Below, piece by piece: positions 1 through 64,000 of a stretch of 64,000 nt of DNA. This DNA comes from Paragordius varius (taxonomy: Eukaryota; Animalia; Nematomorpha): positions 7,316,001-7,380,000 of the forward strand of contig OZ176051.1 of the NCBI GenBank assembly GCA_964247055.1, given 5' to 3'. A program made the translations under genes and the position numbers. The first letter of the stretch is position 1. The number at the start of each line of letters is the position of its first letter. The notes beneath the pieces are model-generated. The model did no database searches. It saw only the letters and a program-made list of their open reading frames with translations, and was not told the origin of the DNA.

Positions 1-770
1 ACATGTTTTACTTTTTTGCATTATAATCTCGCAGTAATGATCATAAAATATTTGAAAGAATATATTGGAATAATCATTTATATTGATTTGGTTATGAAAT
101 TTATCTAATAATTTATAACAAATAAAAACCAATAATAAGTCTTAAACATTTTATCTTGGCAATACTATCCTTTTTAGGGTCCTTTAATTTCCCCAAAACC
201 TTAACTACATCGGTGTAGGCTTTTCTAGGGAACATATGGTTTGATCATTTTATGCAATTGATAACATGCGCCTAGGTAAAATACCTGGATAAAATTTTTA
301 TAAGTTGAAATCCACCAATTCCTTGCACCATTAATATTAATGTTAAAAAATAATAAAATATCTGATTTGTGTAAAAAAATTCAATAAACTTGAATAAAAA
401 TATTTTTGATTTATAATTTGCAGTTTTCTAGTTTTATATCCCAGAGAGATTTACAGTATGATTACGTATATATTGATAGAAAGTAATTATTGCCAAATAA
501 GGAGTAAAAAGGGAAAAAATAATTATAGACCAATATACTGCCCTTTGTTATATATGCTATTTGGCAATAATTAATAACTTTTAGCAAATATGTACTTACT
601 TCTACTGTTTATCAATATTTAACGTGTTTAAGATATGGGCCAATAAAATAATCATTTTTCAGCCTTTTTTGATTCATGGAAAAAAATTTAAAAAATAAAA
701 ACATTTTAATACATTTTACACCTTCCTTAAGATATAAAATCGCTAATATAAATTAATGTATAATGGTTAA

Positions 771-1328
771 CACTTCGATTCATTGGGGTATCTAAATACC
801 CCTGACCTTTTTTAAGCTATAAAAAAACTACTGAAAGAAACGGTCATAATTTAAATTTATGCTTCTTTCCGAATCAAAATTATATAAATAAGCCGAAATA
901 TCCAAATAAAATTTAATTTTGAAAAAAAAAGTTCCATGTCACACTACTTCGACGCCATTTTATTTTATTTTCAAAATATTGTCTTCATTTAATTTTAAGG
1001 GTAAAATTAGAGCTTATTATTTATTTAAATTACATCTAACATTGATAGAAATAGAAAAAGGGGTTTTGTATTATTTTTTATTTTTACCATTTCAAACATT
1101 TCACGTTGAGGAAATTTTTACCTATCAGTTTTAGCTTAAAATAAGTGATATCAAGTATTTTTGAAATTTTTTATATAAATTTCGGTTTATTAATGTTATA
1201 GCAGTGCAATATTTTGCCATGGCTTCGATTGCTTCCATATTTTTTAAGATATTTTATTTTAAACAGGCCGGTATCCAACTACCCCAATTTGAATCGAAGG
1301 ACTGAAATGAATGTGTTGTATCCAAGTG
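771..1328 (+). mobile_element. TTAA-flanked MITE (piggyBac-like), copy 1
   Basis: TTAA|CACTT...AAGTG|TTAA; subterminal inverted motif CTTCGATTC(AA)ATTGGGGTA; matches the copies at 27461, 51857 and 55586. Confidence 0.75.
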
Positions 1329-3661
1329 TTAAATATGGAAAAGAATAATTAAATTCTCAATATTTTAATACTCCACGCCTTTTGGGGAAATGTTATGCCC
1401 GAGAAAGCGATTTAAATTTGAACAGATTAAAAAGTATTCAAGGTATTAACCCAAATTTAAAAACAATTATTTTAGCAATTTCATTTAAATGGTGGATCTA
1501 CTTGTAAAAAATTTCGACAGATATTTTTCCTAAGCGTTGTGTCCAGTATGTTATTAAAAAGATGATTTATGAATGTGATTTCCATAAATGTGCGAGGCTA
1601 AAATCGGACCCTTTATAGTGGATATAAATAGCCAGAACTAAATCTAAAGGCTAAAAGTTTTCTGGGTAATTAATCTTATATCAGTATTATATGGTTTGAA
1701 AATAGCCCCTAGGTCCTAATACACCTGAAATTCAGATGTTTGCCGAAGTATGAGGTTTTTTCTAAACCCATCTTGTAACATGGAAGGCTAAATGCAATAA
1801 TAAGTTGAATCCCAGATTTGGTTAACGAAATATAAATAGATTAAAACTATACCCATTAATTTGAATGCCTAAACTTTATAAATTTCTTTAGCCCATAATT
1901 TCATTTATATGATCTATTAGTGATGACAAACTGGATTCTTTTATGAAAATCTCTTATGCAATTAATAACCCACTACTTTCTCCACCATAAACTATAGTAG
2001 GCTTCGGTAATAATACAGCTGAGTTATTAATGCCTGCGATTGATTCGCTGAGTTTTATGTCAATTTACATAATTTCAAGCGTTATCATCAATTTATGGTA
2101 ACTTTTAAGTAAAATTAAGTACATTCGTAGGCTTGCTTACTTCATGATCTTTTCTCTTGTTTGTTCGCGATGACATATTGGGGCAGTTTTATTTTTCTCA
2201 GAGAATCTTGTAAATAAAATACTATTATTAAAGTTATTTAATTAAAATTTCTTGTATTAGATAAAAAAAACTCATAACAGTTTCTTAAAATCTGGTGTCT
2301 AAGATTGGGACAACTCTAAAACACATAACAGTTGATATAAAAATAAATGCCAATTTTTGCTGGTAAATGTAATCTAAATGCTTTTTAAAGTTAATTATTT
2401 ACATTTTCTAACAATAATATTTACCTACATGTTGAATTAAGGATTCAAAAAATTTATAGTAAAAAATATTGGCGGTAAAAAAGTTTGAGATGATGATTTT
2501 TTAACAATTTTGCATATCTAAAAAAATCTTGTAGAATGCGCCTAAAAGATTAAAGAAAGCATAATTTTAAATTTGGCTAATACCTTAAATATTTTTTATG
2601 ATATTCAGATTTCAAATCGCTCCCAAAATTTACATTTTATTTAATGTATATACAACGTTTAAAAACGCCATCTTTATTATTTTGGTTCCGAAGTTGAGTA
2701 TTATAAAAAACTATTTGATGTTATATAAAAATCGGATATGTTTTATGATATATATTGAACTGGATCGGGGGTGTGCCGACATGCATCCCAAGAGACGCAT
2801 GAGGGGCATATATCAGGATAATCGAACAATTATGATCATAAAACTATTTTTCTAAACCCCTTTTTTTAATGGCTGAGAGTAAAAATACCCAAAACTCTGG
2901 AACCATCAAAGGCTTTTATTAACTGATAGGCTATCTGTTGAAAAATAGTACAAGCGGAATGATAGTTATAACTAATAAGTCTTTTATGGCTCTGATGGTG
3001 AAATATTTATGGGGGAAAAGATAGGTTTTTATTGTGTGCGACCGCACTTTTATATGCAAGAGAGGTTTATGATGATAACAAATTGTTTGGGACAATTTTT
3101 TTATTTGGGTTACATAATTTGTATTTTTATTTGAGAATTACTTTTAATAAATAATAGCATAATATGTAAAAATAATATAAATTCGTGTTTTTTATATTGA
3201 ATCACGATTTATTAAAATCAATTTGTTGTAGGATATACTGCGTTGTGCTTTTCATCAATACGTTTAATTTTTTTAGAGCTTGGGGGTTCCGAGTAATTAA
3301 ATAATAAATTTGTAATGAATTTGGAATTATACAATTTTGAATCTGAACTATTGTTTATTGTCAGATACCTGGATGATTCTATTTAACTCTTCTAAGATAT
3401 ATTTTAAAAGCGAAACAATTTATATTATTATTTAATAAGCCCATAAAAAAACGAGCGTCTCAAACGTGTATAAAACATATGTTTTCCATTGATTCTCAAA
3501 AATAATTTTTGCAGAAATGAAGCCTAATCCATGGAAAAAAATTAAAAAGGTGTGCTATGCTCTATGAACTCAGGAATAAAATACTTGTAGTAGTTCTATT
3601 GGTAACACTTGCTTTTCTAAGTTTCTCCTCGAATTCCCATTTCAAATTTTAGTTTAATATA

Positions 3662-4781
3662 TCAGATTTAGCTATAACTCTTAACTATTTTGTTGAATAC
3701 ACGAAATTTCAATTAATTATTCATTTTTTTATCCATCATCGCTACACATTTAGTTCATTTCTCAGTTAATATATAAAGGCTAAGTCAAAAAAAAGAATAC
3801 ATATTGCGGCAAACCATTAAACAAACCATTAAACGTCTTAGAAAAAATTTGAAATGATGTGTTCATGTGCACCATTAATTCAAAAAGTAGAAAGTCAGAT
3901 AGCTCGGTCAGGAGAGTACGGCAGTTGGGGGAAAAAACTTCCGATTAAAGTGTTTTTAAGGAACTTTCACTGATTTTGCGGTGTGAGAGGGAGCATTTTC
4001 ATGTGGCAAAATTACTTTACCGTATATTCTGGCCCACAGTCGTTTTTTGATTAATGCCATGGTTTATATAATTCATTTGTTGACAATATGGTTTTGCATT
4101 AAAGGATGCCGGGCTTTAAATGTTTATACCCACAATGCCGATCTGGTCCCCCCAGACACAGAGCATAGTCTTGTCGTCAAAGTAACTTGCCCTTGATGTT
4201 ACCGGGTTCACATGAAAGACACGATTTTTCGGCTTTGTTACAAAAATAAGGTTATTTTCCCTTGATGATTTTAAAGATCCTTTACGAATTGAATTTAACA
4301 TTAGTTAAAATTGTGTAGACTCATTTACTGAGTTTATTGGTTTTCCATTGCTCGCAGACGTATGTTGATTGATTTTTGTGATATATAGCTCTATGAATTT
4401 GTATAGATTAAGTTGGATCATCATTCAATAACTCTTCAACTTTATGGCCTTCGCAGTTGCTTGATCTACCAGAGCGCTATCGCTATTTAACATTAAAAAC
4501 ATAACTTTTAGATTTTCGAAACATTGTCACATCAATGGACGGTATCTGTTCACCATATGTTTCGACCAGCAAACGATGACTTTTAAAAATCTTTTTCTAG
4601 GAGTAAGATAAGCAATGCCTGATGCTTTCTTTTTCAGGAACAAACTTTGATATTACTGAATGATAAACATGAGGCTAGTTTGGCGTCACTTGAGTGTGCT
4701 TGTTGTTTAATGTCAGGTGAACAAAGTGAGGTCCACGTCAGCTTACATATTTTGTGTTAATGTCTCTCTTAGTTAAACCGG
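3662..4781 (-). mobile_element. Degenerate mariner (Mos1-like) transposon relic
   Basis: Minus-strand frameshifted peptides KSHRLLVETYGEQ, KTMLCVWGDQIGIV, VILPHENAPSHTAKSVK, PYSPD, WFAA, KCVA match the mariner transposase. Terminus TA-CCGGTTTAACTAAG at 4781; the left end is approximate. Confidence 0.8.
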
Positions 4782-5305
4782 TAATGACCTTGTCTATACC
4801 TGGTTATGACTTAGATTAGTGCAACAAATTACTTGAAAAAGCGTTAAAATAATTTTAAAAATATTGAACCTTTCCAATGTAAAGCATTTAATTTTTTGCC
4901 ATTGAGAATAGTTACTTTTTAGGTATTTTAGAATATATGAGGCTAAATATACGGTCTAATTCAAAATCCCAACGAGCATTTTTAACTTATTAGAAGGAGA
5001 TATTGTGAACTTTTCCACGATTAATTAATAATCATAGATTTGGCAAATCCTATATTGAAAATCCAAAACCCATTTATCTTTGTTGCAGTTAATCAATGGC
5101 AAAAATATATACCATATAGATCCATATAATAGCAAATAATCTAGATTACTTATATATTAAAATTAGGTGTCAAGAGAAATTATCCTTATTGTGGTAATTT
5201 AAGCCTATTGGGTATATATGCTGTGATATTAATTCATATATTTTGTCACCTACTCTTTAAAATTTTAGTTATTATAATTGGTTATTACTTTTCATTTTTT
5301 TTCGA

Positions 5306-8300
5306 ATGTCGTCAATTACATTTATACTGCTATCAATAATTTTATGTGCAGAAGTAATTAATCCTTTGATGGCCAATGAGAACGTATGTGAGCTGCCATT
5401 ATATAAAAGACTTATAATTTTTGTTGGAACACATCCGAGAAGTTTGTTTTATGAATATAAAATGAAAACGGTTATAAATTTAGCGTTAGAGAAATTTAAT
5501 GATTCTGCGCAGATGAAAAGGAAAATAATTCAATGGTCGTCTAATAAATCTTCTTTAATATCAAAAAGTGTTATTCAGTTAAGATGTCGAGGGGTAAATT
5601 TTACTAAAGAGATATTGTTACATCCATATCCGCACTTTAACGTTTCGTATATAAGATTGTCGCCACAAAACTTAATAGAACAATTGGACGAAGAAGCCAA
5701 TAATAATAATAATAATAATAATAATAATTTGTCAAATAAAAACTTAACAAAAAACATTGCAAATGATTTATTTCAAAACCGCTTAATGGGGCTACCAAAA
5801 ACAAGCGCTGGTATAGAAAACGCTCGCACATACTTTGGAAGTTGCGATCAAAATGCCGGGGGTTTGTTATTGGATAAGCTTAATGCTTACAAAAAATTAA
5901 AGCCAAATCTCATTATTGATGCCAACCAAACCTTTTTGGAGACCAATGGTGGCCCTATTGTTCTTGGCCCACCTTGCAGCCTAGATTTAAAGTTAGTTGG
6001 TTCGATTGCTGATTATTACAATTTTCCCATATGCACGGGTTATTCCATGTATGAAATCAATGTCGATGATTTTAACACGCTAACACGACTCTCATATAAT
6101 GCCAGAATCCAAGCCACTGTTTTAATTGATGTGTTAAAACGGTTTGGTCATCGAAACATATTGGTCCTTTATGACTTAAAATACGAGCGTATAGTATATG
6201 CCGCTAAAATATTGATTGTTAATTTGAAGTTGGATCCATTTTTTCAGAATTCACACTCGGTACTTTTTAATACCAGGATAGGGTATAATACAAAAGAAGT
6301 GTTCGAACAAATTTCATTGAAAGCAAGAGGTACAATACTTATTAAATTTATAATTTTTATGGTAAATAATTAAAGTTGGTTGATCTGATTTTGAGGAACT
6401 ATAACCACTTTTATACACTATCTATATATTATGATTATTTATATAATTTCAGCTAATTATAAATTCATTTATATAACCGTGAGTCTCAGAACGGCAAAGC
6501 CAATTCACTTAGGCTTAATAAACAATGGATATGGTTTTGAATAACCATTATATTTTTTAACTAAATGGTTAAAATATCCCTTAAAAAATTAAAATTGCTA
6601 AAATAAAATATTAGGAGGTTGTTTTTCTTATAGCAGCGGCCACGAAGAATCAGAAAAAACGAGATTGTGTTCGCTCAAAATTTTTTAAGGTTGTTTTATA
6701 ACTTAAAATATTTGAAGTATGGATATTTGTGAGCCAAATTTAAGGTAAATTTTCGTATTATATAGTAAAATTACAACCATTCAGAATCCAAAAAGATTTG
6801 AGGGTTATTTGCATGCAGGAAAAATAAACCCAAATATATAAGCAACCAGCTGAGTAAACAATTTTCGTTATTTTTTTAATTGCAAATCAAATATAATCAT
6901 AAAATACCTTTATCTTAAAAGCTTCGACTATAAGTAAAGCATCAATGAAATCAGTTTATGTAAAATCACAAGTATATTAAAATTCCCTAAAAACGAGATT
7001 ATGGTGTTCTAACGTAAAAAATTTAATTAATTAGTTTTTGTGTAAAGTTAAGTTTTTACATCTACCTTCTTAATTTTAAAACACATATGATACGTTCGGT
7101 ACTTGAGATGGAAATTGAGAGGGTATATCATAGAAAAGTACTTTTTATGTAAAAATAAGTTATTAAGAATGGAATTATTTAATTAAGTACATCCATCCAG
7201 TCAAAAGGTTTATTAACATGATGAATAATTTAATTTCATGAAAAATCTTTGCGCATATATAAGAAAAAATAGATTTTCACATTTTAGACGCTTTACTCTA
7301 TAAAAGGCGCCATTTATAATTATAATTTTAGCAAAAATTCTTCAAAATTTATATGCTTAATCAATTTTAAGAGTTTACCTTACGATCACCTGCAAAATTA
7401 CTTTAATAATACTGATTCTTATCCAAAAATGAACACACTAGTTAATTCAATTTGATATTATCATTTACACATAGCATACATTATCTTATCAAATATGAGA
7501 ATTGTACGAGAATTAATGCTAACAGCCAGGGAATTAGGTCTGTGTGACGGCAACCATTTGTTTCTGACGCTTGAATTAAATATTGATTCGCCTTTCATAA
7601 ATATGACTGTACCTTGGATCTCTGGTATATTAAAAAGTTTTAAATTTAACCCAATATTTTCGGTGAAATCATTTCTTAAAATAATTATGTCTAAAAAAGA
7701 TGACGCAAAACGTAATGATCCGGCAAAAATGGCTTTCAATACCCTTTTATATGTGAGCATACAACAACCACGCGGTGAAATATGGGATAGATTTAGAGAC
7801 ATTTCATACAACTATGCCCAAAAACATTTCAATTACACTTCGAATCATGATTGGGTATTTAAATTGATATAATATAACTGTTAAACATATATATTTGTAA
7901 TTTAAACTTTGTTGTGAATGAGGACTAATAAAATTATGTTACAGCCTTTTTCTAAAAAATATTTAAGATAATTTTTTATCGGTTAATCTGGAAATTTTAA
8001 ACGTAACTTAGCAGTGTATGGATTTGTGAGCTTAGCGCTCATAACCCAATGCACACCATATATAAATGGATTTTGAACAAGCCAAAGCGCTAGTGTTAAT
8101 GTTTTTAGATTAGCCAAATACAAATTTATTGACATTTTATCTTAATATATAAACTTCACATTTTTTGCTTTTATTATAGTTAAACTATTTCCATGAAGCA
8201 TTTTATAATTGCGTAATAATGTATGGTCAAAGTTGGATCAACCTACTTTATGGAACCGATAATATAACCAGATCGATTTCAAATCATTTTTGGAACGACA

Positions 8301-11300
8301 GTTTTAAAGGTAATTAAATGTTTCAAATATCTAATATCTTGATGTTCAATTTAAAAATTATATTATTTTTGGATGAAATAATATATATAATTAAAATAAA
8401 GGATTCATTTATTAATATTATTCTCAAATTTAACTGTACGGATGGTCAAATAGGAGAGTTTGAATTTGATTGTTTCCTAATGTAAAGACCGATTTATAAT
8501 AAATTGAAACGAAATATAAAATTTGGAGTCGAATTTATTTTAAAAACAAGTCACTCTGGTAATAGCTCTTGCAATGTGACACTAAAATCGGTTCTTTAAA
8601 TTAATAATATCAAAACCGATTATAATTGAAATAGTTCTGAGCGATTTTACAAGAATTTGTTGTAGGTCTGCGATCTAAAAAATTATATTTTACGAAAGTC
8701 GAACAAAGTAATAAAATTTAACACTTATGAACTTTTGGACCGCGTTATTATAATGGTTCTTTGTATTTTAAGAACCAAACTTTGGAATCGTAGCGGGTTT
8801 TAAATGAAATGGATATTAGACCTATATTGTATTCTTCGGTCTTTCTCAATAGTTACCAACCCCATTGGATTAATGTTATTTGTTTCTCAATCCTGTAATT
8901 ATGAAAAAACCCATAACATAACTAGTGATTTTCTACTCATTCTTCCCAGAAAATAATTAATAATTAATTGTATCTAAATATATATGGTAAATAAATTTGC
9001 GTTTCTTGTTTTATAGGATTAACAGGGGACGTATATTTGGACGAGGATGGTGATCGTATAGCCAATTTTTCTTTACATGGTATGGTTAATGCTACCACTG
9101 GTGTTTTTTCCGAGGTTGGATTATTTGATGGTACCAAAAAACAACTCCGGTTATATTTAGTAAACGAAGCTGGTCAAATTATTTTAGAAAAAGAAGAAAC
9201 AGCAAAAACTCATTTTCCTATAGAATTTCCACATAATTCGATCATAGATTGGTCCACTGGTAGAGCTCCTAAGCCAATTGATTTTTGTTTTAACAATCCT
9301 AATGATCCACAATGCCCCGATACAAACAAAAGATCAAAACTATCAGCTACCTTAACAACATCCTTTTTGATAGTAATCTTTGCTGGAATCATTACAGCAT
9401 GTGTCTTTCGTCAATATAGGTATTACGAATATTAAATAATATAATTATTGTTGTTGAGCTTGTAGTCGGTTATCGACCATTAGCGATTTTGTAGGAAAAC
9501 TTCCTCCATTCGGTTCTGTCGTGAGCTTTTTGAGATAGTTTTTGCAGTGACAATTTGGAAAGTGATAAGATTTCGTCTACCCAGCGAATACGTCTGCGGC
9601 CTCTTCCTCTCTTACCATTTACTTTTCCTAACATAATATCCTTTTCCAAAGAATTGCCCCGAATAATGTGTCCAAAGTAACCGAATTTTTGTTTTATTAT
9701 TTTACCCCGAAGCGTTGTTTGTGCGTTAATTTTATTTACAATGTCGATATTCTTTATTTTGTCCTTCCATGTTATACCAAGTATCTTTCTCCAGCAAAAC
9801 ATTTCAAACGCGTTTATTCTTTTTTCGTCTTCACTTTTGATAGTCCAGCTTTCACACCCGTATAACATGATAGGAAAGATTAATGCATTTACTAGTCGGA
9901 TTTTTGTTTTAAGGGTTATGTCATGAGATTTCCATAACTTGTAGTGTGAGGATAGAGCGCATTTGGCGATAGCTATGCGTCTTCTAATTTCTTGGGAACT
10001 GGAGCTTAAGTTGTTGATTATGCTTCCAAGGTATGTGTATTCGTTGACTACTTGAATTGTTTCGCCATTAATCCGAAGCGAGTCATAGGAATGAGGGGAG
10101 TTGATATGTAAAATTTTAGTTTTGTTGAGGTTTAATGTAAGATTGTATTTTTTGCACACATTTATAAAAGTTCGGAGACTGTTTTCGAGGTTTGTTTGTG
10201 AATTTGCTAAGATAACCGTGTCGTCTGCGTAGTGGAGAGTCGTCAGAGTGTGACCCCCTACTTTTATTCCTGGCAGATTTAGATCCCTCATGATACATTC
10301 CAAATATATGTTGAACAACATGGGGGATAAAATGCAGCCTTGACGCAGACCTATGTTCATTGGGCTCCAAGAGGTTGGGCCATGCGGGGTGTTAAGTGAT
10401 AGGTAGGAGTTGGAGTATATGGATTTAATTAGTTTGATTAAGTGATCGGAAACTCCTATTTGTTTAAGGGCCTTCCAGAGAATGTCATGTTGAACGGTAT
10501 CGAAGGCTTTAGAGAAATCCACGAAACATAGGTGTAGCTCATTTTGGAATTCACAGTTTTTTTCCATTATCCATCTAAGGTTTGAGATCATGTCTCGGCA
10601 TCCTCTTTTTTCTCTAAAGCCTGCCTGTGTCATTGATATTTCCGGTTTGACATATGGTTGTAGACGGTTTTGTATTATTTTTAGGAAAACCTTTGAGGTT
10701 TGATTGATCAATGCTATTGTACGGTAATTTTCACATAGTTTAGGATCGCCCTTTTTGAATATAGGGACCACTAGTGATTTGTTCCAGTCCGTCGGGAATG
10801 TCGCCTCGTTGAAAATTTTTTGAAATAACGAAAGAATTAATTTTATGGGAATGTGTCTTTGTAACTCGGTAGGGATATCATTGAATCCTTCTGCTTTGCC
10901 GGTTGATGAATGCTTCAGGGCCCATTCAATTTCTTCTTTTAGTATAGGAGGGTCATAAGTTTGTTCAGAGTTCATGGCAGTTATATTTGATTGTTTTGAG
11001 AATAAATTTTGGATGTATTCTTCCCAGAGTTTAATTACTCCTTTTTTATCGGTTAGAAGTTTTCCGTTTGAATGAGACATAGGACCTTTGTATATTTGTT
11101 TTTTGCGCGGTTGAATGTCTTTAATATAAGAGAAATAGTTGTGATTAAATTTAGCAGCTTGCTCGAGGTTAGCGCAGATTGTATTATAATGAGATTCTTT
11201 GTCAAATCTTATGCTTTTTTGTAGTTCATTATTAATATTTTTGTACTCAAGGGGAGTGCCCTTGGATTTTGCTACTCTTCTCTGTTCAATTAGGTCGATG

Positions 11301-14300
11301 CTTTGTTGTGATATGGTGAATTTTTTGTTTTTTGTTGTGGCGGGCGGTATATATTCTTTAGCTGTTTCGATGGTAATTTTGTGAATAGTAGACCAAAGAT
11401 CATCTGTGTTCAATGTTTCGTATTTTAGGGATTCAAATTTATTGTTAAGGATTGGAGTAAAATCGGCAGGTATAAGTTTGTAGTTCAATTTAGTTTTGGA
11501 AAAGTTTTTTTGCGGCTGAGGAAGTTGTAGCTTTATTTTGATCTTGGCCATTAATAGGTTATGATCTGAGTTGCAGTCTGCACTCGAGTAGCACCGGATG
11601 TTTTGAAATGAGCTTTTGTATTTTTGCATTCCTAATATGTAATTTATCTGATTCCTGTGTTTACGACACGGTGAGGTCCAGGTGTAGAGCCGTCTCTTAG
11701 GTTGTTTGAAAAACGTGTTCGCTATAAAGAGATTGTTTTGTTGGCAAAAATCAATTAGCCTTTCACCACGGGGGTTTTTCACTTTACCAAGGCCTTTTCC
11801 ACCGGTGACCTTGTCTGTTTTATCGTTAGCTATGATAGCGTTAAAATCGCCGATGATGAAAGTTATGTCTTTCTTGGATGTTTCACAGAGAGCCATTTGT
11901 AATTCATTATAGAACTTTTCACATTCGTCTTCGGGTGAAACACTCGTAGGGGCATAGATTTGATATATTGTTATAGCCTGGGGTCTGGTGTTGATTCGTA
12001 GGGATATAATACGATCGGAGATAGGTCTATATATATCAGTATGTTTGGCAAGATTATTCGATATTAAGAAACCGCATCCATTTCGTTTGAGTTCCCCGCC
12101 AGAGTTATAAAACGAGTAATTGTCGTATATTTTGTGTGAGTTATGTTGCATATGAGTCTCCGACAGCCCCAACACATGGATGTTTAAACGTTTCATTTCG
12201 CGAATTATTATATCCAATTTGTTATCTGAAGTCCCACGGGTATTCCAGGTGGCCATATTTAATTCTAAATTACGGGAGCTTATTTTAGAATTATGGCTTT
12301 CCATGTAGGAATTTAGTTTAGTGGTGGTGTATTGAGATATAGGAATAAATAGAAAGAATCAGTATTATATGTCCATTGATGTTTAAGAATGGTTTTTAGG
12401 GAATGAAATTGTCGATGAAAATTTTGGAGTTGTATGTTCTGTAGAAATAATTCATGTGAGATTATAATTCTGAGTGATATAATTTCTTCCGGATAATAAA
12501 AGTGATAATAAATTGATGAAGATAATGAGATAAATTCTATTTATCACCGAATGTGAACAAGATTTCCTATAAAATCAAAAGGTACGCGCATCTCGGGAGT
12601 GAACATACCAAGTTCTTCTCCGCGCCTGTAGCCGATCATGAAAAAGTATATATCCAATATAATTATAATTTTACAAATTAAAACTGTAAATTATTTTTTC
12701 ATTTTGCCTATAAAACTGAAAAATATATTATAAAACTTGGATAATTAATATGGTCATTTATTTGTGATGTCCCTATCAATTTATAATATTAGTATATTAT
12801 CACTAAAACATTTACATGTAGCCAGGTGTTGTCAAAGTCTTTACGCTCAACATGTATAGATAAATAAATCATTTATTTTATTCAAATTATTATCAATCGA
12901 CTTCTATATATTTCGTGCATCAAGCTATATATGAATTACTTAAGTGCTGCTCTGCTAGAATGTGCCATATTGATACTATACCATTTTTCATGCAAAAACA
13001 TCATTTTTTCAACCAAATGCAACATTTTTTTCAACCAAACGCAACATTTTTTCAAGCAAACGCAACATTTTTTCAAGCAAAGACATCATTTTTTCAAGCA
13101 AACGCAACATTTTTTCAAGCAAACGCAACATTTTTTCAAGCAAACGCAACATTTTTTCAAGCAAACGCAACATTTTTTCATCCAAACGCAACATTTTTTC
13201 AACCAAAGACAACATTTTTTCAAGCAAAAACAACAATTTTTTAAAAATTAAAAACCATTTTTTTTATTTTAAGACATATTAAATTTAAAGTTAATGGAAA
13301 TTAATTTTAGCGTAGAATTATGATTTTTATTATTTTATCATAAATATGTGATGGTATGATTGATTTTCAAACAAAATTTTGCCCATAATTGCATTATTTA
13401 TATTATATTTTTTCTTTTACAACAGTTTCACTAAATCAATAAATTCAACTTGCGCTTTAAGAGTGTCTTGTTTAAAGTTTCTTTCATTTTTTTGCAAACA
13501 ACCGTTATTTTCGTATGTAATTATCTATTTTTTTTAATTTAAACTAATATCTTTATTTATTAGTATTTGAATCAAAAATAATATTTTTATAGTAAAAACA
13601 TCTCTATTTGTTTCGAACTAATTTTCTTTAAATCAATATTATTAACTTATTGATGTTTTAAACTAAATATTACGATTAATAACCCACAAATCCTAGATGT
13701 TTAATAATGTTAAATTTTTTATAAAAAATAATATTGATATACGGTTCTTATGAAAGAAATGGTATTCCCTTAAAAGTTTAGGAAATAAAGAAAATAGGTT
13801 AATGATAGGATAGATGAATATAATATTGCTTGATTAATAAAAGTTAGAAGCAAAATTAAAATATTGAAGGACCAAATTGAAGTGTTCTAGGACCAACTTT
13901 AAATTTTCAAGGACAATTTTGAAGCGAAAATGTATGGACTGATAAGGTTAAACTAAAGTTGTAAAAGAATAAAATAATATAAATAATGCAATTATGGGCA
14001 AAATTTTGTTTGAAAATCAATCATACCATCACATATTTATGATAAAATAATAAAAATCATAATTCTACGCTAAAATTAAGTTCCATTAACTTTAAATTTA
14101 ATATGTCTTAAAATAAAAAAAATGGTTTTTAATTTTTAAAAAATTGTTGTTTTTGCTTGAAAAAATGTTGTCTTTGGTTGAAAAAATGTTGCGTTTGGAT
14201 GAAAAAATGTTGCGTTTGCTTGAAAAAATGTTGCGTTTGCTTGAAAAAATGTTGCGTTTGCTTGAAAAAATGTTGCGTTTGCTTGAAAAAATGATGTCTT

Positions 14301-17300
14301 TGCTTGAAAAAATGTTGCGTTTGCTTGAAAAAATGTTGCGTTTGGTTGAAAAAATGTTGCATTTGGTTGAAAAAATGTTGCATTTGGTTGAAAAAATGAT
14401 GTTTTTGCATGAAAAATGGTATATGTGGTAATATTTACATATCGCCAGGTCAGAGTGCAGGCACGGAATTCTATTGAAAGGTGTTTTTACTGGTTTTTCT
14501 GTGTAAGGGGTGTTGTAGCAACTTGGCCATATCTTCTGATCCATTCCGGCCATTTTCCGACTAATGAATGGTTTAAATAATTTGTTTTTTGGCTTAAATG
14601 TTGTGCATTAACGGTATAAGTGAGCTTCAATAATTTTTATTTGACAATATTGCTCTGCTTCCACTAGTCATAGAGTATTACCTTTTTTCCGAAGTAATTT
14701 GGTTTTGATGTTTAGAAACCGGTTGGTAAGGTAAAATTTACGCTACTTCCCCTGGTTTTATAAAATAAAACCTGTTTTCATCATCGATCACATTAATTAC
14801 AAAGGATTATGTATCATAACGTTGAAGAGATTTTCACAAGTCACCTTCCGAATTATTTGACGTTTTCAAATTGTGTAGAACCCGTTCATTGATCTTTTAC
14901 ATTCAAAGATGGGTTCTGATTGTTTTTTGTGTCAGATGTAATGCTTCAACCAATTGCCGTTGATATCAAAATGAGTCATCTTCAAATAGCTTTACACATT
15001 ATCGTCTCCGCAATTGTATAGTGTCCAGCAGAGTGCCAACCCCCGTACAATGAAATCAAACATTTAAATTTCAAAACCATGTTTCACGTGTTTTAATCCA
15101 TATGCATCTACCAGCAAACGATTCATTTTTCTTTTAATATAAGAAAAGCAATGCTTGCTGTAAGTGACATGATTACTGAATGATAAAAACAAGACTCTAA
15201 CTTTTGGCGGATTTAACTGTGTGTGTGTTAGTGAACAAAATGGCTATGTCAAATATCGTCTGCTTACCTTTCACTTAGTTAAACCGGTGATATGACTACT
15301 AGTATAAATATAAATTTCAAAAAATAATTAATTAGGAACTACCAATCAAAACGTTATATAACAAGCGAGGAGTGGAAAATCCTATGGAATAACATTCAAA
15401 TCGCTCATGTCGGAAACATTAGACAAGTAATCTTCATTAAATTAACTTTTGGTCGTTTTCGCAATTTAATAAATTAAAAAATATATGTTGGTGAAATCTT
15501 GGATTACAAAATGCCAGGGAAAGCGGCGTTAATTTAGGAAACTTATTTTAAATTTGTGAAATAAAAAATTAAAATTGCGTTGTGACAATAATTAATTACT
15601 TTACCGTATTTGCATACGGGAAATGACATAATAGCCTCATTAATTAAAAACTCACCACCATTTTTATATATAAAGATGTATTAGGTTAACTGTAGGAAAC
15701 ATAAATGATTTTTTATTATTTATCACTGTAAACTGGAACAAGTTTTTAATTTATGCATAAATTTTTTTTAATATCCATATTATTTCAATTATAATTGAAA
15801 ATTAATCATTATTAAATAATGTCTCTAAACCAGGGGTATCCAACAATTGGCTTTGCGCGCAGCTTGAAATATACATGGGCATTAATTAATATTTTATTAG
15901 ATTTGAAACATAAGGCTGTAAAATGTAAACACAATATAACATTTTTGTGTAGTTTGTTGTCAATTAGCCCGATTTATTTGGATACCCTTGCTGAACCCTA
16001 AATCAAAATAAATATTATATATCTGAAAATTAATTAATTTGTCCTCATTTGTTAATAAATGCCTTTTTATTTTAAAATCTAAAAGAATAAAATTTATAAG
16101 ATTATTGATAACCACCATCTTATATTTTTGTGTTTAGAAACAAATTCAAACAGGAAAATATCAAGGTAAAATAGTTTTCATCAAAAATCTTGCCGCTGAA
16201 CCGAAATTCTCCATTACTCCTGCTTTGCTTGAGGAGATTAACGCCATTAAAAGCATCAATCATGAAAACTTGGGTCATTTTATTGGGATTGCGGTAGAAA
16301 AAAATCGAAATGCAATAATTGTACAATTTCTTGGAAAACGCAACTTATCCGAATTGCTGACGAAAAGCAACCTAAGATTATCTTGGGATATTAAATACTC
16401 TATTATAAATGACATGGTCAAGGTAATAATTTTATTTGTAAATGGTGTCATTTTATATAAAAAAATTTTATTGAATATTTAATATCTTTTAGGGTATGAC
16501 GTATTTGCATTCCAGCCAAATAATATGTCATGGAAGATTGCGCTCATCCAAAGTCATTGTCGATAACCGTTTTGTAGCTAGGATTACTGGATTCGGCCTA
16601 CCGACCATTTATCACAAAAATGTCACTTTCAGCAATTGGGCTGGTAGGCCAAAAAAATATATTAGAGAACTTTTTTGGATTGCACCAGAATTCTTGAGGG
16701 GATCGAATGGAAACGTAACGACGAATAGAGAATCTGATATGGATCAATTTCGATCTTTTCGCAGCAATGTAAGTTTCAGTAACCGTTGTAAAAGATATGA
16801 CGGGCATCGTAGCCAACAGGACCTTGGTTCAAAACTCATGAGATCATGCAGAAGTTTGCAGCACAGTGTACTTGGTAACGCATCAAAATGGTGGAAAAAT
16901 GGTATTCCCAAACCCAAATATTTTTATTGTAATAAATACAAACGTAAGAAATCCAAAATAGCTAATCATACAATCGATGATCAAACAACTGTTACTCAAT
17001 GGCCTCCGTACTTGCGGAAAACGTCAAGTCAAGCCGGAGATATCTACAGTTTTGCCATTATAGTTTCGGAACTTATAACGAACAAACCACCATTCTATTA
17101 CAATGTATTACAGATTGCAAATTTGTATGATGCAACGAACCCAAAACCGTTGCCCCCAACAACATCAAAAAATGATATTAATAAAGATTTAAACCAACAA
17201 AGTAAATTTATAACGTTTATATACTAAAATATCCTCAAAATTGGAGCTTAAGTTTATTAATCCCTACTCAGAGGCAGAAACAGAGAAAAAAAGTCAAAGT

Positions 17301-19822
17301 CTATGTAGAATCATAATCGTATAAAACCTATAAAAATGTCTTCTACAATTTTGATGATTGGCCCCCTTAATATAAACTAAAAACTTATTTAGAGTTATCA
17401 ATTGAATGACATTTTATGATCAATTAAAAGTGTAAGAATATAATGGTTAAAATATTTTACTAAAGCCCATAAAAAGTTTTAATAAATTAATTATATTACA
17501 AACAGAGGCGTAGCTAGAGGGGGGAAAGGGAACTGATGCACCGGGCGCCATAGTTGAAAGGGAGCCGAATTTTAAATTTTTTAATTTTATTTAGAAAAAA
17601 ATAGATATTAAAAAGTTATTATTTTAAGTAAACACATAAAGAAATCACCCATTTATGAGTGACAATGACCTCGATTTGAATATGATTATTTTTTTAAAAT
17701 GGAAGGGGTCGCAGGGAAGGGGAGGGGCCCATTACGAATTCATGCACCGGGGGCCAGAAATGCAAGCTACGCCTTTGATTGCAAATGTGAGATTTGAATA
17801 TATATATATATATATATATATGTAAATGATCAGATATGCAGTCTTTATACAACTATCGATACATGACGGAAATGATTGATGTAATAAAACGGCATGACAC
17901 ACCTTTGTGTAGACCATTTATGGGACCACAACAGCCACAAACTTTGGGATCTTTCGGGAGTACGTTCAATATTAGTTCCGCTTCATCCAATTTAACTGAT
18001 AGTGGTTGGATGATTAATCAAACATCAGGGCTTTTGGAAATGGAGCCGCCTCCAAAAAATAATGTACTTATCCAAAACTCGACTCAATTGATGATAGAAA
18101 ATGATACAATTACTGCTGTACAGATATCTAATCAACAAGATACCATAAGTCAAATAATAGAATTAATATCACAATGCTGGGATGAAATGCCTGAGGAACG
18201 ACCTCGTTTCCCTGACCTAGGATTGATTTATAAAAATATCACGAAACAAATTGATTTTACCAAATTCAGTGAAACCTTGTTGGATAAAATGGATCATTAC
18301 GCTAATAATTTGGAGAGTATTGTAGCTGAAAAAACCGAAGCTTACGTGAAAGAGAAAGAGAGGGGTGATGCAATACTGTACCAAGTTCTTCCCAAGTGAA
18401 ATACTTATGCATACTTTTTTTGAAAAATAGGGGGGCAATCAATACGTTAAAATTATTATTTTTTTAATTTTATATTATTATAATGATTTAGAATTATAGC
18501 GGAAAATTTGAAAAGTGGCGTTAAAATTGAACCAGAAGAATTCGATAGTGTTACCGTATACTTTAATGATATGACAAATTTTATGCAAGTTTCTACTACC
18601 AGTTCAGCCATCGAAGTATAGAATAACACATTAATATTAAAGATTGTGACGTTTTTAAACGACATGTATATACAGTTGGATTCTCTGGTTTCTCAATTCG
18701 ATGTTTACAAGGTAAGTGTTCTGTGTAAGAATATAAATTTTTAAGATTTACCCAGTGTTCGGGCCCAAAACTTTATACTTTATTACAGAAGCGCTTGATA
18801 TCTAAAAAATTTCAAAATGGTTCCAGATATCATTTTTTTTAACTTTTTCATTAAAAAGGGTAGATTTGATTTTGGTCCTTTTTATTTATTTTTGCGGTTT
18901 ATTATTCACATTCTAAAATAAATATTCATTAAAATATAGTCACAAAATCGCATTATCCTAAAAGGAAGGAAACAAAACCAATATTATTTCTAAAAAATTA
19001 AAACGACAACCATTGTAAGTCAACCGTCAGAATCAAAAACGGCTCCAGTTCTAATCCCCGCTTTTATATTTTATAATTTAATTTGATGCCTCTATATATT
19101 ATGCTCCTAAGAGTTAAATGATCATAAATTAATCAGAACAGCGTTAATAACCAATATGTAGGTTGAAACGGTGGGTGATGCATATATGGTAGCATCTGGA
19201 TTACCAATCCGTAATGGAATTATGCATGCCAAAGAAATAGCCCGATTAGCCTTACGAATAAGGGAAGAAATGTCTGTATTTAAAATTAAACACCGGCCAA
19301 CAGAGTCTGTTAATATTCGAATAGGTTTCCACAGCGGTAATTTCAATTTTACATTATATTAAATATTGACTTTTAGGAGGATTTATTAGCTAAAATCAAT
19401 CTTTTTGTTGTTTAAACCTATTTTGTTATTTATGAATTGGGTAGGGCCTTGCGCAGCTGGTATTATTGGACGCAAAATGCCAAGGTACTGTTTGTTTGGA
19501 GATACGGTCAATACTGCTTCAAGGATGGAAACTAACGGAGAAGGTTTAACAATATATTTTTTTAAAGAGTTTTGAGGAAATTTAAAACTTTTATTTCCAT
19601 TCTCATTTTGTAGCATTCAAAATTCATATTAGCCAGGCGTCAAAATTGTTACTTGACCAAATAGGTGGGTTTGAAACCCAGGATAGAGGAATGGTTGAAA
19701 TAAAGGTTAACATAATAATAATTTGGTTTAATGTTAACTTAAATATACATTTTTCCAAATAGGGCAAAGGTCTGATGAATACATTTTGGCTGATAAAAGA
19801 AACCTCAGAATCAAAAACCTAG
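5306..19822 (+). CDS. Receptor-type guanylate cyclase (natriuretic peptide receptor NPR-A/B / Gyc76C-like), 14 exons, ~1400 aa
   Basis: Exons 5306-6329, 7475-7854, 8180-8309, 9017-9419, 15336-15426, 16138-16422, 16493-17201, 17834-18395, 18492-18615, 18643-18711, 19162-19336, 19445-19543, 19614-19705, 19763-19822; all GT-AG, phases compatible, total 4203 nt. Domains: N-terminal hydrophobic signal; ANF-receptor-like ectodomain ([25 protein letters not shown]); juxtamembrane Cys pair ([11 protein letters not shown]); one TM helix; kinase-homology domain ([33 protein letters not shown]); coiled coil; cyclase core ([33 protein letters not shown]) with the GTP-specifying Glu and Cys. Confidence 0.95.
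5699..5728 (+). repeat. (AAT)10 microsatellite encoding poly-Asn in the guanylate cyclase ectodomain
   Basis: Read directly; in frame within exon 1. Confidence 0.95.
9449..12655 (-). mobile_element. Full-length RTE-clade non-LTR retrotransposon in intron 4 of the guanylate cyclase
   Basis: Single 944-aa ORF 12304-9470 with an APE endonuclease (ATWNTRG, LGLSET, GDFNA, SDHNLL) and RT (RPISL-like [34 protein letters not shown]), plus an RTE-type C-terminus ([21 protein letters not shown]). ~350-nt 5' UTR, short CAA/TAA tail, 11-bp TSD AATATAATTAT at 9438-9448 and 12656-12666. Confidence 0.95.
12982..13236 (+). repeat. Tandem array of 12 x ~21-bp units (CATTTTTTCAAGCAAACGCAA)
   Basis: Units counted directly; variant units end in AGACAT, TCC and ACC. 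Confidence 0.95.
14144..14418 (-). repeat. Tandem array of 13 x 21-bp units, inverted copy of the 12982 array
   Basis: Same variant units in mirror order, plus one extra AACCAAATGCAA unit. Confidence 0.95.
15831..15990. mobile_element. hAT (Charlie-like) MITE
   Basis: TIR CAGGGGTATCCAA / TTGGATACCCTTG; left flank CTCTAAAC resembles the Charlie target; TSD poorly preserved. Confidence 0.55.
17503..17777. mobile_element. hAT MITE in guanylate cyclase intron 7
   Basis: TIR CAGAGGCGTAGCT / AGCTACGCCTTTG; 8-bp TSD ATTACAAA/ATTGCAAA (7/8); GC-rich subterminals. Confidence 0.8.
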
Positions 19823-19895
19823 ATTAGTGGAGTATATTTATATAGATTTTATTCATTTATATACACATGTATCATTTACATATGAGTAAAAATGT

Positions 19896-22800
19896 TTAGT
19901 TCACAAGATTCTGTATTTGACTCATACGAGTTCCAAAGGTAAGGGATGATCTAAGTCTGAGATCAGCATTACGATAGTAATGATTAAAATCAAGTCTAAA
20001 ATTTAGTTGATAAAGGTGGACATTGCTATAAACAGTTTTATTTCCGTAAAATGGTGGCTTATCCAAACCATGCACTCTAGAATCCAAGGCATCCATATTA
20101 TTAATCGTTTCAGCATTGAAATCACCGAAATCAGAATGGGGTGTAATGTTATTCTCAAAACCTGAATGGCTTAGCTTGGTGTTTAAATTGGCAAGGGGTA
20201 GTGGTCGATCCGTTAACATAAATAAGAAATCTTTCATTAAGCTCTAAAAAGCATTTGTAAAATAAAACCATATATCACAAATGTTATCAGTTGAGCGACG
20301 TATTTTTGACTTTATAAGTTTTAAGAAACTATTACAATTAAAATTAATTAATTAACGATTACTTTTTAAAAATAAAGATAGTTTATAAAATTATAAAACC
20401 TTTTTTTAATTGTAATAATTTTTAGGGTGTAATAACTAAATCAACCAGATAGTCAAACGTCAATATTTAAAACAACTTACAAAAAAGAAAAAATATTTCA
20501 GATAAATCTGAAAAATGACATATATATTTTATAAATAAATCATACATCATAAGAGGCTTTGAGCAGATTACATTTCTCCTGAAAAGTAATGAGTTTGTGT
20601 AAAAACGTAGTTTTTGGCACATTAATTTTTTCCTATAAGAAAACATTGAAATGTAATGAGTTAATCTTTGTCTATGTATATATTATATATAAGAGTTTTT
20701 ACCTCAACTGAATTTAAATGATGGCGATTGTCGATTAGATTTTGTATATCTTGATCAACAAGATCACATATATGATTTTCATTCAATTTGCCAGCATAAG
20801 ATAACCGGTGGCCAAAAAGTGTTGTATGCATTTGAAATTGAAGGTTGAGGAAACGTAAAACAAGATCATACAAACTTAGTAAATGGGCATAAAGGGTCTA
20901 ATATAAACACAATAATTTATATATTAGAAGGGTAATCAAAAATTTTATAAAAAATAAAACAAGTTAAAAATATATAATAAAAACTTTATCTTTGGCTGTT
21001 AAAAGAAATCCTTGTAGCAATTTCCAAAGATACTTTTCATGACATGCCACAAGAGAATCAAAATCATGGCCAGAATTCATGATAGATGTAGTGTTCTTTT
21101 TATCATTCAAATCGCTACAATTTTTATCTTGCAAATCTGTGCAATTTTCCTCGTGACTATCAATACATTCGGATTGAATATTTAGGTTTAAATTGGGAGT
21201 ATTTTTATCAGTAGGTTTACATTGTTCATTGTTGTTGGATAAATTTAGGCTCTGCATGAAATCTATCCAAGAACATTCCATTACCTATAGTTTAATAATG
21301 GATAATTATATTCATAATCCGTTTTCGAATTAAAATATTTGAACAGTAAGGCGCATTCAAGGGCAAAAATAACTTATTCAATATATTACCAAATTTTTAA
21401 GAGCTAGCTAAAACATAGGATTAAAAACAAATGTAGAACTTTAATTTTAGTTTATAATTTAATTTATTTTTAACGTTTGAAAAAGATTACTTGTAGTATT
21501 CATTCAATTTTAGCTGAATTAAATTTGCAATAATAAAAATGTATAATTAAAGTTATTTCATAAATAAAATTGGGCTAACTTATAAAGTATAAAATACCTG
21601 TAAAATATAAAATATGGTTAAAATCATATTGTGAGTGAAAATTATCAGCAAAAAATTAAATATACTAAGCTATAAGTATATGAAAAATAATTTAGAAACT
21701 TTAAAATTTTAACCTCGAAATGTAAGTAATATTGTATCTGTTGAATAAAATGGAGCATTGATGTAACAATCGTATGGAAAGCATGTAGTAAAACACCAAT
21801 ACCTACAGCAAAATACATTATTAAATTTTTTATTCAATTTACAATTCATTACAAAAAAATAATATAAGATATTAGAGTAAAAAGTAATCTAAGAAGAATA
21901 CGTTTTCGGTATAATATATGGATCCGTAATATAATATCAGAATCAATGTTGATCATTGGGTTACCGTTTTGGCTAACCTTATCTATATTTAACCATATAT
22001 ATATATACTAATATATTAAAATTGAAATTATATTAGAAATTTCCAACGCGCGATTCGTGAAAAATTGGAAACCATAATTGCAAAAGAATGCTCAAAAATT
22101 TTTAGCAAATTAACACTTATCAAATAAATATTCTCAAATTGTAATATTGTGTTCGCATTATATTAGTTAAAAATAATGATATATATATATATATATATAT
22201 ATATCAAATGCGGCCTGCAAAATCATTTTTTGTGTTGGATATTGATGCTTTAAATAGTTAATTACTTTTGGTAAGTTTAGCCCTAGAAAAAACGAAATTT
22301 GGATAGTTTCGTTGATTTTTCCAAGCTTTACAAAGCTTAAATCCCAACCATTTTGTGCGCCATATTACTAAAAACAAACTTTGGTAATGACTTAACTGGA
22401 CAGGTGTAATGATCTAATGACGTTAAAATATAGTAATAAATGTAAAATTTTCATATAAGTATTTTAATTAAGAGACGGGAAATTTTGATATAATTATTAC
22501 CATAGAAAGCGGTCCATCAATCATATATTTCAAAGAAAAAAGTTCCCACATTGGTATTTGTAATTTATTAGTAACAGCTTGCTAAAAATTTTAACAAAAT
22601 AAATCAATATATTTAATATTTGCAGGATATGATATTATTTAGTTTACTAGTGAATAGACTTACGTTTCAGTTATAATATAATTTATATGAGCACTAAATA
22701 TTCCATATAATGTACATAATAAACCTTTTATACAAGGCCTTAATATTTAGCCAATGCGAATCATGTGTCCGATTATATAAAATGAGATTTTAGTTAAAAT

Positions 22801-25800
22801 TATCAGTTTAATGTACCTTCCACAAGTCTTTTGTCCCATCTACATTAACAAAAACTGAAAAAATATACATTTATATTTTTTCATTAATAACATTAACAAA
22901 ATAAATCCCAAGCCACAAATTACGATACAGACAAATTTTAGGGCATGCAATCTGGAGATATTGCAAAACTTACGGTAATAGAACAAAGAGAGAATATGTA
23001 CAGTGGCAAAATTCATTACATTGTGCGGCAAAAAATGGAGAACAAAAAATAAATGTATATAAATGATAGATTCGATAGTTAAAAATTTCAGGATAATAAA
23101 TATCGAAATGATAAATACGGTTTAATTAACAAAATTCTGCAATTGGCCAAAATCAAATCGCATTTTTTCACACATTAGGTCGAATAAAATTGAATATATT
23201 TAGGAAAACGCGTCAACTAAACTTAATATGTAAAAATGAAGGCTATTTCAAAACTTAAAATATTTTGATAAATTAATTTTTCCAGATGATGCTTGAGAGA
23301 CTTATAGAATTAAAGCTAAAAAATCGGAGCTTGGCGTCAAATTAAAAACAACACATTAACATTTTTGCGGTAACAGAAAATTTTTCATAAATATCATCTA
23401 ATGATTACATATATAAAGTAACCCCAATAAATAGCGTTTAAATGATTCTTATTTAAAACGATAAAAAATAATTTGCATCTTAATGGAGCTAGCAATAAAA
23501 TTTTACATAACTTGATATATATATATATATATATATATATGTACTCTTCTAGAAAATTTATAAAAAAAATATTATATCCCCTCAATCATCATAAGCTTTA
23601 TATCCGAAAATTTTGATCTGTATTTTCAGGCTATCTAAACTTTATAGGGCTAAAATGCTAAACACCATAATAAAAAATTGGATTATATTGATTTTTTATT
23701 CGCAATAAAAAATAATAACTTACATAATATTGTCGTTCATCGACTGAAACCTTGAGTCGATCTTTGACTTGTGGAAAGACATGGATAGAATTACTATTGT
23801 AAATAGCTTCTTCAACACTTTCCGTTAACTTTGGAATGAAAAATTTATTGCGTAAATTTATGCGATAACTGTTGAGAACTTTTATTCGTTCTTCTGGGAG
23901 TGATGATGGTATAGTGTTTTCATCTGGAATTTCTAAAATAAAAATATTTTTTTATGAAGCAAGATATTTATAAGTGTGTTTTGTGCTAGGTTTATAGTAA
24001 ATCCCATTCTCTCTAAATGAGTTTTTTATAGCGTATATAAATTAGTATACGCGATTTTCCACAAAATATGTCGATTTATTCACTGACTTAGCACCATTCA
24101 CGAACTGACATTAGGAATCTTAGCCAAAATAATTATTAATTTAAATTTCTATAAATCTCTGAAAATTTTTTATATATGATACCTACTAATTTAATATTTG
24201 AATTTATCTTCAAATTTAAAGATTACTACTAAGCATCTTGTTCCATGAATCCCAATCTAGAATTTGGTAAGGTCGATGTTTAATATTTTATGTTATATTT
24301 AATATAGTCGTTTCAGATAATATATATATATATAATATCCTGAAAAATTCATCTTGATTTTCTGTCAATCGAGCCCATAATAATGGACTTTGGTCTCTGT
24401 ATATTTTTTGCCTCAAAACATTAAAATAAATGTCGCATACACCCCATATACATTAATTTAAATATATATATATATATATTTAGTTACCCTTTACAGCATC
24501 CTTATCAAGGGCATAAAAAGCTGTTAGGAGTTGTGATGTGAAATCTCCACGCGCAAGTAATAAATGCCCCTTTAAGGCTTCAAAATGTTCCAATAGCCCC
24601 AATTTTGATACTAAATGATCCATTAAAAGTGTTGTATGATGCATGTACATAGTGTCTATGGCTTGGCGAAATGCATCCGAAAATTCTAAAAAAATGCACA
24701 TTAAACGATAATTTTTCATGTTTGTAGAAAAGGTTTGAATATTTAAACCGCTTTTCATAGCATTTAAGAGTACGCTTTAAAAAATAATGAAATATAAATG
24801 AATAAATTTAACATTAAAAAATAAATGATATTATACTTAAAATGGGAATATAATTTTAAAAATATATAATAATTGTTATCAATACATTACTAAGAACTAC
24901 AATCGAAACCGATTCGATTACGTTACAATGATATCTTAATTAACACACAGTTACTATAACATTTAATTAATGATTATGACTGTTAATTGTTCCATATTTA
25001 ATAATGAAGAGAAAACCCATTCTAGATACACAATATATAAAATCCACTACAAAATCGTATAATAGTTTATATATATATAAATTGTAAACTTGGATTATCT
25101 ATTGGATCTCCAAACTCAATAGCCATATTGATCAACGTGTCTCTATCATCAGTAGTCAAATTATTTTCGTTTTGGATATTATTAATTTTATTGGTTGACA
25201 AAATATCCGTAAAAGTTTTTAACGATGACCGAGAAACATTGCAGTCATTTAGTAAGAAATGTGAGCATTTACCACCAGAGTAAATCTAAAAAATATTTTT
25301 AATTTGTTATCAAATAAAACATAAAAATCCCTAACACCTTAACTAACATCATTAGTTTTGATTAAAAAATAACTTAAGGCGGTTGAAACATGACCTATAC
25401 ATATTTTACATAAAGACATTTTTAATATAAGTAATAAAAGAATAACTAATTTGCTTGCAATTTGTTGTAACATTTACAGTTAAACTATGTTATTATAATG
25501 ATTAACCTTATAAAGATCGCTTCTATGCATAAAAATTGGGGTCATTTTAGTGTGGAAATTAAAGCGTCCTTTCCACTCTTGCCTAACATCAGTAGGGAGG
25601 GATTTTTCATCACCCAATGTGGATTTGCTATCATCTATTTCTTCAATTGGAAACTATACATAAATATAAAAGATATGTCCTTTTAGATTAATATATATAT
25701 ATTTTATGGATATCAATTGTTAAATTATACATTAAACTTCATAATGACTATTAAGATCATATCTGGCTTATTTATGCATATTATCTACTTTACAAAGTGA

Positions 25801-28800
25801 AGGTTTTGCATAAACTTTAAATATTCCTTTTTCTAAAACAAATATTAATATTTTCTAAAAATAAAATTAGATAGGAGAGAGTTTCAATTACCAAGATTTA
25901 TGAACCAGAAATTTAGAAGGCATTTCGAAAGATTAAATTTAAAAACCATAATATGTTTCTTATATATTATAATCAGCATACAAAAATAATGACAGTATTA
26001 AAAAAATAATTTCTATTTTATTTAATACTTATATTTTTTACAGGAAAAATGTAAGTAATAAAACCTCGCGATAAGCATCATTTAATCGCCCATACTGCAT
26101 CCAATTAAGGATAAACGTAAGAAATGGATATATACAAGCTTTGTAAATATTCTTTAACATAACTTTCCAATCTTCATGTACGGTTCGTTGAATCAAATCA
26201 TATATGACGTTGAGTATTTCGGTCCCCTTTAAATCTAATGTTATATTAAAAATTTTTAAAAAACTAATAAAACAGTAAGAAGGTGAAAAATGAATAATAT
26301 TTATTTATAATGCTAAATTGGAAAAGTATGTATAATTAAAGAAAAAAGTTCTAATATTCAATTTAACTGTTTTTTACCTTGACAAGCCAAAACAAGAGTT
26401 AACAAAACTTCCATTTTGTGTTGAATAGGTATGGTTATGGCTAATAACCGTTGAACACTTAACAATGGATTTAATATAAAGCTATTTTCTTTTACATTAT
26501 CTTTTTTTATATCATCATTCTTAGAGTGCTGCTGTCTTTGTTCTTTGTATTTGGCGAAGTCAGATTCGACCTAGTTTAAGAAAAAAATGACAAATTCATA
26601 GATTTTTGACATTTCCTTAAATATTTTATAAAAAAAGGTACATGATTATTTGGGCAATAATAAGGACAACAAAATTTATATATAATAAATATGTGGTATA
26701 CAATTAAACCTCGTCATTTTTAATAATAGTTAGTGTTTTGCCAATAAACTCCAGTTTAAGAAAAAATAACGGTTCACAGGATATATATTAAAATTTTACT
26801 TACACATTCTCGTATAACAGTTACAAACTCATGATAGAATGACAATTCATCGTTGACACATTTCTTAAATACCTATAAATATTTTAACCATAAATTGATT
26901 ATTCATCATATCGAATCAAGAATCACTGAACCTATATTAGTTTAATTTAAGAGCATTATAAATACTTTAATAAATGATAAATAATATTCTTTCAAAATTA
27001 ATTCAATTAAGATAATATTCCTTCAGACAAAAGCACATTCTGGGAGAAAATTTATTTTAAAATTAAACCAGAAAATTAAATTAATAAAATAGGAGAAAAA
27101 AGTAAAAATCTAAATAAAAATAAGTTTGATAAAAAAATTATTTAACAAAATATTTTATTTACATTATAAATAAGTCCCTTTTCACCAACATTTTGTATAT
27201 CATGAAGAAAATTTTGTATTTTATAATATAACCATCCACATTGTCCAATCCTACATATTTGGATCCAAGTCGCAGGATGCATCTTTTTCCTTATCTAAAA
27301 TATTTAATTATATTAAACATAAAGTTGGTAGATAAACGTAATTTTATATCTTTAAAAAGAATTAAAAATTTTCAAGTTCCTATTTTAACTAAGAATCTTA
27401 AAAGAAAAGCCACAAGAATATTTGATATCAAAATGCGAAAACACCTGATTAAATATTTAACACTTCGATTCAAATTGGGGTATCTAAATACCCCAGACTA
27501 AATTTAAATTTATATTTTAAAAAACTGCTGAAGGAAACGGTCCCAATTTAAATTTATGCTTCTATCCTGATAAATATTATATAAATATGCCAAAACATCT
27601 TGATAAAATTTTGTTTTGAAAAAAAAGCTCCATCTCAAACTACTTCGACGCCATTTTTATTTTAAAAATTTTTTGCAAAATATCGTCTTTATTTAATTTT
27701 AAGGGTAAAACTAAAGCTAATTTTTTATATAAATTACATCTAACATTGATAGAAATAGAAAAAGCGGTTTAGTTTGTATAATTTTTCAATTTTACAATTT
27801 GATAAATGTCACGTTGACTAAATTTTTACCTTTCGGTTTTAGCTTAAAATAAGTAATATCAAGTATTTTTGAATAAAATTTTTTATATATTTCGGTTTAT
27901 TAATGTTAGATAAGTGCAAAATTTTGCCATGGTTTCGATTCCTTCTATATTTTTTAAATAATTTAATTTTAAACAGGCCTGGGGTATCCAACTACCCCAA
28001 TTTGAATCGAAGGACTAAAATGAGTGTGTTGTATCCAAGTGTTAATATATATATATATATATATTTTAGTAACCATATAAAAGCAACAATATAAGAAAAA
28101 AAAGAAGTGTTTGCAGGGTTTGAAATGGGATCTAATCTTACATTAAATATTGTTAATTAATTTGAAAAAAAAATGTGTTCTTATATGCAGATGTAAGGAA
28201 AGGATGATATTCATCATAATTATCACGCAAGAATTAAACATAAAACTTAAATTAGATGTCATGTGTACCTCATTTATTCCCAAATTATTTAAGATGAAGG
28301 GAGGGCAGGTATTTTTGGGGGTTTCGGAACATTTAATTTCCCAATTAAATGGCTTATTTGTAATGTGTAAAAAATTTCCATCAACATCTAACAATATATA
28401 ACATAAGTCGTTTATCAAGATTGTTTCATTGATATGGACCATAAACTGAGGTAAATTATCTATGTAAATTAAATTTTATATTATACTTGATTTTACATCT
28501 AATTGATTATCATAATTATCAAAAACAGTTTCAAAAGGGTTTTCTTCTGGATAATTATTTAATTTTTGCAACAGGTTAAAAGGTGTTGTGATCTGAGGTT
28601 CAAACCTTAAATTTTCGTGGCTAAGCTCCTGAAAATTTACAATTTTTAAAACCTCATTGAAATTTGAGATTGTAGATAAAAGCAATGCCATTTTATCAAA
28701 TAATTTTTGATTCTAAAAAATTAACAAAAACTTACCTGTGATTTGCCTCTCAATAATTTTAATTCAGGTGTTAGATTTATTTTACTAACATGATTATTAT

Positions 28801-28957
28801 GAACATTGCTAAATATATGAAAAAAGTCAACCTATTTAATATATTCCTTATAAAATCCAAATTTTCTTCAGATAAATCTATTATATTTAGTTTTTAATGC
28901 CTAACTTTTATTTGAAATGGATATTGAAAGTTGATTCAAAACATTTGATAAATCCAT
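19896..28957 (-). CDS. TUBGCP3: Gamma-tubulin complex component 3 (GCP3/Grip91/Spc98), 20 exons, ~1049 aa
   Basis: Exons 28957-28906, 28877-28832, 28808-28736, 28712-28487, 28459-28269, 27294-27163, 26872-26804, 26570-26378, 26234-26065, 25653-25507, 25285-25090, 24685-24488, 23932-23724, 22581-22501, 22413-22266, 21802-21714, 21284-20985, 20897-20703, 20632-20546, 20243-19896; total 3150 nt in frame. GRIP motifs: ETILINDLCYILLDVDG, CGWLYYKI, NWMQYGRLNDAYREF, LLEHFEALKGHLLLARGDF, WELFSLKYMIDGPL, HFIQQIQYYLHFEVMECSW; C-terminal LNFRLDFNHYY...RLRSSLTF is GCP3-like. Confidence 0.9.
27461..28041 (+). mobile_element. TTAA-flanked MITE, copy 2 (GCP3 intron 5)
   Basis: Same termini, TTAA flanks and internal sequence as copy 1. 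Confidence 0.8.
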
Positions 28958-29077
28958 TTAAATTTGGAGCCTTTTTACCCCATAAGGCGTAGTAATATCG
29001 ATTTTCATATGTTTAAAATTACGAAATTGCACGCATCCATTCAATAGGATGAAAAAATTAGACCCTTACGCATTGAT
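28958..29077. promoter_or_regulatory. Putative bidirectional promoter / shared 5' region of GCP3 and LMBRD2
   Basis: Only 120 nt separate the two divergent start codons. Confidence 0.55.
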
Positions 29078-32000
29078 ATGGCTTTAATAATTTTGTTAAT
29101 TGAAATATTTATCTTGTTTTGTTTGACGAGTTTGGTACTAAACAAGTATGGGAATTGGAAACGACAAAGGATTGCAGTTACATTAGCCACATTATTTTCT
29201 TGGTATTTCAGTTTCATCATAATATCCATTTTACCTTTGGATGTTTCTATGGTAAAAAATATGTGATTAACATAAAATATAGACCACATATTATCAATGT
29301 ATAGCCAAATTTAACGTTTCCACAGTAACCGGAAATATTTTTAACCAGACTCATAATACTTCAATAACAAATGAAACTCTTTATCAAAGCCTATATGATT
29401 CGTGTCAAAAACCATGGAATGTTATATCAAAATCGGTTTTAGTTATTCTTTGGCGCATAGTTTATTGGACATCTCAAGTTTTAACATGGTATTTTTTTTG
29501 TTTGTTTATTTAAATTAAATGCATTTTTTAATTAAATAAACTTTTTATACAATGTCCGAATTTTAGGACCATTTACATTTACCTTTAATCGTTACAAAGA
29601 ATATTATTATAATTTATAAATTTAGTATACTCCAATGTCAATTTTGGTCATTTTGAACTATTTATAATATATATAAAATTATTTGATATGTTATACGAAA
29701 AATTTTATGTGGTATAGATACTTATTTATCTAATACCAATATAGAAGTTTTATTTTTATATAAGCCTTAAATTCTTTTCCTAGGTTATGTTCTTTGAACA
29801 TATATATATGGCACGTTTCGGAGAATCTAAAAAAATATTTTTGAGTAGGCCTTTGTATTCCATGGTTAATTATACCTTTGTAAATCAACTATTGTATATA
29901 TATATATATATATATTAATATTGGCTTTACTCATAGTTTATGTATTTTTATTCAAAACCAAAACTATATTTTTAATTATCCATAACATATTAAATATTTA
30001 ACCTTTGTAAAATCACCAATAAAACATTTACCAAAATTAATATATACTTATATCTTCATACTAATTTTGACCATTTTATCATTTTGTAACATTTTAAATG
30101 TATAAAAATTCACAATCGAAATAATAATTTTACATTTTTTGATATCATCAGGCTTATTATACCCATGATGCAGAGTTATGCTAAGGCAGGAAATTTTACC
30201 ATTTTTGGTAAAATAAAGACAGCCCTGTATGAGAATCTCATATGGTACGGGACTTACCTAACCATTTTCATAGCCATTTGTATTTATATTGGATTAAAGC
30301 CTCATCTACAAATTAATACGTAATATTCCTCATATATTTATTAACCAGTAAAGTTTGAACATATTCATATATAATATGTTTTCATAACTTATTTTTGGAA
30401 GTAACAAGCGCAGCATATGTGGTACAAAAAAGTTTTTTGAATATTTTAGCAAGCAATAAATTCGGGTTAAACGGTTTCAAAATTTTAAATTTTTCAATTT
30501 TTAATACAATGGTGATGACATTTATATTAAATGTTTACAGCAAACAGAAGTATGTTTTTTTAGATTTTTCTTTGGATTAGCAAAATATTTTACGATATTA
30601 TATGTTTATTTTTTAGATCATTATAGTAATTTTGCTGTAAAAACTTAAGCTCTATATAAATTTAATGATAAAACGAAATTAAAACCAACTTTTGACTAAA
30701 ACAATTGGACAAAACTTAGCAGAAGAATTGACTTGGAAAACCAAAAACATTAACTCTCTTTTTAAATTTTTATTTAACAAATTATTTACCTTTTATTTTA
30801 CCATATACGGCAAAAATTGAAATTATACACGCAAAATGTCTTAACAGAAAGACAATTTTTTTCAAAAAACAATCATATATATATGATTTTTCTTATATAA
30901 TTTACAGTTAAAATATATGATAGATTGTGATACCAATTTATATGACTATTGATACTTTGCTTATTTGTAACAATTAAGTATTAAAAAGTAGAACATTCTT
31001 TTTCTATAAATAATATCTGTGTTTATATGTTTTTACGTTTTGCCTGTTTTTTAATTGAATATCTTTTATTCCTTCCCTTTTTAGTTCGCAATTATTGCTA
31101 ATCATATCATCAGCAAGTAATACATGGGGATTAATATTGCTAGTTTTGCTCCTGGGTTATGGCCTCATTCAAATCCCACGCAGTGTTTGGTATTATTCAG
31201 CTTTCGTAGCCGGGGGTATAAGAGCCCGGTTAGAGCGATCTTTCTATAAGGCTGCAATCATTTACCCTTTGAAACAGGAGGTCCATGTTAACCTTGAAGA
31301 CGTGATTGAGGTAGTTTTATGATTGATTGATTGATTAATATTTGTGCTTGATTGTAAATTTGACGTATTTTGAGTTGATTTTAGATGTTTTTATTTTTTA
31401 AATATCGTTTTAGCTATATTTGTTTTTGTTTTGCTACAATTATGGATTTATGTTAACTTTCAACAAGTAATTGAGATTTAAATTTATAAGAAAATTTTGA
31501 TGTTGGAGAGAAAGATTAATTTTAGTTTTGTTATTAAAAAGTTTGGAAAATTTTCTACCATGTTTTTAATTATTTTATTTTTTTATTAATTTTTTTTGAA
31601 TTACTATCATAAACTTCAAGTTGAGGTGTATTCTGATTAAGGATGTCAGTGGTAAGAATGATTTTTCGGATTTTTCATTAATAATATGTGTGTTATTTTA
31701 AAAATATGATTTTTTGTCATAATAATTAAACAGGATTTTTTATTTAAATCTTTGGAATCTTTGGATATTTAATTATAATTTTGAATATATTTATTTCAGT
31801 TGTGTTTTGATAAATTTTGAATTGGTTGTAAGTTGGGACCCTGTTTTATTCTTCATGGCTAATTCAGCTTTACAGTTTCCAAAAGAATAATTTTTATTTT
31901 ATAATATTTACCTTTTCTGATTAGCTATAACAATTATAGCTTTTTTCCGGCCTTTAAATATTTTTGTGGTGGTTTGGTATACTTCTATGATTAATATCAT

Positions 32001-35000
32001 ATATATGATAATTATAATAGGAAATTCAACGAATTAATTACTCCATGCCTGCTAGTCACCCTTTGCGAAAAAAATTGGCCATTTTGATTAACAAGGTATA
32101 TTTTTTATACGATTTCCGATTTTTTTTAAATTATAAATTGGGGTCTATGTTAATTTTTTTTAATGGAATATGTTACAAAAATGTGATTATTGATGTCCAA
32201 TTTGTATAAAAATGTGTTTATTATACATTACTAATTTAATTAAACAAACAACTATGTAAATATAATCCTTTTATAGTTTGATACATCACTTATAATACTG
32301 TTTTTTTTTCAATTATAAAATATGTATTTAAACCCTAAATTTCTTATCAGATACCATCATGTTATAAGGATCGTTGCAATTTTGACGATAATCACGGTGG
32401 GGAAAATCGCAAAACTAGCATTAATAAATCATCAACACAAAGGATAATTGATATGGACTTACCTACGGCAAAAGAATTAATTGCTTTACATAAGTTTGAC
32501 CACACAATTTTTTTTATACTAATATTTTATCATGAATTCTCTCAATAGCTTAGATAAAAAGAAAGCTTAAGATATTAGCATTAATTTAATTTAACTTCTT
32601 TTAACACGTTCTGACCTTTTCACTTTTTTGTCCACTATGTCATATTGGGGTAGTTTTATATCCCAGAGCTCAATCCTATAAATAAATACTACTGTTAATT
32701 TTTAAATTTAATTATCAAACATTTTTATACTGTATTAGATTAAAAAGATATTTTATACAGTTTTGTAACTTTAGGATTCTATAAGTGGAACAGATCCAAA
32801 ACTCGACTAGCTGATTTTCAATAAATATCAAGTTTTCGCTACTAAAATGCTATCTTAAAGCTTACTTGAATTAATTCTTTACATCTTCTAAACATAAGAT
32901 ATATTTATTTGCCTATAATATCAGCATTAAGATTCAAAGAATAAAAATGGAAACGAAAATGAGATGAGGATTTTTACAATTTAATATCTGTACAAAAATT
33001 TTTTTGTATTATGCGCCTAAAAGGATAAAGAAGCATATTTTAAATTTAGCCTTATACCTTAAATACTTTTAAAATTTTAAATCGCTCTGTGATGTACCCC
33101 AAAAGCTAATGAAGTGTTAATGATGTTACTTTATTTATTTGTTTGCTTATCAAGTAGAAAGTATCCATATTCATCACTTTTCCTTACTCTCTTAAGTATT
33201 TGCTTTATAATGTCAAATACGTTTGAAATCAAGAATTTTATATTTAAAATTTAATGTAAAAATGTTAATCAAACAAATTTATTTTTGTTTCAGATCTCTA
33301 ATAGCAGTTTTAATTGCATATGAACGTACATCTATGCAGTGGCAATCTGTGTTGGAATCTGTCAGTTTTATAGTTAAAAATTATTCGCTGGATTCTACGC
33401 ATTTTACCTCTTCTAATGGTACCATATCATATGGAAATGGTAAAATTAATTTTTATTTTTATGAAATTTATTACGAAGTTTTGGTTAATTTTAGATTAAC
33501 AAAGAAATTAGTTCGAAAATTTGTATCTGAATAATTTATTCATACATTTGTAATTGTATTTTTTTTTAGAATTTTCATTGGTAAATGTTAAGTATCAAAT
33601 TATAGAATTATCAATATTCTTTACACATATTACACAGTGTGCACAAAAATATAAATGAACATAAGTTATATTTAGAATATTAAAAAATCCCTTGGAAAAT
33701 GAGATCCCAAAAATTTAGGGGCAAAAATGCGCTCCAAAATGAAAATCTTCCAATTTTTTCATTTTTGACTAGAAATAGATTGTCCATATTTTTTTCAAAC
33801 ACGATACAACTTTTATATATTATATAAAACCTAATATATTCTTAAGAAAAATACATAAAATTATTTTAAATTATCAATAAATTTTTTGATTCAATAAAAA
33901 TAGAAATTCGTAAATTTTATGACATTGTCGAAATGTGTTAAAAAATAAATATAATAAAAACTCCATATTGTTAATATTGTTTATGACTTATATTAAAGAT
34001 CCCAAAGAGTTGGTATGTCTAGGCTATGTATCTTTTTAAGTCCCTCAAAAAATTTGTATTTCTTGAAATATTTTCGTTATTTTTATTTTATTTTCCTCAC
34101 ATGCTTCTCATTGTTTCATAACAACTAAAAGCCGCAATTTTCAAAAGCGAATACAGAAAAAACCAGCAAAACTCCAAAATTATGAAATTCCAATTACATC
34201 ACTTTGGATAAATGTTTATATACTATTTAATCTATATATAATATTAACTAGAGGTCTTTTGAAATGCAGAAGGCAGCATCGGAAATATAAACACCTTTAT
34301 TTGCTAATCAAATAGTTACCTGCTATACACTATATTTAGCTTATTAAGGAAAATTCTATTTACAAAGAATACTATTAATGGCAGATGAGTTTCACGTTCA
34401 TATAATTTTAGTTACAAAATAGAATTATCCTTGCACCAAAATTATTCTGACATTAAATAATCTACTTCCAGAAACTCTATTGCTCAAATTGTAGATCAAA
34501 CAAAAGTCCAGGACAACAATTTTTACCATTTATTGAAAAACTGATAATATGAATTTGCTTTTTATTCAATAAAATTTTTATCTTTTTTTTACATCCAAGA
34601 ATATATAATTAGGTTTCTACAAAATTTTAAAATAAAAATGTTCCGATACCGAGATAGTGTCAAATACAAACTTGGTTTGCAAAAATTACTCCTGCAACAT
34701 CTCTTTCCAACCATTCGTTACTCAATGAATCTGAAAATGAAACAGTTGTTCAATTATATCTAGGCCACAGCATTACTGCCAACGGTGGCTAAACTGCGGC
34801 TATCAAATATAGAATCACATAAACATGGAAAAGCTACCATGCACTCAAACATATTTTTAAATAATAAATACATTAAGCTAGAAACCAAAGGACAACTCTT
34901 CTGTACAGTTATAAGACCGGTGTTGACATACGCCTCAGAGTGTTGGCCAATGACGGCTACAAACTGTAAAACAGAATGTAAAATTTTAAACACAATCCTA

Positions 35001-38000
35001 TTTGTTTATAATCCTATACTATATAATTATAATAATACATTTGACCCTTAAACATCGAACAAATTCTTAAGATAAACCGCTTAGGATATGCAGGCCATAT
35101 CCATTGGCGTCCACAGGAGGAACACCCCTTACAATGCGTGCTTAAATACACCGCTTCAACAAAAAATAATCGGGGCCGACCCTTTAAAGATTGGTCAAAA
35201 ACGATGAATGAAGATATGATGATTTGCAACTTAAACATTAATGATGCGCTCGATCGCACTTCTTGGATAAAAAAAATACGACAAGCTTAAATCTGAAGAT
35301 AGTCTAACCCAACAACAACACTTTAAATACATAGAATTTCAATTTATTTATACACAATGGATACATTATTCAGACATAAAATGATTCCAATAGTATTCAC
35401 CAATCATATGGATATTATTGGAACTATAGATTTTTCTATTTGTTTGAGCGTTTGATGGAACCGTTATCCATTCTGGTCTGTAGCCCTCCGTCGGGAGAAT
35501 TTATCAAAATGGCTATCCACAAGATGTAGTTTTATGGACATATTAGCACCTAAAAATAAATAAATAACATTTAATGTTAAAGATAAGTTTTTAAAAATCA
35601 AATATTTACCTAGGACTTTAAAGGAGTCTACTACTTCTGCTCCTAGAGAGACATAATCCATAGATTTAAAATTTCCCAAAAATTTTCCGCTGAAAATTTT
35701 AAATGCATTAAATGCTCTTTTTTCAACAGGATTCATTATGTTGTAAAAGGCCTCAGATTCAAATAATCTTTCTATTTGAGGCCCAGTTAAATATCCTGCC
35801 GACAATTTGATTGGATTGATTTTAATATTTAAATAAAAATAGGCTGGTCCTTCCTTATTCATATTAATTATAAACGAGCTAGACCTAATTTTATATGTAA
35901 GGGAGGAATAATCAGGTTATCCATATGAATCAATGAGATTCTGTCCAGGCTGTAAATACCTTGTATTTTAAATTTAAATATACTTATGATTCCGTTCTAG
36001 GATGGTATAAATGGTGTGGATTATAATGGTTACCTTTATCTCTGGATTTAAAGAGGCAAAAAAGATACGTAGGGTACCCGCCTTTCAAACCGCAGCATAT
36101 AGATAAAACCTAAAAATTATTTAATGTCATACTTTATAATCAGCTATCAAGGAGTAGTGATGCGATTTTAACACCTTTCCAACTTTTTTTATATAGATTA
36201 TACTTTTCTTTATCCCCATATAGTTTAACTTTATAGGCTAGGATAATGGGCGGGTATTTAGATTCCTTATTGGGCAATATGATTTTGAGATAAAATAGTC
36301 AATATATAAAACGAAATAAAAATTTTGATGATGTATATAATTATGAAAACAATATAGCATATTGTATTGTTCTGCCAGCTTTGATTGATTAATTGGCAAT
36401 CAGCTATACAGATGATAGGGATTCGACGATTTTTATAGATGCAAATGAAGTAATTTTTAGTATAAAATCATATTGCTCAATAAGGAATGTAAATACCCGC
36501 CCATTATCCTAGCCTATAAAGCTAAACTATATGGGGATAAAGAAAACTATGATCTGTATAAAAAAATGTTGGAAAAGTGTCAAATCGCAATGACTACTCC
36601 TTGATTGCTGATTATAAAGCATGACATTAAATAATTTTTAGGTTTTATCCATATGCTGCGGTTTGAAAGGCGGGTACCCTACGTACGCTTGTCTTTTTGC
36701 CTCTTTAAATCCAGAGATAAAGGTACCCATTATAAAACACACCATTTATACCATCCTAGAACGGAGTCACAGGTATATTTAAATTTAAAATTACTTACAG
36801 CCTGGACAGAATCCCATTGATTCATATGGATAACCTGATTATTCCTCCCTTGCATATAAAATTGGGTCTAGTCCAAACTTTTATAATTAATATGAATAAG
36901 GAAGGACCAGCCTATTTATTTTATTTAAATATATTTAAAATCGATCCAATCGAATTGGCGTCAGGATATTTAACTGGACCTCAAATAGAAAGATCATTTG
37001 AATCGGATGCCTTTTACAACATAATGAATCCTGTTGAAAAAAGAGCATAATTTTTGGGAAATTTAAATCTATAGATTATGTCTCTCTAGGAGCAGAAGTA
37101 GTATACTAATTCAAAGTCCTAGGTAAATATTTGATTTTTAAAATCCTATCCTTAACATTTAATGTTATTTATTTATTTTTAGGTGCTAATATTGCCATAA
37201 AACTACATCTTGTGGAGAAACATTGTGAATTCCCCCTGTGGGAGCTACAGACCAGGATGAAGAACGGTTCCATCAAACGTTCAAACAAATAGGAAAAAAC
37301 TATAATAGCTCCAATAGTATCCATATGATTGGTGAATACTATTGGAATCATTTTATGTCTGAATAATATATTCATTGTGTAGAAATAAATTGAAATTCTT
37401 ATATGTATTTGAAGTGTTGTTGTTGGGTTAGACTATCTTCAGATTTGAAGTTTGTCGTATTTTTTTCTCCAATAAGTGCGATCGAGCGCATCATTAAGGT
37501 TTAAGTTGCAAATCATCATATCTTCATTTATCGTTTTTGACCAATCTTTAAAGGATCGGCCCCTATTATTTTTTGTTGAAGCGGTGTAGTTAAGCCTGCA
37601 TTGTAAGGGGTGTTCCTGTGGATGCCGGTGGATATGGCCTGCATATGTTAAGCGGTTTATCTTTAGAATTTGTTCGATGTTTAAGGGTAAAATGTATTAT
37701 TATAATTATATAGTATAGGATTATGAGCAAATAGGATTGTGTTTAATATTTTACATTCTGTTTTACAGTTTGTAGACGTCATTGGCCAACACTCTGAGGC
37801 GAATGTCAACACCGGTCTTATAACTGTACAGTAGAGTTGTTCTTTGGTTTCTAGCTTAATGTATTAATTATTTATAATATGTTAGAGTGCAGCTTTTCCA
37901 TGTTTGTGTGATTCTATCTTTGATAGCAGTTACGCCACGGTTGGCAGTAATGATGTGACCTAGATATTTGAATTGAACAACTGTTTCATAATCAGATTCA

Positions 38001-41000
38001 TTGTGTATCGAATGGTTGGGAGTGTTTGAAAAGATGTTGCAGGAGCAATTTTTTCAAACCAAGTTTGCATTTGACACTATCTTGGTAAGATCGGAACATT
38101 TTTATTTTAAAATTTTGTAACCTAATCTTGGATGTAAAAAGCTGAAAGTTGAATAAAAATCAAATCCATTTATTATCAGTTTTTCAGTAAAAATCGCTGT
38201 TTTGGACTTTTGTTTGATTTACAATTTGAGCAATAGAGTTTCTGGAAGTAGATTACACTAGACAACAAATTTTAACTTTTTTTAACTGCCATTCTTGTAA
38301 ATAAAATTTATTTCATTAAAGTGCATAATTAGTATATCTGAAAAGAAAATTGGTTTAGCATGCAAGAATTTTTTTATATTAGAGTTTATCGATAATTTTT
38401 GGCCCCGATTAAACATTAAACTGGAAATTTCGAAAATTAAAAGTTTTAGATATGAAGCTATGTATTTTATATCATTCGAAAGAGCGCAAAAACTGCATCT
38501 TTTAAATGGTAGTAAGTCATTTAAATCAATCGGATGTAAAAGTTATTTGGATGTAAATGGTCGAAATTTATAATCCTTAAATAAGTCAAGAATTTTCACA
38601 GACAAACTAATTTGAAAATCATATAAATTATTTAAATATAATTATTAGGGTTATATTAGTATTTAATTTAAAAAAATATTTGAAAAAGCTTTTGGTTTGC
38701 TTTTTTAATAAAAATTATTAATATCATAAATATTTTACCTTGTGAATACTAAAATGCATAATTTTAACTGTAAATTTATTACATAATGGCTATAAAAGAT
38801 TAAAAATACCTTAAACTTTGTTTTTATCTTTAAAATTTTGAAATTATCATCCTCGTAAAGAAAATAAATAAATATTGATGAGATGGTAATTTTTAAAAAA
38901 CAAAAAACTTGAGTGACATAAAAGCAATAAAAAATGTTTTAAACAAAAAACTTTCTTGTGTTATCTTTTTTGGACATTCATAAACCATCAAAACAAAATT
39001 TGAGCTATTTTCATCCATTAGTTTTTAAAATATATTAATTAAAAAATGCTCTCGCTTCGCGCGTTTGTCGCTCTTTGTGTCCAATATTAACTGTCGATGT
39101 AATACATATTAGTCTGAATTTTATAGAGTTTTTATTACTCTTTCGAATGATATATTACAAATGGGCATTACTTGTATATTTTTAAAGAAAAACATTTTTT
39201 AGTAAAATTTTGATAAAGAGGGCGCATAATCAAAAAAAAACAAATCATACAATATTCTTCCATCGAGTTATAATTTTTATTTCAGATTTACTGTTAAAAT
39301 GATACTAAATATGAGAAAATGCTAAAAACTCGAGTGGCAGAAAAATTTGTTGTCTAGTGTTGTTTAAAAATGTCAGAACAATTTTGGTGCAATGATAAAT
39401 CTATTTTGTAACTAAAATTATATGAAGAAAATATACGTGAAACTCAATCTGCCATTAATATTATTCTTTACAAATAGAATTTTTCTTAATAAGCTAAATA
39501 TAATGTAGATAACTATTTGATTGGCAAATAAAGCTGTTTATATTTCCAATGCTGCCTTCTGCATATCAAAAGACCTCTAATTAAATTTATTATCTAAAGA
39601 TTAAATAGCATATAAACATTTACCCAAAGTAATGTAATGGGAATTTTAAAATTTTGGAGTTTTGCTGGTTTTTTCCGTAATTTGGAAATTGCGGCTTTAT
39701 ATTGTTATGAAACAATGAGAAGCATGTGAGGAAAATCAAATAAAAATAACGAAAATCCAAAAAATACAAATTTTTTGAGGGACCTAAAAAGATACATAGC
39801 CTCGACATACCCTCTTTGGGATCTTTAATATAAGTCATAAACTTAAATAATATTAACAAATGGAGTTTTTACATAATTATTTTTTAACATATTACGACAA
39901 TGTCATAAAGTTTACTTCTATTTTTGTGGAATTAAAATATTTATTGATACTTAAAATAATTTTAAATATTTTTTTAAAATATATTAGGTTTTATATAATA
40001 TATAGAAGTTGTATCGTGTTGCTTAATAAATTTATAAAATATGGACAAAAATCTATTTCTAGTCAAAAATGAAAAAATTGGAAGATTTCCATTTTGGGGC
40101 GCATTTTTGCCCCTAAATTTTTGGGATCTCATTTTCCAAGGGATTTCTTATTATTGTAGATAAAACTCGTGTTCGTTTACTTTTTTACCCGCCTTTTTTG
40201 CGCACAGTGTTATGTACAAATACTTTAATTTAGATTTGGATGATTTATGGAAATATGCGGTTTACTACGGTCAAGAAGTAAATAATAACACAAAAAGTAC
40301 CATTCTTCCAGCGATTGCTAACTCTGGTGTGGATTCTGATTTACCTGACCTTTCCAACACTTCAATATATTGTTGTGGGACAAATTGTTTTTATCGTACC
40401 TGGATTCATGTCAAAATTGGATGTATATAAATTATCTTTTTCTTATAAAAAATATTTTAAAATAAAAAAAATTATTCATATAAAAGCAAAAAAAAATTAG
40501 CTAAAACTTTTTATCGTTTAGTACAAAAAAAAGAATTTTTTTATTTAATCATTGATTATTCAAAATCAGCAAACTTTTATCATACATCATCACTTTCTTT
40601 CATATATTAGCATATGTTTATTTCAAAACATTTATTTCATAATTTTTTTTAAAATGACATATCCTACTTTTTTAAGCCACAATTATTTGATATTTTGTGC
40701 CCATTATATAAAACATTGTTTACATAAAGGATTAACCCTATATTTTTTCTCTTTTTTTTTATTGCCCTCAGATCGGAGCTATTTTTGTTTAAATCAATGC
40801 AACTTTATTAGTAATGCCAACAATATATATATATATTTAAAACCAACAATTTTTTTATCATAAAGAGTGCAATTATTAAAAAAGTATTAAATTGTTTTTT
40901 TATATAAAATATTTTTGTTATTATCATATACTACTTTGATTTTATATAAATTAAATATTTTTAGGTTGCAAAATTAATGGTTGCATGAAACCTTGGTTGT

Positions 41001-44000
41001 ACAAAGGGTTAGCCCTATTTTTTTGTCTTTTATCCATTTCACTTATTTGGTCGGAGCTGTTTTTATTTAAACGGACGCAACCTGTACTTTCATTATTTGC
41101 CATTTTACTGCAAGAGGCCAAGAAACATTTGCACAATTACATATTTGTTGAGGTTTATTTTGATATCATTGATTGAGTTGAAATTTATTGATTTTGTGCT
41201 TTTTCTTTTTAATTTTTTCTAAAAACTTTTTATAAAACATAAATACATTAAACGAATTATTTTTGATGGTCTGAAATAAATATTAGACCCATTATCTAAT
41301 TTTATCGTAATAATGTATAATTTAAAATTTATTTAGATATCTTATTTAATTTTTTTATAGTTTACATTTTGATATAATTTATCGTTTAATTATTATGCTA
41401 TAAATATAGATTGTATCAATTATAACACTAACTTACATCAGCTTATGTGCTTATTTCACCGTTTTCCGGCTCAGAATATTTGATTTATATTGTCTTTTGC
41501 CTAATCACCATACTGACGAATACAGTCTACTATTCTCGGCCATGTATGATTACTTTCTTAACCAAAAAATATATTTTTTTAATTAATTACTGTTTTATAA
41601 TTAAAAATAAAATTATAAAAAAATAAAATTATTTGTAAAGAAAACTATCTGAATCCTTTATTTTTTACCTATAACCTATAGATTACAATTTATATAGGGT
41701 GTTACCAAATTTATATCTCTATTACTTATTTCGGAATTAAAAAAGATATAAAAATTTAATTTTATTAAATATTTTAGTTTTCTAATTAGTATTTTACTGT
41801 TTTGTTTTTATCACCATTTGTTTCATAATGGACAATTAAATTTGATAAATTTTATATTTAAATATTTTTTTATTAAGGTTAATTTCACGTTTAACATCAC
41901 CGCTTTGCTTAAATTTCCTTGGCCTCATACATATGGATCAAGGTTATACAGTATCGTATAAAAATCTTAATTACCTCGTATCTCAACAATACCAATCTTC
42001 AACTGATCGCCATGGTTCAACTATATTGGATACGGCTTTTATACAAGTATCAATTATTACACAATTAGGATTTTTTATAAATGTCATTCTTTTTAACAAT
42101 AAAATTGTAAATATTTATCAAAAATTTGGTGCAATATGTTTGGATTCTAAATAATTTCAATGAAGAATGTATCAATAGTATTGTGAAACGTTTTACGCAC
42201 CTTATATTTCAATTTTACTATAAACACAGAGTAAATTGTCATCTACTTTAACTTTTATTTTGTTAAATATTATTTTTGCCTCATACATATTAATGATCAT
42301 CGCTGTGGTATTAATGGCTATATTTACTTAGATTTTTATGGTATGAATATTCATTTATATTATTTTTGTTACAATATATGTGTATGGTTGCATTAAACAC
42401 CCATAAATTATAAAATTTGTGGGTTAAAGAAGGGAATTAATTAACTTTTTTAGTAAAATTGATTGGTAATTTATTAAGAAAATTGAGCAAATGTTATTTC
42501 ATCCAATGTGCATACATGGATTTAAAACTTTACAATTTATTTTTGTTTAAAAGATACTTTAAAATGCGCATTTATTTTTAATATTAACACTCGAGAAAGT
42601 TGAGTTTCTATTACATAAAATTTTAATTTTATATATAAATTTATTTGTTTTATCAATTTTTTTGATATTTATCTAAATGATTATTTATTAGGTAATGGGT
42701 CGATTAAGCCTTATACCCATCATTGGACAAGGTTTTAACGTTTATTTCCCAATGTTAATTGCACTACTTTGTGTAATTCATTACTTTGATTTGGTTGGCA
42801 AATTTGGGCACAGTATTGGTTACAGTAAATTCACCACGGGTGATTTTAATCGTTACTATAGTGTCGCTAGTGGGAATAGGTAATGCATACTATAAATTTT
42901 TACAGTAAAAATTGATTTCATACGAATTTTTTTTAAAGACAACCATACTTTTTATATCCTGATTATTTTAATATACTGATAGTTTAACAAAATGCAATGT
43001 ATAAAATACCAATCTATGTATTTTACGAATTACTTTAAATGATATTTATAGAATATATTAAGGTTAAAGTATGGTAGCCGTTTTAAAAAAATATATATTT
43101 TTACGTTTTGTCCGTATGATTTGATTTTATTGAAATTACCTTTTACATTACGGAAATACATTGATGCATTATGTTAAAAGATAAATATAAAATGACTGTA
43201 ATATAATTTATGCCTGTTAGCACTATTCACCCGTTTTTTCGGACTTTTCAAAAACGTTATTAAATTTGTGTGTTTTGTAGTAATTTGATACATCAAATAT
43301 TTGTATTTTATTATAGGAAAACGTGTATTTTATGTTCGTCTTTTTGTTGTAACCGAAAGCACAACAACACGGCTGATATAATTGAGGAAAATATGAAACA
43401 TTCACGTATAAAATCTATGGTGGAGGAAGGAAAGATTTTAGTTAAACGAGGTAATTTAAATATCGTTATTTTAAAAGTTTATTGGGGCATTAAATATGTA
43501 AATTTATAAAATAAGATAAGAATATATATACATATATATATATATATAAGTTGCTTAACATCTTGTATATAATTCTTATTAAATTATTTTCAAAAGGACA
43601 TTTTTAAATCAATTACGGTTTATAATAACTAATTAAACTCCTACTGTTATAATTTGTTAAAATTTCATGGCTTAATACCCACATCGTGGTTTAAAAATTT
43701 AAATCGTATTATTTTAATATTTTATTATTACTGAGCTTTTTAACAGGTATATTTAATATTATTTACAAAAATATTATATATAAAAAAATTAAAATTAAAT
43801 CTTTTCTCACTGTCATTGGTTCTTTAAGGCTTAAACACCGACAAACTTACAAAATTCCTTATTTAAATATTGATTAGCAAATGTTCGTTTGTTTATGGAC
43901 GTTATTTATTTTAAAAAAGTTTGCCATAAGAGACATGGGATCAACCTAATATTTTTCATATGATTATGTTTAGAATTCCGAAACCTTTATTTGGAATCTC

Positions 44001-45036
44001 ACAATTACAGAGATTTATCTGGCAATAATAAAGCACCTACTCGCAATTCCCTTAACGAGAATAATGGGTATGACCATCAACAGCAAACTTATGAGGAAAG
44101 AATGCAGGAAAAAACTTATCAAACTATTATGCGGAAAAAGTATTCAGCAATTGGTAATTCCTTATCTGATAATACGGACCCTAACCAAAACCCAAACGGT
44201 AATAAACATCTTTCTTATAATTCTCCCAATGCTATATTGCAACACTCTTCATCTCGGGATCAATTGTTACCAAAGGGTGGTGGTGGTGAAAAGGATAGTT
44301 TGGGCATGATTAAAGATTTTTTTCAGGACAAAATACCCAAAGACATAAACATAAATACGGAAGAAATTATAAATAAGGTATGGGATTAATCAATTTAATT
44401 ATTATTAAATTTGTTACCATATATCTAGAATTATGCGAAAATATCTATTATTTATGTAAAGGTTAAATAGTAGAATTATGATTAACAAAGTTAAATTTTT
44501 TTAATAAAAGCCGCTCTTTTAAAAATTGTTGTTAACCATCTGAAATCTTTTTTTATGTCTATATAATTAGGGTTGTATAATATGTAGTTAGGAGTACGAT
44601 ATATTATGACCCGTGTATTTAACAGCTTTTTGACTTGTACAAAAAGATCATCAACAATATGATTGGCTTTAACTGCTAAAACCCCATATTATTTATGACA
44701 CGCCGTATCTCTTAAAGAATTCTTTCAATATATTTTTCACATCTTGTTTAATTTATCATAAATTAATTATTTTTTACGTGCATTAATTAGGCAAAAGAAG
44801 GATTAAAAAAGGCGTCACTTTTTTCCTCCCAAACTTTTTCGGGTCTCAAAGATTTTCTAGCTACTCCGTCGGGTTCAGGCGGCATAAATGTAACCGAAAA
44901 TAAAAGATTTGAACAACAAAAACCATTTTATTCTCATCAAAGAACTGATTTAACAGCTAATTTGGACAATTCATCATCGATACTAAACGCGAAACATGGT
45001 GAACAACCACCACGAAATTTATTTGAAGATGTTTAA
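29078..45036 (+). CDS. LMBRD2: LMBR1 domain-containing protein 2 homolog (multi-pass membrane protein), 15 exons, ~929 aa
   Basis: Exons 29078-29251, 29283-29488, 30152-30319, 31085-31310, 32021-32095, 32351-32493, 33294-33439, 40234-40422, 40965-41152, 41410-41543, 41878-42046, 42692-42879, 43317-43450, 43974-44377, 44791-45036; total 2790 nt in frame. Family motifs: YGNWKRQ, ILPLDVS, WRIVYWTSQVLTW, MQSYAKAGNF, SNTWGL..LLGYGL..IPR, HHTDEYSLLFS, PLCLNFLGLIHMD, GFNVYFPM; C-terminus PPRNLFEDV. Confidence 0.95.
32925..33075 (+). repeat. Dispersed repeat fragment; relatives at ~2430-2600 (+) and ~48120-48245 (-)
   Basis: Shared ATGCGCCTAAAA..AAGCAT..TTTTAAATTT.GC..ATACCTTAAATA block. Confidence 0.5.
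34780..35310 (+). pseudogene. 3'-terminal RTE reverse transcriptase fragment inside the left arm
   Basis: TVIRPVLTYASECW, RGRPFKDW, ALDRTSWIKKI, followed by a CAACAACAACA tail. Confidence 0.75.
35365..36288 (-). pseudogene. Chapaev3-like transposase, C-terminal half, disrupted (left arm)
   Basis: Mirror copy: LIADYK|VLSICCGLKGGYPTY, PPLHIKLGL, GPQIERL, FLGNFK, GANMSIKLHLVDSHFD (ORF 35862-35464). Introns at 36132-36110 and 35983-35950. Confidence 0.85.
36420..37365 (+). pseudogene. Chapaev3-like transposase, C-terminal half, intron-containing, disrupted (right arm)
   Basis: IFID, KYPPI, CGLKGGYPTYACLFC, IIPPLHIKLGLV, GYLTGPQI, FLGN, GAN.AIKLH, EERFHQ, MIGEYYW, with frameshifts and stops. Introns at 36619-36641, 36773-36800 and ~37122-37182. 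Confidence 0.85.
37420..37950 (-). pseudogene. Inverted duplicate of the RTE fragment inside the right arm
   Basis: Reverse complement of 34780-35310, with substitutions. Confidence 0.75.
38256..39359. mobile_element. Nested non-autonomous TIR element (CAC...GTG, Chapaev3-type ends) in the right arm only
   Basis: Perfect 18-bp TIR CACTAGACAACAAATTTT; flanks TTA/TTG; sequence absent from the left arm at the equivalent site. Confidence 0.8.
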
Positions 45037-45611
45037 CAAAATAATATAAAATTATAGCATACAAATCACTCTTACTCAAATGTATATGTATATCTAATTA
45101 TTTAATGATATATTAAGCAGCTTAATTTATAGTTAATAATTATTTATTCTATAATTCTTGCAAAAACTTTTAATCTTTTTATCCATGTAATTTCGTAATA
45201 TATTTATTTGCTTTAGTGAAATAAAAAACACTATTTTTTAACTCAGTTGTTATACAGGTTTTTTGCTCCGATATGAGTGTATTTATACCAAAATCTTATA
45301 TATGTATGTTTTTTAGTCAAACGATGTTATTTGAATGTAACAAAATTATTTAAATTATAGTTCAATGGGTATAAACTGAAATTTTGATACATTTAATGGA
45401 TAAATCACTATTATTAAATTCTAAATATATATATATATATATATATATACAGTACACTTAATGTATTACGTGTACTGCTAATTTTTTCATTTAAAAATTG
45501 GCAGATTTTAGTCGTTAGGTTATTTTTAATCCGATGGGTGGCACATAGTTACCAAAAATAATGTACTAAGTAGGATTTGTTTAAAAATTATTGCATTTAT
45601 TATATCCTAGT

Positions 45612-46265
45612 TAGGGTTGTGCTGACCAAGTCATGACCCGGTCAGTGACGATTCATTTTTTGATCACGGTTATTTGAAAAAAATAGATGTTTTTTGAAAA
45701 ATTAGTAATTTTTTTGAAAGACGATAGTAAGTTTATATTTTAATATATTTTATATAAGTAAATTTAAATATATTAAATAATAGACATTTAAATATGCTTA
45801 TTTAACAATATATTAATGTTTAACATGCATCCTTATAACATTAGCATTTAATATTCAGTTTCGAATAACAAAACAATCAAGCCTTGTGCAAAATATGCAA
45901 TTACATATATGCAAACTAAAATAAAAAACATCTATATTAATTTATGGATAAAGAAAGTATAAAAAATTAGGTAAATTTGAAATATCCATTATTATAAATT
46001 ATGTATTTGAAGATTAAGAAGGCCACAAACATGTGGCAAAATATGTTTGAAAACAAAACTCTTGATTATATTTGATTAAATATATTTGTAAATAATAAAT
46101 ATAAAAAATGTATGATACAAACTTTTAAAAACATAACATCATTAGTGAAGCGCAAGTTACAGCTTTATTTAATCTTCAATATCGCATGTTATTTACTTAA
46201 GTAAAAAGTGGTCATTGTGGGTCCCATTGGACTTGTTTGAAAGGGCAGTCAAATGCGTAACCCTA
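45612..46265. mobile_element. Probable hAT non-autonomous element
   Basis: Ends TAGGGTTG / TAACCCTA; flanks ATCCTAGT/ATCTTAAT (6/8). Confidence 0.5.
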
Positions 46266-46839
46266 ATCTTAATCCATTGAAATTATTAGCAGTTGTAAAT
46301 TGTAAGATTGGCTGCCGTATAAGGTTTATATTTCAATGCTGGAAATAAGAAAATGCGAATTAGCTGCAGGCTAATAAAAATATTGTCTCTCCACGAAATT
46401 CGAAATTTATTTCAATCTAAATGATCTTATGACAAAGCTTTTGATTTATTTGAAGGGTTTAATAATTCTTATTTTTTAACACAGACGCCAGTAAGTGATT
46501 AAATATTTTGTTTTATCATGATAAAAAAATATTTAAATTATGTAATTAAACAAATATATCCATATACTGAGATAATTTCATTCTGGTACTCGGGACCATT
46601 AGTTTACATTATCCTAATTACTTACTATCCTTGAAAACAGTTGCATTTCTTAGATATACTTATCATAGTTTTTTAGGTTTTAAATTTCTTTAAAACCCGA
46701 TTTTTGCGTTATTTCATTAAATTTTAACATTTTTATATCTTACTCTTTTCGGGCCTTTACAAATTTTAAATAAAGCGCTAATATAAACCATGTGCACTAT
46801 AATGTTCATAGTGAAATAAAGTATGAGTAATTATACTAT

Positions 46840-46987
46840 TAGAAGGTTTTTAATTATTGCCAAATAGTAATTACAACAAAGGGCAGTATTATTGGCTTAT
46901 AGTTATATTTTTCACTTTTTGCTATTATTAACCAATAATACTAGCCTTTGTTGTATTCACTATTTGGCAATAATTAATAACTTTCTA
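46840..46987. mobile_element. Small palindromic MITE; related copy at ~477-583
   Basis: Inverted AATTATTGCCAAATA / TATTTGGCAAATAATT; the ACAAAGGGCAGTAT block is also present at 530-550. Confidence 0.55.
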
Positions 46988-47399
46988 GCAATGTAATATT
47001 TGCATAACATTTTTCATCCCCTCTCTATACATACATTAATTATTATTCATTTTTATGATGCGCATGCGGCCCTCCAAGATATTATGTATGGCCCGTGAAA
47101 AATTTGGAAATCTATGAACAATAATATGATTGAAAAATCTCAGTAAAATTGATATGAACTTTTTACCATAAAAAAATTGTATTGTGTTAAAATTTAATCT
47201 TATGTTATATAAATAAAAATTTAATAATGCCCATATATCTTTTTCAAATGCGGCTCGCAGAGTTTTTAATGTCAAAATGCCCCCGCAAAGCATTTGTATT
47301 GCCTCTGTTTTTAAACCTTTATCCATACTTAAAGTTTATATTTGTAGTTAATATAAAAACCCTATGTTATTATAATTTAATATAATTAATTTATTTTTT

Positions 47400-50300
47400 T
47401 CATATGTTATGCTTCAAACACTCGGCAAACGATTTTTTCAAAAAAATGTTCCCAGTTGGTAAATGAATATCAGAAAAGAATTCAGAGTCGTTTCTGTGTG
47501 TGTCGGGGCAGATTATATCTACCAAAAGTTCTTTCGTCAACATCAATCTTGAGACAAAACTTGAATTGTAATTCAAATAGATTGTTAATGTAGAGCCATC
47601 TTGCATCAACCATACCTTATTCAAAAAATGATAAAATCACAATTTATATTAACCAGCAAGGATTGGAACCGGAAGTGCGGTTCCAAAAAAAATATTTTAA
47701 TTCTTTTAGTAAAATCCTTATTTTTATATTTTTTTGGATAAAGTGAAAATCAGATTAATACATTAGGCAGTTTTTACCTTGTATTTCATAAAGGTTAATT
47801 TTGAACTTAAATATTGAGAACTTGTTTTTTAGTGGACAGATTTAGCATAAAAAATATTTTTAACTTACTTTTAGTCGGATAGAACCAACCTTAAAAATGA
47901 AATATTTATTTTAAACAACGAAATTGGTTTTTCCTGTTAATGTAGTATTGTATAGGCAAAATACTTAAGGTCCAATTAATTTTATTTGCAAATATTCATC
48001 AATCAAGAGCACGGTTTTTTTGGCATATGGGATTTTACCATATTTTTTCAATGAATATTGTTTTTTTCTTTTTTGCGGTTATTTTATCCCCCAGAGCGAT
48101 ATCACTTTTGAATATCTTATAAAGTATTTAAAATATTAGGCTAAATTTAAAAATGTGCTTTCTCTAGCATTTTAGGCGCATGCTTCAAGAATTTTAAAAC
48201 TAAAATTGTTAAAAATCCTATCTCAAACTTTTTCGCCACCATTTTTTTCTTATTAAATTGCAAAAGGCTAATAAATATGGTAATGCAATTATCTTTAGAA
48301 AGCCAGGTTACATTAACCAGAAAACCCTTAATTTATTGATTCTAAAATCAGCTGTTTATTTTAATCGTGTTTTGAAGCTGTGCCAATTTTAGACTCTAAA
48401 AATTAAAAATTATAAAAATCATAATCTATTTTGTCAAAAACAATGAAAAAATATGATTATATTTGCTTTAAAATTCGGTTTTCCCATATCTTTGTTGATT
48501 TTCTGAATAAAAATTTACTTTTTACCGTCTTTTTTGGATTTTTATCGTTAATAACGGCTAAAGAAATTTATGTTAATAAATATATAACTAAGCTTTAAAA
48601 TTACATTTTAGCAGTAATTTTTTGTATTTATTGATTTAAAATCAGCTGTCTGTCTTAATCGGGTAGTTATCATCTGGTACTCCTAAAGTTAAAAACCTGT
48701 AATTTTTTATAAGAAATACAATTTTTAATTATTAAATTTCATAAAAAACTTTCAAGAGTATTATTTGATCTTTGGAGCACAAAATAACACCGAAATGTAA
48801 TCAATAAAAATTTAAAAAACAAAGAAGTATTACAGTATGTAATGGTTGCTTATTTCACACTATAGTTGGGCAATTCGCAACACAGTCGTGTATGGAAAAA
48901 TCAACAGAATGTCGAATAAACATTTTTTTCCTTTCTTTTTTCGGTACACTACTGTGTTGCAAATTGCCTAACTATACCATTGAAACGCATACTGTGTAAA
49001 TAATTAATTTGGCTCATTAAACAAAAATATAATATTTGTAAAATGAAACTTATTACCGATAATGCATTGTATAAATTTTTGACTAAATATCCAGTAATAA
49101 TATTCAATGTCCATATTTGACAGGGACGGTTTTGTGTAATAGTAATTGAAACCTATTACAAATGATTTAATTATGTATGATGTTGATAGAAGCCAATAAT
49201 TGATATCAATATAATAGACTATATAACTCCCACTTAATGATTAGTGGAGTATAAAATTGGCGATAAGGTCATTCTCGATTATGAAATTGGTTTTGTATAC
49301 TGAATTTATAGTGAACCAAACCTATTTTGTCATTACCATAGAAAACCTTTTTGAGTGAGCACGTCTTATAAAACGGCACATTTTTAATCTAAAAATAGCA
49401 CAAACAATGTTACGCTTGATCTGACAAAAATTGGAGTTTGTGCACCTCTTATATTTATGATAGCAAAATAATTCTAATGATTACAACCCTAAATTACACT
49501 TTATATCATTTTATGAATAAAAGATAAAAATATTGCACTTTATTGGATGCGGCGCTGCCCTACTATGCGTTTTCAAGATTCTCATCAACACAATAATTTA
49601 TTCACAATTTCCTACGAATGATAGTAATTGTGAATGAATGACCAATTGATGTCATTGAAAATTTGGCAAAAGTTGGTCAACATTTTGCGAGAATTATTGG
49701 GCACGGATGCGATACAATAAATTTACAATTTAGAAAACTATTATAATTTGAGGTGGTTTTCATAGAAAAATTTTAAGTTAGTGGCTTGAATTTTTGTTAT
49801 ATATACCATACCATTTGCACTAGGATGTTTTTTTAACACTCTTGAAGTAGTTTGTAAACATTTAAGTGTCTTTAAACATTAGTTGATACTCTAACATTTT
49901 AATTTGTTTTTTTATTAATTGAACCATGTTCATTCCAAACTATCATTTCCATAATCTTTATTTCACCAAAATTTTCATTTTTCAGTCAAGAAATGACCTT
50001 TATTTATTTTGTAAATCAATAAATAAGGTTTTAATGCTTAATCAAATAAATTTATGTGTTAATTAACTTTTTCATTAAAATCATAAAGTCTTAAAAATTA
50101 ATGAATTGAAAAATTGGAAACAAAAAAAAATTTTAGATGAAAAAAATTTTTTAAATGTAATAAAAACTAATAAATAATTTTAATATTATGGCTATATGCA
50201 GACTTAAAAAGCCTAAAGACGAACTTTAAATATTTAAGTCAACAGACGTATTTAAGGACTGACTTGAAGGTCAAAGGGAAACTAGAGCACATTCTTGAAG

Positions 50301-51774
50301 TAAAAATGTATATTAAAAAAACGGGATCAAATAAATCAAAGCTCAATGAAAATTGGTCAAATTCTTTTCAATGCTTAATGAAATCAAAAATTCATTTTAT
50401 TCTCTAATTTAATTTTTTTTCATTGTTAACCAAACCCTTATTTGCGAATATCGATTACTTATGTTTGATCAAAAAAGTAGTATTGGTTACAAAATTTAAA
50501 CAAAAATAAACAACATACTGGTTTACGAGTGTATATGTTAAAATCGGTCCATACACCTACAGCATCTTTTATCGATTCAAGATCAAAAAGGGTTACATAT
50601 ACATTTTTTTCCCGGTAAACTTTTTTCATGGAAGATTTATAGCTAATATAATAATAACGGGTGCTGGCCGATTCCTGCACCTTCAATGGAATTCGTCTAA
50701 ATAGAATAAGTTAATATAGTTGTTATAACGATCGAGATACTTTGCATACATAGTATTAAATAAATATCAAAGTTTGGTTTCTTCATAACATCACAAAAAA
50801 ATATTTAAATATATATGATAGAAAAATTTATCAGGATTTTCATAATGCTATTGGTTTTGGCCCTTACGAGTATTTGAGAAAGTCATTTACACTTTTGAGG
50901 GAAGTATATCATAAAATGGCAAAATTGCGCACATTTTTTTAAATAAATTTCAAATAATATCACTAAAAGATATCATAAACCACATATAAAAAGACAATAT
51001 TATTAGATGTGGCCTTTCCCTTTTTGGTTCTCTTATTGACATAAGTATGCCTTTGAAATATATGCTAATTGCAACCAATATTATATTTTAAAAAAATACA
51101 CTTTTTTCAAATATTTAATTTTGGCAAAATCTATAAATCATACTCTATTTTGAGGCGGAAGCGGTATATTCACTCCAGGTTATTATAACGTACAATTCCA
51201 TAATGCTGAACACTTTCTATCACCTTAGAATTGTGAATATAATATTGTTTCGTCTTCAAACTTATTTTAAATATAATTGGTTTTTTCAAATTAATCATAA
51301 TTGAACGAACCTTTAAATTATAGCTCTGAAGCGACAGAAACGTTCAGCATCAGTGAAGTATATAATTATAATTCAAAGCGTATTTATACAGTTTTCATCA
51401 TTTTGAAATAAACTAATTTTGGTAAAAATTAATTTGAAAAAAATAATCCCTTTTTAAAAATATATATATAAAATTTTGCATATATTTAAAATTTTTATCA
51501 TGCAATCTCGGCATTTTTGCGTTGAGAAAATTATTTTAGAAGAGCCAAAATGGGATTTTCGGTTAAGATAATTGTTTTGCTTTTTTTATAGAGTTAAATA
51601 TATTTTAATGTAATGAAGCATTTATCTTTACCGAAATTATTTAAAAAAATGTGCGCAAATTATGCTATTTTTTTATATCGAGCACTTACTACAACAGTGT
51701 AAAAATCTTTCTTACCATTCGTAAGTGCTAAAACAAAATGCACCATGATAAATAATCCTGATATTTTTTTATCA

Positions 51775-51809
<35 letters not shown>

Positions 51810-54800
51810 CTCATGAAATTTTATTAAACCCGATTTTGGACGCAGTGTTAATTTAACACTTAGATCAAATTGGGATAGTTATTTAAGTTGATTTATAAAA
51901 AAACTACTGAAAGAAACGGTTTCAATTTAAATTTATGCTTCTATCATAATAATTATAAATCCAAAATATCTAAATAAAATTTTGTTTTGAGAAAAAAAGT
52001 TTCATATCAAACTAGTTGGACCCCATTTTTATTTTACATTTTTGCAAAATATTGAGTTTATTTGATTCTAACGTTAAAATAAAAACTTATTTTTATTAAA
52101 ATTACATCAAATATTGATAGTGTATTGTTTTTATATTAATGCACACTTGTCATGTTAACTAAATTTTTGAAATTTATCCATAAAATAATAAAATTAAGTT
52201 TTTTTTTATATTTTGGTGCCTCAGTGTTATACTAACGCAAATTTTGCAATGGTTTCAGTATGTTGTATATTTTTTTTTATATAAAATTTTAAACAGGATG
52301 GGGTCCTAGACCCCAATTTGAATCAGAGGACTGAAATGATTGTGTTGTATCCAAGTGTTAATTTTATGTTTTTCTTATTTAACCATTGATACTTTTGTCA
52401 ATTGTTATTTACAGTTTTTCAGTTTTAATGAGTTAATTCATGTGCATAGTATGTCCAATAATTTAATTTTTGTCTGATTTTACATATATTTTCAAAAAGC
52501 GAGCCTCTGTAAAAAATGTTAATTGGGATGTCTAGACTCTAGAATATATTTTTTTCGTGTCAAATGGTATAATATATAACAATCATTATTAAGTGTGATA
52601 AGTTTCTCTTGAAAATATCATGTTTTAAATAGGGTATACAACTTTAACCAAAAAGTTACTCATAAGACCAAAATTAAAGTGTAGGCTATACCAAAGCAAT
52701 AAAATTACTTTAGAAATTTTGTTCCAGATTCTGTTTCCAATATGAAATTGTAAATGGACGTATGTACTAGGTGACAAGTGTCGCTTTTATGGATATAAAG
52801 AGCTAATATTTATTAACACTAATACTTTTATTGAATAGCATTGTGTGATCAGTCTTATTATCTAAGAGAAATATTTTATATAATTATACTTGATTTACAA
52901 TCTTCAATTACTAAATTAAATTTTGGTCCAGTCGCATTAAATACTGTGGGAAAAGCATAGGGATTAGTTATCGCAATATACAGTAATGATAAGTTTCTGA
53001 ACAAAGAGGATTTTCGCAGAATAATGTAATCTTCGTAAAAATCATAAATGGTTAAAAGACCGTGGTGTTTTTGGTATAAACGTGTCTAAAAATATAAAAA
53101 AATAGAACTGATTAAATTATCAGGTATTTTATGTTAAATTTATATTTGGTGTTTTTATTTATTCATAATTTTTTAAAGAATTATTTTCTTTGTTTGTTAT
53201 CAAGGGTGTAATATTGTTAAACATGCAACGGCCTAGTCAATATGGATACCGCCGACATTATGGCGGATTTTTTTATTTTTTAATATTCCACTAAAAATAT
53301 TAAAAACCACTCATTTCCATAAATTTGTCAATCTGGAAATTGTCAAAATCAGTCGTATATTGGTAATTTGGGTAAAAAGGATGATAAACTGTGGCGTATT
53401 AAACTCGTTATACAAAAACAAAAATAAGAATTTAAAAAAGCACCATTTAGGCAGTCAATAAAGGTTTCTGAACTTTAGCTGAATCGTTAAAAATGATGTA
53501 TACATTTATATTGATATAGAAAAATAATATAAAATGTTTGGATGTTTTGACCGATCAAAAATTTTGACTACCTTTACAATATTTAAACAAAATCAAAAAT
53601 TAGCAAAGATTAAATATTATGGATAATTAAAAATTGATTTAAAAATTATTACCATTTTGTTATATTTACAACTAGCGTAAATTTCGTGCTGCAGCGCAGC
53701 CCGAGGATGTCTTTTGGACTTCTGGGGGGGCTTTTTGAAAAAAGGGATAATAAAATGATCCACGTATGTGGATTATTTCGAAACAATATTTAATAGCTTT
53801 GATCCCATAGGATTTTCAAAACGGTGCATTCATATGGATATATTGTTTATTGGTGTAAAGGCCCCAAGTTGACGGCTAATTACCTTTTTATGAGTAATAT
53901 TTAAAGCCTTTATTGAACTCGTATGGCTTCTTAATTTTAAAAGTTAGCTTCAAAGGGATGCCATTTTTGTATGGCGTCTCAGTCTTAATGGTAGACCCCT
54001 ACCGATAGACCTATATGGAAAAAGCGGTTTAAATTTTTTGCCTTTATAGGGAAAATATTTGGAATCATTCATGAGACCATCGTCTCATGGGTTATTCGAA
54101 AAAATTCCTCAACACTAAATAATCGTTATATGATGGCGTATTTCTAGGGCATAAAGGCCCCAAATTAAAGGCTAATAAAAAAGGCCTGACCTTAATTTTT
54201 ACCTAGTTACGGGTAATATTTTGAACTTTAAATGAGCTCATATGGCATAAATTTTAAATTAGTTCCAAAATAACGCAATTTCTATATAGTGGCACAGTTT
54301 TTGGCGGGTAGCTTCTTACCCAGAGGCAGGTAGAAAAAAGCGTCTGGCAAAATTTTTGTCTTTATATGGAGAATACCTGGAATTATAATGTCCATATGTT
54401 CCTATAACTTGGAAATATTGCTTCAAAACCAAAAAATTGTTATTTGGCAGCGATTTTTGAGGGCGTAAAATCTTTCTTAGCGACTCATTGAAATAACCCC
54501 CTATACTTAAATTTTTGTTTTTTAAGTGGTAATAAATATTTCAGGCCCTTATTGAACTCACATAGTCTCATAAGTTTTCTGAAATTTGGCTCCAAAGTCA
54601 TGCTGTACCGATATAGTCACGCATTTTTACGCGGTTACCCTACCTAGAGCCTATTTAACCGCTAATTTAAAACCGCCGTCTTGAATTTTTGCCTTTTTAC
54701 GGGTAATAATTCAGGGTCTTATAAAACTTATATGATCTCTGAAAATTAACTCCTAAACAACGCAATTTTGATATGGTGGCGCAGTTGTAGGCCGGTAGCC

Positions 54801-57800
54801 CCTACCCAGAGGCTGATACAAAAAAAGCGCTTGATTAAAATTTTGCCTTTTTATGGAGAATACCTGGAATCATGATTGATTCCATATACTCTCATTAGTT
54901 TTCGGAAAAACTGCCTCAAAATTAAAAAATTATTCTATGGTGGCGCATTTTTCACGGCGTAAAGGGCCTAATTAACGGCTAATTAAAAAATTCGCTCGAC
55001 TTAATTAACTTTTTACGGGTAATACTTTAAGCAGCTATTGAACTCATATGGCCTGATATTTCTGAAATTTAGCCCCAAAAGCACGCTATTTCGATATGAC
55101 GGGTCAGTTTTTCGCGGGTAGCTCCTTACCCGGCAGCTATCATCAAAACGCTTGACTAAAATTTTTGCCTTTTACCTGGATTCCTTATTAAATTTTTACA
55201 TACCTTGGGCGAAAAATAGATTCAAAAAATTATTTTTGTGGACTTAATTTTTTTGAAAAAAAATGGCATTTTACGGACCGGTTTTCCGGAAACAGATCAC
55301 AAAGCCAGCATTTCCATTTTTATAAATATATAGATTAAAAATGTACGTTAATAATGTATAATATACATTTTATAACATTTTTATTAATCTATTGTTATTC
55401 TGATTTTTTTGACAGTTTTAACAGAAATGTCTTTAATGTATAAGTTTTATCATTATTTTTTTGTTCCATAACTTTCGCTTTTTGTCCGATTTTGATTTTG
55501 TACTAATATTTGAATAAATGTTGTCAACAAATGATATTTTATTTATTCTGACTCATGTACAATTAATATTTCCGTTTATATTTAACACCCTCTAGAGATC
55601 CCAGACTATGTTAATATTTTTAAAATCCTTTTAAAGAAACGGTTCCAATTTAAATACATTTGTGCATCCATCCTAAGAAAAATTATATAAATTGGCCAAA
55701 ATATCGAATTAAAATTTAGTTTTAAAAAAAGATCCATATCAAACTACTTCAACGCCATTTTTCCTTTACATTTTTGCAAAATATGAAGCTAATTTAAATC
55801 ACAAACATGATATATCCAGAAAAAATGATTTATTTTGCATTTTTTATTTAACTAATGTACACATGTCATGTTAAATAAATATTACCTTGAAGTTCATCCA
55901 AAAAATAAGTGCAAGTTTTTTTAACTTTTTTTATATTTCGGTGCACCAATTTTATATAAGTACAAACTTTTGCATAGGGTCCCTCAAGGCCCCAATTTAA
56001 ATCGGAGTGCTGAAATGAATGTATTGAATCCAAGTGTTAAAAAAATATTTGTATTTACTTTATATGGCGTTCCTTTGATATGAATTGCACTTCCCAAACT
56101 AACGTATGATAGTAATTCGTTGGGAATTAATACAGTGCTATACATAAATCTAAAGGAATTGTTTCTGCACACGATAGTATCAATCCTTGGATCCATATCA
56201 ATATAAAACTAGATTAATATTTGAACAATTCTTACATATATGTAATAATTAAATCGAAAAGCTAAATTACACTTAGGCGTTAAAATAAGGGATTATGAGG
56301 TAAAAGAATGCAATATTATTAAACTATCATATTTTTATTATGTAATTGTGTAAAGATAACGAACTCAATATATGGGGTAATTTGCAACCCTGAAGCAATA
56401 ACAACACGATGAACTAAATAGAAAACAGCTATCAACTAGGTTTTTTAAGAGAGGCTTTATACTCTAAAGCCGAAATTAAATTTTTATTGATTTCAAAATA
56501 TATTTCGAAAAACTTTCGGAATTTGAACAAAACGGTAAAAGTTTTTTGTTTGTAAAAATATTTATAAAGCATATATAAAGCAATTTTAAAATATATGCTG
56601 CAACTACTTTGTATAAAAATTACCAAAATATGCTTTCTTTGAAACAATTAAATTAATATATAAATTGCCATAGACAGTCCATACAAAATTATAATTTGAT
56701 AAAATATTTTTTTTCTGCTAAAATGCATCAAGATTCTCATGAGGTTTTGAGCCTTACGCGTCATTTAAAAATAATAAAAATAACATTTTTGTGGTGGCTC
56801 CATATCGAAAAGTCTCCTCATATCATGCTAAAGATGTTTTTAAAGCTAAACACTTAAATTCCAAATTATCATCGCATATTTAAAAGCGATATAATAAATT
56901 TATTTTTGTTTTTATACATGGGCCAAAGTCTATGATTTGTGTTACCTTTAAAATGGGTTAGTTATGAATGTAAAATTCGAGATTTCGCCATAAAAAATTT
57001 TAATATATGCCAGACTATCATCTAAAAAATATTATTGAAAAATGCTTAGTTTGTTCAAAAAATTTAATTTTTAATAAAATTTCATTGATGCACACATGCC
57101 ATTTGGCAGCAAGATGAAAATGGTAAAAAACGGTTTATAGATTATAAAAACACATCATATAATTGAGGATGCTGAACATATTCCTATCACCTCAGAAATT
57201 TATAAATTCGCTTTTAGATTTGGATACTCGTAAAAAAATACAACTTGTAATAAACATAAATTTGAAAAATAAAAATTTTTTTAATCACAATGATTAGGGC
57301 ATCAATATATTTGACAATATCGAATTTTGGAAAGTGTTTTTATCCGTTTCCATCATGCCAAAAACAGCATGGAGAAGCTTCAACAAAAATTTATGAAAAT
57401 TAAATTTTTGAAAGTAGGCATTTTTTATATTTTTTTGATGCCATAATAAAAATCGTAAAATATTGGAAGTTTGTCTTTTTTTAAAAAAGTTTCAATCATT
57501 TTGACTAATTTAAATTAAATTTGTTTGAAATTATCAAATAGATTGCATTAACTAAAAGTGTGTTAAATCCGAATTTCACAGGACATTTTTGAAATTGAGG
57601 TTTTAAAATATATTGCTTTTTAAATATAGTATATCAGATATAATAAATTTTTGAATGAAGCATTTAGCTTTTGCCAATAAATATTATTTATCATAATGTG
57701 CGCAAATTTGGAGATAATTACCACCAAAGCGTTAATAACTTTTTTAATTACTACCAATCCCAAAACCCAGAGAAACCTGATAGATTTATAATGATTCTCA

Positions 57801-60530
57801 TAGGGGCAACGGGGGGGGGTTGCCAGCGGCGTACCGAAGGGGGGTGCATCATGCCCCGGGATTTTTCAGCAATTTACTTAATAATTCTTAGAATAATAAA
57901 ATTATATAAACGAGATCAAAAGCAAACATTAGGCAAAAAACAACTTCCAGGTAGGTATTCCCTTCAACATGTGCCAACTTTTTTTCGCTTAAAAAACGTT
58001 TTTCTTTATCACGCACATATTGTTAGTTCTTTTATTGCCTTTAATTAAATTAATTTATTTTCTTTCTCTGTTCAAAACCTTATCTCTTATTCTTATAATT
58101 TATAATTGCATTTTTATTTTAATTATATTTAATTTCAAAACCCAATTTTATTTATTTAAATCCCCAAGATTACTTATCTAACAAGGTAGGTTTTTATTAT
58201 TAATATAGCCTTGTATTTTTTATAATTACTTTCATTTTCAGATAATGCCTAAAATCATTGGTTACGCAAATAAGACACGAAAAATCCAGGAAGAGAATAA
58301 AACAAATAAAATGCGAATGAGTATGAAATCTTATTTAAAATATCTGACCATAACATTGAATAAAGTGTATGCGACACAAACATAACGGTACCCCTTAATA
58401 ATAATAAATTACACCTGAAACCCTAGTTATTGATCCAAAAAATAGAGATAAGAAAACCACAAATATGCCATTAGTAATGCCAAGCGCTATACATATATAG
58501 TTTAATGATGTCGTCTTTTACTAATAATAATGTTCCCGTAATATCTAATCAACTTCGCACAGAAATGATTATTCGCGGATCTCAAAGATTTTATATGCAA
58601 TTTCTTTAAAACAAATAATTGCCGTTCAATGCACCAATCTTGGTTTTTTCGACGTGTCGGTGAAAAAGAAGGATTTAAGTTGGAAGGATTTGGCTTTTAT
58701 ATTCACAAAAGAGCAGATGTGCGTATTGTTTTTTTGCCTACTTTTTGGTCTATCTAATTCTTACCATCATCTTTCATACTACGCATGGTTTTAATAAATG
58801 GAGGAAAAAAAATAAATTAATCCATCATGAAAATAGTCTCAATCATTGAAAAGCATTTACTACTTGGAAAGACGCAGAAAGAAGATTGATAAAATTGGCC
58901 TTCAAAAAAAGAAGGGGGGAGGGCGGCGCCATAAGAGTTTTATGCCCCGGCCGCAAATACTCGGTACGCCACTGGGGGGTGCGAAATTCGGAACGATTTA
59001 GAAATCATGTTTATAAACTAAATTTATTATAATTCAAAAATTGGTTTATTTAATATTAACTAATCCAAATCTGGATTCTATTAAATAATGTAATAAAAAT
59101 AAAATAGCGTTAGCAGATACAAGGATCTCATTTTTATATTTTTATGTAACAATATAATAATTTTTCAATTTTTATCTTAGTTTTTTTGGATGGGCGGTGA
59201 GCCAAGAATTATTTTTGAAATTTGTTGGGGCGTGAAATAAAGGGGCTACTGATTTATAACCATATTATCATTTTACCACATAGTCGCAATTTTTATTGGT
59301 TTATTTTAAACAACACAATATTCTTTATATCAAATCAATATTTTTAGGGGCCCTCTTAAAAACCAGAAATAGTTTTCAAATAGATAATCCTTAACAAACA
59401 GAGTAACAAAAAAGGGCGGCGGACTCGTTACACTACGTGTGTTTAGCATACAAGTTGATAATACCCGAAATTGATCACAATTTATCATCATTATCTTAAC
59501 CTAAAGCATCGAGTTTTATATGCTTTCGAGTCCTTCAAAAGTTTTTCCCTTTAAAAAAAGATAAAAAAATATTATGTTGTTTTAAACATTGATAAATATA
59601 TATTATATATAATAATTTAATTGGACAAAGAATACAGTTTAATTATTTTACCAAAAATAAATTTCTATCTTCAATATCAATGAATCTATTCAATGAAATT
59701 GTTATCGTTAGGATACCGTCAAATAATTTTTTGTATCAAGCGTTAAAGCAGTGGTTCCCAAAAGGGGGGCAACGTAAAATCTATGGGGGCGCGGAATCGA
59801 AGAAAAATCTTAAATTTATGTTAATGATATTGTTTAATATTAAGTTTAATTAGTTTAATAAAGTTAAAGTATTGGGAAGAATCATTTGTAAGATTGTTGA
59901 ATATATTATAAAAAAAATTTCTTTATTTTTGTTTATTTTGAAGAGGGAGGTAAACGAAAGAATATTTTTTCAATTTGGTGGGGCCTGATCAAACAAAGGT
60001 TAGGAACCTATGGTTTAGAGGACGATTATTATTTTGCGCACTAATTTGCAAAATTTTTGATACTTATTAACATGGGCTGATGATTACTGGCTGCACAAAC
60101 AGAAATCGTGATTAAAAAATTTGCCCACATTATTAAAATATTACGAAATCTATTTTTAAATTTACTACTCAATAAGGTATCTAATAAATATATTATTACA
60201 TCAGCACGAAAGAATCTTTTTATTCTTAACATGGTATCATAAACATCGTAGTTAACTTGATAGGTTTGAAAAGATTTTGATTCCAAATATAAATGCGCAA
60301 TTGATTGCTCAAATTCATATACAATCATCCCTTCTTTCAAAACAGATCCATCATCATTGGTTGTGCTAAAATTTAACATATATTAAGGTATATTATGCTT
60401 AATTTGTGGTGCCAGTAAATACGCTAATATATAAATTTATTGATGTCCCATTATATGTTTTATAAATTTCGTATAACCATACAATTATAACAGACTTTTT
60501 CATATAAAATAGACAAAATAATATATTCAT
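47400..60530 (-). CDS. Uncharacterised multi-exon protein, paralog A (probably secreted); 5' and 3' exons tentative
   Basis: Phase-compatible exons 60365-60200, 56208-56059, 53085-52890, 52861-52826, 52802-52709, 50696-50519, each aligning with an exon of the + strand gene at 61874-63956. Candidate exon 1 starts at ATG 60530 (MNILFCLFY...; donor unresolved). Candidate later exons 49152-49057 and 47615-47400 are weaker. Confidence 0.7.
48861..48976. mobile_element. Small palindromic MITE
   Basis: 32-bp inverted arms with 3 mismatches (TATAGTTGGGCAATTCGCAACACAGTCGTGTA), TA at both ends. Confidence 0.65.
50820..51775. repeat. Old inverted-repeat element (diverged ~130-bp arms)
   Basis: ATCAGGATT / AATCCTGAT and TTGCGCACATTTTTTTAAATAA / TTATTTAAAAAAATGTGCGCAA at the two ends. 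Confidence 0.45.
51857..52357 (+). mobile_element. TTAA-flanked MITE, copy 3 (more diverged)
   Basis: TTAA|CACTT...CCAAGTG|TTAA; shared internal blocks (AAAAACTACTGAAAGAAACGG). Confidence 0.75.
53672..55334 (-). mobile_element. Non-autonomous Helitron carrying an internal satellite array, in an intron of paralog A
   Basis: On the minus strand: A|TCTATATATTTATAAAAATGG at the 5' end; at the 3' end a GC hairpin (CGGGCTGCGCTGCAGCACG) shortly before CTAG|T. Inserted between A and T with no TSD. Confidence 0.8.
53830..55185. repeat. Diverged tandem repeat, ~155-bp monomers in two subtypes (~320-bp dimer)
   Basis: Recurring motifs TTTACGGGTAAT..TATTGAACTCATATGG, ATATGGTGGCGCA, AAAATTTTTGCCTTT, TATGGAGAATACCTGGAAT; about 9 monomers, by eye. 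Confidence 0.8.
55586..56036 (+). mobile_element. TTAA-flanked MITE, copy 4 (most diverged, left end deleted)
   Basis: Right end GCTGAAATGAATGTATTGAATCCAAGTG|TTAA; shared internal blocks. Confidence 0.7.
57824..58974 (+). mobile_element. Internally deleted hAT element with a TTF-type zinc-finger transposase remnant
   Basis: TIR CAGCGGCGTACCGA / TCGGTACGCCACTG; TSD GGGGTTGC/GGGGGTGC (7/8). Frameshifted peptides RSMHQSWF, IWLLYSQ..AYCFF, CLLF, HENSLNH..W (~58620-58880) match the N-terminal ZnF-TTF of ZMYM1-like hAT transposases. Confidence 0.75.
59749..60012. mobile_element. hAT (Charlie-like) MITE
   Basis: Ends CAGTGGTTCCCAA / TTAGGAACCTATG; GC-rich subterminals; TSD degraded. Confidence 0.55.
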
Positions 60531-61179
60531 TTAACTTAAATGATTAAAAAATATTTCTAGACTTGAATCACCAGTCAGAACCAGTCTTAAAAGATACACA
60601 AAAGAGATTACAAGTTGATTAAGAGTTAATAAAAAGCTGCGACTTTAAGACATTATAAATAAATAAGTTTTAGATAAATGTTCATCATTGTTATTCAAGG
60701 GTAATAATACTTAGTAGGGGTTAACACCGATCGGGAAGGAATATTTGAATAAGATTTCTGCCTCTAATGTTTAGAAAGTAATAAAACTTCGAAGTTTGAT
60801 GGAGCTCTAATACGAATATATAAACAACTAGATTTTCGTATCTTTTAACCATTGTTACTACGTTTCTTGAATTACCAATCATCTTATAAATATACATTAA
60901 TATGTGAAGTACAAATTTGTATTATATAATAGGATAAAGCGTAGATTTATACATATATATAGATAATTTTATATTATGCAATTTTACTGTATTATAACAA
61001 AATATTCACTAAGAACTACCATGCAGATGGCTTAATATTGTCGACGGGTCAAAGGGTTAGGTAATAAAATGTCTAGTGAAATCAAACAAGAGTAAAACAG
61101 ATTTCATAAATTTAGATGTGGAAAAATAATATATAGTGAAAAGCATGGACATCAAACGGACAAAGACAATGCATATATT

Positions 61180-61560
61180 TTACATGCGCAAAATAAAAAC
61201 TTGAGTTCTAATCAAAGATGTTATCGTTTTATGCGCTAATCAATTGATTGAAAAGTCAAGAAAATTTACGGTAATTTTTTCAGCGATTAATGATATGAAC
61301 GCACATGGTCGCTTTTTTGATTGGTGTAATGAGATTGCTTAATGTGCTGAAAGGAAAAATAGAATAATGATTTTGAAGAAGTCAACCGATAATAATGTTA
61401 AATAGATCTAAATGTTTGGACACCTGGGGGAGAGATCGGCTAAGAACGAGGTATTACATTTAAAGAGATTCGAATCTAAGGTTAAATAAACGATTCCATA
61501 TTTAGTAAGTATTGCGGGATAATTTACGGAAATAAACCCTGGAAAGAGTTGGTAATTATT
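61180..61560 (+). pseudogene. Possible highly degenerate non-LTR RT 3' fragment between the paralogs
   Basis: MFGHLGERSAKNEVL resembles the RTE C-terminal W-F-G-H motif; weak otherwise. Confidence 0.3.
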
Positions 61561-61873
61561 TTGATTACATTTTGATTAATTAATTTTACTTACTTTAGTG
61601 ATGTCCTATCACCTGTATAAGATATGTTGCATAAGAGTGAGTTTGATCCAGACGCAATGGTCTCAGGTATAAATAATAAAGCTAAAATACAAAGGTATCC
61701 TATCATATTTAACGATCGTAAAAATGTTTGGTTTCGTACAAAAAAAGTTTTATTCAATTAGAGGTTAATAAACTAAAAATACATTGTTTATCCTTACTTA
61801 ATATGGAGGATGAACCTCCAGCTAAGCACTAAAATAAAAGTTATATTATTTTTATAATTTTGAATAATAAAAA

Positions 61874-63956
61874 ATGGTTTTCGTATTATTATCAATATAT
61901 ATTGGAATATCATTAGTTACAGTGCAGCGATCTTACAAACACCTATGCAATATGACGGCACCAATCTTATATCTAAAATTAAACGCAAGGTGTAAATATT
62001 TATTTTTACTGATATATTATTTAATTAAAACAAATTACATTTTGAAGTCTTTTTTCAAGTTAACTTTCTCACAGTTTTTCTTTTAAAATTTACGGTCAAA
62101 AGAGGTAGAGAGCAATCGATATGCCCTAATCCTTTTAAATTAAAAATTCTCATTTTAAATTTAGGTACCAGAGTTGAATTAATTATATGTTATCATATAT
62201 GTAATATATATATTATATTTAGTACGCCGAGGTTAGCCCTTGCGTGGGACGAAACTATTGTACACCATTCCTTCAACCAATCTGTAATGTTGAACGTTTT
62301 TGGAGATTTAAGTTTTACTTACATTTATCATTTGCAACTAAGGGAATACACGAATTTCGCATGGCTCCAAAACTGTTTAAATGCTGATGTATTATTATTA
62401 GTTTTTTAGATATATCCATCATTTTTTTTCATTTCTTATACTGGATATAAAATATTTCTAGTTTTACATTGATGTTAACCCGGATGTAATTGATTTTGGA
62501 TTGAATAATTTACAAAGCAAAAACTATGGGATGACGCGTATGACACGAGCTAACATGACCTTTCTGAAGTTAAAAAAATCAATCATTAGACCCGAGAGGA
62601 TAATGAAAGTATTTGTCAATATTATGTTTAATTACAGTTAAAAGTTTCGTAAACGTGCGACTTTTTTGACTGCACTTAGAAAAATTTTAAGGAAGAAATA
62701 ATAAGTTAGACTTTATAGGGCAGGCATACTCGTTTCACCCCTTGTTTTCTTTACTTTAGCCCAGGGGTGTCCATGCGTTCCACTATTTTTCTGAATACTT
62801 TTGTTATCTTTATATATGCATTATAATATTTCTACTTAGTTACTTCACCGTGTTCGACATTTTACAGATTTGATTTGGGTTAGATTCTAACAACAGAACT
62901 AGTACCACTAAATTTAATGAAAATTTGGATGAATTTTAGACATCTTTACTTAAGCAATATTTTTTTGTATATATCCTTATGAATACATCCGCTAAATTTA
63001 CGATGCGATTCTAGCCTTTTGTGTTCATGGCTCCTTATGCCATGTATCGATTTAATATAACTAATTTTCTATTACTTATTATATTTAATTATATCGGCTA
63101 TCAAAAAATATTATGTTAATTTAGACAAGATTCTATCAATATCACAATGGGCCGTTGATCGTTTACGATATCTATGATGATTATGTTGTTACACGTGAAA
63201 AATTTAATCAAAATGGAAATTTTGCATTGGCATTTATTGGAATACCCGAAAATGTTTATCAGTTACATCGAATCACTGGAATTCCAAGTGTAAATGTTGT
63301 TGTACAAGATTGTGAAAGTATAGCAAAGTTTATAAAAATTTTAACTCAAATCATATTTTTATAAACCTAAGTAATGGTGACATCAATGCGATTTTTTCAT
63401 TAACATATCAACCCTGGCAGGCGAGTGTTAAACTTTTCATGGGTCTTCTTTCATTATAAGATCTTACCCTTTGAATGGGATAAACTGCATATATAATTTT
63501 AGCGAAAAGCTACATTTTTATTATTTTCTAATTACTTCCCAAAATATGAGGATTATCATCGTTTTATATATAATATACAGGAAAATATCCAACTAGTCTA
63601 TTCAACCGAAGTTTTATTGAGTTTATGTTTAGGATTCTTTTTCATCGGGCATACCCTATGTGAAAATATTATCCTCCCTGGACGTTATAATTTTATTCAA
63701 ACAGATTCTGTTGCCAGTGGAATATTTTTTATGTATCTTTTCTTCATTAATCACTTTTTATATTACAATATCTAGTGATGTTCCACTTGAGGTAATAAAT
63801 CGGAGTAATGGTAGATATATTAGCATAAAATATATTTCCATAAATAAATTTTTTGTTGATGGCGATAAACGAACCTTGGTAATGTTTAATACTACAGATT
63901 CTTTCCTACACCCTTTCATAACAGGGAATTTTGTTGCACATATGGATATTGATCAA
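61874..63956 (+). CDS. Uncharacterised multi-exon protein, paralog B (hydrophobic N-terminus); runs off the window end
   Basis: Exons 61874-61989, 62223-62388, 62462-62608, 63125-63317, 63581-63610, 63633-63732, 63776-63956; all GT-AG and phase-compatible. Exon peptides match paralog A (FYIDVNP/FYIDMDP; TRFYQYHNG/TRLYQKHHG; LFNR/LFNK; YNFI/YNFI; VPLEV/IPLKV). No family recognised. Confidence 0.75.
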
Positions 63957-64000
63957 GTAAATTATTGAATTTGGTTTTTAGGTTCCGATATTTTTTTGTT

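What the first reader, a model, noticed from the sequence alone, without database searches (positions are those of the whole stretch)
28460..28905. A class of ultra-short (22-31 nt) spliceosomal introns coexisting with kb-sized introns
Four consecutive GT-AG introns at the 5' end of GCP3 are 28, 23, 23 and 27 nt (28878-28905, 28809-28831, 28713-28735, 28460-28486). The same size class recurs in the guanylate cyclase (27 nt, 18616-18642, splitting the conserved SAIE|IVTFLND), LMBRD2 (31 nt, 29252-29282) and both unknown paralogs (28 and 23 nt at 52862-52889 and 52803-52825; 22 nt at 63611-63632). Each must be removed to keep a homologous reading frame, and the 23/22-nt pair sits at the same position in the two paralogs. 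These are well below the roughly 40-70-nt minima typical of nematodes, insects and vertebrates, and resemble Paramecium or dicyemid intron sizes. Here they share genes with 1-7-kb introns, so the spliceosome must handle both extremes. This implies a modified splicing machinery (inference).
Basis: partly seen in the sequence, partly recalled or inferred. Interest (0 to 1): 0.88.

Follow-up and report, generated by a model that had tools for sequence, protein, structure and literature searches.

The report
Tiny 23-31-base introns, partly verified
Some genes of this AT-rich, transposon-rich animal genome are interrupted by very probably genuine introns of only 23-31 bases next to introns of 57 bases to 6.7 kb. 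Protein comparison or statistics back four of the nine listed cases, and no RNA could be checked.

Summary
All nine segments exist as stated: GT...AG, 22-31 nt. GT-AG plus a frame join is not evidence here, because such joins are as common at 20-31 nt as at any other length and with control dinucleotides.

- **Pinned by homology (2):** the 27-nt guanylate-cyclase intron gives residue-exact colinearity with human NPR1. The 31-nt LMBRD2 intron lies between contiguous LMBR1 profile positions.
- **Statistically supported (2):** GCP3 intron 4 (27 nt, null p about 0.013) and intron 3 (23 nt, a motif met by 0.9% of AG sites).
- **Plausible only (2):** GCP3 introns 1 and 2 (chain p about 0.06, no homology).
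- **Unverified (3):** the three paralog introns. The claim that two of them share a position fails, because only the first exon is detectably homologous.

In the cyclase's 3' half the mapped ordinary introns are 57-450 nt, and none lies between 31 and 57 nt. Further 5', the same gene has a 6.7-kb intron carrying a LINE.

A modified spliceosome is not required. Myxobolid myxozoans and Dicyema have published introns this short and conventional splicing machinery.

Earlier notes of this scan report the same class in more than 50 other places of this genome and call it a relative of the hairworm Gordionus. I could not test the taxon or the RNA.

The parts
18616..18642 (+). 27-nt GT-AG micro-intron in the catalytic domain of a receptor guanylate cyclase (phase 0, in-frame TAG, TTAAT 8 nt from the 3' end)
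   Evidence: The flanking exons align to human NPR1 residues 825-864 and 865-887 without a gap. It is the only join that keeps all aligned residues.
18493..18615 (+). Cyclase exon upstream of the 27-nt intron
   Evidence: E 1e-4 to NPR1, query 2-38 = chain 825-861.
18643..18711 (+). Cyclase exon downstream of the 27-nt intron
   Evidence: query 1-23 = NPR1 865-887. The next exon, 19162-19338, = 888-946.
9433..16137 (+). About 6.7-kb intron of the same cyclase gene, between the transmembrane exon and the kinase-homology exon. It holds an antisense intact RTE-type LINE ORF (9470-12304) and two inverted 21-nt tandem arrays.
   Evidence: Boundaries are approximate.
29252..29282 (+). 31-nt GT-AG first intron of LMBRD2 (phase 0, TTAAC 12 nt from the 3' end)
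   Evidence: Exon 1 = LMBR1 profile 2-57 up to its last residue; exon 2 = profile 62-102. The unspliced frame stops after 4 codons.
29078..29251 (+). LMBRD2 exon 1 (starts with ATG)
   Evidence: PF04791, 53 bits.
28460..28486 (-). GCP3 intron 4, 27 nt (phase 1, in-frame TAA if retained, TTAAT 9 nt from the 3' end)
   Evidence: It joins a 75-codon open frame to the exon holding the first conserved GCP3 motif. Null p 0.013.
28713..28735 (-). GCP3 intron 3, 23 nt: GTAAGT start, TTAAT 8 nt from the 3' end, run of six T, AG
   Evidence: It fits a motif met by 0.9% of AG sites. There is no homology support for the exon upstream.
28809..28831 (-). GCP3 candidate intron 2, 23 nt (unproven)
   Evidence: Chain p 0.064, codon score p about 0.07, no homologue.
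28878..28905 (-). GCP3 candidate intron 1, 28 nt (unproven)
   Evidence: as for intron 2.
28906..28957 (-). Putative GCP3 exon 1 with ATG, 120 nt from the LMBRD2 ATG on the other strand
   Evidence: Unproven: the start could instead be the ATG inside exon 4 (28487-28712).
52862..52889 (-). Paralog A candidate intron, 28 nt (unverified)
   Evidence: The exon upstream is homologous to paralog B; nothing downstream is.
52803..52825 (-). Paralog A candidate intron, 23 nt (unverified; fits the GTAW...YTAAY...AG motif)
63611..63632 (+). Paralog B candidate intron, 22 nt (unverified; no counterpart shown in paralog A)

Best explanation
These are ordinary U2-type GT-AG spliceosomal introns shrunk to about 23-31 nt.

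Shown: two of them (cyclase 27 nt, LMBRD2 31 nt) must be removed precisely to restore colinearity with conserved proteins.

Inferred:
- They are cut out of the pre-mRNA by the normal spliceosome working by intron definition.
- A TTAAY-like branch site 8-12 nt from the 3' AG and 13-19 nt from the 5' GT is used.
- GCP3 introns 4 and 3 are very likely of the same kind.
- GCP3 introns 1-2 and the three paralog segments are only candidates.

The micro-introns form a discrete minority class. In the part of the cyclase gene that I mapped, no intron lies between 31 and 57 nt. The kilobase introns of these genes are largely transposon insertions. The two size extremes therefore reflect intron shrinkage plus later transposon gain, not two kinds of splicing.
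For: - GT-AG ends and stated lengths are confirmed.
- The cyclase exons are exactly colinear with NPR1 across the 27-nt segment, which carries an in-frame stop. The join is unique.
- The LMBR1 profile continues across the 31-nt segment.
- GCP3 identity is confirmed: only GCP3 chains hit. The intron-4 join has null p 0.013.
- A YTAAY motif occurs in 5 of 9 candidates against 17% of background GT..AG segments (p 0.01), including all three best-supported ones, always 8-12 nt from the 3' end.
- Only 0.9% of AG sites end a segment with the full motif, yet 2 of the 6 remaining candidates do.
- The neighbouring cyclase introns are conventional GT-AG introns of 70, 96, 450, 108, 70 and 57 nt.
- Introns under 30 nt with conventional machinery are published for two animal lineages (PMC13644364).
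Against: - No RNA evidence and no orthologue from a close relative could be obtained for any gene of this window.
- GT-AG joins of open frames are at chance level in this DNA. The motif is not enriched window-wide: 46 hits against 53 +/- 8.5 expected.
- One motif-perfect candidate, 41413-41441, appears to lie inside an LMBRD2 exon. That judgement rests on my recalled human LMBRD2 sequence, not on a tool alignment.
- The spliced GCP3 N-terminus finds no GCP3 structure.
- The branch-site motif was defined after looking at the verified cases, and n is small.
Confidence: 0.8

Rival explanations
1. All nine segments are real micro-introns exactly as the reader modelled them, including the paralog pair at a shared position.
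For: All nine have GT-AG ends and all would give a premature stop or a frameshift if retained. Paralog A's 23-nt segment fits the motif. Earlier notes on this genome report many such introns.
Against: The paralogs are homologous only in the first exon. The downstream peptides score at chance (p 0.84). The GCP3 1-3 chain has p 0.064. The background of chance joins is high.
Confidence: 0.2
2. The segments are not removed at all. They are assembly indels or disabling insertions in decaying genes.
For: No reads or RNA could be examined. The cyclase has an odd insertion of about 95 residues in its kinase-homology domain.
Against: A 27-nt insertion pinned by homology would begin with GT and end with AG by chance about 0.3% of the time, by my own estimate from dinucleotide frequencies rather than a tool result, and this happens at both pinned sites. 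All other exons and introns of the cyclase are intact, with proper splice sites. Indel artefacts are not 22-31 nt long with a branch-like motif.
Confidence: 0.04
3. The segments are removed by a non-spliceosomal route: DNA elimination like ciliate IESs, or IRE1-type cleavage like the 23-26-nt XBP1 intron.
For: The size range resembles Paramecium IESs and the XBP1 intron (my own knowledge).
Against: The boundaries are GT...AG, not TA...TA. For the cyclase segment no TA pair 27 nt apart exists (sequence). No CNGCNG stem-loop motif is present in these AT-rich segments.
Confidence: 0.02

Closest known systems
Ultra-short introns of myxobolid myxozoans (Henneguya salminicola, Thelohanellus kitauei, Myxobolus) and of Dicyema japonicum (PMC13644364)
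   Same: Animal GT-AG introns of about 20-30 nt. The 5' signal is weak (mostly GTA). A residues upstream of the AG are proposed as the branch site. Conventional spliceosome components are retained.
   Different: There the tiny introns are the dominant class (median 22-27 nt) in compact, transposon-poor genomes, and they have short neighbours. Here they are a minority class in genes that also have 57-450-nt and transposon-filled kilobase introns. The lineage appears to be a different one: earlier notes say a hairworm relative, which I did not test.
Ciliate micro-introns (Paramecium about 25 nt, Stentor 15-16 nt)
   Same: Spliceosomal GT-AG introns far below the usual minimum. All of them would cause a premature stop or a frameshift if retained.
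   Different: Ciliates are unicellular, nearly all their introns are tiny, and they have no kilobase introns. This window uses the standard genetic code and encodes animal-type genes such as a receptor guanylate cyclase with a kinase-homology domain.
Minimal introns of nematodes and insects (about 40-70 nt)
   Same: The ordinary short introns of the cyclase gene (57, 70, 70, 96 and 108 nt) fall in this class.
   Different: The 23-31-nt class lies clearly below it, with no intron between 31 and 57 nt in the mapped part of the cyclase gene.

Membership tests
U2-type GT-AG spliceosomal intron | GT at the 5' end and AG at the 3' end | tested here: met
   9 of 9.
U2-type GT-AG spliceosomal intron | Precise removal restores the reading frame and colinearity with homologous proteins | tested here: met
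   Met exactly for the cyclase 27 nt and for LMBRD2 31 nt. Partly met for GCP3 intron 4. Inconclusive for GCP3 introns 1-3. Not shown for the three paralog segments.
U2-type GT-AG spliceosomal intron | Branch-point-like motif upstream of the 3' splice site | tested here: inconclusive
   YTAAY lies 8-12 nt from the 3' end in 5 of 9 candidates against 17% of background (p 0.01). The motif was defined post hoc, n is small, and it is not enriched window-wide.
U2-type GT-AG spliceosomal intron | Absent from mature mRNA | not testable with these tools
   No transcript of this species could be reached for these genes.
Animal ultra-short-intron genomes (Myxobolidae / Dicyema type) | Introns of 30 nt or less present | tested here: met
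   The 27-nt cyclase intron is pinned by homology. The LMBRD2 intron is 31 nt.
Animal ultra-short-intron genomes (Myxobolidae / Dicyema type) | Tiny introns are the dominant class (median under 30 nt) in a compact, transposon-poor genome | tested here: not met
   In the cyclase's 3' half, 1 of 7 precisely mapped introns is tiny (27 nt; the others are 57-450 nt). Kilobase introns hold a LINE and a transposon palindrome.
Ciliate-type IES (DNA elimination) | TA...TA boundaries with one TA retained | tested here: not met
   The boundaries are GT...AG, and no TA pair has the required spacing at the cyclase segment.
Nematomorpha (taxon assignment made by earlier notes) | Closest orthologues are hairworm proteins | tested here: inconclusive
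   My four searches returned no orthologue. Only composition agrees: the window has 24-37% GC and is transposon-rich, against 26.9% GC and 64% repeats in Gordionus montsenyensis.

The most novel reading that the evidence does not exclude
A third animal lineage, apparently a hairworm relative, has evolved a discrete class of 22-31-nt spliceosomal introns. It did so in a large, repeat-rich genome and inside genes that keep kilobase introns. Extreme intron shrinkage would then not be a by-product of genome compaction. Part of the reported 'rampant loss of universal genes' and the low BUSCO scores of hairworm genomes could instead be gene models broken by unrecognised micro-introns.
Probability: 0.55. 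Interest if true: 0.72.

Novelty: new member of a known kind. Interest (0 to 1): 0.55.

Why it matters
**Lower limit of animal splicing.** Introns under about 30 nt were long thought absent from animals. They are published for only two parasitic lineages, both with compact genomes (PMC13644364). A further lineage in which they coexist with transposon-filled kilobase introns would separate intron shrinkage from genome compaction. It would also give a system where one spliceosome demonstrably handles a 250-fold range of intron sizes within one gene.

**Annotation.** Standard gene finders and BUSCO pipelines do not allow such introns. Gene models, completeness scores and gene-loss claims for this group may therefore be systematically wrong. 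The Gordionus genome paper reports 71.6% BUSCO completeness and never mentions introns.

Tried and rejected
- **Window-wide length histogram** of GT..AG segments joining open frames, with eight control dinucleotide pairs. There is no peak at 20-31 nt, so this statistic cannot detect the class.
- **Motif scan** (GTAW, YTAAY 7-13 nt from the end, AG). It found 46 hits against 53 expected, so the motif is not discriminating on its own. It also gives a likely false positive inside an LMBRD2 exon.
- **Orthologue and RNA hunt.** A representative search with a GCP3 exon gave only a spurious repeat protein. Word-index searches with GCP3 exon 5 and the cyclase kinase exon gave nothing. Exact look-ups of the cyclase exon-1 ORF and the LINE ORF gave nothing. 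The LINE ORF gave at most 43% identity, to mite, rotifer and insect RTE elements, so there is no taxon signal.
- **PDB searches.** Exon 4 gave no hit, and an 80-residue spliced GCP3 N-terminus gave no GCP3 hit. The LMBRD2 exons found no LMBR structure.
- **Paralog comparison** by tblastn and shuffled Smith-Waterman showed no similarity beyond the first exon.
- **Rfam and tRNA scans** of the window found nothing.
- **Rejected readings:** ciliate origin (standard code, animal domain architecture), IES-like elimination and IRE1-type introns (wrong boundaries).

Full report
**What is in the sequence.**
The window is AT-rich (24-37% GC in 2-kb steps, mostly 24-30%). It encodes animal-type genes:
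- A receptor guanylate cyclase on the + strand (about 5306-19822). It has ANF-receptor, kinase-homology and cyclase domains.
- GCP3 on the - strand (about 28957-19896). Only GCP3 chains of the PDB match (E 4e-6; GCP_N and GCP_C Pfam hits).
- LMBRD2 on the + strand from 29078 (Pfam LMBR1).

**How much is chance.**
I counted every GT..AG segment of 15-150 nt that joins two open frames of at least 25 codons and cannot be read through.
- There are 60-90 per 5-nt length bin at all lengths, with no excess at 20-31 nt. Eight control dinucleotide pairs give similar or higher counts.
- In this stop-rich but ORF-permissive DNA, 'GT-AG and restores a frame' is therefore not evidence. Each case needs something that pins the junction.

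**The two pinned cases.**
- *Cyclase, 18616-18642 (27 nt).* The upstream exon (18493-18615) aligns to human NPR1 chain 9bcv_A at 825-861, which puts its last residue at 864. The downstream exon (18643-18711) aligns at 865-887, and the next exon (19162-19338) at 888-946. The 27-nt segment has an in-frame TAG. It is the only GT-AG join that keeps all aligned residues.
- *LMBRD2, 29252-29282 (31 nt).* Exon 1 (29078-29251) matches LMBR1 profile positions 2-57 right up to its last residue. The unspliced frame stops four codons later. The next open frame matches positions 62-102. The only short alternative uses the same acceptor with a donor 9 nt upstream (40 nt), which would delete profile-matched residues.

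**GCP3 5' end.**
- *Intron 4 (28460-28486, 27 nt).* Exon 5 begins with the first conserved GCP3 motif (Xenopus GCP3 residues 242-271, weak hit). The roughly 240 N-terminal residues of GCP3 must therefore be encoded upstream. The intron joins a 75-codon open frame to exon 5. Random genomic segments placed upstream of exon 5 allow this in 1.3% of trials.
- *Introns 1-3.* Neither exon 4 nor an 80-residue spliced N-terminus finds any GCP3 structure. A chain from an ATG through up to four micro-introns that is at least as long as the real one arises in 6.4% of random segments. The codon-usage score of exons 1-3 is in the top 7% of non-coding open frames.
- *Intron 3 (28713-28735).* It is nevertheless a near-consensus intron: a GTAAGT start, TTAAT, six T, then AG.
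- *Open question.* Translation could instead start at the ATG inside exon 4, with introns 1-3 in the 5' UTR or, for introns 1-2, not real.

**A shared internal motif.**
- The three best-supported micro-introns all carry TTAAT or TTAAC, with the second A 8-12 nt from the 3' end. GCP3 intron 3 and paralog A's 23-nt segment do too.
- YTAAY occurs in 5 of 9 candidates against 17% of 2,205 background GT..AG segments (p 0.01).
- Only 0.9% of AG sites end a segment with the full GTAW...YTAAY...AG pattern. Two of the six candidates not used to define it fit.
- The motif is not enriched window-wide (46 hits against 53 +/- 8.5). One hit (41413-41441) appears to lie inside an LMBRD2 exon, judged from my recalled human LMBRD2 sequence. 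It is a descriptor, not a detector.

**The paralogs.**
- tblastn between the two loci finds only the first exon (63125-63316 against 53085-52894, E 6.5e-11).
It also scores at chance against every open frame of that region.
- The 'same position in two paralogs' argument is therefore not reproducible, and the three segments remain unverified.

**Size classes.**
- In the cyclase's 3' half I placed the introns by homology-consistent GT-AG sites. In order they are 70, 96, 27, 450, 108, 70 and 57 nt. An unmapped intron of about 0.6 kb (17225-17829) lies after the first of these.
- The intron between the transmembrane exon and the kinase-homology exon is about 6.7 kb. It holds an antisense intact RTE LINE ORF of 944 codons and two inverted 21-nt tandem arrays.
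- LMBRD2's next introns are about 0.65 and 0.77 kb by Pfam coordinates.
- No mapped intron lies between 31 and 57 nt. Micro-introns are a discrete minority, and the long introns are largely transposon insertions.
- The GCP3 and LMBRD2 micro-introns sit at the 5' end, as earlier notes describe. The cyclase one is in the 3' third of the gene, so the 5' bias is not absolute.

- The simplest reading is conventional U2-type splicing by intron definition, with a branch site very close to both splice sites.
- For myxobolids the authors of PMC13644364 found conserved U2 branch-pairing sequence and U2AF1/2. They concluded that conventional splicing suffices, and they cite the same for Stentor. They also report reduced splice-site logos (GTa...AG) in myxobolids and Dicyema, which resembles what I see here.
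- A modified machinery is therefore not implied.
In this window 6 of 9 micro-intron donors follow an A, against 1 of 6 ordinary cyclase donors. That is a weak, AT-confounded observation.

**Taxon and novelty.**
- I could not identify the organism myself. Four database searches gave no orthologue, and the LINE's best relatives are only 41-43% identical, in mites, rotifers and insects.
- Earlier notes on other pieces of this genome call it a relative of Gordionus and report Gordionus introns of 41-49 nt at orthologous sites. The composition agrees with the published Gordionus genome (26.9% GC, 64% repeats).
- That paper has no occurrence of the word 'intron'. The library holds no paper combining Nematomorpha with 'short introns', and the single paper holding both 'hairworm' and 'introns' is a 2013 review on the evolution of parasitism.
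- The kind of feature is published. Its occurrence in this lineage and in a non-compact genome appears not to be.
- The scan has already noted the same class in more than 50 other places of this genome.

**Verdict.**
Genuine micro-introns are present in this window. Two are firm, two are likely and five are unproven. The class claim stands, the paralog argument and the 'modified machinery' inference do not, and RNA evidence is still missing.

Noticed in passing
window 9470-12304 (- strand): An intact 944-codon RTE-type LINE ORF (endonuclease plus reverse transcriptase) lies antisense in the 6.7-kb cyclase intron. Its best database relatives are only 41-43% identical (mite, rotifer and insect elements).
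   Followed up: partly
window 12984-13242 and 14139-14416: Two inverted arrays of a 21-nt tandem repeat (12 and 13 copies, about 90% matches) lie about 900 nt apart in the same intron. They look like the arms of a foldback or transposon-like element.
   Followed up: partly
window 28957 / 29078 and 19820-19898: Intergenic DNA is very tight despite the large introns. The putative GCP3 and LMBRD2 start codons lie head-to-head 120 nt apart. The stop codons of the convergent cyclase and GCP3 genes are 73 nt apart, so their 3' UTRs must be tiny or must overlap.
   Followed up: partly
window about 16730-17020 (+ strand, inside exon 16493-17224): An open, in-frame stretch of about 95 residues interrupts the kinase-homology domain of the cyclase. 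It lies between a PEFLRG motif and an SQAGDIYSF motif, which are nearly adjacent in NPR1 as I recall its sequence. It could be a lineage-specific insertion or an unrecognised stop-free intron.
   Followed up: no
window 41413-41441 (+ strand): A 29-nt segment fits the micro-intron motif and joins open frames. It lies inside an LMBRD2 exon whose residues appear to align with conserved LMBRD2 sequence (from my memory of the human protein). It illustrates likely false positives from motif-based calls.
   Followed up: partly
window 47568-47595 (+ strand): A motif-perfect 28-nt GT-AG segment joins open frames of 59 and 47 codons in an unannotated region. It is a possible further micro-intron of an unknown gene.
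   Followed up: no
micro-intron donors across the window: The last exon base is A at 6 of 9 micro-intron candidates, but G at 5 of 6 ordinary cyclase introns. The sample is small and confounded by AT-richness.
   Followed up: partly
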